A stretch of DNA of 64,000 nt, taken from assembly GCA_001643675.2 (NCBI GenBank), contig LSRY02000005.1, positions 868,001-932,000 of the forward strand. The letters run 5' to 3'. Under the pieces are notes generated by a model. The model saw only the letters and a program-made list of their open reading frames with translations. It had not been told where the DNA came from and searched no databases. The position numbers and the translations under genes were made by a program. This stretch comes from Monocercomonoides exilis PA203. Lineage: Eukaryota > Protista > Preaxostyla. How positions within the stretch are numbered: position 1 is the first letter of the stretch; each line of letters starts with the position of its first letter. This document shows positions 1-64,000 of this stretch, piece after piece.

Positions 1-1510
1 CAGCTTTTTCTTTTTCTTTTTTTATTTTTCTTTCTTTCATTTATTTATTCATTCATTCTTTCTTTCCTTTTGAGAAATCTTGGAATTAATAATATATTTA
101 TCAATTAATATTTTGGGAAAATGATTATCACTGTCAATTTCAATGTATTGATACAGTCTTCCCTTTCCTCGAATATCTCAACATATTGTGCATTATTGTT
201 GTTTTAAATTTTGAAGATAAAAACAAAAGAATTCATGATAATTAATTTATGAACTGATGATGATAAAATTTTCAAATATTAAAAATTTTCTTCATTCAAA
301 TAACCATTGCATGATCCAAATATCAAACGATGAAATATTACACTTTTTCGGTTTTTCGCACTTCTCAATGAAATGATCATTTGACATAATAGATAAATTG
401 TGAAATAAAAAAATATTTCAAAATATAACGTTTATTTCAAGATCCCCCAGTAATTTTAAATTAAAGGCAGTGTTTTTAAGAAAAACTAGTTTTTTTCAAT
501 TGTGACCTGACAGTCTTGCATTTATCAAAAAAACATTTTTCACAGGTCGAAGACAAAAACACATCAACAAATGATGTTATGTAATATCTTTCACAAAAAA
601 AGCATTTTTGAGTAAGTTTTTCCAATATTTTGATCATTTTCATTCGAACCGGAAATTGAATCGTTTTCAAATAATGATGAATTAAATAAATAACACAAAT
701 GTTCATTGAACATTTCCATCCATTGATAAGAAGGTTTTTTCTTATATCTGTTGAGTTTTGCTTTTTTGGTATTATGAACTTTCTGTATTTTTGTGAAACA
801 ATGAAATAATCAAAAACTATTGGTTCACACTTAATTTATAAACAACATTAAACCTCATCATAAACATATAAAACTTATTTTACGAAATTTTCATTGATTA
901 ATATTTATTTATGTGAATGATCAAATTGTTTTTAATATTTTTCTGAATATATTGGATGAAAACATAAATGCATTCAAAAACTGAGTGACAACAACTGCTT
1001 ATATCTGTTGAAAAATGTTTTCTATTAATATCGTTTTCTTTCTTTCAAGATTTCTCTCATTTTGTTTTTGAAAATAGATTTTGAATCTTTCTGAATGCCA
1101 CGCTTTTGCCAAAATAAAAGATATTCAAAATACAAAATATTCAGCTGGTATGAAACAGTTATCGAATGAAATATAGAATTTAATTAAAATTTCTTTCTTT
1201 TTTTATGAAAACAATAACTTTTTGAGTTTGAACTTAGTATAAGGAACTGCAGAAACAGAAATTTTCAGTATGAAAAGACTGATTGATCTTTGTGAAGGTT
1301 TCTTTTCCCTGAGCTCCTGATTCAAATCAATATATCTTTTGATTTGTATGGTTGGTCTTTTGAAAGTTGTTTTAGCAGAAAGAGGAAAATAATTAAACTC
1401 AAAAAGAAATGGAATTATCAAAACTGATGTTGAGTAATATCGATACGTGGAAAGTTTGTAATTAAATTATTACAATTCATATATTTTTCTTACTCGTTGT
1501 TCATAAGGAT

Positions 1511-2258
1511 GTTGAACAAGAATTGTATTTGAAGGAGATGGCAGAAACCGTCCAAAATTATCAAGAACACCACTTCACGAAGCGCCTTGTCTATCAGTCT
1601 GTTTGGCAGTTTTTTACAGGCAGGGTCCCCTGTGAAAGAGGTTTGGAAGAACTTGTCCCCAATGAGATGCATTTTGCTACAGAGGTAGGAATAGATTTGT
1701 CAGAGTTTGTGAAGTGCGCAAATTAGAAGAAGAACGGAAATGTGAAATGGGTAAAATAAGACAAGATTGGCACCGAGATGACTCATTGCATTGAAGCCTG
1801 ATGCCCACTAATGCTGTGAGAAGAATGAAGAATCTAAAGTGGTTATGGGCATCATTGCGAGAGTGTTGAGGGAAGCGAAGAGTGATGATGGAGAAATCGG
1901 AAAGCAATGGATGAAAACTCTCCAAGGCGCAGTGGATAGCCAAGATTTGAAAGCTGAAGGCTTGCCGGAAAGCGGAGCGGTCGATGCAGTTTTGGAGGGA
2001 ATGATCTGATCAGATGCAGCAAAAGTGTGACTTGCGGATGAATTAAAGCTTCTCAGAAATCTTTGTGAAATGCTGAAAGAAAAGATGGAGAGTGAAAGCC
2101 TAAACGCAAAACTGAAAGAGAAGAAAAGAGGGTTATTGAAAAAGACGGAAGAAGAAGGGAACAAAGAATACATTGCTGTGAATGGCGATTTATTTGTAAA
2201 TGGATTGTTTTTTCAAACGAATAACTATATACAAAGTTGTTCGTTTCTGAGTAACTGA
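1511..2258 (+). pseudogene. Decayed copy of a lineage-expanded helical hypothetical protein family
   Basis: The fragments LYLKEMAETVQNYQEHHFTKRLVYQSVWQF...LEELVPNEMHFATE and ESGAVDAVLEGM*...KLKEKKRGLLKKTEEEGNKE are broken by stops and frameshifts. By recall they resemble a highly multicopy Monocercomonoides family. Ends approximate. Confidence 0.6.
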
Positions 2259-2699
2259 TTTTTATTATTTTCTTTTCATTTGACTTGAGAAGAACATTCG
2301 ATTGCCTGAATTTCAAAGAAATATTTTTACTTGAAAATCGTCTGTTAAAAAACAATAACATAAAAATTACGAGTCTTTTATAGTATTTGGAATCTTAAAA
2401 AATTCATTAAAACAACACTTTTCATAAATGAGAAATGAAACTTTTCACTTTGAACTTTCAAAAGTGAAAAAAAATTACAATCATGTTTTGAGAAATCATC
2501 AATGCTTGTGAAAAGTATTTTTTTTTTCAAAAACATTCCAAAGAATTGAGAATTTTGAAAAACGTAATAATATAGGGACTTCAAAGCTTCTGTGGCCTTT
2601 TTTTGCTTTTTTTGAACAGAATTTTTTCATCTTAGTTGAACTTGCGTAAATTGAATTTTGTTACCTCTATGATCAGTCGTTAAGTGCCTGCGCGTCGCT

Positions 2700-3800
2700 T
2701 CACTTCATTCACAGCAGACTTAACAATTTTCCCACGACTTCTATCATTGAACTCTCAATCTTCTTTTGGAATGCTCCGTGAATGAAAAGTTCCCAGTTTC
2801 TGTAAGCTCCATTCCCGCATTAGATGAATAACTTGTCGTTGAATTTCAATCAATCTTTTCGAAATTCATTCCCAAATGGTTTGTCGATAATCTGCACACT
2901 TCTTCTAGTTTTGATGATGAGGAAGACAAAGAAAGAGAATTCGTCCCAATCACACTCACTGTCTTCGCTTTCGCAACAACAGAAATCTTCTTTTCCACAA
3001 CACTGATTGTTGTCCCTTCGCTCACATGCTTCCCACCCAGCAACGTGATTGTCGAGCTCAGCCCCAATGCACATGTCCATAACGCATGCTCCACTGTCTT
3101 GCAAGGTGTTGCCTCACTCATCCCACACAGATTGCTCGAGTCATCCCCACCCACCCCAACATACCGATCTTTCATCCCTTCTTTCAACCACCCCTTCTTT
3201 TCTGTATGCTGATATGTCCAACTGCCTGAATAATATCTATGGCACACTCTCGTATCATTGTTATTCGTTGTATACGATTCGTAGAATGGGTTAGCCGATG
3301 AAAAGAGATTGTAATAATCTTGGAAAAACACATCGTGGCCATATGGAGTGGAAGCGTTGCAACTGCAGTCATGAAAGAAGAGAAATAACAATAATTGTAA
3401 TTGCTTGAAGCTGTTTGTTGGTTTGGATTAAACCAAAATCCTCCTCCATATGATGCTGCCAAACACGAAATAAATTGGAAGATCCTCATTTTGAATGAAG
3501 ACTTAACATTGAAACTGCGCATTTCTCCTCCATTTGAACATGAAAGTATGCATGAAGAAAATGAGCGCTCAAATATTCAAACTCTCTCCCCTTTCCCATT
3601 CACAATTCCGAAACAGATTTTCTGATCTGAAAATTTTCGAGAATAAGTCGTTTTTCGTAGCTTCTTTAAATGTTAAATTTTCATACAATTGCGAAAATGG
3701 GAACTTCGAAAAAATATGCAGATTGTTCTCCATTTCATCAGCACATTAACATTTCTTCTTTCAACTTATTTCGCTCTTCAAATTTTGCATTTCATCATCA
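2700..3800 (-). pseudogene. Frameshifted fragment of a large surface/adhesin-like (beta-helix-type) multigene family
   Basis: Contains GGDDSSNLCGMSEATPCKTVEHA (GxDxxxCGxxxxPCxT) and SCLAASYGGG-type repeats split across ORFs 3184..3522 and 2846..3391, with stops on either side. Ends approximate. Confidence 0.65.
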
Positions 3801-4757
3801 TATGCCCGAATTTTCATAAATATCATCTTATCTTATTGACGTATTTAGCGCATTTCATAACGTATCAAGTCCTTTAGTTGGAATTTCAAGCTATCTTTTT
3901 TCATTACAGACCATAACTGTTTGACAAGAAAAAATCAAAAAAGATTTTGTGAGGGAAATTATGCGAAATAAAAAATACTCCTAATATGTTATCCACATAT
4001 TTATTTTGACGAAAGAAGATCATAATGTAATGTTGAGATTATTATTCGAAAATCTTGATAATTGACAAAACACTTGATTAGAACTGAATTAACAATTTCA
4101 AGCATGATGAACATTTGATGTTTGAAACAAACAATTTATGTCAAGACAAATAATTATGGACATATTTGTTATTCAAACATAAAAAACCCATTCAAAACAA
4201 ATATTTTTTAAAAACTTTGAAAATGCTTTAATTTTAAAAAATATCTCGATAAAAATGAAACAAATGCAAATTGTGAATTTATTGGTATCTAATTCTTCAC
4301 AAGTATGATAATTTTCATAGATTTAAAAAACGGCCAGTAAATTTAAGTTTTTTACACGATTATTTCAAAATAACTGAGTCAATTCAAAATTCGTGGCTAA
4401 AACTTGAAATAACACAAACTTTTTGAAATGACCAATTTATTTCACATTTTATCTAATAAAATTGTCTTTTTTTTCTTTTCTGTATTTATTTTTTGATAAT
4501 TAATCTTTTGTTTTCATGTGTTTCTGTCATCATTTTATAATCTGCTCATGTTTAATTCATTCAATCTTTTTTTAAATAATAAGAAAATTATTTTGATAAG
4601 AATTTTTTTGTAAGGAAAAAGTCCATTGTTTTTTTTTTGAAATTGAAAATGCTAAAAATAATTAGTATTTGTCACATTATGCTTGGTGGAGAGAAATAAT
4701 GTTTTCATGTTAAAAATTGAAAAGTTTTGATCTAAATCATAATAATTTCCATTGAAA

Positions 4758-5595
4758 ATGGAATCACACTTCCAGTATTGCAGACTTCTTCAATGGACTT
4801 TAATCAATGCTACTTTAAATGACACTATAAATGCTCAGGTGAAGCTTGTCTTTTGATTTTTTTTTACTGTTTGTTATTTTGAATTTAAAAAGGAGGAATA
4901 TTTGTCTCGAGTTTTTTCATCGATAACAACTCATCTTAGTTTTGAGCAATCAGAGGTTTTTGGAATGAAATTAATAGGATCCATTGCAAAGCAGTTAAAC
5001 ATGATACTTGCTACCATAACTTCGCAAATTGAGATTTTATTCCAACAAACAAATTCTTCGACTTTTGAAAAATCTCCCATTCAAATAAGGCAAGCACCAA
5101 CATCAGCGACGGAACTTACCGATCATTCATTTCTTTTGCAATTTGAATCATTAACGCATTCAATTGAAATGCTGCGAATTGCATTGAAAGAAAATTTAAA
5201 TAAAATCCCTGATGAAGGACTTATTTTTAACAAGAACGAAATTATGGAATCGTTAAAGCAACTTTCTGTTACACTTGAACAATTATTTCCTGAAATAATC
5301 GGTAGTTTACAGACAACTGAAAAATCAATACAAATGGATAATTCATCAGAAAAAATTGAAGAATTGGCAGCAGCATCGGAATATCTTTCCGACAAAATAA
5401 TAAAAGAAGTTGTTTCAATAAATGAAAACGAAAATGTTTGTTAATTTTATTTATTTTTATAAAAAAATATATCTGATTTTTTTTTTCCAAAAGATTCTTC
5501 GCGATACCGGAACAAAGCTAGGCCATACAATTTCAAAAGTTATTCAAACTGTTGATGAAACACTATCAAGTGCTATTCCATCTCTAAAAAAATGA
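4758..5595 (+). CDS. Hypothetical helical protein, 3 exons (4758-4838, 4893-5435, 5494-5595)
   Basis: ATG at 4758. Phase-0 GT-AG introns 4839-4892 and 5436-5493 join the exons into one frame with the 4902..5444 ORF. TGA at 5593-5595. Confidence 0.75.
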
Positions 5596-5723
5596 TTATT
5601 TGAAACTTTTTAAATATGTGATCCAAACCCAGTACATTGAATTGCCACTGTTAACTTCTAACTTCGCATTAAACAGAATTGATTTATGAAATCTTCAAAA
5701 ACAATCATACCAAAATTTCGTAA

Positions 5724-6341
5724 ATGTTTTTATCGATTTTCATTTTTCATTTTCATTTTATAGTTGCATCAGAATCTATTATTTCTGATTCGATCTCTTC
5801 AGCGCTTGATTGGGACTTAAAATGCAAAGTGTGCTTTTTACTGAAAATTGCTTTTTATTTTAAAGTTATTCTATATATTCTAAAGGAAGAACTTTACCAT
5901 TGCATTGAAGAAAAATTTGATTATTGTTTAAAATCTTGTGCTGGAATGATGAAAAATTTTGTTACGATGTGCGCGTCACCTGTAACTACTGATGACATTT
6001 TTAATTGTCATTCTGAATGTTCTATTTCACATTCAATTCAATGCTTTTCCGCTTTTGGATATAACCTATCACGATTTAATAATTCAACATCAGATGAAAG
6101 TGTGAATGACACAACTTCATTTGCTTTGCAGTGCCCTCTGAAAAATGGTTTCTGGAATGATTTTGCACTTGGGACCACAAATGAAGGGCATAGCAGTCAA
6201 TATCCTTATGGAGCTCCTCTTCTTGTGAAGCCTCGAGACTCAACATCACAACGACGAAAAATGATAAAACAAATAATTGGAAAAGGAGGGAGATTTCAAA
6301 TTCCTGGTTTTAACGAAGGTGGAAAATATCAATTTTATTGA
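5724..6341 (+). CDS. Putative secreted Cys-rich protein; probable in-frame intron 5829-5885
   Basis: Hydrophobic N-terminus MFLSIFIFHFHFIVAS, CX3C motifs (CLKSC, CHSEC), several NxS/T sequons, and a 57-nt GTGTGC...AAAG T-rich segment. Confidence 0.65.
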   Translation: MFLSIFIFHFHFIVASESIISDSISSALDWDLKCKVCFLLKIAFYFKVILYILKEELYHCIEEKFDYCLKSCAGMMKNFVTMCASPVTTDDIFNCHSECSISHSIQCFSAFGYNLSRFNNSTSDESVNDTTSFALQCPLKNGFWNDFALGTTNEGHSSQYPYGAPLLVKPRDSTSQRRKMIKQIIGKGGRFQIPGFNEGGKYQFY

Positions 6342-6463
6342 AATTCCATAACACATCATATTTATAATTTGATGAATAAGCCAAAAGCTCACAATTCATT
6401 AATGAAATACTTTATGGGTCGATCAAAATTGAAGAAGATTAATTTTCATTAAGAAAAGTTCGA

Positions 6464-9400
6464 ATGGAATTAAAACATACTTTTATAAACGATGATTTTC
6501 AACGAATATATGAAGAACTTGTAATTGCAGCAGAAAAATTCAATTTATTATCTTCAAATTATGAAAAAGAAAAATTAAAAATTGAGAAAATAATGAATGA
6601 TAAAATCACTCTGCAAAAAGAAAAGATAATTAACAACGAAACGCTAGAAGATTATTTTCTATATGTTCAATTAAAATTCGAAAAATCGAAGCTATTGAAA
6701 GAAATAGAAATTATTAATTCGTCACAAATTCTTCAAAGTGCAGAAGAGATATCAAAATTGTCCAAAGAATGCCAAAATAAGGATCCATCAATAAAATTAC
6801 CAAAAATTGTTGATGAAATCGAAGGTACCTTTTTTGGAGAAATAGTTGGAGAAGATGGTTTGGATGTTATTAACGATTTATGCTATGGATGCTTAGATAC
6901 AATAATGTCAAAGCCACGAATGAGATCCCTTGATGGAAGGAGAATAACATTATGCGAAGATTGTTTCCAAATTTTATCAAAATTTCATCCACAGTATCAT
7001 TTAGGTCTTAATTGTCATCAAATAGTATTTGATGAAGATTCAATGGTTGCCAAGCGATTGAATATCATCAAAAATAGCTTGAAGAACGCTTATTTTTCTG
7101 CTTCAAAAGAATATCATAACCGTCCTCTTTTTGGATTTCGGTGCTTTTCAAAGAAAAAAGGATTATTATCTTCGATAAATTGGATAAGCTATGGCGCTGC
7201 TTATAATTACGCAAGCAAAATTGCAGTTAATGTCAAAGATAGCTTAGGCGAATCTTGGCCAATAATTATTGGGATATGTATGCCTACGAGGCTTGAATTT
7301 CATATTGCAGAGTTGGCGATGATTATTTTGAGAGCTACAGTTGTTTATATTCCAAACAATGAACCTACTGAGACAATACGAGCAGTTGTTCTTAATTCAA
7401 AAGTGGACGTTGTACTTACGGTTCAGGATACAAAAAGCTGCCTTTCTGGAATTGCAATCAAAGTTATCGATATAACCAATGAGATGCCTACAATTGCAGA
7501 GGGTACAAATCAACATCCAATCGAAAAAATATCAGAAGCGAGACTTGAATGGTTGCCTTCACTTGATGCAAATGAGCCAAAAATTGATGAAAATATACGG
7601 AAAGTCTGCGAGAGAGATTACATCGTTGCTCTAACTGGTACATCTGGAACAACCGCACTTTCTTCGGTTTCGATGAATTTCTCTCGTCACTTCGAATCGA
7701 GATGGATCCAATCAATGACACCTACTGATGCTTTCCTTCCGATTATTCATTTCTTTTTTGTTTCTCCTGTAAATGTCACGGAGCGGGACATTCTGTGGAG
7801 CATCATTTACAACGGTGGTCGAGTGTTTCTTTCTGACAAGCCTCCTCAGCTAATTGAAGACATCAGCATAATACGGCCGAATTGCTTCACAGCCCCTCCG
7901 CTGGTGTGGAAGATGCTTGCGTCTCAGTCTCATTCCAGCCGAGAAATCCACAAGCTGCTTGGACATCGCATAAGAGAAATCGGAATTGGAGGAGCTGTTG
8001 TGGATGAAGAGTTGCTGCATCTTCTCAGAGACGCATATGGCTTGCCTATTGTTGATATGTACGGGACAACAGAACTTGGAGGCATTTTGGCTGATGGAAG
8101 GCCGATGGCTGGAAAGATTGTCAGACTCTTTCCAGAAGATCGGCAAAACTTTGAGTTAATTGAAGGTTCTGAAGGGTGCAGCTCTGAACCTCAATTTGGA
8201 GAGTTGTGCGTGTTGGACGATGGGAAATGGATTGCGACTGGCGACTATGCACAGCGAGTGAGCAAAGACACTTACAAAATAATAGGACGTCTTAGAACAA
8301 TGGCCAAGGCAAGCACTGGAGAGTGGATTGATACAGAAAAACTAGAGGCAATTGCGTGCGAAGTGGAAGGTGTTGAAGCAGCTGCATGCTCAGTCACGCC
8401 AAATGGACACATATTTGTTCTGTGCAATTTGCCTAACGGGAAACATGGGAAAGAGGAAGATAATTGTTCCACATGTTTGAATGACGAAGCATCTTTGCTG
8501 CGAGAAATAAAACTTCGATTAGCAGAAAAAAACGTGAAAAAGGCGCACCACCCAGAATTTGTGGTCATTGATACCGAGAAGTGGACCCCAGAGAATCATT
8601 GCATTACGGAATCGTTCAAAGTGAGGAAGGCGTTTGTTATAAGCAAAAATGGTTTCCAAATAAATAATCGTTCAAGTAAACTCAATTCTGTTGGTAATTT
8701 TGGGAGCAAAATGAAGAAAGTTGACACTGCAAAAGAATTAGAAGACGAAGAGAAAATTTCATCGAAGCAGCTATTTAACTCTTCACCATTTCTGAAAAAG
8801 ATATTGAGCATCGTATTTGTCAGTCAAATTGATTATAACACAGTTCCAATAAAAAAGCTTCGCCTTGAGTCGATTGTTCTTTCGCAGCTTTACTTTATGA
8901 CAATGACTGAATGCGAATCAAAGAAAAAATCTTGCCCGCAACTTTCAGATTCACTTGAAATGACAATCTCACAACTGGTTGATTATTTCGATTGCAAAAA
9001 TGAAGTAGAAAAAAAGCATATTGAATCTTCTAATAAAGAAATGGAATTGCCATCATCTTCGTCCTCTTCCTTACCCTCGTCTTCGTCTTCGTCTTCGATT
9101 GCATCATCTGAAAAAACTTCTGATAATCGTTCAGGCACAGAATCAAAAAGCCAACAGTTGAAGATTGAGCGCCCAGATGATCAATCAAGCAGGGATGCTA
9201 CAGATAACAGTGCAATCATAATTGACAACATGAAAAAAGAAATTGACGACTTTAAACAAATGGATTTCTTTTTGTGGAGAGATAATTCTGACGCTTCTTC
9301 GTCATCTGAATCCATGGATAAGGCGAATTCTATACTTCAGCATCATTTATATCTAACAGGATCTGGCGGTTTTATTGGGAAGCATTTTGCTGAAACAGTT

Positions 9401-10435
9401 GAAAGAAAAGAAGGAGATGTTATCACGAGAATCAAATGGAATGGCGGAGATATCACAAAGTGTGATGTCAAACAATCAAAGCATAGCAAAGGCATAGCGC
9501 ATATGGCATTCTCTGTGAGTGTATATTCTTCTTTTGACGAAATGAAAAAAGAGAGTTTTTGTTTTTTGGAATATCTCGCTAAAATAGCTATTAAAGAGAG
9601 TGGAGCTGGAAAATACAATAACATTCGAGCATTGAATTCTTCATTATCTTCTGCTTCTGCTTCTGCTACTTCTTCTTCAGATAATTTCACCGAGCAATCA
9701 AAAATTGAATCTTCAGATCATCTTCCACTTTCATCTTCTCCTCCTCTTTTGTTCACTTCAACAATAAGTGTATTTGAGTGCTGTCCTGAGGAAGCTTGGC
9801 ATGATCGACTGATTCCAATTACGGAGGAAATAAAAAAGGCATCCAGCTATGCACAGGTGAAAATATTATGCGAATATTGGCTTTCTGCTTTTTCAGAAAA
9901 AACAGGAATGAATGTTAAAGTTGTTCGCTTGCCTGAAATTTCCTTCAATAGCTTAACTGGAGTTGGCAGTCAGACGGATTGGGTTGTTCTTTTTGCGCTT
10001 GGTTGCATCGAGCTACGTTGCGTTCCTGTCGTTTATTATGGGATTGATATGCTTCCTGTAAATGTTGTTTGCGATATTCTTTATTCCATCCTTAATTCAG
10101 AGGGAAAGGGTTTTCAGCTCCAGTCTATAAGAGGTGAAGTAGTTAGCTTAACGATCTATCTCTCTTCTCTGCTGTCTCTTCTTCCCGTGCAGCTTCCATT
10201 TGAAATTATCGGAATTGATGAGTTTATAACTCGACTTAAAGATGAGCCAACAAATTCATTTTATCCTTTTTTGCCTTTTCTTCGAACGATTGGGAAGGTT
10301 GAGGCATTACCTCAATTGCGCAACGTACCACGCTCTGACCCTGACATTTTACCTCCATTTTTCACAGAAGAAACAATGAGAAAGCATGCATCTTGGCTAT
10401 GGAACTTACACGTTTCAAAGCAAAAACTCGGATAG
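6464..10435 (+). CDS. NRPS-like adenylation / carrier / thioester-reductase protein (carboxylic acid reductase-like), intronless, 1323 aa
   Basis: Adenylation motifs GTSGTT, MYGTTE, WIATGD, IIGR...GEWIDTEKLE, WTPEN...SFKVR. Carrier-like segment IKKLRLESIVLSQL...TISQLVDYF. Extended-SDR reductase motifs LYLTGSGGFIG, FTSTISV, YAQVK (YxxxK), VVRLPEI, DMLPVNVV. Confidence 0.85.
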   Translation: MELKHTFINDDFQRIYEELVIAAEKFNLLSSNYEKEKLKIEKIMNDKITLQKEKIINNETLEDYFLYVQLKFEKSKLLKEIEIINSSQILQSAEEISKLSKECQNKDPSIKLPKIVDEIEGTFFGEIVGEDGLDVINDLCYGCLDTIMSKPRMRSLDGRRITLCEDCFQILSKFHPQYHLGLNCHQIVFDEDSMVAKRLNIIKNSLKNAYFSASKEYHNRPLFGFRCFSKKKGLLSSINWISYGAAYNYASKIAVNVKDSLGESWPIIIGICMPTRLEFHIAELAMIILRATVVYIPNNEPTETIRAVVLNSKVDVVLTVQDTKSCLSGIAIKVIDITNEMPTIAEGTNQHPIEKISEARLEWLPSLDANEPKIDENIRKVCERDYIVALTGTSGTTALSSVSMNFSRHFESRWIQSMTPTDAFLPIIHFFFVSPVNVTERDILWSIIYNGGRVFLSDKPPQLIEDISIIRPNCFTAPPLVWKMLASQSHSSREIHKLLGHRIREIGIGGAVVDEELLHLLRDAYGLPIVDMYGTTELGGILADGRPMAGKIVRLFPEDRQNFELIEGSEGCSSEPQFGELCVLDDGKWIATGDYAQRVSKDTYKIIGRLRTMAKASTGEWIDTEKLEAIACEVEGVEAAACSVTPNGHIFVLCNLPNGKHGKEEDNCSTCLNDEASLLREIKLRLAEKNVKKAHHPEFVVIDTEKWTPENHCITESFKVRKAFVISKNGFQINNRSSKLNSVGNFGSKMKKVDTAKELEDEEKISSKQLFNSSPFLKKILSIVFVSQIDYNTVPIKKLRLESIVLSQLYFMTMTECESKKKSCPQLSDSLEMTISQLVDYFDCKNEVEKKHIESSNKEMELPSSSSSSLPSSSSSSSIASSEKTSDNRSGTESKSQQLKIERPDDQSSRDATDNSAIIIDNMKKEIDDFKQMDFFLWRDNSDASSSSESMDKANSILQHHLYLTGSGGFIGKHFAETVERKEGDVITRIKWNGGDITKCDVKQSKHSKGIAHMAFSVSVYSSFDEMKKESFCFLEYLAKIAIKESGAGKYNNIRALNSSLSSASASATSSSDNFTEQSKIESSDHLPLSSSPPLLFTSTISVFECCPEEAWHDRLIPITEEIKKASSYAQVKILCEYWLSAFSEKTGMNVKVVRLPEISFNSLTGVGSQTDWVVLFALGCIELRCVPVVYYGIDMLPVNVVCDILYSILNSEGKGFQLQSIRGEVVSLTIYLSSLLSLLPVQLPFEIIGIDEFITRLKDEPTNSFYPFLPFLRTIGKVEALPQLRNVPRSDPDILPPFFTEETMRKHASWLWNLHVSKQKLG

Positions 10436-10897
10436 TGAGAAAATAGAGTTATTTTTTATTGTTCAATTTATATTTTGCACAGTTTAACAAAATTTGGCAA
10501 GTGCTTATACTGTGTAGTGTAGTTGTTTGTCTTTTTCTTTTGATGTAAATTGAGAATTTTAACAATTATTTATTTGCGTTATGGAGAAATCGGTTTTGAT
10601 ATTCGTTTTTGTGTGGATATTTTTTTCAAGAAGTACAGAAAATCAGATGTTATTTCTATTTGTAAAAAAAATACCTTATAACACAAATAAGGATACAAAA
10701 AAAAAAAGCGAAAAAATTGAAATCAGTATTTGCTCATTCATTGAGAAAGCCTAAATTTTCACTAAAAAAAATAATATAAAATAAAATAAAAATAAAACAT
10801 AGCATTTTCAAAATATCATTGAAACATCATTTTCCGATTAAAAGCCAGTTTAACATTTTGAAATTAAAAATTTATCACAATCAAAACGCAATTTTCA

Positions 10898-12101
10898 TCA
10901 ACATTTTGGAGTCAAAGCAATAACTGATGATGGTAATCCAGAGGTATCTTCCTTAATCCTCTTTTCGATTTCCGATAAAGTTTTCATGAGAAACTCCTCT
11001 CGAGTGCAAGATCCAATCAAAACTGGAGTTGGTAACCTTCCATCAAGCTCAAATAGTTTACTTTGGTTGAGTAATTTTACAAAATTTCAGAATAATCACA
11101 TAAAGTTTTAAATTCTTGTTGAAATAGCGAAAGCATACCCGTCAATTTCTATAAATGTTGAATAGTGATGCTTGACATCATGCTCGTTTGATGATGGAGC
11201 AGCAAACTTTAACAAATTCAAACAAATAAGCATTTTTCATTTTTTGAAAAATGGAAAAAAAAATTGATAGTGACAATGAAAATAAAGATAGATAAAAATG
11301 AAGAAAATATATCGAAAAATAATTGAATAAATGATTCACTGCGCTAAATAAGGCAAACTTCTTTACAAATTTCTACATTCATTTTTTCAACATTTGGTGT
11401 GTTTTCAATTGCAAATCCTCGTGCAAGTGGTGGCTTATCTTGTAATGTTGAGAAAAACGATGAAGAAAAAGAATCTTTTTCTGAACGATATATTTGTATT
11501 TCAAAGTATTTAAAAAAATTTCCAATAAAACTGTGTTCCATACCCAAAAAAGATTCTGGTAAATTTGCCAACATATGCATAAGGGCTAAATGAATGCAAA
11601 TAATTTATGAATAAGAAAATAAGCTGAAATTAAAGCATGCCAAATGTGCCACATGCGTTGTGAACAGATTGCTTTGCAAAAAAAATATTCTTTAAATCAG
11701 AAGGATACAAATCATCAGACGGCGGAAGCGGAGGTTCTAAATAAAATACAGGTAAAACGGAAAAGGTATTCAATATTTTATTTTTGCTCAAATTTACACA
11801 CTTTTCAGACTGAAAAGATAAGTTCAATATTTTCGAAATATATTTCAAGATGAACAAACTAAGGAAGAAGAGATATAACTGCAAAAACAGGCTGCGGCAG
11901 AAATTCAAGATCTTCTTTCGAAAAAGAATCTTTGGGAGATAAAGTTGTAAATTTTATTTTATTAAAGAAGAACACACAAATCAATTGAAATTCAAAATCT
12001 TTTTTCATTCCAAGTTCATACGCAAATTTTGAAAATGCTTCTGGATCTGAAGGTAAAGGATTCCAAGTACGTTCTGTATCTTTTTCCAAAGACATGCTCA
12101 T
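10898..12101 (-). CDS. Ubiquitin C-terminal hydrolase, peptidase C12 (UCH-L3/Yuh1-like), 7 exons
   Basis: WNPLPSDPEAF, LPQPVFAV, KQSVHNACGTFALMH (oxyanion Gln and catalytic Cys), KHHYSTF (His), LFELDGR (Asp). Six introns reconstruct one frame ending at TGA 10900-10898. Confidence 0.92.
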
Positions 12102-12232
12102 TAAAAAATATTGAAAAATGTTAATTGATCAAAACATAATAGAATATAGTCAAATAATAATGTTTGGTTTTTTTTTCTTTATGGCAGGTTCATCAGTTTT
12201 TCTTCGTTAATTGTTGAGTTTAAATAAAAGTT
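12102..12232. promoter_or_regulatory. Probable bidirectional promoter between UCH and FRA10AC1
   Basis: Only 131 bp separate two divergent start codons; no specific motif identified. Confidence 0.5.
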
Positions 12233-13291
12233 ATGAATCCAAAAGATAAACATAGAGATGATGAATCTTTTGGATTGACTGAACAAATGGGCAGAAAGCA
12301 AGATGAAACCATTCAAGAAGAGAGTGATGCGGCAAAAACAAAAAAATTACATCTTAGAAAACAGCATATTATTCGCATGGATGCTTACAGCAGACATTTG
12401 AAGTATCTGAAAGATTATTACATTGCAGAAGGAAAACCACTACCAACTTTTAATCAAAAAATGAAGACAGATTTCGATGTTTTGAAGGAAACTTACAGAT
12501 TCATTCGCAACGAAGAAGATGACGCGCTGGATACTTGGGAAACAAGATTAGCACAAACTTATTACAAGAAATTATTTCGGGAATATTGTATTGTTGATCT
12601 TTCTGGATATAAAACTAGAAAAATAGGAATGAGGTGGAGAACCGAAGGTGAAGTGATCGAAGGAAAAGGACAATTTGTATGCGGCGAAAAAAAGTGCTCG
12701 AGAATGCACGATCTGACAAGTTATGAGGTTCCTTTTAGATATGAAGAAGATGGAAAAGTGAAAGATGCTTTAGTGAAAGTCAGATTATGCGATAAGTGTG
12801 CTTTGAAAATGTGGCCAAATTTGAAATCGCAACTTAAAGAAAGAAGAAGGCAAAGAAGGAAAGAAAGAAAACGAATTAAAGAACAAAGTTTGGATAATGA
12901 AAAGCTGAATAATTCAGAAGACGAAGAGACTTCAGATGAAAAGAGGAGACTTGCTGAGGGAAAAGGTGATAAAGATCATGCTCTTTCAAAAGAAAAAAGA
13001 AAACGAGCAAGAGAAGATGAAGAAGATGAAGAAGACGATGCTTATTCAGAGAAAAGCAAACGATCAAAAGTTGTTTCAACAGAAAATGAATTGAGTGACT
13101 TTGACAGCAATAGTGAAACGCATAAAGAACGATATCAAGTTGAAGACAAGAATGATAGAGAAGAAGAAGAGGAGGAAGAGGAAGAAGAGAAAATTAAAGA
13201 TGAAGAAAAGCGTATTTGGTCTGCTCCGGTCGAAAAAATACATACTCGAGAAGATGATTTTTCTTCATATTTTGAGGGAATGTTTTTATAA
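12233..13291 (+). CDS. FRA10AC1: FRA10AC1 family spliceosome-associated protein
   Basis: KTDFDVLKETYRFI, WETRLAQTYYKKLFREYCIVDLSGYK, GMRWRTEGEVIEGKGQFVCG, SYEVPFRYEEDG...LVKVRLCDKC, and C-terminal DDFSSYFEGMFL. Confidence 0.92.
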   Translation: MNPKDKHRDDESFGLTEQMGRKQDETIQEESDAAKTKKLHLRKQHIIRMDAYSRHLKYLKDYYIAEGKPLPTFNQKMKTDFDVLKETYRFIRNEEDDALDTWETRLAQTYYKKLFREYCIVDLSGYKTRKIGMRWRTEGEVIEGKGQFVCGEKKCSRMHDLTSYEVPFRYEEDGKVKDALVKVRLCDKCALKMWPNLKSQLKERRRQRRKERKRIKEQSLDNEKLNNSEDEETSDEKRRLAEGKGDKDHALSKEKRKRAREDEEDEEDDAYSEKSKRSKVVSTENELSDFDSNSETHKERYQVEDKNDREEEEEEEEEEKIKDEEKRIWSAPVEKIHTREDDFSSYFEGMFL

Positions 13292-13536
13292 TTATCCAGC
13301 AAAAGGATATTCCTAACACAATTTTTCGTAATTATTTTTCGTTATCTTTTTGTGCCATTATGATGAAGCAATAGGAAATAAAAGTCATTTACAGTTCCAT
13401 TGTTTTATTGAGTTCAATTACTCGAAATAAAAAACATTTTTAAAAAGGATACAAAAGTGAAGAAGGATGAGGATCAAAATGATAAATAGAAAACATAAAT
13501 TAATCTTTATTTTTATAAAAAAAATTCGAATTTCTC

Positions 13537-16500
13537 TTAATCGCTGTCGTCATCCGAATCGTCTGAGTCATCGGAGTCATCTGAGCTATCTGAATCATCG
13601 CTGCTGTCTGAGTCTTCAGAATCGTCTGAATCGTCTGACCCTTCCGAATCATCAGAGTCATCCGAATCATCTGAATCGTCTGAATCGTCGCTGTCATCAG
13701 AATCGTCTGAGTCTTCGTCACTGTCATCGTCGGATTCAGAATCAGAGTCGCTCTCTTCTTTTTTGCTTTTCTTCCCCTTTTTGCCTTTTTTATCTTTTTT
13801 GTCTTTTTTGTCTTTTTTAGTATCTTTCTCTTCCTTTTCTTTCTTCGCATCTTCCTTTAATCTTTCTTTTTCTTTCTTTTCAAGTTCAATTGCTTTTGTT
13901 GATCCAATCGTCGGAATGTCTTCATCATCTTCTTCCGCTACAGGAACGGAAAACGGGAGAAAAGATTTTTTTGTACTTATTTCTGGCTTGGCTTTCTTCC
14001 AAGCTTCTGTAGCCATCAGCATTGACAATCCAACACTTAAGTCAACATCACCATCAGTTTCTGATTTTCCATCTTTTGAAGCAGATGATTTGCGAAGCCC
14101 GCCTAACATGGATTCGGTTGCCATCAAAAGGCTAAGTCCAGCAATTCCTTTAATGCCTGCACCTTCCTTCAACTGCTCCTGTTTCATTGCTTGGCTTGCT
14201 AGTAAAAGCATCAGCCCGCCCATTTTTTCTAAAGCTTCTGGTTCAATTGTAGAATCTGGCTGAAGCGAAGATGATGAGCTTTCCGTTTCTTCTTCTTCAA
14301 TTGGCGCAACACCTCTCACTCCCATAAACACAACCTTTGCTCCTTCTTCTGCCCATTTCATTGCTTCTGTTGTTGATGCAAAATTGTCTGTAGTTCTTCC
14401 TTTCTCCAAGCACAGCCACAATTGCTCTGAACCTTTTGCGCTGTGCTTCGCTTTTGATGATGAAGAATTGCTGGACTCCGAAGAAGTTTCTGAATGATCA
14501 ACAGCTTCACAATTCCATGGACGATATGGCTTTCTCTTCATTATTTCCTTCTTTCCTTTCTTCTTATCTTTCCCTTTCTTTGTATCCTTCTCCTTTTCTT
14601 TCTCTTTATCCTCTTCCTCTTCCTTCTTTCCAAGCAAACAGCAACTACATTTAGCCATGCCATATGAAACATTAAACTTCCTCCTTTTTGTCTTCAGATG
14701 CTCTAACTTCATCTTTTTCTTCTTTGCCTCCTTTTTCAACGCTTTCTCTTCCTCTTTCCTCTTCTTCTTCATCGCAGCTATCTCAACAGATGTGTGGCAA
14801 TGACATTTAACCTTGCAAACAGCGCAAATTCCATCTCCTTTTCCACCGCACAGCCAGCACGGAGGACACTCAAAGAGTGACATTTCCAATAAATCTTCGT
14901 CAGTATCCTTTTTGTCAGATGAAGATGTTGCTGATGATGACTTGTCTTCGCTTTTTACAACATCTGAATGCGATCGAGCAAATGATAAGCAAATGCCCTG
15001 TTGAAGACAGTGAATTGAGCTCCACAACTTTTCTGCTTTAGCTTTTTTGCTAAGATTAGATTCTGTTTTAGAGTCAGATTCTGCAGCTGGAGCAGAGGAA
15101 ATGGAGCTTATAAATACTTGATTGAAATTCGACACCTTAAACGCATCACATGTTATACTCTCTGTTTTGAGTGTCTTCTTCACTTCGTCTTCAGATAATG
15201 AATTCACTCCATTCTTTTCAACTTTCTGCTGCCAGCTTTTCAGCCATTCACCGCGATAACACATTGGACGGAATGTAGTATTGTCTTTCGGAGCAGCAGA
15301 TGGTTGAGCAACTTTCCTCCTGAACATTATCTTTACCGAATTTGACTGAGAGTCTGGATAGATAATACGAGGAACACGAGACTTTCCTCGTGATGCTTCG
15401 TTCGCTGGTGCAGCTTCTGATGAAAGCAAGCTCAGAGCTTGAAGAAGGATCTTTTCGTCGCACTTTTCAGTGATAACAATTGAATCGAATGAATAAAGAG
15501 AGCAAGGCATGTCTGTGATTCCGCATGTTGTACGCATCACATTCATTCCAAATGGCATTCCACCAACCACATCATAGAAGGCCAGTGCATGAGAAGACGT
15601 TTCTCCTTTCTTTTTATCTCCTTTTTCTTTTGATCGAAGTGAATATGGCTGTATCTTTGCGTTCTTTCCGAATTTGTTAGCTTTCTTGACAAATTCGTCA
15701 AAGCAGAGCGTTGAGCAGCATTGCAGAACAACACCACCAGGTGCAACTGCATCAGACAGAAGCGAAGTCAAAAAGAATGAATCGTTTCCAACAATAAGCA
15801 CACGATCGCCGCTCGATGAGTTCATCATTGAAAGCATAGACAGCATCACACGTGGTTCAGTCATCACCTGCTTCTTTTCGTTGAACGTTGTTTTTGCTGT
15901 CCACGATTCGTCCATTCCTTTCATATACTCTTTCACCCATTTTGCTGAATGATATTCTTTAAGATTGTTCATAAACTTCTGAGCAAGAGATGGGAACTCA
16001 ACTCTACGTAACAATTTTATTTCATTCTCAATAAGAGCGATTTCTTCTGGTGGCATCTTTGAATCATTTTGATTGTTTTCCTTTACAGTCTTTCTCAGCA
16101 CTTGAAGTTTTGTTTCCACTGATTGGTTGGTTTCATCCAAATAAGTATTTGATTTATTCTCAATATCATTCCAGAATGCAAGAATTTCAAGCTTTTTCAA
16201 TGATTTATTCTTTGGCAGATGGCTAAACGTTTCCGATGCTTCGTTATCTTGGAAGTAGCATGGGAGAATTTCCCATCTAAGCGGACCTTTCTTTGCTTGA
16301 CTTGCATGAGCGACTGGAACAGAAGTTGAAGATGATGAAGAAGTTGGTTTTTCTTCTGATTCGGAATCATCCTTCTTTCCCTTCTTCTTCTTCTTCTTCT
16401 TCTTCAAAGTCACTGATGGATCAATCTCCCAAATAAGCCTTGGATCAAACGGAATCTCTGGATGTTTGAATGCGGAAGTGGAAACGCTTGTTCCCTTCAC

Positions 16501-19500
16501 CTTGTTCTGCAACTTTCCGGTGCTCATGTCGCACTCCATAATTTCATCGTCATCGAAAGGCACTCTCACAACTGATGTTCCTTTGCAATGAAGCAATGGA
16601 ACAAGAATGTCTTTCTTTCCTTTAGAAGCCTTTTTGGACAATGCTTTAAACTCTTCACGTGACACTATTGCAAAGAAAGCAATGCGATTTGATTTATTCT
16701 TTGATGAACCCTCTTCCTCTTCTTCGCACGAGCAGCTCATTGAACAATCATTGAAATCGCACCACTCTTTGCATTCTTCGCATTTGAAGCGATTCTTTTC
16801 ACTTTGAACAAATGAACGAGACATAAGGGGAACTTGGCAAGAAGGACACTCAACAATTCCCATTGTATGGCAAACTGTGCATAATTGGAAGCAAACTGTT
16901 GTAGCTACTCCAAAGAAGTTGTCCTTCCAGCCAGAAATGAAGCCGTCCGTAATCAATGTTGATTCGTCTTTTTGTTTCTTATTCTTAGTAAGTGCTGATG
17001 TTGCATCGCCTTCTGCTGTTTCCGCATCCTCAGCGACTGCAACTTTGCTTTCTTTATCTGTAGTTTCTTTTTGGGCTTTATTGGAAGCATAATCAATTCC
17101 AAAATCGCTTCCGCAAAGTGAAGATTCCAAAGCCATAACACGCTGAGCGCTCGCAACTCCAGATTCTGGAACGCCACCAAGAGAAGCAATGCCAACGATT
17201 GAAGACACGAAATCTCTCAGATGCCCCTTTGCCACGATTGATGGCATCCATGCAAGTCTATTCATGACATTGAGAGCATCTCTGTGCAAGCGAGATAGCA
17301 CAAGTGAGCTTGTTGCCCACAAAAGTGCGTCATCTCCCGTTGGTGCATCAGACTTACCGAATGTTTTCGCATACAATCCAAATTGTGCCTTGTGCAAGTA
17401 AACAATATCTACAACACTTTTCACCAGCTCTGTTCCAAAGAATTCTTCATCTCCATCTCCTTCAGCAGAAGATGCAGAACCTCCGATTGTTGATGAGAGA
17501 ATGCTGAGACAACCAGAAGGAACAACAGCTATCTCAGTCGGATTTGATTCAAATGATACAGAAACAAGAGGATTTCCATTGTCAACGCGGACAACTCTTC
17601 CTCTCTCTCCGCTGCTGTTCTCAATAACATACGCTCCAACCGAAAGACCAATCTCTTTCTCCCATCCAACGATGCCTAAAGAGGCTTCGCCAACAATAAT
17701 TCCTTCAATGGCTTCAGTGAGATTTATTGGTTGTTGAGATTTCGAGATTGGACTTGGAGAAGATGAGCCTTCAGGTGATGCTAATTCAGCTCCTGACACT
17801 TCCTTCAGCCATGGGAATGCCACTTTAATGCATGAAGGAAGACGAATAATTTGAGTAGAAATTTTCTTCTTCACCAGAGACACCCATTCTGCAAATATTT
17901 TTTTAGAATTTTCTGTTTCTGGATGGACAGTTGCATCTTTTCCAGTTATGAGAAGAGAGCGAATCGCATCAAGCGCAACGTTGCAGATGTGTTGTGTAGA
18001 ACTTGCCATTTCAAGTCGGTAAGGAATGGCTAAGATGGTGTGAAGGCATTCCTTAAAGCATTGAAGGCGAATGTTACTGATGTATTTTTTTTTCTCATCT
18101 GCTCCTGAGCTTGCATTATCAAGAGATGACACACTCATTGCAGATGGAGATAGAGAAAGCTCTGGTTCTGGTGAAGGCGGAGTCAACAATGAAAAGGCTG
18201 CATCAGCAGATGCTGAAGAAGAAGATGATGATGATGACGAAGACGAAGAAGAAGCAGAAGCTGACGAAGATACAGAAGAAGATGCTGATGCTGAAGCAGA
18301 TGATGACTTTGAAGATTCATCCTCCAACTTCAACTCTTTCATTCTCGTTTCAAGCCATTGTTTACCAGAATCAATTGTTTCGTCGTCCAAATCGAATAGC
18401 TGTTGCATTTCGGATAAGATTGGTGATGACGAAAGAGAAGAAAACAGTTTCTGTTGCTCCAAATACATTAAAACAACATTGTTCATTGAAGACTCTTCAA
18501 GCGATGACTCCGCTCCTGAAAGAGTGAACAATGTTGAAGACAACAATGCTTTCACCAATTTCATTTGCTCTGTTTCAATCGCTGGCGAAGATTCTGATCC
18601 AATAAGGAACTGGATTCTTCCGAACAAAGGAAGATTTGATAATGTCATAAGAACATCAAGCACATTCAATTTGCATCCACATACGGACACAGTTGAAGCT
18701 GTAGTTGATGGAGAGGCGCAGATAATCAGATGAGGCAAAGCAGTTATTGCAGCTCTTTGAATCCTAACCGTTCCTACGCAAGCAAGTGTGGCTATGTTCG
18801 ATAGGATTTTCGCAGCTGATGCCTCATCGCGGATGAGTGTTGTGCACACACCTTCGATCTCGCAGCTGGCGTACGCAACAAACGACGCCACAGCAAAGGC
18901 AAATGAGTCGTCGATTGGTTCCATCAGTTTCGAAGAAATTGATTCGTGTTGCTCTTCTGCCTTTGACTCTTCGCTTGCTTCTTCACCTTCTGAAAGTTCG
19001 TGCTGAGCAGATCCCTTTTTCACCTTCCACAACGACAAGAATTTGCGCTGTTCAGCTGACTTTTGTGTTTTGTCTCTTTGCATTTCATCTGATGCAATTC
19101 CAATGCAAACGCCAAGACAATCGCAGACGCTCTTTTGAATTGCATCCAGCGAACCATCTTCAACGTCCAGTTCTTCAAACACCCACAACAGCACTACTCT
19201 CAGTAAAGACAAGGCTGAGAGACGAAGCTGATTGAATTCAGGAATAGAGATTGGAGGAAGCGTAATTATTGAAGTGATCAATGATATAAGTTTAGATAAA
19301 TTGAAGGGTGATGAGCTTGCTTTCAGAAGATGCTCAGATGCTTCAAAGCCTCCAACGAAGGTGGATAGCAACGATGAAATGATAGCACAGTTAATGATGT
19401 TTTGTGATGATGGAACTGGATTTGTTTTGAGTGTGTTGACTAAATCAAACAGCTGGATGAGAGTGGAGTAAAGTTCTTGGTGTGCAGATGCTGCCTCCTT

Positions 19501-22500
19501 TGCAAGTTTTCCTGAGAGTTCAATCCCATTAGAGATGCCGCTAATGTCTGCAATGCTCCACATTGTGCTCATCGAACGGCAGAGCTCGCACTGTGACAAA
19601 TCAGCAAACAAACGCGATGGGACTTTGCTTCCTGACTGCTTGAAAACAGACGCCAGCTGGTTCAATGCATAGCATCTCATACGAGCAGCCAAACGAGCAA
19701 ACAGCACGCTTCTCACAAATTGCACACTCGAAACTTCTCTGCAGAAGTTAAGAATTGTTCTGAGCTCATCTTGCTTTTCATCAACAGATTTTGATTTCCA
19801 GTCTTTTGCTCTTTCATTCGCCTCTGCATCTGATTCGCATGATGTGAAGTTAGCATTCTGTGTTACGAGAAAAGCTCTCCGCAAAACTTCATCTCTCAAA
19901 ATCGACAATGAATCCTTTCCTTTTCCTTGAGCACTCATAATGAGTGCGCCTACCGCATGAGTGCACAAGCGCCACATTTGCAGAAGCTCAGGATCGATTG
20001 TCTGTTTTGGTCCAGGTGAGGAAAGCGCTCCCAAGCTGAATGGCGAAGAGGCAAACGACGCAGACGATGGAGACGAGGCCATTTTCTCTACCGATGCCAG
20101 CACATCTTTGTTCCACGAGCATCCAGCGCCGAGCAATGCAGAAAGAGCAGAGACTCCAACTATTCTTCCTTTCTGGCTCATGCCAAGCGGAGGAGCAGCT
20201 TTCATCAATGTGTCAATGACTGACTTTGTGGGTGATGCATCGGTCGATGCAGTAAGCAGAGAAGCAATTGTCGGAGGAAGACGCAACTTTGGATTGGTTG
20301 AAGCATTCAACTTACGACGAGCTGATTCAATCACTTCCACAAGATCACAATCAGACAGAGCGATCAATTCTTGGAACGTTATTGGAAGGTTGCATTGTCC
20401 TTTGCATTCATCCAATGCCTGTGGGAATGTTGGGTCTGCAACTCCGCTCTTCTTTTGTATGAGTTCTTGCTTCTCTTTTTGCTGTCTATTAAGAAGCTCT
20501 CGCACTTCCTTTTCAAGGAGCTGTGCAAATTCTTCGTTGAGACCTTGTTTAAATAAATTGATTGATGTGGCTTCATTTTCTTCATCAACAACCAAAGCAC
20601 ATTGATAGAACGATCCTTTCCACTCCACGCCTGACTTAGCTGCAGCAGCAATCATCTCCATTGTGGCTGGAGGCACCGCAACTGGGCCGGTTGAGCTAGC
20701 TGCCACTCCAACTTTTGGAGGAACAGAAGACGATGATGAGGACGATGAAGATGAGGACGAAGATGATCCTGTATGTGGAGGAAGAACAACCATTCTTCCC
20801 TTTTCGATGTTTCCACCAAAGCTGCGAAGGCCAGCTCTTCTTCGTCTGTTAATAATCGATTCACGGCGGCGTTTCTCTTCCATCAGGCTGATGACGCTGA
20901 ATGCAGAAGAAAACAGTGAAGTAGATGCAGAGGAAACAGATCCTTGTTTGTTTGTCATTCCAACAAGAGTCAATGCCAAGCTGCTTGCAACTGTTGACAT
21001 GTGATGAGGGAACTCTGTAAACCATGTGGCATGAGGACCTTGAATCGGAATAATTGGCATAACAGTAAGTTCAACTCCCCATTCAGCAGCAAGACCAGCA
21101 GTTCCAATCGTCGAAGCGAATTCAACAACCAAAGCAGGGCTCATTACGATTACAGAAGGTGCGGAAGAATCAGCAGCAGGGAAAGATGACTGTGAGTATT
21201 CGTGGAGAAGTGCTCCCAATTCAACTTTGTCGATGCTCAAATTATCTTTGTCATTTGTCTTTGAGTCATCTTTAGTTTTTCCCTTTGACTGCAATGCTTC
21301 TCTTTCCTCCAAAACTTTTGCCCAAGTCGAGTTTTCCCATTCCAAACTTGTTGCCCCCTTGTGAAGAGGAGGAATGATTCCTCCTTTTTGTTGCTTGTTT
21401 TGTGACGTCATCGGCTCTTGGCTATCGTCTCGCTTTGGAACTGCTTCGTATATCTTCAACGAGCATCCTGTTGCTGTCTTGCATTTTTTATTGAAATTAA
21501 TACGATATCCGATAGTTCCAGGAACATAAACAACTCTCTTCCACTCTTCTGATTTGCGATGAGGATGGTCGCTTTCCACCACAATTCCTTCTCCGCTCTC
21601 AGCAACTGCAGACTTCGAGTTGTTCTCGTTTAGCTGTGCGGCCTGTCTGAGATGGAGCACCTCTTCGTTCGTCACCTGCTCTCCCCAGCTGCTCAGCTGG
21701 TTGCCTCCAGTTGCCTCAAACAATGTTTGGATAGCTTCGTTGAACTCACGCAGCAAATCCAAAACGGGGCGAAGAAAGATTTCAGCAACTGTAGATGATG
21801 CGCGCATGGCATAGATCACAGACAGAAGTGGGCGGCAAAGATGGCAGACAAGCGTGTCGCGAAGAGCGTTCATAACTTCTTCTCTTTGTGGATCTGTCAT
21901 TGAGGCGATTCCCTTCAATTCCACTTTAACTGACTGCAAGAGCTCGATTGATGATGTCAAAACTCTCTTTGCATAAATAACAAAGTATGGAAACATTCCA
22001 TTAAATGAAACATCCAAATCTTCGACAGTTGTTTTTGATTCTGCAATTGCAGAAGCAACTGCCGATGAAGATGAGGAAACAGATGCTGACGAATCTTTCT
22101 TTGATTTTGGCTGCTCTTCTTTTCCTTCTAAATCATCCCCTGAATTTTCGTCTGCATTCTTTGGTGCTTTCGGAATAACTCTGAAAAAGAGCGAAAATAG
22201 CTTCTTCTGCAGCACTTCCAGAATAGGGCCAACTGTTGTCTTAACATCAGCATTATTCTCTGATTCATAACTGTTCTTGCTTTGTTCCGACGATGAAGCT
22301 GCTTCCTTTGAATTCCTCGAGCACACATCGGAGATTGTTTCTTTCACTTTGCGCTCTCCGTATTCCTTCTCCACATTTATCAATGCATTCCAAACTTGGA
22401 TCAATTGGTCGCGTCCGCGCCACCCCAACCAGCGAACAAGCGGATGCCTTGTAGACAGAATAGTTCGAATTCTGTCTGTTCTTGGATCCGATAGCATAGA

Positions 22501-25500
22501 AAGCAGAAGGGCAGACAGACGGGAAGAAGAACCAGACGAAGAAAACACTCGAGCTGACAATGAAACGTTTGACTCGTTTGTGGAATGGTCCTTTGAAGAT
22601 GTTGATGACATGGAGATTCCTGTATTCAGGCTTTTCGTTCTACCGCTGACAATGTCCGCAAGCGATGCAAGTGCTTTCGATGGTGTGTTGAATTCGAGTG
22701 TAGTGATCAGCGATGAATCAATTGCAGCATCAATAATCTGCGATGAAGCGCCAGCAATAACGCATTTGGGCATCATTTTTTTGCATTCGCTTTTCTCGCA
22801 ATCTTTTGCTTTTATTTCAGATAAAATCTTCTCTCGCAATTCTGAAAAGCAGGTGATAACATTTTCAATTGCCAAAACAAGTCGTGATTTATGAGGATCA
22901 ACAAAGCCACAAGTTGCGCTGCTCATTCCAGAAAGCGAAAGGAATCGGAGATTCAGCTGCACCACAGAAAGAACGGATAAGAGAGATGCGCATATTCCTT
23001 GTGCGACTGTTGTTCCTCCGGAGCAAACAGCACTAACTGTCTGACTCACGTTTTTAAGGAGATTGACTGATGTGGCCATCTCTCTAAACATGTACTCAGT
23101 CAGGTCAACACCGAATGGAATAAACAAAGGCAGTATCTTTCCTTCTCCAGGTCCGCTGATAACACTTGAAGATGATTCGCTTGAACCTCCCAATGCATTT
23201 GCTCCGTTGTTAGTCGTGCCAAACCAACAGGAAGCGCTCAACTCTCCAATTGAGCTCAGAATGGACGAAGCCAAAAGAAGACGGATGGAATCTTCCTTCC
23301 AATTTGGCACGTTGCTTGTGTTATCTGAAGCAGAAGTAGACTTTACGCATTCGCAAGCAGTCTTAATGGCAGCATCAAACAAGTCGCGACTGTTCATCCG
23401 TTGCTGAGTCTTTGAGGAACATGTGCATTTTCCCTCTTCTTTGCACTCGTCTTGATTCAAGAGCCAAGGCTGGCTCTGCACAAAAGCAGGGACTGCTGTT
23501 CCCGTTTGATTAATCACTTTCATAATATTGTGCATTATTTTTCCTTTGTTCTCTTCATCTTCTGACGCAACTGGTGTATCTGACAAAAGAGATGTTCGGG
23601 AACTAACCATCACAAAGTTGTTGTGAGATCTATCATAGCACAAGGCTCCTTCATCCATTCCATCAACGATTTTCCATCCAAGTGAAGTGCATGGCTTTCC
23701 TGTTTCCTCCTCTTCCTCATCATCATCATCATCATCATCATCATCAGATTCCTCTCCATCTCTTGGTTCTTTTGCAAGAGCATCTTTAAGCTTTGCATAG
23801 ACCGAATTTTCACATGCTTTTGAATCTAAATCTGTCACATCAGACACATTGCACCCACAAAGGCACCGCAGAATGTGTCTCTTCTTCTTTTTATTCTTTT
23901 TTTCTTCGTCACTTAAAACTTCGCTACTCAAATCAAACTGGATCATCTCTGCAACTACCAATTTCTTTATAGCTTTTTCATCATCTTCTTCAATCGATAA
24001 AGAAGCATGTGAATCGCTGCTTCCTTTGCATATCATTCCAATTGTTGCTCCGTTGCAAAACACTCTTCCGCTAAAGAGATCGCCAATAGTCACATAATTG
24101 TTGGAAACAACAGCAGAAGATGTTGACGACGCATCGATAAGCCTCATGCTGTGCCCTTGCTGATGGAGCTGGTTTGTTCTTCCACCCATGGCGCATGACT
24201 CACACATAATAAACTCCTCTTTGTCACCTGAATAAATCTGGTTGCATCGATCGCAAATAAATAAGCGCCCGTTTGGAGAAATCTCTTCGTCGCACAGTTT
24301 GCATTTCACGCTTTTCAACGCACTTTGTCTTGATAATGCCATGCTTCCTCTGACGTCGATAAGATGACGCCTAACCAGCATCCAGTGGTTTGCAGGGTCA
24401 AATACGTGCACAACAATAAAAGGCACCTCCTCGTTCGAACTTGCACTGACAGGATCCATTCTCAGTGTGCCAATGTGATACACGTACTGTCCATCGCTCT
24501 TCATCACTGCGAATGCAAAGTGGCCCATCTTGCGGATCTGCTTGCCGCTAATGCAGCCTGTCTTCTTTGATTTCGATCCTTCTTCGTCCTCTGATTCGTT
24601 GTCAGTGTCTTCTTCGTATTCCTCAATCCCTGACACGTCTTCTTCTTCGTCTTCTTTCTCATCCTTATCCTCTTTGTTCGTTTCTGATTCAAGCTTGATA
24701 GAAACAGCTGCCGTAGCTTTCTTGACAGGAGTGTCAAAAAGAGATGCTTTCTTCTTCTTTTCTTTCTTCTTCTTTTTTAATGAACTGTCAGAGTCATCAT
24801 CTGAATTTGATTCGTCATCAGATGAATCATCATCATCATCATCATCACTTTCATCTTCGCTGTCATCATCGTCTTCGCTATCGTCTTCTTTTTTTGAATC
24901 GTCTTCATCATTCTTTTTGTCCGATTCTTCAGAAGTTTTTCCTTCGTCTTGTGCTTTCTTTGCTGCAGAGTCTGCTCTGCCTCTTCCACTTTCCTTTCCG
25001 CCAAGATAATACCTCAAAAAGGGATAGTCCCCGCACAGCTCACCAACAACTTTGAACAGGTCAGGTAATTCTATTGTTTCTCCTTCGATCACTTTTGCTT
25101 GCTCTTCTCCTTCAGACGCGTTCTCTTGAAGATTCACTTTGCTCAAAAGTGCCAACTGCTCGGAGTCATAAACAGAAATAACACACTGCCGTTCAGAATT
25201 GTTCTCTCCGTTTTCTTTTGTATTCGCTTTATTGTTCTTTTGACGAACTTTTCCTGTTGTTGTCCTGTGCACCACGCAGATTCTCCGCTGAGGATAAGTC
25301 AAAGCAAATAGTCCACATTCTGATCCTATTTTCCTCTCTGATGTGGTGCTTCCCTCAAATAGATCGATGCCTCCTTCAGACTCTCCTTCTTTGTCGTCCT
25401 CCTTCCTTGCTGTATACTCGCGTCCAGCAAGTGTGCCTTCTTGGCCTGTACCGAAACGTCTGATAACAGCATCTCCACACAACACAAATAAATATTTTCC

Positions 25501-26591
25501 ATCGCAGGCAACTGAAAGAATTTCTCTTTGCTTTAATTTTCCTTTTTCTTCTTTTGCTCTCTGGCTTCCGGATTCTTTATGTTGTAGAATAGCACCCGAT
25601 GAAAACGCCAATTCTGCGGATGTCCACTCAGATTTTGCTTTCGTGTCAAAAGGATAAGATCCATGCTGTTTTGTTAATTTTGAAATGCTTTCCCAAATTC
25701 CCCCTATCTCAATTACGCTTTTCTTTTGGCTTTTTTCATTGACTATCTTTGTTCCTTGCTCTTGAGATGACGATTGAGTTGACATTAACAGTTCGTTTGC
25801 TGCTTCGAGAAGATATTGAACTCGTCCACTTGAAATTCCAAGAGCAACAAGAACAGCGACAGCATCCAAGCAATCCAGATTGCCTGTTGTTGCGCTTTGA
25901 TTCTTGCGACGCTCATGGCGAAACCATGTAACCATCTCACCAATCCCTTTATAAACGCTGTACATTTGAGGTGAAAGTGATTGTGATGATAGAGAACCAA
26001 CGGCTTTGTACATTGATTGAAGAACAGTTTGGCCAACTTCTGGAGATGCAATGCTTAATGCTTTTGCAAGGCCACAACATAGATTCAAAGCCATTTCAAC
26101 CGAACTTTGCGTTCCCTGACCTTGGGGCATTGTTGGTTCAACAACGAGTTTTGGAGGCTCTTCGATCTAAGTTCAAAAAATCATTCCAAAATATTCAAAA
26201 GAAAATGAATCATAAAGAACAATGATAGCAACAAGAAAATAATGCAAACTGTTTCTTCCATTTCTTTTCTCGTTTGAACGCCAATTCGACTTAATAATTC
26301 GGATCTCATTGAATATAACTCCGAAAATTGAGCCATTTCAGGTGCTTGTGCAATCAAAGCCTTGCTAAATTCTTCTGTTCCTATATATTTCCCGATTAAA
26401 TAACTAAAATTCTCGAAATCCTTTGCGGAAAATGCTTGTTGATTTGGCATTAAATCCACTTCGCTTTCGCTCACAGCACGAAATGGACTTGTCTCAAATT
26501 TTTCACGAAGAAAATCTTCATCGAAAATGCTCTCTGTTCCAATTGAGAGCAATGATTTTTCATCGTTAACGTTACTTGAAATATTACCCAT
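13537..26591 (-). CDS. Giant (~4323 aa) HECTD4/ZZEF1-like scaffold with ZZ finger, CUB-like, PIMT-like and UBR-box-like regions; no HECT domain
   Basis: Exon 26591-26250, phase-0 intron 26249-26167, exon 26166-13537. MGNISS start; LSVACDGKYLFV...RFGTGQEGTLAG; CKLC...CDRC...CESC...HQQGH; VESDHPH...EWGVELTV. The CDS is secure; the family label is from recall. Confidence 0.75.
13540..13752 (-). repeat. Coding 9-nt-period tandem repeat encoding an (Asp-Ser-Asp)n tail
   Basis: Plus-strand units gaatcgtct / gagtcatcg / gaatcatct repeated about 20 times; the protein ends DSDDSDDSD. Confidence 0.9.
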
Positions 26592-26948
26592 GACAAATTA
26601 GTCACAGTAACAATTAAGGGAAATGAATATTTTTGGTGTTATGTTTGCAAAGAACGCTTATTATTGAAATAAATAAATGTATATATTATTTCAAAGCATA
26701 TTCATTGATATTCATTTAAAACTTTCGCTCTATTTTTAAAATTATAGGAAATTGATCAATTGAATTACAAGAAAAAGAAGAATAAAAAAGATCTATTTGA
26801 AATGAATTCCAGCGTTTCGATTTATACAATTACGAGTTTCACACATCTCAAACTTAAGATTTCAAGTGAAATGGAAAGTCTTAGTTATTCGACAATAATT
26901 ACAAATAAATTATTAATTTCAACAGATTAATCAAAACTAAAAAAAAAA

Positions 26949-29256
26949 TTATCGATATAATTTCATCCCCTGAAGGCAATATTGCCACCTTGTGCTATCA
27001 TCGATTTGTCTGAATCTGTCTTCTTCATCTGGAGAAATAGCAAGGCAATATATGATATCCTGAACAGCACGTTTAGCTCTCTCAGCAAATAATCCGAAAT
27101 CTTTGAGCGTAATTGACTTGTCTGCATCTGGATGGAACAGCAGAGGAGCAAATGTGTATGCAAGTTGCGTGACATTCGAAAGAAATTGTGCTTCGGCTTT
27201 GTCAAATGCCATCTGTAAAAGCAAATTGTTAATAAAAAAAAATTGAGATTTATGAAAAAGGAAACATTAAAATGTGATAATGAAATAATTGGCTTAATGT
27301 GATGAATAACAAAAGGTTTCAAACTCTTCTCAGAAAGCGAATAAGATATTTCAAAGTGTAAAAATTCATGTTTGGTGTGTGTGTCTCTATGATCGTGCAT
27401 GTGTTGATTGCAGACTCTGAGTTTCTGATCCTTTTGTGAAGTGCAGCTGGAATCAATGGCTCAGACAGCCCGCGCAGCCAGTTCTTCAGCAGCGTCGCGA
27501 TCGTCGTGGCAGGCACAGCGCCCGAGTCGTCTGCGGTATTTGCGTCTTTCCACTCAGAAACGAAGTAATTCCCCGTGTTTGCCATCTTCTTTGCATGTGC
27601 AACTTGAGAAGGATTGCCAGAAATCGCAAAGAGAGCAGTGATGTCTTTGGATGTCGCATTCGGCGGAACAACAATTGAATTGCAAAGAACTGCTAAAATC
27701 TGAGGAATAATCATTGTCTTCAAAGGGATATGAAGTGGAGGCACAAGCTGACGTGGTTCAAACGAGTTGTCAGAAATGTATGAGGATGCAGGCTCATTCT
27801 CGTTGCGAGCTTCTCCTCTTGCTTCAACGCCAGAAGACTCAATTTGCAGAGCTGAATCAGTATTCTCTCCATCGACTTTCTTTTCTTCCGCCTCTTCCTC
27901 TGCGTGTGTCTGCTCTTTTTCCTCAATTGGCGCAGTTGGTGGTGCTTCGCTAGGCGGAAGAGGGCGGCGATGTTTGAGTCGCTTGTGCTGAGTGCTGTCG
28001 CCAGATGACAACGTTTCTTTAGATGACTCTGTCAGATTGTCACCCTCATCCATTGAACTGTTATCTCTTTCTTTTTGTGCCTCTTCAAATGCCTCTGCTT
28101 CTCTTTTGCTTCTTTCTTCTTCTTCCGCTTGCCTCATTGCTTTTTCTCTCTCCGCTCTAAGCTTCTCTTTTCTTTCTCTTTGTTCGACCGCCATCTTCAT
28201 TGCTTTCTCTTCATCATATAATTCTTCAGTGTAAATCTGCCAACAATATATTTCATCAAGCCAAGTATCAAAAACTCGAGGTATTAAAACATTTATCGGT
28301 AATACATCTAATTGTGCATCCATGTTTAAACTTATCGGTTTATCCTCTTTTATTGAATTGCTGATCTCTGCATTATCTTTTGAATCCTTTTTGGATTTAT
28401 TATTCAAATTCTGTGCATCGGATGAACCTCCAGCAACAACACGGGGATCAACGCTCACACTCCATCCTCCAATTGAAAGTCCAGTGTAAATTTTTGATAA
28501 ACTCATGGTTAATAAAAAATACTTTAATGAGACAAATGGGGTTCGAAATTGGGAATTTGACGACCCCGTACCAGAAGAAGCGCTTTTTGTATTTGAATTA
28601 TCTTGACCTTTTAGAATTCTTCGTTCAACTTGTTGTTGCGTATTTATAGCATTAATTAGGCAAGGCTCAAGTTTAGGAGTTGGTAGAATGCATGATAGTA
28701 AAAGCGACATTAATCTCCAACCAATCAAAGTGGACTCTGTACTTGGGTTGTCAGAAACTTGCCTTAAAATTTGGCAAATGGATTCATCCCGCAGTTCAGG
28801 TATTTTGACAGCTCTTGTTATAAACATATTCACATGCTGTTTGATTGAAAATTTTGCTGGAGCATCTTTCATAATGCACAGTAAATCCATGAATTGAGCT
28901 TTTCCTTCACTTTTCAAAAACTCATGGTTCAAATCAGGCATTCTTAAAAGAGCTTTTTTTAAAGGCTCGGTTGAATGAGTCAATAGTTTTGCAAGGGGAA
29001 TAACCTTATTAAATCCTTTTGTATGTGTCGTAAATAATTCTTTGGCGAAATTCGTAAAGGAATGTTCGCTAACCTTTTCATCAAGAGATTCGTCAATTTC
29101 TCCTAAAAAAATAATATCTGGTCTTCCAACAAAAATGCTATCTTCTATTGTTCGTCTTCCTGGCTGATCAGAAAATACAATACTTGGAGCTATATATGCG
29201 ATATCTTTCACCGGAACTTCTATGTTCGGTGAAAGCGAAAATGTTTCTTGTTCCAT
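26949..29256 (-). CDS. MyTH4 + RhoGAP-like protein (ARHGAP39-type architecture, no WW domains seen), 2 exons
   Basis: MyTH4: HSTEPLKKALL, PELRDESICQILRQVSDNP...GWRLMSLL. RhoGAP: IPQILAVL, IATLLKNWLRGLSEPLIP, NFYTLKYLIRFL, LAYTFAPLLF. Phase-0 intron 27324-27213. Confidence 0.88.
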
Positions 29257-29601
29257 CCAATTTTATATTGGTTATATGATCTTTTTTTAAAGGATTATTT
29301 ACGAACAAATTTCAGATGTTTGTCATTGTCATTATGGAAGCACAAAAAAACATGTGGGAATGATTGAAGAATAGGCGATATTGTTATCATAGTGAAAATT
29401 TATTTTCAAAAGTCGTTCATTGATAAAAGAAAAAACAAAAAATATTGTATCTTATCGTTGAGCAACGGTTTCTTTATTCATTTTCAATATCGCTCATGAA
29501 AAAGCCATTTTTTTGTATTGATTGGGTTCACGAAAATAAAACAAATTAGATTTTGTCAATAAATCATTCAAAACCTTTAACATTTTTTTCTATAAACAAA
29601 A

Positions 29602-30697
29602 GGGACATAATATTTGACTTCAGACATTTTCATTGAATAATTATGCATATGCGATGAACTTTTTGTGATCAGAAAATTAGAAATAAATATGTTGATTTTT
29701 TGAAATACGTTTGGTGTAACAAAACATAATGTTATTATATCAATGATGTTTGTTAACAGATATGAAAATCAAATTGTTTTTGAAATCTGGTTGAGTTTAA
29801 AAATGTTATAAGTGAAACAGTTTTTTCATGTTTTGTGCATAAAAAGCTTGAAAGTCCATATTTTCCCCCATTTGTTTTGCTCGTTTTTAACCAACTCTCT
29901 TTCTTTGTTTATTTTTAATTACAAGGTTATGAAACATGCATATCTTCGTTTTATTATTCGAAATGTTTTATGTTTTTGACATTTCATCATTTTTGACAAA
30001 AAATATGAAAAAATAATAATAATAAGCAACACATTTTTTGGATATTTAAAGTGATGTGCATGAAATGAAAAAGATTTATATAAAGGATTGGCCTGGTTAA
30101 AACTTTGTGATATGTTGTTGCTCAAGAAGCACAAATTAATTTTCGAAAAAGACAAATAAGCTTTTTTCAAATTTGGTTTAAATTGAAATGACTAATTGCT
30201 AAGAAAATCAACACATTATTATCTTATTGACATGATATCGCGGTAAATAATTCATGCAATCAAATAAAAGCAAAGAAATTTTCATTTTTTCATATTTTTT
30301 TTTTTAAATTGATTAAATGTCAAAAACATAAAACATTTCGAATAATAAAACGAAGATATGCATGTTTCATAACCTTGTAATTAAAAATAAACAAAGAAAG
30401 AGAGTTGGTTAAAAACGAGCAAAACAAATGGGGGAAAATATGGACTTTCAAGCTTTTTATGCACAAAACATGAAAAAACTGTTTCACTTATAACATTTTT
30501 AAACTCAACCAGATTTCAAAAACAATTTGATTTTCATATCTGTTAACAAACATCATTGATATAATAACATTATGTTTTGTTACACCAAACGTATTTCAAA
30601 AAATCAACATATTTATTTCTAATTTTCTGATCACAAAAAGTTCATCGCATATGCATAATTATTCAATGAAAATGTCTGAAGTCAAATATTTTGTCCC
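29602..30697. repeat. Long inverted repeat 1: 383-bp arms (29602-29984 / 30315-30697), 330-bp spacer
   Basis: Compared line by line, the arms are reverse complements with one mismatch seen (29608). Confidence 0.96.
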
Positions 30698-30896
30698 AAA
30701 TGATCAAAAATAAATTAAAAAATTCTTTGATCTTCATCAAAAACAAAAATTGTTACTAAAAAATTTCTGTCCCGTCATAAATAGTTTAATAAAAAAATAA
30801 ATGTTTGCCTTTTTAATTTTTATCATCTATTTCTTCTGTTTTAATGAACAAAAAAAATAACCGGATTTGTGAAAATGTTCGGGTTTATTAATCACC

Positions 30897-31260
30897 ATAC
30901 AGATATCGCATAAAATACCGGACAAGATCGATATCTTAATAACCGCAAGAAGACATTTTCTGACAATTTTCCTCAAAACACATCTCGTCAATACAAACTC
31001 ATTTAAAAAACAAGACTTTCAAAATAGCTTCATTTGTGCTCAGAAAAAAATATTATTTGATTCCAAGAGAAACTTAAAATCCAATTTCATCGAGATTTTT
31101 AAAATAATTTTCTCTGAGCACAAATGAAGCTATTTTAAAAGTCTTGTTTTTTAAATGAGTTTGTATTGACGAGATGTGTTTTGAGGAAAATTGTCAGAAA
31201 ATGTCTTCTTGCGGTTATTAAGATATCGATCTTGTCCGGTATTTTATGCGATATCTGTAT
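30897..31260. repeat. Long inverted repeat 2: 148-bp arms (30897-31044 / 31113-31260), 68-bp spacer
   Basis: atacagatatcgcataaaataccgg... versus ...ccggtattttatgcgatatctgtat; one mismatch seen (31020). Confidence 0.96.
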
Positions 31261-31427
31261 ATTTCATTTTTAATGAGCATAATTGATTGTTTTAACAATT
31301 TTCATTAGTATTTTTCATATGAATATATCTCTTCTTCAATAGAAAATGTTTATCTGTTTTTCATTATTACTTGTTAAAAATTTGCGAAAAAATAGTGATC
31401 ACAAATGTAATTATTATTATTTATGAC

Positions 31428-34198
31428 ATGAATCAAACTGCTTTGTCTTATTCTCTAAAATGTCAGTCATTTAAAGTTTCTGAACATTTTGATTTTAAAA
31501 GATACATATATTCACAGAAAGAAATATTCAGTTGGAATAATATATCGGATGTATGACATTTCTTTTTAACTGACTTCATTTATTTAAATTGATAAAATAA
31601 TTAACTTCAAATCAGGAGCCGTATAGCAAAACACTTACATCTTCATTATTATCGTTATCATTTTATCCATCTCTAAAAGTTCTTTCATTTTGTGGATGCC
31701 CTCGTGAAATCTTAATTGATAAATCAATTATTTCTTCTTTGTTGCATTTAATCTCGCACAGTAAAACTCTTGAAGTAATTGACCTTAGAGATTGTAATAT
31801 ATGCAGCGATGTAGCAGAAGCATTTTTTGAAACAATATGTTGTAATTCATCAATTAAACAACTTTTCATTTCTGGGAATTCTCTGGAAGAAAAAGCTTTG
31901 CTAAGCCTTTGCAACAGCATGACCAAGAATCCATCTTTGACTGTTTTAGATATTTCAAGAAATAAAGCTGTTTCAAGAAGTCAAATAACAACTCAGGCCT
32001 TTGGAATAACTTTTCCCCTGATGAACAATTTACATACACTTTGGATTTCATTGTCTTCTTTTCAAGTCGAACAACAAATTCATAATATTTCTAAACTTGC
32101 ATCGCTTAAATCACTCGGATGGACATGCTCACGAATTGATGATAGGAATTTTGCATATTTTCTTCTTGAATTACCAGGAATTAAGCAATCTCCAATTGCA
32201 ACGTTATTGAAACGGGTTCAGAACATACTATTAAAAGAGGAAATGGAAACTTTTGAGAGTTGTAAACAGGCAAATATTGAAATATCTTCATCAGAAAAAC
32301 AATTCACAAAATCTTCAGAGATCACTTCTTCAACAGCTGCTGCCAAAAAAAAGCAATCATCATCTTCTTCTCCATCTTCTGTGCCGCGACCAATGAGCAT
32401 GAGGGAGCGTATCCAAGAGCGCGAGAGACTGCGCATTGAAGCTGAACAAAAGGAAAAAGAAGAAAAAAGACTTCAACAGAGGTTGAAAGGCGTGCAAGTC
32501 AGTGAGGTTTTAAAAGTGATGAGATCCATTGAACAATACAAAGCAGGCAGCATCCAATCTATTGAAATCGATGATGCAGATGCAGAAGAAAAAGACGAGG
32601 AGAGCGCTGATGTTGAACAGAAGAAGGAAGGCCCGCCAATACAGCATCCTTCAATCATTACACAGAACTCTTCTCAACATGTTTCAAGAGCTGAACGTAC
32701 AAGTCCTCTGATTGCTTCAAAGGCAGAGAAATCGAATGAGACAGCAACAACTTCAGATACGCAGCAGTCATCTCCACAGAAAAAGCATCGCTCACCGTCT
32801 CCATCTCGCACTCTCCAGACAGCGCCAAAAGGCGCAGCTCCATTTGCACATTTGTCTGCTTTGAACTTGTCTCACTCTTCAATCACTCCTTTGTCTGCTT
32901 CGTGCATCTTTCTCGCTCTCACAACGGATCTGCCCCTGATTTCTCTTTCTCTGTCTCACTGCCCCATATTCGCCAATTCAGCTTCAACTTCCGAAGATTG
33001 CCTGACAGACTGCCTCGTTTCAATGCTCCGAATGAATGTCTCCCTCATCAGCTTGGATCTCTCTTTCACTGGCATGCCCTCTCATTCTGCTCGTGCGATC
33101 ATTGACACTCTGCAAGAGGGATACTGCCTTCAGCTCTCTTCTTTGTCGCTGGGAGGGAACAGAGGAGACGAAGGGTGGAACGACACGGACGTGGCAGAGC
33201 CGCTTCTGAGGCTTGTTGTTGATGGAGGCAGAGTCACTTCACCCGAAACATCATCATCCACTTCAGCGTCTCAATCATCCCAGTCATCTCATTCATCTCA
33301 TTCACCACGTTCATCTTCATTTCTTTCACTTGGCTCAGATTCGTCTCCATTTCATTCTGACACTTCACCCCGTCTTTCGTCTCGAGCTGACTTGTATTTT
33401 GGCTCTTCAGCACCATCGCTGCTGCCAATGTGCGGTTTTCCAACTTCTCAGTCATTGCTTTTGCCAGAAGAAAAAAAAGAATGGAAAAGATGGTGGGACC
33501 GCTCTTTCCTCATCTCATTAGGCGATCTTTCAGAGTTTGCACTATTTATTTATTCTATTTTTTTAAATAATTTTTTTTCCTTAAATTTTTATTATATTTC
33601 TTTATGTTCACTTGCGAATTCAATCATGTGAATATCTTTTATTGGCTCAATCGTGTATAATCGAACACAAATGAAAATTCAGCTACTCTGCTTTTTCGGC
33701 ATCGATGATTTCTCGCTTGGCTGATGCACTTCATCGAAATGAGCTGTTGCTAACACTCGCTGCAGATGCAACACTCACTCCATTTCACAAATTACAAATG
33801 GCATCAAAAAGAAAGGTGTGAAAAAGAAAAGACTTACAAAAGAAAAAGAGAAATATTTTAAAAAAAATTTTTTATTTGCGGCTTGGCTATTGAAACTTTT
33901 TTTTCTATAAAAATTTCTCATCCATTTGACAAATTAATGTTTTTTCGTATCATTTTTCCTTTTCGTAATTGAATAATCTTTTATGGTAACTTTTCAGGAA
34001 ATCGAGAAAAGAAAGAGGCAGAAAGATCTTATTGCAGAAATTGAGCTTACCTCGCAACAAGTGCAAGCAATGTCTTCCTTTGCGCTACTCGAAAACGAAG
34101 CAGAAAAACAGAAAAAGCAAAAGAGACGATCTTCAACTGGGAGAAGTTCAAGGGCATCCAGTCGAATTTCAAGAAGAAGCATGTCTCCGAAAAAATGA
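31428..34198 (+). CDS. RNI-like leucine-rich repeat protein, at least 4 exons
   Basis: LEVIDLRDCNI, IKQLFISGNSL, LTVLDISRN, LSALNLSHSSI, LISLDLSFTGM, LSSLSLGGN. Introns 31551-31615, 33535-33682 and 33816-33997 keep the frame. The start is tentative. Confidence 0.85.
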
Positions 34199-34836
34199 AG
34201 TATGCATTAATTTTAATCGTGCAATTTTTTACAACAACTTTTATAAATATTAGTTATTATTTTGAAAAGTATTTCTGACAGAATAGAATCCCGAAAAAGA
34301 ATGAACATTTTATTCCTTCAGAATAAAATTTATATTTCAATTCGAAGGCGCAGACAATAATTTATCAATGAAAAAATACATTTATAATAGATTGGAGATC
34401 ATATCAGCAAAAAAATACAGTTAATTGTAACAAAATTTTTTGTTTTATGAATTTTGTTCCACTCTCTTCTTTCAAAGAATTTTTTTCGTTTTATTATATT
34501 TTTTTATTAAATATTGCACGATAATGTTAGAATTATAATCATACGATTGCAGAAAAGAATTGGAACAAATCATTAGATTTTTCATAAATGAAAAAATTCT
34601 GTTCCATTTTAATCGACAGCCCACAATTTTTATTTGTGAGAAATTTTCTTTTTTGATAATTATCTTTTGCTTTATGAAGAAAACAAATACTGCAAACGAT
34701 AGCAGACGCATTAACGCGTATTTATTTCGAACCATTGCGGGAATTGTCTTTTCTTAAAAATGTCGAATTGAAATCATTCGCATTTTTTCTACAAGGAGAT
34801 TATTTCTTTTTTAAAAGATATTCAGCCTTTTATATC

Positions 34837-37369
34837 ATGAAAAAATTTCAAAGGTTTTCTGAAAATTCATTTTCTGCTTTAGACGGAGAGGAAGAAAATG
34901 CAGAAAAAGAAAAATCAATGCTACGCAAATTAACAAAGCAAATGCAACAAACAAATAAAGAAATTAATCTTTTTTCCAGATCATTACAGTCAGGTCTTAT
35001 TTAAATTTTGATTTATCGATTCAATTATTTTGCTTATTACTGAAGAGAATCAGAAAAGGGAAAAATTCAAAAGAAATCGAGAAGTCAATGAAGTTGTTGA
35101 CAAATTAATTTCAACGAGCAGCAAACCTAAAATTCATGATGAAAGAGTAAAAGACGTTGTTTCTAAGGCGCTTGCAGAAATTGAAATTGCAAACAAAAAT
35201 GAGGAAGGCGAAACTTCTGATTATGTGACGAACACTTCCTCATCAAACAGTCAATATAAGCATTCTAAGTCGAATGATGCTGACAGCCAATCTGATTTGC
35301 AAGCAAAATTATTATTCAATTCTGAACCACTGTCGTCAGCTCCAAAATTTAAACATGACAATCCGGCAGTTCCTCGATCAGAAGTTTACACCAAAATAAA
35401 AAACCCTTCGAAAAACAATAAAAACTTCAATGATTCTTCTTTTAAATTTGATGACAAAATAAACAGTGATCTTTCTCGGATGCAAAAAGAGAAATCCAGA
35501 CAATTGCTAAAGAAAAAATCGAAGACTTCAAATCCAACTCGATCGCACTCATTTATTCGTATCCCTTTACAAACAGAAATACGCAGACACAATTTGATAA
35601 AAAGATTTAAAAGAAAAGTTAATAAACTTAACAAGCAATTGAACAGTTTTTACGGACAAAAGAAAATATCAATTGACATTGGATGTCAAACTGATATTCA
35701 AATAGAAAAGAATCAAAGTTCAATCTCAAATGCAACAACTGAGCCGAAAAATGAAATAGAGCAACAAATAGATGAGCAGAAACTTATAACAACAGAAGGC
35801 ATTGCCGATGATGAAGATTTTTCTATTTTATCGCCAATTATTGGAGATGAAGTTCGTTATAGCGATTCGTCAGCAAAAGATAACTTATTGTCTCAAGAGA
35901 ACCCAGATTTTCATTCAACATTTGTGAAGCCTTCAACGACATCCAGACAGAATTCGTATCCCATACAAAAAGAGACCGAATACTTATCTGAAACGTGTTT
36001 GGATTCATCATCATTCACACTTTCTCAATTTTCATCAACCAGTACAAAAAATCAAACGCTTCTCGATCAAAATATATCGCCTTCAGCGTTAAATGAATCA
36101 CATTTACAATCACAACAACCATTTGATAGATTATCAACGCATTCACCTTCAACTCATTCTTCTTTGAATTCAAATCTTTCAAACATTACTTCATCTTCAG
36201 ACTCATCGGCTGCTTCAGATCTTTCAGAAAATGCAAGTAAAATCCCATCACAAACTGATTTTTTCCAACAACAACAAATGTTGCCGAAGCACATGGCTCC
36301 AATACACGTCAGTTCGGATGTTATTGCCACTCCGCTTCAACTTCCTCGACCGACAAATAACAAAGCTTCTTCACCTTCCTCTCAACTCTCTCCATCATCG
36401 TCATCATTTTCTGTTTCACAAAAAGAACTAAAAGCACAACTGCCATCTCCTTCTTTCTTTAATATTCATCTTACTCCTCTACCTCCACCGCCACCACCTC
36501 CTCCTTTTAATCTTTCCTATTTTACTTCCACATCTCTTCCTGATAAGAAATATACAGATTATTTTCCATTTCAGCAAAAGATTTCAATTGAAAGCTCACC
36601 ATCTTCAATGAAGATTGCTTCTGATTCTTCTCATGATAATATCGAACCTTTGCCAACTACAAAATTAAATACACAAAATTTCAACACACGTAAAATTTAT
36701 ACAGATACCTCTTTTTCTGCTTCAACTTATTCGCCAAGTCATTCTGTAGAAAATACTCCAAATAATTTGAGCAATGAAAACACACTCAACAAAACCAAAC
36801 ATTCAGCTCCAGTCAATCATCTTCTTTATCCTTTGGATACACCCCCATCGGAAATGATCAAACGTGATCTATCGAAAAAAGCTCATCATCAAAACACTTC
36901 TTCCTTAATTCGCTCATCTTTTCAAACACTTCACAAAGAAAGAACAAACACCGGAACTCCGATGGTTGACTCATCTCTTCCTGAACAGAAACAAAGAAGA
37001 ACTCGAGAAAGCATCTCAGAGCAAGAGGAACAGAAAAGTTTTGTTGACATCAATGAAAGCGATGACATTGCATCAGTTGAAAGAGAAATCGATAAGGGCT
37101 TTGCTGATTACGAAAATGAAGATGAATTATTTTTTGAATCAAAAGAAAAAAGGAAATACAGAAAATCAAATCCCCAATCGATGCAAAAAGAAGCTGATAT
37201 TTTCAATGAGAAAGGAAAAGATTTTTCGAGTTATGAAGTCAAAGAAAGAATTACCGATTCAAATAGGAAGAAAAAGCAAGCAGAAGCCGAAAAGTTGCTG
37301 TGGCAAAAATGGAAAGAAAAAGAAGATGCATATTGGGATTCACAGTTTGCAGGCGGATCGTTTTTATGA
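34837..37369 (+). CDS. Hypothetical Ser/Pro-rich disordered protein, 2 exons
   Basis: ATG at 34837; a phase-1 intron 34994-35045 joins to the 779-aa ORF; no domain recognised. Confidence 0.75.
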
Positions 37370-37552
37370 TTATACTTTTGATAGAGCGAATCTATTATGA
37401 GCAATTTTTTTGAAATTTCATTTCAAATTGAAAAATTTCATCTTGTAATATTTTGTAAAATAATACTTTTAATTTTTATTTTTATTCATTTGAATAAATG
37501 TTAAGTTCAAGTTTATTTTGCATTTGAGAGTGAAAATATGCAGACAAGATTT

Positions 37553-37990
37553 TTAAGTGAAAAACGTGATTAAAAATTTGGATGAGCTATTTCGAAACAT
37601 CAATTGTGATTTTACGTATTGATCTTTCAATTTATGAAATCCATATTGATAAACTTTGTTTGAAAGTCGTTCGAAAACAAGAATAAATCTATTTTTCATT
37701 TCGATCATTTCATCTATCAATTTATCGGTTGCAGTGAGTTTGCGTTTGAAATGACGATGAATTAGACAAAAACTCCATTTTTCCATTTCAAACAATTTGT
37801 TAGACTGGCTGTTTCCATGATAATTTTGTTTCAAAGCAAGAATGTCAAAATTGAAGAATGAGCAAATTCCATATTTTAGTTGGAATTCAGTCGAGTAATT
37901 GAATAATTGTATTTGCACTTGTTCAATTGAACTGAGTGTAACAGAAAAAAGTGTATGTGAAAAAATCACGAAAAAGTCAATCCATATCAT
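37553..37990 (-). CDS. Possible small hypothetical protein
   Basis: 145-codon ORF in AT-rich DNA with no motif; may be spurious or an orphan exon. Confidence 0.25.
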   Translation of the reverse strand: MIWIDFFVIFSHTLFSVTLSSIEQVQIQLFNYSTEFQLKYGICSFFNFDILALKQNYHGNSQSNKLFEMEKWSFCLIHRHFKRKLTATDKLIDEMIEMKNRFILVFERLSNKVYQYGFHKLKDQYVKSQLMFRNSSSKFLITFFT

Positions 37991-38137
37991 CGATGCTCCT
38001 AATGAGCAGATTAACAGACCAACCTAATTTATCAAAACACTTTGAAAAAATAAAAAAGATGAATTCACAAAAACTAATTAAAACAAAAAACAATTATATA
38101 AAGTGATGTGTTTAATAAAATTTCCTTTCTGTACTCA

Positions 38138-39480
38138 TTAAACAGCATTTTCATTTCTCAGATATTCCTCAAATGCGTCAGTAGAAAGAAGATGTGCTGG
38201 TATTGTTGCAACTGCCGTATCTCCCATGTCAGACAAAATAGAAGTATCAGCCAAATCAGATCCAAACTGAATGATGTGAAACGAAATGAATCAAGAAAAA
38301 TCACATTTAAATCCACTAATTTAATTTATAACAAGATAGCATGCCTTTGGATGATATTTTCCAATCGGACGAGGTGAAAATAGCTGAATGAGAAGAAAGA
38401 CAACTGCTAAGATCAAACACACTCCACCAGTAGCAGTGTATACAACAGCTGTATTAAAAATTATTTATATATATAAAAATAAAACATTTCCAAGAAAATT
38501 ATAAAAATAATAGCACAGCAAACGTGTATATGGTGAGCGCCCTCCAAATCCTGAAACTGTTAAAATATTAAATGCTTTTTTGCTGTAAGTTGGCATTGGA
38601 TAATCTATAAATGAGGTTTATTTGGAAAATTTTCTTGAAAAATTCCGAAATGAAAATAAAGCATACTTGAAGCAACTTGGACAGTATATTTTCCTTTTGG
38701 AAGGTCCTTTCTAATAACTCCGTACAATTTTCGAAAAGTTGGCAATGGAGCAATTTTTGACCAAACAATAAGTTCCTCAGAACAATTATTCATATCTTTT
38801 CGACTCTTCAACAATATAAATAAAATTGCATCAATAAAATAGATGTGAAATTAATGGATGCAAAACATACTCTATCAAAGCTTGTTGCTAAATTACTTCT
38901 ATCGATAGAAAGTTGATTGCCATTTGGATCTAAAATCACAAATGTATCATTAAACAATGACGGTGCAATCAAATTATTTTGAGCTATGAAAAACGTGAAA
39001 AAGTGCATAAATTCATATGCATATGTTAAAAAAAGTTTATCGTGAACAAAAAACATACTCTTTACGAATTTTGCATGATTCTGGTAAAAGTTTGAAAGAG
39101 TATAATGAACATAAATTGGCTGCTTTAAATCAGATGTCAGGTCAATATCAAAAACATTCTGGTTATCAGTTTGGGATTCATAATAATATTTCTCAATGTG
39201 AGTTACCTTTTAATTACAAATCGTCGAATTTAACATTTAAACTGCAAAAAAACAGGCATACAGTTCCATTAAGAACAAAAAATATGATTCCAACGATTAA
39301 AAAGAAGGCTCCCAGAACAAAAAACCAAGAAATGACTTTACATGGAGTCATGATTGGAAACCAACCAGGAATCCGTTGCTGCGTTAATGCATTGTCTGTA
39401 TAGATGAATTTAAAAAGTTTTTTGAAACATAATCAACAAATATAACCTGAAGGCTTGTTAGAAGCTGCCTCTTCACCCAT
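38138..39480 (-). CDS. CDC50: CDC50/LEM3 family P4-ATPase (flippase) beta subunit, multi-exon
   Basis: Spliced product NKPSDNALTQQRIPGWFPIMTP-TM1...QPIYVHYTLSNFYQNHAKFVK...SLFNDTF...EELIVWSKIAPLPTFRKLYG...SGFGGRS-TM2...PRPIG. Confidence 0.9.
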
Positions 39481-39735
39481 CTTTAAAATACTGATCAATA
39501 ACGTAATATGTATAAATTTTATATTAATTTTTATTTTTACTTTAAAATAAAGAAAATTTTAATTTATAAATATAACTTAACACATAATGATTTAACGCAT
39601 AAAAAATCTGTTGGATACATTACAAACTATTTTCACTCAAAAAATCAAACAAAAGGTTTTATAAACAGTTTATAATTATAGAAAGAAAATTAATAAGACA
39701 TTTAAAATATCAGAAAAAAAGTACAGCCATTTTAC

Positions 39736-42700
39736 TTATTTGTACAATTTCAGTCCCTTCTTTTTGATTTGCTCGGATCTTTGCTTGTCTAAAAAGTTCC
39801 ACAATGTGCCTGGGGTAATATCAACGAATATGATAGGAGAAGGATCGAGTGAGCGAGGAAGCCAAGGAACAGGAATAGAAACAGAGGCTGGGACGTTGTA
39901 TAGCAAAGAAGACGGATTTGAAAGAGGAGCAGATGATGAAGAAGCGCTCGATGCTTCATATGGCGTTGCAGAGTTCGCATAATAGGCATCAGAAGGAGAA
40001 GGCAGGTGTAAGGAAATAGAGGAATATAAAGGATTAGCAGAAGGATTGAAAGGCAGTTGCGAGAGAGAGCGAGCACACGATTTGACAGACGCAACGAGAG
40101 AGGCAGCAGCGCCTGTCAAATGTGAAAGACCAGCAGCCACATCAGAATCTTCATAGGATTTGCTTGACAGAGCAATGAGCGAAGACAGCGACTGTGCAGA
40201 ACGAGACGAGTTTAATGCTGTTTCCCTTGAAGAATGAAGATAGTCTGCAAACGACGAACTCTGGAAAAAGCGTTCTTCTGCCTCCACGTCCGCCGCCGTT
40301 CGTATCCGGAATGAGGAAAGGAGAGTGCTGATTGAGGCAGTCTGGGTGCTCCCAGCAACGCTGCTCCCACCGCTTCCTCCTCCACCTCCACTGCCTCCTC
40401 CGCCTTTCACAAAGCCATCACCACTTCGAGTGACTGGGCCAACGAGCAGTTGCACTGGCTTCAGTTCCAACAGACGGTGCCTTGGCTCAGGCGAAGGCTT
40501 GGCTTGGACTGTTCTTCGCACTCTTTTGCGCTTCCCAGCAGATGTTGTTGCTTCAGCTGAAGTGCTTTCTATTGAATGCTCTTCTTTTATTGAGTCGATA
40601 TTTTGATTGTTTTCATTGGCATTTCTCTTTCTTTGCTTCTTTTCTTTGGTTTTTTCAGTTCTTTTTGAAGAATTTTCTTCGCCTTCTTTCGATTTGGGCT
40701 TTGCAAACAGCTGAGGAATCTTCATCCCATACAACTCATGAAACACTTTTCTTCTTTCCTTCAGCTGTTTTCTGTACAGTTTGTCTCGTTTTCTGGCGTC
40801 CTTCCACGATTCAGCGAATGTCATCTCCTCTTTACCAACAGGAGCCCTTTCAATCATCGACTGCATTATGTGATCCATTCCAGTGACTATTCCATTCAAA
40901 GCAGAAGAATCTCCAAGCAGCAATGGATGTGATGATGCAGAAGAGACAGATGAGGGGGCAGATGAAGCAGATGAAGAAGCAGGCAATGAAGAAGAGGAAG
41001 AGGAAGAGGAAGTTGTAAAAGAAGTCGAAGAAGTCGAAGAAGAAGAAGATGATTCAACTTTTGTAGAAGAATCTGATGATGAAGAAGTTGCAGAAGTATC
41101 AGTGCTAGAAGCAGAGGAGGAAGAAGAACTGGATGACGTTGAAGATGGATTGTTTGTTGATTCTGTCGTTTCTTTTGTTGTTTCAGAATCACTTGATTTA
41201 GCAAGAGGTTCAGGCTGCTCTTTTTCAGGCTGTTCTTTTTGCTGTGCATTATTTGTATTGTCTGTTGTAGATACATCAGTGTTTGTCTCTGCATTTGCAA
41301 CATCTGAGTTATCTTTCTTATCTTCCTCACTCTTCTTCGTTTCAGAATTAGTCGATGCGTCTTCTTCTGTCTTTGATTCATTTATATTCTGAGTTGATTT
41401 GCTTGCAGAGGATGATGTTTCCTTTGCAGCAGCTGGCTGTGCAGATGTTTGATTCAACTGTGTATTTGTATTCTTTTGGCTGTCAGCTGAAACAAACGAA
41501 GGGAAAGGTTGCGAATTTGATGGGTTGATCTTTGAAAGCACCGAATTTGGAGACATTGCTACATTGGTTGCTGTTGTAACGCTTTTGTTCTTCAGCTCCT
41601 GGTGCTGCAGAATTGTGTACTCGACATACTCCAACATATTCTGCGCCTGCACCGCCTGGTTCTTCGCCTGCGCCTCTTCAATTAGCCTTGCTGCCTGAGA
41701 CAGCACCGTCCCGGACTTCACTTCTTCCATCTGCTGCTTTGCGAAGTTCCGCACTGTCCTCTTCAGCTGCGTCGCAGGCATTGGCGATGTCAGCACGTGG
41801 CGTAAAGAGGGTGGCAGGTAGAGCGGGCCACGCCAGTCAAACGGGCTGAGGTGGAACCCCATTTTGGAGTTGTCTGGCACACACATCGTCTCCATTGAGC
41901 GGAGGGATATCCAAACGTCCTTGCGGCGCTGCTCGTTTCCGTAGATGTGCGAGGAGAGGACAGGAGAGAAGAGGCAGGTGAAGTCAGGAGAAAGTGGAGA
42001 CGGGGTAGAAGGAGAACACACTTTGGCTATCAGCTCAGGAGAGGGCAGTTGAGGAACGATGATATCGCGAAGCTTTCTGAACACATTCAGATTGAACGAC
42101 ACCACACGGAAGAGATTCTCTTGGAGGTTGTGCAAAAGCCTGTCGAGCGGTGAGGCAATGGACAAGGAACGTGGAAGTTTGTCGATGAAGTCTGAATTGG
42201 CTGGAGTTAATGAAGGAGACGGTGTTGGCGTTGTTTGTGTGGTTGGTCGAGGGACCTCATCGGTCTGGTCTGAGGCTGGAGCATCTGAACTTTCAACAGT
42301 TGCATCCATCGAAGATGAGGTTTCTTGTTTGTTGTTTTCTTCAGTTTTTGTTTCATTGTCTTTAGACTCTTCTTTGGTATTTGACAACTCTTCTTCAACA
42401 TCCATTTTGTTCTCTTCATTCGTCTTCTGTTCTTCAAGAGCAGCAGATGACTTATCTTCAATTGTTTCAGTGAATGACTTTTTGTCATTATCTTCTGTGT
42501 TCAGAAGTACTGACAAGTCAGATTCTTGCTTAACATCTTCAACTTTCATCATCGTATCATCAGTCTCCATCTTCACAGTTGGAGTAACACTCTTATCATT
42601 ATCATTATCATTTTCACCATCATTATCATCTTCATTAGAAGCAGTCTGCTCTTCATTTGCCTCCACACTTTCTGCTTGGCTGCTGCTGCTGCTGCTGTTG

Positions 42701-45700
42701 TTGTGTGTATCTCTTATCTGCTCCAGTTGATTGATCCAGCACAGAGTGTCAGACCGATTCCCAATCTTCGACGACTCGTAAGCCTTCTTCCCTTTCTTCT
42801 TCTTTTTTTCAGCATCTGGATCGTCCTTGTCATCCAGCCAGCGCAACGACGTCTTCTCAGACATCGACATATGTGGCCGTATGAACTCCCTCATCCAGCT
42901 GTTCATCAGCTCGTCCTTGTTCACATCCTCTGCGTTGATGTGCCGCTCAATAAGAGCCGACGACCAGCGCGCCAAGTGCAAGAAAAGAGGAATTTGGGCA
43001 AAGGAAAGAGAATGGAGCAAAGAGGACTCGCTGGATGAGAACAGCATGCTCCTCCGGTAGAACGGAGATGACAGCAACATCAGCGGATGATAGAAGCGAT
43101 GCGAGTCAGATAGTTTTTTCTCAGAATCTGGAAGAACATTTAATGAAGAAATAGGAAGATCATCAATAATTGGAAGGGGAATCACGTGCAAAAGACGTGT
43201 GATAAGAGTCAGAGGAGGAACGGAATGAACAACAAGTGGAGGACTCCCTTCTTGCTCATCTTCGAGAATGTATTGCTGCTGCTGTGCTGTTTCGTTGGAT
43301 GTAACAGTGAATGAATATGAAGGCTGCTGATCTGATATTTCCAATGATGATTGCAATAAATCAGTAGATTGTGAAGTTGCCTGTGCTTCCGCAATATTTG
43401 GCTCATCGCTAATCATCTTATTGCTTTCGATGAAAGACGAATTTATGTCTTGCTTCACATAAATTTCCGAATTTGTGATTTCCAATCCATAAACAGTAGT
43501 CTTGCAAATGTATTCTTTTTCAACGCTTATCCACGCCTGATAAAAGTTGACTGGGTCAATCAGACTGAACTTGAATCTTTCAGAGAACCGAATCTTCGGG
43601 GCAGAGCAGTGCGACAGCCGTTGTATTTCCTTGTACGCAGCTAATTCTGCAGACAGCTTTTTCTTCTTCATTTTCAGCGTCTCCATGTCTGAAGCATATG
43701 AATCCTCATTTTCATCCTTTGCTGACTGATTCTCTGCCAATGATGATGCATTCGCTTTGCTCGCTCTGCCTCTTCGTTTTTTCACTTTTGCTATTTGTGC
43801 TTTGTCTTCTTCTGATCCTTCTGAATTGAGAAGCAATTCTGTATCATTTATAACTCCACCATCGATTTTTGAATCTGCATTCTTTTTGCCGTTTGATGTG
43901 CCCATCCAGGAATCCTGCTCAGCTTGCTCTGCCTCGGTGCTTCTGCATTCATTCCCGAACATTCTGTCCATCCCCAACATGTCTGCAAGCAAGTGCGGGT
44001 TAGACGCTCTTTCCAATTCTACTTCATATGACTCGATTTGTGTGATCAGCGCTTCAATTGGCGATATTTGGTGGCTGTGCTTAGCAACCTTCTCGTCTCC
44101 GCCAACCAGCTTCACTTTGAGAAGAGCTTTGTGATGTCCAAAGCGAGGCAGTGAAGGGAAAAGAATCGAATACGATTTTTTGAGTTTATAATCAGACTTC
44201 TTATGCTTCGGTGGTTTTTCGTTTTCGTGTTGTGCTTGAGAAGTTGAGGGATGCAAAGACAATTCTTCCAATTCGTTTGACATTTTGCTCTCATCTCCAT
44301 CAGAGCTTGTCTTTGGAGAAGATGATGAATCTTGTTGCTTTATATCTGACTTTGTATCCACTGCGGTTGTTGTGCTATTTTCCGTTGATATTTCTGTTGT
44401 GGAATCTGATTTGTTATCAATATCCATCTTTCCTTCCTTGTTGTTGCCTGCATCTTTGGCTAGTTCATCATTAGTCGTTTCTCTGATTTCCGCTTCATTA
44501 TTCCCTTGTGTCTGCTCGTTCTGTTTATTTGTCTCATCATCTCCTTCACCTTTGCCTTCGCCTTCAACACATTTCTTGTTCTCCTTCGCCTCCTCATTCT
44601 CACATTCGCTGCTGTCTTCACTACACTCACTCTCTTCCATCGCACTTAGCTCCTTCTCTCTTCGTGTCTGAATCATTGCCCTGTCCTCTATCTCACTCAC
44701 CAGATCAGAAAAGTACTCTGCCACAAAGTCCCAGCGGTGGTAGCTGGAGTCGTCGTAGTCGCCAGACCCGAAAAAGAGATAGGCAGCGCCACGTGGATAG
44801 ATGATAGAGCGGTTCATCTCTCCTGCATGCAGTCCCAACGTGCTCTCCTCCAGCTGCAGCACCCGCCGGTCCATTTCGTCGTTTGCATAGTCAAGGGCAG
44901 ACTCGGTTATGCGTGTTGCTTGGTATCCTTTGGTAGATGAAGATGAGCTCTGATTCTTTGAGGCAGAAGGAATTGATTTGGTGGGAGAAGCAGCGATTGA
45001 ATATGATGATGAGGACGAGGAAGATGATACTTTTGTTGATGATGATGAAGGTGAAGTAGAAAGCGAAGGAGATGACTTAGTTCCTGTTCCGTGTGCAGAC
45101 TCACCTGATACAGTCTCATTATTTGATGTTCTCTTCTCAAACGGTGACGGTGCTGGCTTCTTGTAGCTGATAGTGGCAGTTGGCAGGCTCCCATGTGGAT
45201 GGCTTGACTGTGATGATGACGATGACGATGATCTTGTTGAACGCAGACTGCGTTGGAATTCCTGCACATTGAATGAGCCTAATGTTGAGTGATGCCTTGA
45301 GCGGCCCAGATGCGAATCGTCCAGCATATTCATTCCTTTCTCCTTCTCAGCCTGTTTCTCCCTCTCTTCTCTCTCTCTGCGCAGCCGCTCTCTTTCCATT
45401 AGCTCTGCACGAGAAGGCACAAGCGCACTAGCAGCTGGTGCAGACGCCAAAGTGAGGGCGCGCAGATGGCTCGGCCTCCCCACCGAATGCAAGCTACGCC
45501 CTTTCTTCTTCTTCTGCTGCTTCTTCGAATAAGCCACTGGACCCAGCTGTGCAAGCTTCTTGCTCATGCTGTACTTGCCCCTTGCAGTGTATGATGGAAA
45601 GACAGAAGCATCGCCCACATGAGACGATGGCGAATGAGAAGAAGAATACGATGTGCTCTGTGATGCTGGCACAAATGCTGGAGGTGTTCTGTTGAGCGAA

Positions 45701-47259
45701 GAAAGAGGAGGGGTCGTGTCGCTTGTTTTGGTGAATGCATTGCTGGTGGAAGAGAACGAAAGGGAAGAGGACATCGAAGGGGAAGACGAGAGCAAAGTGG
45801 AGTAAGGATACGGGCTGGCTGCTGGAAACATCATGGGAGAAGTGGGAGTGCCTTGCGATTGTTGTGATGAAGAAGAGGAAGACAGCTTGGAATGCACAAA
45901 AGAGAGGGGGATGTTGCTTGAGCTGTGGGGGTTGTTGAACTCGAAGGCGGAGCGGTTCATCGAAGGGAACGGGGCAAAGGAAGGCTTGTTCATTGGCCCC
46001 ATCGAGAAGAACATTGAAGAGAAGCTGGGGCGTCCTGAAGAAGGCTTTTTAACTATAAGAGCAGGGTTGCTACTGCTGCCGTTGCGAGAAGAAGAGGAAG
46101 AGGAAGGAGGAGGAGTGAGTGTGGAGAAAGTGGAGAGAGACGAGAGAGAAGAAGGAGAAGGGAAGGCGGAGGCTGAGGGAAGCATTGGAGGCGCGGTGGA
46201 TGTGGGGTCGATGTTTGGAAGTTGATTGGGCGATGAAACAGACATTGACAAGGGAGAAAGAGGGCTACTGCTGCTATTTGATGTCTGCTTTGAAGAGTCA
46301 GAAGAAGAAGAAGAAGAAGAAGAGGAAGGAGAGGAAGAGGAAGAGGAAGGAGATGATGATGAGAAAGAGGAGGAGGAAAAGGGAGTGTTTGGTGGAAGAA
46401 GAAACGATGGTGTGAATGAAGAAATAGGAGGAGGAGGAGGAGGAGGAGGTGAAGAAGAAGAGAATGTTACAGGAGGAGATGCGATTGAAGGGACATTCTG
46501 TGAAAGAGAGGAGAATGTGACTGTTCCTGATGACGAAGAAGAAGCAGAGGAAGAAGAAGAAGAAACAGGAGAAAGCGAGAAAAGAGATGTAGAGATTGAT
46601 GTGGATGGTGGAGAATTAGGAAAGCCAGAAAGAGATGAAGAAGCAGTCGAAGAAGATGAGGAACTGTTAATGTCTTTATTTTTCTCCTTCGCACCATTAA
46701 TGCCATGCTTGCTTTTCCTCATCTTCTTCGAGAATTCGTCTTCTCCCAATCTCAACGAGGCATCAGCTGGGTTTGGCGGGAAGACAGAGGCAGTTATAGA
46801 GGCATTGGGCTTTGAAGCAGCAGGACTTCTGTTGGAGTCATTTGTCATCTGTTCTAAGAATTGCAAGGGATTCTCGTTGAATGAAGGCAGTGGGTTGCTT
46901 CCAGGTGAATTCTTGCCAGATGAGAAATAAGCAGAAGAAAGAGGAGGTTTTGTGGAGAGTGGGGTCGAATTGAGAGGGGAAAGTGTGTCTGAAAGGGGTG
47001 TGGTGTATGGAGAAGGAGAGGTGGAAGAGGAAAAGGGAGATGAAAGAGGAGAGGAAGGAGAGGAAGGGGAAGAGGGAGACGAGGAGGAAGAAGAGGAAGA
47101 AGGTGATGATAGGCCACTAGAAGGTGCTTTTGACATGTTGCTGAGAGAAGGAAATGCAACCATGAATGTGGGAGAGGAAGATGGAGGGGCGAAGTGAATA
47201 GGAGCAGAATAACTCAAAGAAGAAGAAGAGGAGGAGGAAGAAGATGAAGATGATGATGT

Positions 47260-47290
<31 letters not shown>

Positions 47291-50200
47291 AGAGGAGAAG
47301 AAGTTGAAGAAGAAGAGGAAGGATGGAAAGGAGGGAGGCCGACGGGAGAGCGGAAGAAAGGGGAAGAAGAGAAGGTGCTCTTAAAAGTGGACTGAGGTGT
47401 GGGGTAATATTTGGAAGGAGAAGGAACAAGAGAAGGAAGAGATTGCAAGCTGTGCCTATCGCTTGTCGTCTTCAGAGGAGGAGGAGAAATGAACGAAGGA
47501 GCAGAAGGATTGAAGGCGAAGGAGGAGAAAGTGGAAGAAGGAGAGGGAGAAGAGGGAGAAGATGCAGAAGAAGGAGAAGAGGAGGAGGGAGTTGAGGAAG
47601 GTGATGAGGAAGAAGAAGGTGATGGAGCAAAAGAACTGCTGCTTGGTGAAATGAAAGAAGAAGGAGAAAGAGAAGAAGATGACGATATTGTTGAATTAGT
47701 TGAAGAAGAAGAAGAAGAAGAAGACGAAGAAGAAGAAGAAGATGATGACGATGATGATAGGGATGAGGCCGAAGAACCTGTCGGAGCATGCGGAAATGCC
47801 TTGATCGACAGAAGAGAGGAAGAAAAAGGGTATTGTGGGTAGTTCATTGGAATCGACGATCCGTTCTGAATTCTGAATCGTTTTGAGAAGAAAGGCGAGT
47901 TGTATCTGAGCGGGTCAAACACGTCGTTGTGGAATGTGCTTTCGGGGCGCTGTCCAAAGGCAGGGGGAAACATGTGGACGATTGGCTTCTTCTTGAATGG
48001 CAGAGGAGGAGGCAGCACATGCAAATAGGTGAGCCTCTCGTGCAACTGCTGGGCGGTGATCGGCAGATGCGCCAGGGATGAATGGGGGAGAGAAGCAAGA
48101 GAGCGCTTTTCGGTACATTCCAGATAGCTGAAGGGCAGCTCATTGCCTTTGTTCCGTGTTAGACACGTGATTTTGCCGTTGGCCTTGCGAAGCAGCACAA
48201 GTGAACGCTTCTTCTTCCCATGCCCTGATGCTGAGTCTCCATCGTCCTGAAGCAGAAAACTGAGGGCGGCGCTTTCGCCTTCGTCTGAGGCAGCAGGAAG
48301 CCAGTTTGTGGGGCTGTGTTCCTTCATCTGCTGGATGAGTGCAGCATATCTCGGGTCTTCCTGAGTCATCAGCCTTCTCTCTCTCTCTCTTTCTTTCGCC
48401 TCTTTCTTCTTCCTTTCATATTCTTCTCTTCTCCTCTGCATGTTCTCGTGATACACCTTCCTGTTGAACATCAGCGTTTTTCTGTGTTCGACATCAGCTT
48501 TCCTCATCTCTGCCCTCATCCTCTCCAGCTTCGCCTCCAAATTCTCCAGAAACTGCTCCCGCTTCTGCGTAATCTCCGCAAACGGGTTCCTCGCCTTGTT
48601 TTTGGACTGGTCTTTCTCACTGGCTGTGGAGTGTGTCTTGGCCTTTGACGAATGCTGACTGCTTATTGCTCCGATGTCTGCGGACGTGTCTTCGTCGCCA
48701 AAAAGCGCTTTCCTCAGCTGTGAATCACTGCTCGCCCCGTTTTCCTCAAAAAAGTCGCCATTCACGCCACCACCATCACCACTGCCACTAACACTGCTAT
48801 TGATGCTTCCATTGATACTTCCATTTATATGCTCATTCACACTTCCTTCTCCTTCTCCAATACCTCCATAGCCATCGCTGCCAATTCCGCTTCCGCTGCC
48901 TGCTCCTTGTTCTTTGCGTGTTTCCGCCCGTGTTTTGTATCGACTCTCTTCGAAGGAGCGCCAAAGAAGACTAGCTTTGTCTGCCTTTGTTGCCCGGTAG
49001 GATGCCTCGCTCCCAGCAGAATAGCTGTAGAACCCTCTTGCCAGATCCTTCTTCTTCTTCTTTTTCCCAACAATCTTCTTCTTCTTCTTCTTCTTCTTTG
49101 TCATCTTCACTTTGTTGCTGGCTGCTCCTGCCAAGTAATATGTAGTCGTTGATGCCAATGCGGGTTTCCATTTCAGAATTTTTGCTTTGAATTTCTTTTT
49201 CTTCTTCTTCTTCTTTCTGGTTGTGATGCTTTCACCATCGCTCTGCTCGTCTGCTGCGCCTGAGGCATAATACGGTGCAGGGACAGGTGGAATGGTTGAT
49301 TTGAGTGAAGAAAGAAGAGCAGGCGCTGAATAAGAAGAGGAAGAAGAGGAAGAGGCAGAAGAAGAGAAAGCAGAAGAAGATAAGGAGGAAGAAGAAATGT
49401 TTGCTTTATCTCCATCAGAAAAGAGGGCTTCAAAGAAGGAAGTTGGAGAAGGTGCTGGGATGTATGGATTGTACCAGTCTTGTGATTGGGCAGGATCAGA
49501 CGATGTTTCCGTGCTTTTGACAGCAGGCGGAGGATAATAACTGAGAAGATGGTGAAAAAAAAAAGGAATTTACAAAAGAATGGAAATTGGATTTATTTTA
49601 CGGAAATATAACAGAGAAATTAAATAAACGAATAATAAAGTTGTTAATAAATGAAAATAACAATAATTTCTTAACAATATAAAGCATCACACCTATTTGT
49701 CTCTTTCTCTTCACTCACCGCTTCTTCTGTGTGCCTCCCTGGTCTCATAGGCCTTGGAGGCCTTCCTCTCTTTCTTTTCTTTATCTCTTCCGCAGATAAC
49801 GAAGAAGAAGAAGAAGAAGAAGATGATGATGACGATGATGAAGATGAAGATGAAGACGACGACGACGAAGAAGAAGAGGAAGAGGATGATGATAATTTCT
49901 GTCCTTTTACCAGTTTGTGCCTCTGTTTGAGTGAGCGAATTCTGCTTCCAGGCAGTTTTGACAGGAATTTGTAGTTAGAGATTGCCCCGTTCATCTGCAG
50001 GCCATCCTTCGAATGTGAATTTTTTAACCAAATTCCTCTTTTTGTGTGGTGTTTCTGCTGATACGAAAGAGAAGCCGAAGCAGAATTAGAAGTCGATGAA
50101 GAAGATAAAGAAGAAGAAGAAGAAGAAGAAGCTGATAATGAAGCAGCAGCAGCAGCTACTGCTATATCCAACAGATCTTCAATCACCGTCTTCCGCTTGC

Positions 50201-53097
50201 GCTTATTCTTCTTCTCAACTTTGACTGTTTGCTCAGATTCTCCGCCATTTGTTTGAGACGTTTGTGTTTGCGCGCACTTTTCTGTCTGTTCCTCATTCAA
50301 TTTGTTTGAATTCTCATTCGTTCCACCTTGTTTGGTGTCTTCATCCAATGTCAGTTCGCTTTCTTCTTTTGTTTTCTCCTCTAATTTCATCTGAGATGCT
50401 TCCACTTCTGCTGAAATCGAAGACAGCAGCTCTTCTTTCATCACATCAATTGACTGGCTTTTTTGGCTCTTCTGCTTCTTCGGCTTCTTTTGCCTCTCTT
50501 CTTTTTCATTCGCTTTCACTCCTTCTTTTGCTGTCTCTGTCATTCCATTTGTCATTTTAGCTTCTGTTTTAACACTTCCCTCATGCTCATTTCCTTCTTT
50601 TTCATCCTCCTCCATCTCACCCGACGGCGACAAATCATCCGAAATCAGTTTTTTCATCTTCTTCCTCATCTTCCTCTCTGAAATCGCCTTCACATTCGCA
50701 ATCGAACTTCTAACCCCCAATTTCTCTGTGTTAGCAGACTGCTGTTGCTGTTGTTGCTGCTGCTGATGATGAAGATTGCTCCTCTGCTCAGCCAAATGGC
50801 GCGAGCGGCGCTTCTTCGAGCCTTTGCTCTGGTTCAGCAGCTGCCGCAGCGCCACACTCACTGAATCTTGTTCTCTGGTGTCTGTACAGTCAATCAAGTT
50901 TTGTATCTCTTTCATCCCAAAATAAGAACATCCCTTTGATTTTCCTGTCTTTTGGCGGTGAGAGGACTTTAGATGAGCGCCTTCTGAGGCTGCAGAATAC
51001 GAGTTGTGTGCGATATTCACATTTGGAAGGGGAAGACGAGGTAAAGAAGAAGAAGAAGAGGAGGAGGAGGAAGAAGAAGAGGAAGAAGAAGATTCTGATG
51101 CAATTGGAGATGAAGATGTTGCATGTGTTGATGTTGATTGAGATGATGAATGAATGGAAAGTGATTTCGACTGTGATGAAGCGTCTACCGATGCAAAACA
51201 CGATTTTCCATCTGAAGAGCCATCGAGAGGAGCAAATGAAGCAAAATCAGCTGAAATCTGCTGTTCTTCCTCAGATTGAATGGATGAGGCAGTCAATGAA
51301 TTCAATTTGAAAGGAAGGGGAGGAGGAGAAACGTTGCGGCAAATGTAGTCCTTCATCGACGAAGAAAGCGAAAATGGAAATGAAAATGAAAAAGAACTTG
51401 GAGAAACGGACGATGGATTAATTGAAGCTGAAGAAGCAGAAGAGACAGAATCTGTCTTTGAAGACAATATTTCAGTTGATGAGGATGAAGATAAAGAAGA
51501 AGAAGTCGCATTCAAATCCACTTCTCCTGTTTCAACTTGCTCTTGATTGGACGGTTCAACGTCCATTGACAATGAAGCAGATAGCAACGCGGAATCTTCT
51601 TTGATTGAATTCTGTTCAGATGCACTGAACTTAGCATTTTTGTCTGATCCTTCAAGAGCAGACGCTTCGCTGGATGCTGATGACATTTCTGTTTCAGAAG
51701 TGTTTTGTTCTAATTTTGGAGTTTTCAAACTGTTCGAATCAAATGAGATGTTCTCACTGCTAATAGACGATCCTTTCATTTGTGAGCCTTCCAACAAACA
51801 ACTTGACTGAGAATGCTCGATTTCCATATGTGAATCATCTGATTGACCGGAAATAGCTAACATTTGCTGATCTTGTTCTGCGTCTGCCTTTTTTTCGTTG
51901 TAAACATCCTTCGGAATCAATTTCAGCCCCAAAACGCCTTCTTTTCGTTTCTCTTTGTCACAAATATACTCTCCAAGCTCAACAGACACAATATCTTCTT
52001 TCTCTTCTTCAGTGTCCTTTTCACCTGAATTGTCTGAAATCATATTTTCCCCTTCTTTTTTCTCTCCTCTCCTTTTGAAGCAAAGTCTGACTGTACGGCG
52101 AATCTCACATCGATCTTGAACGGTCTCTTCTGAACTCTCGTTTGATCTCTTTTCAGTCGGCAATGCATCTGAAGACGCTTCATCCATCAATGATTGATTT
52201 TCTGGTAATTCGATTTCTTCAACCCGGACGTACTTTGTGTAAAACTGTGTTTTCTTCTTTCTCTCTCTTTTCTTTTTTTTGCGTTTGAGTGTTGCTGTCG
52301 TTGATTCATCTTCCTCATTTTCTGGCTCTAAAGAGTAATTACTTTCTTCTTCAGTGGTCTGCTCGCTCACCAAACCTTCATTAAAGCTTATTTCTTGTTT
52401 TAGCAAACTTTTAAATCGGGACAAATCATGGAATGGATCTTTAACATTGTTTTCCGTTTTTATTTCATTTTCCTCTGAAGGATTAATATGCGGCTCAACA
52501 AATTCATTTAACTCTTTCGTCCAGTACTCAATGTATTTTTTACCACTTTCGTTAATGCGTTGCTGTAATATTTCTGGAAGTTCAGAAGTCCTTCATGTAA
52601 AATTCATTAAACATTTGAAACTCTCTAATTTTCTCTTAAAAAGCAAATATATCAAACTTCATTCTCGTTGTTGAAATATTTAATCGTGCTAATTTGTGTG
52701 CTTGATCATTTTCATTCGACTGAAAAAAATAAGCCACAGAAAACAACAAAAATCAAGAAAAAAGCAATTATTAACAAAATTTTCAGTGAAAATGAACAAT
52801 CAAACTTCATGTGAATCTGGAAAATTAGCGTTTATATGGAATAGAATAAAATAATAATATATAAACTTTCTTTGCTTATCAAATAAAAAAATTAAATAAA
52901 CTTTTTAAGATTTTATTCTTTTCGCTGGATAAAGGAAGACCATTTTCTATTTTTGGAGTAGGATTATCCAGATTACGCTTTTCTTTCGAATCGTTCAACA
53001 AATAGTTAATAAGTTCATCGGGGTTAGCTTTGCATGTATCTAAGCAATCTTCTGACGAGAACAGACGAGATATAAAATTTTTAGCCTCTTCTGTCAT
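39736..53097 (-). CDS. Giant (~4323 aa) Ser/Lys/Glu-rich low-complexity, probably nuclear, protein; 5 exons
   Basis: Exons 53097-52902, 52816-52806, 52719-52658, 52590-49693 and 49540-39736 join by GT-AG introns into one open frame, merging three ORF-track entries. Has poly-Lys NLS-like tracts and a KRGRPP AT-hook-like motif. Confidence 0.8.
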
Positions 53098-53270
53098 GCC
53101 GTCTTAAGATTAGTAATTAACAATGAACTTATCCCCGCTATTTTCAATTCGTAGCAAGAATTAAATGAAAGATACTGTTTGAAGATTGATCAATGCCCAT
53201 ATTTAATAGAATTGAAAATTTTATTTCTGGCTATTATTGCTTTCACGACGTTTTGTCATTAACATTTTTT

Positions 53271-56200
53271 TCACTTATGATTTATTAAAGATGAGCAAAG
53301 TCTGTACGGAGAAGTTGAAAGTAAATTCGTCTTTGCAACTGAAGTTCTTTGTACTTTTGCATTTTCTGAAAGAATCGTCAATGCAGGATGCTCAGATTGT
53401 TCGACTCTATGTAATTCATTGTACGATCGTCCTTTATATGAATAAATATCTGATGAACTATGCGAAGAGCAAAGAAAATGCGATTCTGATTGGCTTTGAG
53501 ACACAGTCACCGGAAGAATGTATTTGTCAATGTCCTTGCGAGTAATTCTATACCTATCGCAAAACAATTCCTTTCCCCAACCGTGATCAAAATCCTCTTC
53601 ATAAGAGTATATCGTCCCATTAATGTGAACAGAATGATTTGGTAATGGGTAATGATCTGTTTCTTTCGGAGTTTTTGAGAGTTGCATATGTTTAACGTAA
53701 AGAAAATCGATAGGAGACAATGTTGATAAAAGACTTTGTGGGCGCGATGAATCTCCGTTGTTATCAAAATTGAAAATTTGAGGAGAAGAAGAAATTCTAT
53801 CAGGAAAAATACCATAAGCAGATTGATTGATGTGATTATTGAAAGATTTTGGAAATTCTGACTTTATTGAAGCTTCTTCTATTGATGCATTTGAACGACT
53901 AATTAATGCTCTGCTGGCACCCATCTGAGACGCTCCAAGCGAAGAAACAGGAAGAACAGGAAATTTCGAAGAAAAAACTGCTTGAGGGCTGATTGGAGCC
54001 CGAGACCGTATTTGTGGCTGAGAGAAGTAAAGCCCACTTTGATAGATGCTTTTTGCAGGAATTTGGTGTTTGAATTGGAAAATTGGCACATAAAGCGGAG
54101 AAGCAGGCTGGGAAGATAACAGCTCAGTGAACGAAGATTCTTCAGTTTGTATTCCTTCTGTTACCTTCTCTGGAATATCTTTATCATTCTTCAATAAAAG
54201 AGGTGGATTTTGATTGTCCCTTGCCAACACACTTGCACTCTGTTCTTTGCTGTTTTCTTGGTGCTGCTTTGTGAATTGAACTGAATTGGATGTTTGAAGA
54301 GATTCTGGCCGACTCAATGCCAAAGAATCTTCATCAAAATGGCTGCTCAATGAAAGTGAAGAAGGAACCGCTATTTTCTTTGACAAAGATGAAAGCGAAC
54401 AAGCAAGGCGCGCAGATGAATTCAGCGTTTTTTTCTCGCTCTTTGGAGAATCAGAAGAAGACGTCCTTTTTGGAGGAGGAGGTGGTGGAGGAAATAATTG
54501 CATTGGTTTGTGAGCCTGTTGAGGTGATTTCTGAACAGATGGGTTCTTCTTTGAAGGAGTTGTCTGACGAGAAGAAGAAGAAGAAGAAGAAGTGAGAGAT
54601 GAAGGAGGAGGTGGTGGTGGAGGTGGTGGAGGAGGAGGAACTGGAGATGAAGATGAATGGCGAAGAGACTGTGACAGCAATGGCCCTCTCTCATGTGTTG
54701 ATGCTTTTGAAGTTGCACTGGTATTCTGATTAGACTCAATGTAATACAACTGAAGCTGAGCTGTTCTCTGCATTGGCTGTGTGCTTTGCTCTCTTTCTGT
54801 CTCTGTTGAATCATCTGCAGAATCATCTGAAGAATCATCTGCTGATGTAGAAGCAGATACAGATGAAGATACAACTTGCTCAGAAGCAGAGAGACAAGAA
54901 GGAGAAACACTTTCTCTTTCAAAATGCGATCTTTGTGTTGTTTGAAATGTTGTTTGAGCTTCATCCAACACTGGTTCTTCTGTTGCTTCTGCTGTGATTG
55001 CTTGACTTAATGAATTTTTTGGTTTTTCGTTCTGATTTTTTATTTTTGTTTCGTCTTTGTTTTCTTGTTTAATATTTCTTTTTGATTCATCATCATCATC
55101 ATCTTCCTCTTCCTCTTCCTCTTCCTCCTCCTCCTCTTCTTCATCCTCTTCATCCTCCTCCTCCTCCTCCTCTTCTTTTTCTTCCTCTTCTTCTTCAAAT
55201 TCATCTTCTTCGACTTCTTTCCTTTCATTTTTTTGTATATTTTCTGTTTCCTCTTTTTCTTTCGCTTTTTCTGATTTCTTCATCCAATCATCTTCAAATG
55301 TTGCTGCCTTTGTCCATTCTTTGTTATTTGTCTCTTCTGTCCCTGTTGCTTCTTCTATCTCTCTTTTTTCTTTTTCTTTCTCATTTTTTTCATTTTCGAT
55401 CTGGCTATTTTGTTGTAGTTGATCCTTGACATGCTCATTCATTTCCCTCTTTTCACTTTTTTCTCTTTTTTCACTTTTTTCGCTTTCTTTCATTTCTTGC
55501 ATTTTGTTTTTGGATGAAAGTATCTCCTTCAATTCAGCTGTTATTGACTCCACTTCTTTTCTAGCCTCTTTCATGTTTATTGGTTTTCCATTCTCTGAAT
55601 CTTGAGTTGATTCACTCCTTTTTTCTGCTTTTATTTCATTTCGTTCTGTTTGCATTCCACTCCGCTGGCTGCCAATTGAAATGACGCTCTGAAGAGCATC
55701 GTCAATACAGAACGAAACTGTTGAAAAATCAACAGGAAGATATGGTTCTGCAAAAAATGGCGATGGATATTCAGAATTTCGCTGATAAAAAATTCCATGC
55801 GAAGTATTAGAGAAGTACGGAATGACTGAAAGTGTCATTGGCTCCATTGAAGAAAATCTCATGGATTGATGCGATAGGCTTTCCGACAATGTTGAATTGC
55901 AGGTTGATGAAGACGTAGAAAGTGATTGATTTGATGATGAAAGAGAAGAAGCATCTGGCTGTTTTATTTGTTTTGGTGTAGAAATAAGATTTAGTGGAGG
56001 TGGTACTTCTGCCTTATATTCATTTTCTCTCGAATCTGATTCATGAAGTATGGTTATACAATTGTCATTTTCCCTTTCGTTATCAAACTTAATGCTATTC
56101 AAAGATTTTGAAGACTGAATTGGACTCGACAAAATACTAGTTTCATTGCTTTCAGGAAAAGAAAAGGCCATATATGATGCGATATTTGAATTCGTTGATC

Positions 56201-56627
56201 GTTGTGATTCGCTTTGAGAAACAGGTGATGAAATTGGTGTTATTCGACTTTTTTGTTCAAAGAATTCATTTTGTATGGACTTACCATTGGAAGGTGATGA
56301 ATTATATGAGTTTCTAATTTCGCAACATTCTTTTGGATCAATTTTTTGAGCTTCATTCGATTCAAAGGATTTTGACAGCTTATTGTCAGAATTTCTTGAA
56401 TTTGGACTTTCTATAATTGTAGAGAAAGATAAATCTTTATTAACATAGTCTTTGATCAGACAATCTTCCCAGTTTCTTTTCTTTTTCGGGCGTGGTCTTG
56501 AACGAGGAGTACTTTGATCAAATGTATTTTTTGTTGGAGTTTTGAAATGGTCCTCGTTTTGTGGAGGACGTGGATCAAAGCTCTGATCTAGAGAAGAATC
56601 GTGCAGTTTATTATTTTCACATGACAT
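53271..56627 (-). CDS. Hypothetical low-complexity protein (poly-Glu, poly-Pro)
   Basis: About 1,120 uninterrupted codons; first ATG at 56627; no domain recognised; ends could be altered by splicing. Confidence 0.75.
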   Translation of the reverse strand: MSCENNKLHDSSLDQSFDPRPPQNEDHFKTPTKNTFDQSTPRSRPRPKKKRNWEDCLIKDYVNKDLSFSTIIESPNSRNSDNKLSKSFESNEAQKIDPKECCEIRNSYNSSPSNGKSIQNEFFEQKSRITPISSPVSQSESQRSTNSNIASYMAFSFPESNETSILSSPIQSSKSLNSIKFDNERENDNCITILHESDSRENEYKAEVPPPLNLISTPKQIKQPDASSLSSSNQSLSTSSSTCNSTLSESLSHQSMRFSSMEPMTLSVIPYFSNTSHGIFYQRNSEYPSPFFAEPYLPVDFSTVSFCIDDALQSVISIGSQRSGMQTERNEIKAEKRSESTQDSENGKPINMKEARKEVESITAELKEILSSKNKMQEMKESEKSEKREKSEKREMNEHVKDQLQQNSQIENEKNEKEKEKREIEEATGTEETNNKEWTKAATFEDDWMKKSEKAKEKEETENIQKNERKEVEEDEFEEEEEEKEEEEEEEDEEDEEEEEEEEEEEEEDDDDDESKRNIKQENKDETKIKNQNEKPKNSLSQAITAEATEEPVLDEAQTTFQTTQRSHFERESVSPSCLSASEQVVSSSVSASTSADDSSDDSADDSTETEREQSTQPMQRTAQLQLYYIESNQNTSATSKASTHERGPLLSQSLRHSSSSPVPPPPPPPPPPPPSSLTSSSSSSSRQTTPSKKNPSVQKSPQQAHKPMQLFPPPPPPPKRTSSSDSPKSEKKTLNSSARLACSLSSLSKKIAVPSSLSLSSHFDEDSLALSRPESLQTSNSVQFTKQHQENSKEQSASVLARDNQNPPLLLKNDKDIPEKVTEGIQTEESSFTELLSSQPASPLYVPIFQFKHQIPAKSIYQSGLYFSQPQIRSRAPISPQAVFSSKFPVLPVSSLGASQMGASRALISRSNASIEEASIKSEFPKSFNNHINQSAYGIFPDRISSSPQIFNFDNNGDSSRPQSLLSTLSPIDFLYVKHMQLSKTPKETDHYPLPNHSVHINGTIYSYEEDFDHGWGKELFCDRYRITRKDIDKYILPVTVSQSQSESHFLCSSHSSSDIYSYKGRSYNELHRVEQSEHPALTILSENAKVQRTSVAKTNLLSTSPYRLCSSLINHK

Positions 56628-56895
56628 CAAAAATCCTGAGAGTAACAAATATTACAAAATATCACAAAAGTCTCTTCGAAATAAAGAATAAAAAAGCATA
56701 CATCCAAAATAGAAGAAATAGAATAAAAAACAACGGATATCCAAAAAATCTTAAAGCTATCAGATAAACTTAAACTTGCTGTTAACTTAAATTTAAAATG
56801 AAAGTAATCATTAACAAAAAATTAAGGTTTTATAATTTTTACAGATCGAATAGGTTGTAAGGCATTTAACAATAATTTACAATTTTTATCCGGTT

Positions 56896-59800
56896 TTATC
56901 TTCCCCAACTCCATATTTCAATGTCATCAATGAAAAAGTCGTGGTTACGAGATAGCACTGGATTTGCAAAAGTTTCAGAATAATCGCTTGTTCCCCTTAG
57001 CATTCCATCAGATATGCTAAGTGACCACGAAGATCCGCTTCCAAAGGCAATGCGCTGGAGAGAAGAATGGATGAACAATGTGGTTGCTTTTGTTGCCCCA
57101 AAGCAATCCAGAACAAGAAGAGGAGCGGCAGCTGAAGGAGAAGATGAACTTCGAGTATCTTTAGCATTAACAGCAGCAGAAGAAGAAGAAAATGAAGATG
57201 TATTTGAAGCAGGCACATTGCGAAAACGAAACAGGAAGCATTCATTTGTTCCATAGCACCTCCCTTGCTGTCTGAGCGTGTGGGAGCAAAAACAGCCAAA
57301 TATGTTATCATTCAACTTGTCAAATGACGCATCTGGAAGAGCATCACCTCTCCCAGCAGAAGAAGAAGAGGAGGAAGAAGAAGAAGAAGAAACAAAAGGT
57401 CTGCGAGCTTCCTTCACCACAAACAGGACTGGTGTGTTGAGCGAAGGCACACCGCCGCGGCTGTCTGAGAAAGGCACTCCAAACGGGAGAGCAGCACAGC
57501 GAGAGAAGACAGTTGTGAAGGAAGTGCCATGCCTGCTCTTGGCAAAGAGGAGGCGCCAGGTGAGTGTGCTGGGTGGAGATAGAGGGGGCAAGGAAGATAA
57601 GGAGGAGGAAGAAGATAATGAAGAGGAAGAGGAAGAGGAAGAGGAAGAGGAGGAAGAAGAAGAAGAAGATGATGATGATGATGACTGTGTTGCAGTGGAT
57701 GGAGAAGACAAAACCGACAAAATAACTGACCTCGGAAGCGACCTCTGCAAAAGCGCCAGATGTTGCTCAGTCAAAAATGTTGTGTGCGAAGACGGGAAAA
57801 GCACTGGACGGGGCAATTTCGGGTTGGCTGCAAAGAACTCTTCGCTTTTCATTGAAGGAACAGAGGCGCAATACGAAACAAGAGTTGGGTGGCTCTTCTG
57901 CAACTCTTCGATGCCTGCCCGTATCTGCATAACTTCCCATTCTTTGTCCTCTGGCTTCTGCTCCTCTGATTCTTTCTCCTCATCTCTATCTTTCCCTTTC
58001 CCTTTCTCTTTCCCTTTTTCCTTCTCCTTCTCCTTCTCTTTCTTGCGATTGTTGCTTTTCGCTGAACTTGGTTTGTCTGCATCATCCTCTCTTAATCTTG
58101 AAGATGATTGATTTAACCCTTCTTTCCTGTCTAATTTTGATGGAGAGCTGCCAATCGACGCCATCTCCTTCGCAATCTGCCTTGTGAGTGCAGCTGTGTC
58201 AATGCCAATGTTGATGTCCTCTGAACTGATCATCGCTTTCTCCTCTTTCTTCTTCCGCTGCTTTCTTTGCATCATTTTCACCTCCATCATATTCCTGATC
58301 TCTTTATCTTGTTCTTCTCTGGCCACTTTCTTCTGCTCTTCTGTTTTCTCCTTGTTCTTCTGCTCCAATCGTGTTCTTTCTCTTTCAATCCACATTTCTT
58401 CCATAACACGATGGCAGATCTCAATTTCTTCCATCCTCAATGCCTGTTTCGCCATCAGCTTCCTCAACTTATGCTTGTCCCGCTCATCTTTTGACTCCAC
58501 CAATCTTCTTCTTTCCCTCTCAAACTTCTTCTCCCTCTCTTTCTCTCTTTCTCTATCCCTCTTCACCAAGAACATCTCCATCTCCTTCTTCGTCTTCCCG
58601 TTCCTCTCCTCGTGTTCTGCTTCCTCCACTTGAGACGCCAACACTCGGAATTCTTGTTCTGACTGCTCAACAAGATGTTTATCGCGCCTTTGTTCAAACT
58701 GAGTAGCAAATGCAGAAAGTGCCGAGGCTTCGTCAGCAAGCGAGCGGCGGGCTGTTCGAATGATATTTTTCGCTTTGGAGAAGAAAGAGAAGACATATGA
58801 CGGGATCTGAGTATCTGTGAAGCTATTTGATCCACTTTCATTGAAAGAACAAGAAACTGACTGATTCTTATAACAAGCTGCTGGCTTCAACAAACCAGCA
58901 GATGAAACAGAAGAGCATGAGAATGTCTCTTCTCTCTCTGCAACTTCCTTCAAAAAGGCCAAAGGAATCATCAGAGGCATCACAACTGTTCTGGTAATGG
59001 ACGAAGCAGTCTGCGCCATGAGAGTCAAGAAAGACTGCACCGGAGACGAAGAAGGCAGCACATTTACAAGAGGAAGCGGTACTTGTGCAGCATTGCTAAC
59101 AGAAGAAGGCTGTTTGACATTTACAGTTTTGGATCGGAAAGGAAGAAATGACAGAGATTCACGGCGGGCAGACTGAGAATTCACAAAAGAGGAGGCAGTT
59201 GAATGTGTAGCAATTGGCAGAGTTGGCATCGAACGCTTGTTCGAAGCAGCAGCAGCAGCAGAAGAAGAAGAAGAAGAAGAAGAAGAAGACAGAAAGATAT
59301 TCGGTCTCAAAGAAGAAATCTGACGTTGAGCGCTGAGTGGCGACGATGCGTCAAAAATGGAGGAATCCAACGCGGAAGACAAAGAGAACGTGCTTGAAGG
59401 AGCGACAGCTGCAGCCACTTCTGCTGTTGCTGCTGCTGATGCTTTTGAGTGTGCCACGTGGAAAGGAGAGCGCAGTGGCTCAATTTGCGATGCAGACGAT
59501 GAGACAGACTTTGATCGAGTGATTGACTGATTTCTGCGGAGAGCAGACTGCAAGTGAGGAGCGCGGGTGAAGAGATAGGAAGAGGTGAGAACGGACTCTG
59601 GGGAATTGGATGAGTCGGGCTTTGGAGGTGAATGCGTGGAGGAATTTGTGGTATTGCTATTGCCATTGTTACTGTTACTGTTCAGTGTTTTCACCAGCGA
59701 AAATGAAGAAAGTGGGACTTCAAGTGGAGAGCGAATGGGTAATGAATGTGAAGAAGAAGAAGAAGATGATGATGATTTTGTGGAAGAAACGGATTCTTTG

Positions 59801-62800
59801 ACAGAAACAGAAGTGGCTGAATATTCTTCTCCATTTGTTGATGAAAGCATGGATTCCTCTTTCACAGGTGTCTTTATTGAATCAGTCACAGAAATAGCAG
59901 GAGAAGAATGATTGTGTTGAAGTTTGCCAGAAGGTGTGTCAGAGGTGGCCTTCATGTCATTCTTAGTGTCAATTCCAGAAGGAGATTGAGCAGATGTTGA
60001 AAAGGGCGATGTATTTGGCAAAGGAAATATGACAGAATCTGATTGAGATGGAAACATTGATGTATCAATCGAAGAAGCAGAAAATGTCTGCTTGTTTGTT
60101 GATGTTCTTTCAATGCTTGATGTTGAATAGTTCACATTCTTTTCTAGCTGTGCTGCTTCTTTTGTCTGTGCATTAAGTGGATTCACAGGAATTGTTAAAA
60201 CTGTTTCATTGTTACCATTTGTGATATTTGTAGCTTTTCCTCCATTTTCTCTATTGTCCTTCTCCTTTGAACCGTTGCTAGCACAAAAAAGCGACTGAAA
60301 GGGGCCACATGATGGAACAAGCAGAGTAACAGTGCAATATGCACACCGAATAGAAGAAGAATCAATTTCATCAATTGAACCATCACTTGGAAGATATTCA
60401 TCCAAAGAAGGGCTGACAGAAGAGGAGGAAGAAGAAGCAGAAGAGATAAGAGGAGAATTCAACAGATGAGGAGAAGAAGCTAATGGAGAATCACCAGAAT
60501 CTGTGGAGGAAGCAGAAGATTCAGCAGATGACTGCGTAATATTAAGTTTTGTTTTTGTTTCAGAAGAAAGATTGGAAATATCATTTTGTTCTGAATGAAG
60601 AGGAGAAGGAGGAGGAGAAGAGCTATCTCTTTCAGACAGATCAGAATCAACCTGCTCCCTTTTCGTCTTTTCCTCTTCTCCTTCTTCTGCCTTCTTCTTT
60701 GTCTTGTTCAAATGTTTTGTTTCTACTGTTTTAATTCCCATTAAAGATATATCGAGAATTAAAGATGCTGGAAACAGGAACGCTTCAGATGGTTTCTTTG
60801 AATAAGATGCATCATTTGAAGAATCTTCAGAACATTCAGAACATTCAGACGATTCGATTGGATTGATTTCCAGCCAGTTTTGAGAGAGATGCAATTCGGC
60901 GAGTGCAATAGATTGTCCATCAGATGCCTCTGACGACACATCATTCAATGGAGATGAAGCAGAAGAAGATGCAGAAGCAGAAGAATGAGTCACAGGCAAA
61001 GACTGTTGAATACACTCAGACACATCCAATGGAGATGCTTTGAATGGAATCCTTTCTGATTGCTGTACCTCAATCTGCTGTGGGGTGTGTCGTTTTGTGA
61101 AGGGTGCATCAACAGGAGGCGGGCGGAAGGGCGAAAGAGGAGGAGACGATGTGCTAACGGGTGATCCCCAGTGCTTGGAGGAAGAAGAGAGTGGAGGAGA
61201 AGTGATAGAAAGAGGCAGATGGCTGGTTGTGCTGTGCTTGTTTGATTGTGACTGAGGTTGTGCTTTGTTCTGTGGTTGGTTGCTTAGCTGGGAATGTGGG
61301 TGTTTCATTGGATATAACTGTGACGATGATGATGATGATGATGAAGCAGAAGCAGAAGCAGCAGAAGAAGAACCAGAGCTGTTTAAATATCTACTGTAGC
61401 AAAATGCAACAGAACTGAACATCAGAAGAAGAGTGGAGAGTGACTCAATAGACACAAATGATTCCTCTTTCATTTCTGTTTTCAATGGCTTCTTTTCTGA
61501 TAAATTGTATTTGTCAGATGAAGATATTTCTGCTTTTGTATCTGCTTCTGCTTCTTTTGCAATCGTCTTTATTTCATCCAACTTTTTTGGTTCAATCAAT
61601 GAAGAAGAAGAACATGCTGATGATGATGACGATGATGAATGAGCATTTGCTGAATGAGAATAAAGTGAAGAAAGAGAGAATGTTTGAGGAGAATGACGAT
61701 GCGAAGCGAAGAAGGAGACCAGCAAATCGTCGTCGTCTTGTTCGCAGGACTCAGAAATAGACTGTTTGAACAGAGAAAATGCTGTGTGAGTAGAAAATGG
61801 GGATTTCAGAGCAGAAAATGATGAAAAATCAGCAGAATTGTGTAAATGGAAGGGAAATGCTGAGGGATCGGGTGGGGGTTGGGATGATGATATTAAAGGA
61901 TCATTGGAAGTAGGAAAAGAAGGAGATGAAGACGAAGAATATCTGTTGAATGGAATAAACGTCACAGAATCAACAGTCGGCTGTTTGTGATCTGCAAACC
62001 GATTCAACGTGCTGACAGCTTCTTTCTTCAATTTGGTTGAAGGCATACAATCAGAACAAGAAGTATGTCCTTCTTTTGTGTTGTATTTATATTCAGATTG
62101 TGAAAATTCTGCCTGTTTTGCTTTGGAAATATCATGTTTGTGTCGAGTATGTGAATCATCTTCATCAACAATGTTTTGTTTCTTTGACTCCATCTGGGAT
62201 TTATGAAGTGCATAGCAACTGAACACAGAACGAAACATGCAGAACATCTGATTAAACACTCGAAGCATGTGCAATGAAGAAGAAGAAGATGATGATGATG
62301 GTGGTGGTGATGGTGATGATGATTCTGGTGTTGCTGATGCTATTGATGATGCCAATGATGTATTTCCTTCTGTCTGTTTTGAGGCTGTTTTAACATACTC
62401 AGACATTATCTGCTCTTCTGCATGCTTCATCCGCAGCAGACAGTTCAACAGCAGCTCTTTTCTGTCAAAATAGGAAGTGTCCTCTTTGTTCCTATCTGAA
62501 AGCACCTTTGGCTTGAAGCGTTCAATTTCTCCTGTTCTCGTTGATGGAGATGCATTTAATGTAAAATGCATATTTTCTGGTTGTTTGCTTATTTCCTTGC
62601 AGTCTTTAAGACTTTTATCGTCTTCAGTCATTCTGCTGCTGATTGATTTGTTTTCGCTCTCGTTCTGTTTGATAGATGCTTCTGATTTCAGCCTGATATT
62701 ATCAAGTTTCTTCTCTTTTGTGTTATTTTTCTCTTCTTCTTCTTCCTCTTCCTCCTCCTCCTCCTCTTCTTCTTCGCCTTCTTCGCCTTCCTCATCCTCA

Positions 62801-64000
62801 TCATCTTCTTCTTCTTCCTCCTCCTCGTTTTCATCTTCATCGTCATCTTCATCATCATCAGCGTCTCCTTCTTCATTGTCCTCTTCTGTTTGGTCAGATA
62901 GCGACAGAAAGAGCTTCTCTGTGATTTGCTTCGCCTTCTGCTTGTTATTCAGCAGCTCTGCCATCTTCCTCTTCTCCCTTTCAAACGCTGACTCCTTCTC
63001 CTTCTCTGCTTCTTCTTTGCCTTTCCTCCTGCGACTGCTCTTGTTTGCATTTGATTGGGTCAATGTTTGTGAGGGCGTTCCCTTTTCATTTGCTTCTCTT
63101 CCTTCTTTTGATTCAATTTTTTCTTTTCCCTCTTTTTCTTTCTTATCATCTTTTTTCAAACTTCCTGTGTTTTCCTTCCCACCCCAAATCTTCTCTCCAT
63201 TCACTTTGTCCTTCTTGTTACTCGCATTTTCTGCTCCTTCTGCCTCTCTCTCGCTGCTCTCGTCGTCTAGTCCGCTTCCATCGTATTCTTCGCTGTCGTC
63301 GTCTTTCTCCTCAAACAGCAACCGGCGCAGCACAACAATCTCGTTCCTCAGCCGTTTGCACGCCTTCGTTTCTTCTTTCTTTCGCTTTTCTTCTTTCTCG
63401 TCGCTCGTTGCAAAGTCATTCCGGCTCTTGATTTTCTGCCGATGTTCCACAAACAGCTCGACCAATGAGCGTGATGTGTCTGAAATCTCATTCTGTGCTT
63501 GTGTCTTTTCGTCGATATGCTTCTCAGTTGATTGAGTTTTCTTAACTGCTGTTGCAGACAAAGGCGATGATGAAAAAGATGAAAGAGCAGAAAGAGCAGA
63601 AAGAGTGTTGTGAGGCAGATGATATTCTGTCATGTTAGATATTGCTGTTGTTGTGCTGTTTGAAATGTAGTTTTGCGGCTGAAGTGACGAAGTGAGAGAG
63701 AGCGAGTGAGGAGAAAGGCCGAAGCGTGGGTGAAGCAGAAGCGAAGGGAAAAACGGGAAAGGAAGAATGTAATCAAACAGGAATGACAGCGGCACCTCGT
63801 CTGCAGCAGCGCCAGGAAATCCTGGCAATGAACAGCACGAAGCATTTTGTGGAGTGGGTGATGTCTGACTTCGAATGAACGAGCGAAAGCTGAAGAGGCG
63901 AAATGAAGAATAGATTGGGAAATACTGTGAGCTCTTCTTTTTAAGGGAAGCATTGTCACTCGGCATTGAATCTGAAGTGGATTCAGAAGGAATTTCTCCT
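56896..64000 (-). CDS. TLDc-domain protein (OXR1/NCOA7-type C-terminal domain), 5' end outside the window
   Basis: WRLLFAKSRHGTSFTTVF, NIFGCFCS, YGTNECFLF, IAFGSG, GTSDYSETFANPVL, FFIDDIEIW at the C-terminus. The frame stays open to base 64000. Confidence 0.88.
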   Translation of the reverse strand, partial: GEIPSESTSDSMPSDNASLKKKSSQYFPIYSSFRLFSFRSFIRSQTSPTPQNASCCSLPGFPGAAADEVPLSFLFDYILPFPFFPSLLLHPRFGLSPHSLSLTSSLQPQNYISNSTTTAISNMTEYHLPHNTLSALSALSSFSSSPLSATAVKKTQSTEKHIDEKTQAQNEISDTSRSLVELFVEHRQKIKSRNDFATSDEKEEKRKKEETKACKRLRNEIVVLRRLLFEEKDDDSEEYDGSGLDDESSEREAEGAENASNKKDKVNGEKIWGGKENTGSLKKDDKKEKEGKEKIESKEGREANEKGTPSQTLTQSNANKSSRRRKGKEEAEKEKESAFEREKRKMAELLNNKQKAKQITEKLFLSLSDQTEEDNEEGDADDDEDDDEDENEEEEEEEDDEDEEGEEGEEEEEEEEEEEEEEEKNNTKEKKLDNIRLKSEASIKQNESENKSISSRMTEDDKSLKDCKEISKQPENMHFTLNASPSTRTGEIERFKPKVLSDRNKEDTSYFDRKELLLNCLLRMKHAEEQIMSEYVKTASKQTEGNTSLASSIASATPESSSPSPPPSSSSSSSSLHMLRVFNQMFCMFRSVFSCYALHKSQMESKKQNIVDEDDSHTRHKHDISKAKQAEFSQSEYKYNTKEGHTSCSDCMPSTKLKKEAVSTLNRFADHKQPTVDSVTFIPFNRYSSSSSPSFPTSNDPLISSSQPPPDPSAFPFHLHNSADFSSFSALKSPFSTHTAFSLFKQSISESCEQDDDDLLVSFFASHRHSPQTFSLSSLYSHSANAHSSSSSSSACSSSSLIEPKKLDEIKTIAKEAEADTKAEISSSDKYNLSEKKPLKTEMKEESFVSIESLSTLLLMFSSVAFCYSRYLNSSGSSSAASASASSSSSSSSQLYPMKHPHSQLSNQPQNKAQPQSQSNKHSTTSHLPLSITSPPLSSSSKHWGSPVSTSSPPLSPFRPPPVDAPFTKRHTPQQIEVQQSERIPFKASPLDVSECIQQSLPVTHSSASASSSASSPLNDVSSEASDGQSIALAELHLSQNWLEINPIESSECSECSEDSSNDASYSKKPSEAFLFPASLILDISLMGIKTVETKHLNKTKKKAEEGEEEKTKREQVDSDLSERDSSSPPPSPLHSEQNDISNLSSETKTKLNITQSSAESSASSTDSGDSPLASSPHLLNSPLISSASSSSSSVSPSLDEYLPSDGSIDEIDSSSIRCAYCTVTLLVPSCGPFQSLFCASNGSKEKDNRENGGKATNITNGNNETVLTIPVNPLNAQTKEAAQLEKNVNYSTSSIERTSTNKQTFSASSIDTSMFPSQSDSVIFPLPNTSPFSTSAQSPSGIDTKNDMKATSDTPSGKLQHNHSSPAISVTDSIKTPVKEESMLSSTNGEEYSATSVSVKESVSSTKSSSSSSSSSHSLPIRSPLEVPLSSFSLVKTLNSNSNNGNSNTTNSSTHSPPKPDSSNSPESVLTSSYLFTRAPHLQSALRRNQSITRSKSVSSSASQIEPLRSPFHVAHSKASAAATAEVAAAVAPSSTFSLSSALDSSIFDASSPLSAQRQISSLRPNIFLSSSSSSSSSSAAAAASNKRSMPTLPIATHSTASSFVNSQSARRESLSFLPFRSKTVNVKQPSSVSNAAQVPLPLVNVLPSSSPVQSFLTLMAQTASSITRTVVMPLMIPLAFLKEVAEREETFSCSSVSSAGLLKPAACYKNQSVSCSFNESGSNSFTDTQIPSYVFSFFSKAKNIIRTARRSLADEASALSAFATQFEQRRDKHLVEQSEQEFRVLASQVEEAEHEERNGKTKKEMEMFLVKRDREREKEREKKFERERRRLVESKDERDKHKLRKLMAKQALRMEEIEICHRVMEEMWIERERTRLEQKNKEKTEEQKKVAREEQDKEIRNMMEVKMMQRKQRKKKEEKAMISSEDINIGIDTAALTRQIAKEMASIGSSPSKLDRKEGLNQSSSRLREDDADKPSSAKSNNRKKEKEKEKEKGKEKGKGKDRDEEKESEEQKPEDKEWEVMQIRAGIEELQKSHPTLVSYCASVPSMKSEEFFAANPKLPRPVLFPSSHTTFLTEQHLALLQRSLPRSVILSVLSSPSTATQSSSSSSSSSSSSSSSSSSSSSSLSSSSSLSSLPPLSPPSTLTWRLLFAKSRHGTSFTTVFSRCAALPFGVPFSDSRGGVPSLNTPVLFVVKEARRPFVSSSSSSSSSSSAGRGDALPDASFDKLNDNIFGCFCSHTLRQQGRCYGTNECFLFRFRNVPASNTSSFSSSSAAVNAKDTRSSSSPSAAAPLLVLDCFGATKATTLFIHSSLQRIAFGSGSSWSLSISDGMLRGTSDYSETFANPVLSRNHDFFIDDIEIWSWGR

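Follow-up and report, generated by a model that had tools for sequence, protein, structure and literature searches.

The window, a 64,000-nucleotide stretch of the genome of Monocercomonoides exilis, a model eukaryote without mitochondria, carries a gene in which an adenylation (A) domain, a carrier-like (T) segment and a thioester reductase (R) domain follow one another within a single open reading frame of 1323 amino acids (positions 6464-10435, forward strand). Judged by sequence and predicted structure, the encoded protein is a fast-evolving and very divergent member of a eukaryote-wide family of zinc finger-adenylation-carrier-thioester reductase proteins. The reduction of an acid to an aldehyde is its most likely function, a reading to which we give about an even chance. 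Many protists have enzymes of this type, so finding the gene in M. exilis is no surprise, and we do not regard it as foreign. The oxymonad copies stand out by the extent of a remodelling that they have in common and that affects the P-loop, the A6 region, the zinc finger (reduced to one half), the carrier (missed by Pfam) and the shortened Rossmann half of the R domain.

A transcribed, intron-free gene and its paralogue

The gene is real, transcribed and free of introns, and it is a nuclear gene of M. exilis, surrounded by eukaryotic genes. In four RNA runs of a single study, contigs tile positions 6772-10533 without splice joints, confirming the single intronless reading frame of the initial annotation, and the flanks have no RNA contigs. 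A division of the A and R parts into separate genes was rejected. The spike in RNA depth and the chimeric contigs at 9494-9847 are caused by the Ser/Ala-rich low-complexity insertion in the R domain (Table 1). A chance reading frame is excluded because 1323 codons are open in DNA of 35-39% GC, with a probability of about 1e-6 for the chance openness of the AT-rich first 130 codons, and because a full-length paralogue exists. The N-terminal extension encoded by these first codons has no family match; a comparable stretch is open in the paralogue (18.5% identity), and RNA contigs start only at 6772. The upstream ORF at 5724-6341 has neither a family match nor RNA cover and was kept apart from the gene.

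Table 1. Features of the gene, in positions of the window and residues of the encoded protein.
Feature	Positions	Strand	Residues	Remarks
Whole ORF	6464..10435	+		1323 codons plus stop; ATG start; no intron
N-terminal extension	6464..6853	+	1-130	Lys/Glu-rich; start codon predicted
Half ZZ-type zinc finger	6872..6985	+	137-174	Cys140, Cys143, Cys164, Cys167
ANL adenylation domain, CAR/acyl-activating type	7070..8665	+	203-734	Pfam, Foldseek, VIA
Remodelled P-loop	7640..7681	+	393-406	TSGTT retained, about 4 extra residues, PKG replaced
A10 catalytic lysine	8618..8620	+	Lys719	column 100% Lys in relatives
Carrier-like (T) segment	8774..9037	+	771-858	Ser803 at 8870-8872
Ser-rich low-complexity linker	9038..9199	+	859-912	pLDDT under 50; 27% identity to paralogue
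Thioester reductase (R) domain	9200..10420	+	913-1319	fold match, TIGR01746, invariant columns
TGSGGFIG (GxxGxxG)	9356-9379	+	965-972	G966/G969/G972
Ser/Ala-rich low-complexity insertion in R domain	9596..9742	+	1045-1093	
Ser1099	9758-9760	+	1099	invariant column
Tyr1129	9848-9850	+	1129	invariant column; YxxxK = Y1129/K1133
Lys1133	9860-9862	+	1133	invariant column

The paralogue in the same genome (1503 amino acids, contig 6, 32% identity overall) was located by genome search and was not returned by the exhaustive protein search; a word-based protein search yielded, apart from a shorter public model of this gene, just one rotifer protein. Identity between the two copies is 43-49% in the A domain and 50% in the R core and falls to 17-27% in the linkers, and the best-conserved 25-residue windows centre on YGTTE. 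The catalytic parts are the most conserved and the linkers the least, the pattern expected for a working enzyme. At 32% identity the synonymous sites between the copies are saturated, and both contain Ser-rich low-complexity inserts.

Domains and their remodelling

Directly upstream of the A domain lies a Cys-rich finger of the ZZ type, as in the protist ZZ-A-T-R family, a family defined here from search matches. Of the two zinc sites in the ZZ fold, this half finger (model pLDDT 83-89) no longer has the second; its four Cys are all kept in the paralogue. Pfam ZZ matched at the same place in eight relatives, and the Cys pattern is present in 38 of 91.

The A domain is recognised by Pfam AMP-binding (residues 237-555, 85.7 bits), and the top eight PDB matches of its model in Foldseek are CAR A domains (E 1.9e-28 to 1.4e-25), with a VIA Z of about 29 across residues 203-734. 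The best NCBIfam family for the protein is carboxylic acid reductase; at 59.9 bits against the equivalog model (NF041592), below the cut-off of 1300, the protein is CAR-like and not an equivalog. Its A10 region, T..SFKVRK, is that of acyl-activating enzymes. The initial annotation had placed the domain at 7080-8650 (residues 206-729), in agreement with our fold match, and had assigned it to the CAR/acyl-CoA synthetase type by the strings NRPLFG..WISY, GEWI..EKLE and WTPEN; these are found in the ORF, and the family match, the eight CAR folds and the A10 region bear the assignment out.

Family-conserved A-domain columns are retained at 32 of 40 positions, and the core residues YGTTE at 533, TGD at 592, Arg609, Lys615, Glu628 and Lys719 are in place. 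Two of the ANL signatures, YGTTE and TGD, are thus present, and the P-loop has TSGTT without GxPK, plus the extra residues. Asn405 stands where relatives have Lys, and PKG is kept by nearly all of the first 80 relatives listed. The P-loop change is also found in the paralogue and in Streblomastix; the model has pLDDT under 50 at residues 396-400. In the A6 region about 20 residues are deleted, among them a 97%-conserved Tyr.

We call the next segment carrier-like on the basis of its position, its register, the helices predicted in it and a search for look-alikes with a language model. The earlier proposal of a carrier with its Ser at 8870-8872 holds in part: this residue, Ser803, falls in the column of the carrier serine in 64 of 64 aligned relatives, but Pfam PP-binding has no match on the segment, either within the whole protein or alone, and NCBIfam has none on the segment alone. 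Among the expected Pfam families, AMP-binding and NAD_binding_4 were found and PP-binding was not. Pfam PP-binding is present at the carrier position in 40 of 65 relatives, and 26 of the 30 look-alikes of the segment in a language-model atlas are PP-binding. The motif is LRLES, with LES rather than DS, a predicted helix starts at Ser803 (pLDDT 52-76), and this Ser belongs to a block that both paralogues have conserved. When the two oxymonad segments were compared by hhalign with the carriers of 36 relatives, Ser was aligned to Ser, with a probability of 1.1% and an E of 0.048. The structure searches aligned only the large domains, A and R.

The R domain is matched by Pfam NAD_binding_4 (residues 1094-1205, 42 bits) and by TIGR01746 (51.7 bits). 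Its model resembles terminal R domains including that of CAR PCP-R with Z values of 27.6 to 25.7, clearly above generic SDRs (VIA Z 27.6 to the MxaA R domain and 26.9 to CAR PCP-R, against 21.6 or less for epimerases), so that the predicted likeness to CAR structures is upheld for both folds, best matched by CAR A domains and by terminal R domains. The range first given for the reductase, 9345-10410, is consistent with the fold match at residues 913-1319, and its GxxGxxG and YxxxK motifs are indeed intact and, together with Ser1099, invariant in an alignment of 69 sequences. The first Rossmann half is shortened by about 45 residues, a 100%-conserved Asn is replaced by Ser1031, and of the 28 conserved columns that are correctly aligned the domain retains only 17.

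Origin, function and alternative readings

The A-T-R architecture, usually with a ZZ-type zinc finger in front, occurs in Pelomyxa, Willaertia, Symbiodinium, Prymnesium, dictyostelids, Thecamonas and others, and the source names of relatives include 'ATP/NADPH-dependent carboxylic acid reductase' (Pelomyxa), 'car' (Symbiodinium) and 'FadD9'. In quick trees (FastTree and LG+G4), where placement is weak, the oxymonad clade is sister to a group of P0004-6 and P0018 (support 90-94, not starred) on a very long stem branch of 1.73-1.78 changes per column. In both trees the closest neighbours either come from eukaryotes or are encoded on a eukaryote-like contig; P0152, the cluster mate of P0006, sits on such a metagenome contig. 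The suggestion of a novel fusion or a laterally acquired gene was not supported: the protist-wide architecture, the paralogue on contig 6 and an orthologue fragment in Streblomastix speak against a new fusion and give no evident sign of recent transfer, and the tree neighbours point the same way. Bacterial relatives do exist, for example in a Myxococcales MAG, and would be the starting point for a recent lateral acquisition from bacteria; we consider this very improbable, given that neighbours P0005 and P0006 carry the same half finger with its R.RSLE.G string, that the gene lies among eukaryotic genes and that it has Ser-rich inserts in common with its paralogue.

The lineage had also been described as not known for carrier-protein chemistry, a view that the genome does not support. 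It encodes six giant type I PKS/FAS ORFs with 8 ketosynthase domains in those six, has 11 PP-binding matches in seven giant ORFs, and includes a candidate AASDHPPT-type phosphopantetheinyl transferase (L006:2720-3769; AASDHPPT_N 84.8 bits, ACPS 29.1 bits).

How might such a protein work? Following the features and mechanism of CAR (PMC5396282), the A domain would use ATP to turn a carboxylic acid into an acyl-AMP, the acid being most likely a fatty acid or another that is not an amino acid; the acyl group would then pass to Ser803, onto a phosphopantetheine arm that the AASDHPPT-type transferase would have attached; and the R domain, with NAD(P)H and the Ser1099-Tyr1129-Lys1133 triad, would release an aldehyde, or an alcohol after a second reduction. 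The modification of Ser803, the substrate and adenylation by the remodelled P-loop are points that we only infer. In the literature we found nothing linking Monocercomonoides, Pelomyxa or the ZZ finger with carboxylic acid reductases, and no functional study of the zinc finger-A-T-R family.

The remodelling itself raises the question of whether canonical chemistry is retained. The P-loop without PKG, the A6 deletion, the half finger, the carrier missed by Pfam, the shortened Rossmann half, the Asn-to-Ser replacement at 1031 and the very long stem branch would all suit a pseudoenzyme or repurposed protein, in which canonical adenylation or carrier loading is lost and a binding, scaffolding or regulatory role has taken over, perhaps via the zinc finger, or in which only the R domain works. 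Yet all checkable directly catalytic residues are retained in both paralogues despite divergence to 32% identity, conservation is highest at the catalytic motifs, and the two copies even agree in their altered P-loop; we therefore regard this reading as unlikely, though worth keeping in view. Rather improbable, in our judgement, is a carrier-independent two-step enzyme, in which the A domain makes an acyl-AMP or acyl-CoA, the R domain reduces the free thioester like fatty acyl-CoA reductases, and the middle serves as a linker. The statistical support for the carrier is weak, and the A10 and A8 motifs are like those of acyl-CoA synthetases, but the register of Ser803, the helix predicted to start there, the conserved block, the PP-binding look-alikes in the atlas and an R fold closest to carrier-fed terminal reductases all argue for a carrier. 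A Lys2-type alpha-aminoadipate reductase for lysine synthesis would have the identical A-T-R order, and TIGR03443 does match weakly, in the R part only; at 17.5 bits against a cut-off of 1030.1, and with an A domain that matches CAR and acyl-activating types and not amino-acid-activating ones, we give this next to no credence.

Acid-to-aldehyde reduction remains our preferred reading. As a more speculative extension, with a slim chance of being right, the zinc finger, kept by many family members, may tether these enzymes to another protein or a peptide, so that they would not act as free metabolic reductases, and the conserved, enlarged oxymonad P-loop without PKG may mark a changed activation step, possibly one that takes acyl groups pre-activated by the genome's fatty-acid-primed PKS/FAS enzymes in place of canonical ATP use.

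The enzyme class is a familiar one, and the finding overturns nothing. In the published metabolic maps of M. exilis, short-chain fatty acids are neither made nor broken down (PMC6759080). Taken together, the two CAR-type genes, which look expressed, the six PKS/FAS megasynthases and the phosphopantetheinyl transferase suggest that these maps leave out a lipid or aldehyde metabolism based on carrier proteins. The six lipid, PKS, carrier and aldehyde terms searched in the Preaxostyla genomics paper are all absent from it. The oxymonad copies also serve as natural variants: they show at which 'invariant' positions of ANL and reductase domains change is tolerated in a gene still under constraint.

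Comparison with known systems

Bacterial and fungal carboxylic acid reductases (EC 1.2.1.30; for example those of Segniliparus rugosus, Nocardia iowensis, Mycobacterium marinum, Neurospora crassa; mycobacterial FadD9) have the same A-T-R order and give the best A and R fold matches. They have rGxTE, TGD, the A10 Lys, the carrier Ser, GxxGxxG and Ser-Tyr-Lys in common with the M. exilis protein, which is only about 15-18% identical, falls far below the equivalog cut-off and, unlike CAR, has an N-terminal extension, a zinc finger, a P-loop without PKG, the A6 deletion, a shortened Rossmann half and low-complexity inserts.

The same four-part layout is found in the protist ZZ-A-T-R proteins (Pelomyxa schiedti KAH3744291.1, Prymnesium parvum KAL1504527.1, Protostelium, Acytostelium, Thecamonas, Willaertia, Symbiodinium 'car' and the rotifer Didymodactylos). 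In these proteins TSGSTGxPKG is canonical, GGDS is kept and the R domain has its full length, unlike in the M. exilis protein; the difference is also seen in NAD_binding_4, at 181.8 bits for the rotifer protein and 42 here. Nearest in both trees is the clade of roughly 1070-amino-acid proteins P0004, P0005 and P0006, at about 30% identity. P0005 and P0006 resemble the gene in the half finger with R.RSLE.G and in a non-Asp residue before the carrier Ser; all three differ in an intact P-loop PKG, with a one-residue insertion in P0006, and in an R domain that still has the strand ending in a GD motif. The highest structural Z values for the R domain, 27.6 to 27.1, are reached by the terminal thioester reductases of PKS/NRPS systems (MxaA 4u7w/4w4t, S. 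coelicolor 8v1x), which end assembly lines, whereas the R domain of the M. exilis protein follows a single A-T unit.

The ME1 gene and its surroundings

ME1 is real and expressed; it belongs, in strongly diverged form, to a known enzyme class and to a protist family that is widespread and unstudied. Its ORF runs from an ATG through 1323 codons in a single reading frame, and the ORF, the serine Ser803 and the TGSGGFIG and YAQVK motifs all lie where the initial annotation had placed them (see table). RNA contigs from four metatranscriptome runs of one study, which are assembled contigs and not single molecules spanning the adenylation (A) to the reductase (R) domain, tile the gene over 6772-10533 with no mismatches, gaps or splice joints, which supports a transcribed gene, intronless as first proposed. 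RNA contigs were absent over the flanks at 5600-6770 and 10556-10732, and this argues against evenly spread DNA carry-over, which would cover the flanks too. The tiling is broken solely at Ser-codon repeats. Ser/Ala-codon repeats common to other transcripts account for the chimeric contigs at 9494-9847 and for the spike in depth there (up to 341), which does not reflect higher local expression.

The public model P0001 (1051 aa) starts at Met273 (window 7280), so that the beginning of the A domain is missing from it, and looks too short: RNA contigs extend 500 bases upstream of its start, to position 6772, and the open frame continues to 6464. The long ORF is preferable as gene model, because chance would leave its first 130 codons open with a probability of about 1e-6 and the paralogue, a second M. 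exilis copy, has a similar N-terminal extension. As neighbouring ORFs are ordinary eukaryotic genes, the gene is located in eukaryotic nuclear DNA. Six further long ORFs lie in the window; for those of 779, 917 and 1125 aa, Pfam returned no family at E 0.001.

Coordinates of ME1 features, window neighbours and related loci (L005-L007, stretches of M. exilis assembly contigs; L016, ENA metagenome scaffold)
Feature	Location	Strand	Detail
ME1 ORF	window 6464-10435	+	
AMP-binding	ME1 residues 237-555		Pfam, 85.7 bits
Ser803, motif LRLES	window 8870-8872		
TGSGGFIG	ME1 residues 965-972		
NAD_binding_4, second half	ME1 residues 1094-1205		Pfam, 42 bits
YAQVK	ME1 residues 1129-1133		
Fra10Ac1	window 12233-13291		ordinary eukaryotic gene
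Uninterrupted ORF	window 13537-26130	-	4197 codons
MyTH4-RhoGAP protein	window 27319-29256	-	ordinary eukaryotic gene
Long ORF	window 35030-37369	+	779 aa
Uninterrupted ORF	window 39736-49158	-	3140 codons
Long ORF	window 49671-52424	-	917 aa
Long ORF	window 53271-56648	-	1125 aa
Uninterrupted ORF	window 56896-63966	-	2356 codons
Paralogue, 1503 aa	L005:2731-7242 (contig 6, about 1360731-1365242)		32% identity over ME1 residues 133-1316
AASDHPPT-type phosphopantetheinyl transferase, 349 aa	L006:2720-3769 (contig 51)		AASDHPPT_N 84.8, ACPS 29.1 bits
3-beta-hydroxysteroid dehydrogenase/NSDHL-like protein, 473 aa	L007:3810-5231 (contig 2)		161.5 bits; surfaced in the NAD_binding_4 search
Seven giant ORFs, 1935-5325 aa	contigs 28 (two ORFs), 23, 31, 2, 5 (two ORFs)		
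P0152, cluster mate of P0006	L016:8001-11201		compact eukaryote-like contig

Protist relatives and carrier chemistry in the genome

An exhaustive search with ME1 returned 680 relatives at E <=0.001, three of them below 1e-30. Closest to ME1 is a fragment of 182 residues from another oxymonad, Streblomastix strix (40% identity), followed by unnamed proteins of about 1070 residues (about 30%). Named relatives come from Pelomyxa schiedti (source label 'ATP/NADPH-dependent carboxylic acid reductase'), Symbiodinium ('car'), Prymnesium parvum ('ZZ-type domain-containing protein'), Willaertia magna, Protostelium, Acytostelium, Thecamonas, Apiculatamorpha and a rotifer; a Myxococcales MAG and IMG 'FadD9' entries also belong here. 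The contig of P0152 carries eukaryote-type genes (deoxyhypusine synthase, ATP11, L7Ae, BCNT). The architecture of A domain, carrier-like (T) segment and R domain is thus old and widespread in protists, and we see no sign of a novel fusion, one option considered initially, or of a recent transfer from bacteria. We found no paper on the ME1 gene or on the zinc-finger A-T-R family.

A ZZ-type zinc finger directly precedes the A domain in many relatives (Pfam ZZ in 8/65, the Cys pattern in 38/91). ME1 retains Cys140, Cys143, Cys164 and Cys167 and has lost the second zinc site, a loss shared, together with an R.RSLE.G string, by the paralogue and the unnamed relatives P0005 and P0006; the latter two, unlike ME1, keep the PKG triplet of the P-loop intact. 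The paralogue also has the enlarged P-loop, the LES carrier motif and a shortened R domain, and its low-complexity inserts are longer than those of ME1. In both trees (FastTree, 101 rows; IQ-TREE LG+G4, 34 rows) the two copies group together with full support at the end of a very long stem (1.73-1.78), adjoining the P0004-6/P0018 group with a support of 90-94 that is not decisive.

The initial annotation took the lineage as one not known for carrier-protein chemistry, which does not hold for this genome: the seven giant ORFs contain 11 PP-binding matches and, in six of them, eight ketosynthase domains, and are type I PKS/FAS megasynthases. No NRPS condensation domain was found in the genome search, and the AASDHPPT-type transferase is its sole ACPS-family match. 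FAAL-PKS proteins in Preaxostyla were already listed by a 2026 survey (PMC12820801). For M. exilis, the genome paper reported neither synthesis nor degradation of short-chain fatty acids (PMC6759080), so the carrier-based side of its metabolism is under-described.

Carrier-like segment and catalytic residues

Pfam recovers AMP-binding and the second half of NAD_binding_4, but PP-binding matches neither whole ME1 nor the excised T segment. A true carrier is nonetheless probable, although it is the weakest of the domain assignments. At this position 40/65 relatives have a Pfam PP-binding domain, and the Ser803 column holds the carrier serine in 64/64 aligned relatives. Against the carriers of 36 relatives, a profile-profile comparison yields a probability of 1.1% (E 0.048), which speaks against a carrier; even so, this weak hhalign alignment likewise places Ser803 in register. 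A helix starts at Ser803 in both structure models, within a group of four or five (pLDDT 52-76), and the paralogue carries the block LESIVL.Q.YF without change. Of 30 language-model look-alikes, 26 are PP-binding clusters, the top ones scoring 0.90-0.91, a range that chance attains in 4-10% of cases.

Is ME1 still an enzyme? The main rival reading, a pseudoenzyme or repurposed protein, appears rather unlikely. Forty A-T columns are conserved in 85% or more of the relatives; ME1 keeps 32 of them and the paralogue 34. In ME1, YGTTE, TGD, Arg609, Lys615, Glu628, Thr715, Lys719 and Ser803 are intact. Losses in ME1 concentrate in the P-loop, where TSGTT is followed by about four additional residues and the PKG triplet is absent; two residues before the loop end stands Lys in the paralogue and Streblomastix, and Asn405 in ME1. 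Between GELCV and TGD, a deletion of about 20 residues in both copies also removes a 97%-conserved Tyr. The R domain keeps the three glycines of its GxxGxxG motif, Ser1099, Tyr1129, Lys1133, Glu1137, Arg1155 and Asp1172, and 17/28 correctly aligned conserved columns (four misaligned columns at the alignment start excluded); the first Rossmann half is shorter by about 45 residues, Ser1031 stands in place of a 100%-conserved Asn, and Arg991 is replaced by Lys. P-loop mutagenesis in some ANL enzymes lowers activity and does not abolish it, therefore the P-loop change alone is no proof of inactivity. Because the copies are most alike in their catalytic regions (identity 43-49% in A, 50% in the R core, 42% in the finger) and least alike in linkers (17-27%), sequence comparison argues for continued constraint on an enzyme-like function, which would include the altered P-loop. 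The most likely reading, held with middling confidence, is that ME1 would reduce carboxylic acids via a pantetheinyl thioester, using ATP and NAD(P)H.

Structural comparison with known reductases

The best NCBIfam models are NF041592 carboxylic acid reductase (CAR; 59.9 bits, far below its 1300-bit equivalog cut-off) and TIGR01746 thioester reductase domain (51.7 bits), and the best solved structure by sequence is the CAR chain 5mso (E 1.1e-8). Structure was predicted for residues 120-860 (65 relatives aligned) and 755-1323 (69 aligned), and the matches of these models firmly establish the predicted A and R folds as of the CAR/terminal-reductase kind, in line with the initial annotation. For the A model (mean pLDDT 78.4), CAR adenylation domains take the first eight places among the Foldseek matches in the PDB (E 1.9e-28 to 1.4e-25), with luciferases and FadD10 behind (about 1e-22); VIA-align of residues 203-734, both subdomains, gives Z about 29 with many ANL enzymes. 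The R model (core pLDDT >90) is closest to the myxalamid terminal R domain (Z 27.6), a Streptomyces PKS thioreductase (27.3), CAR PCP-R didomains (26.9-25.7) and the Neurospora CAR R domain (25.9), whereas sugar epimerases and dehydratases reach at most 21.6.
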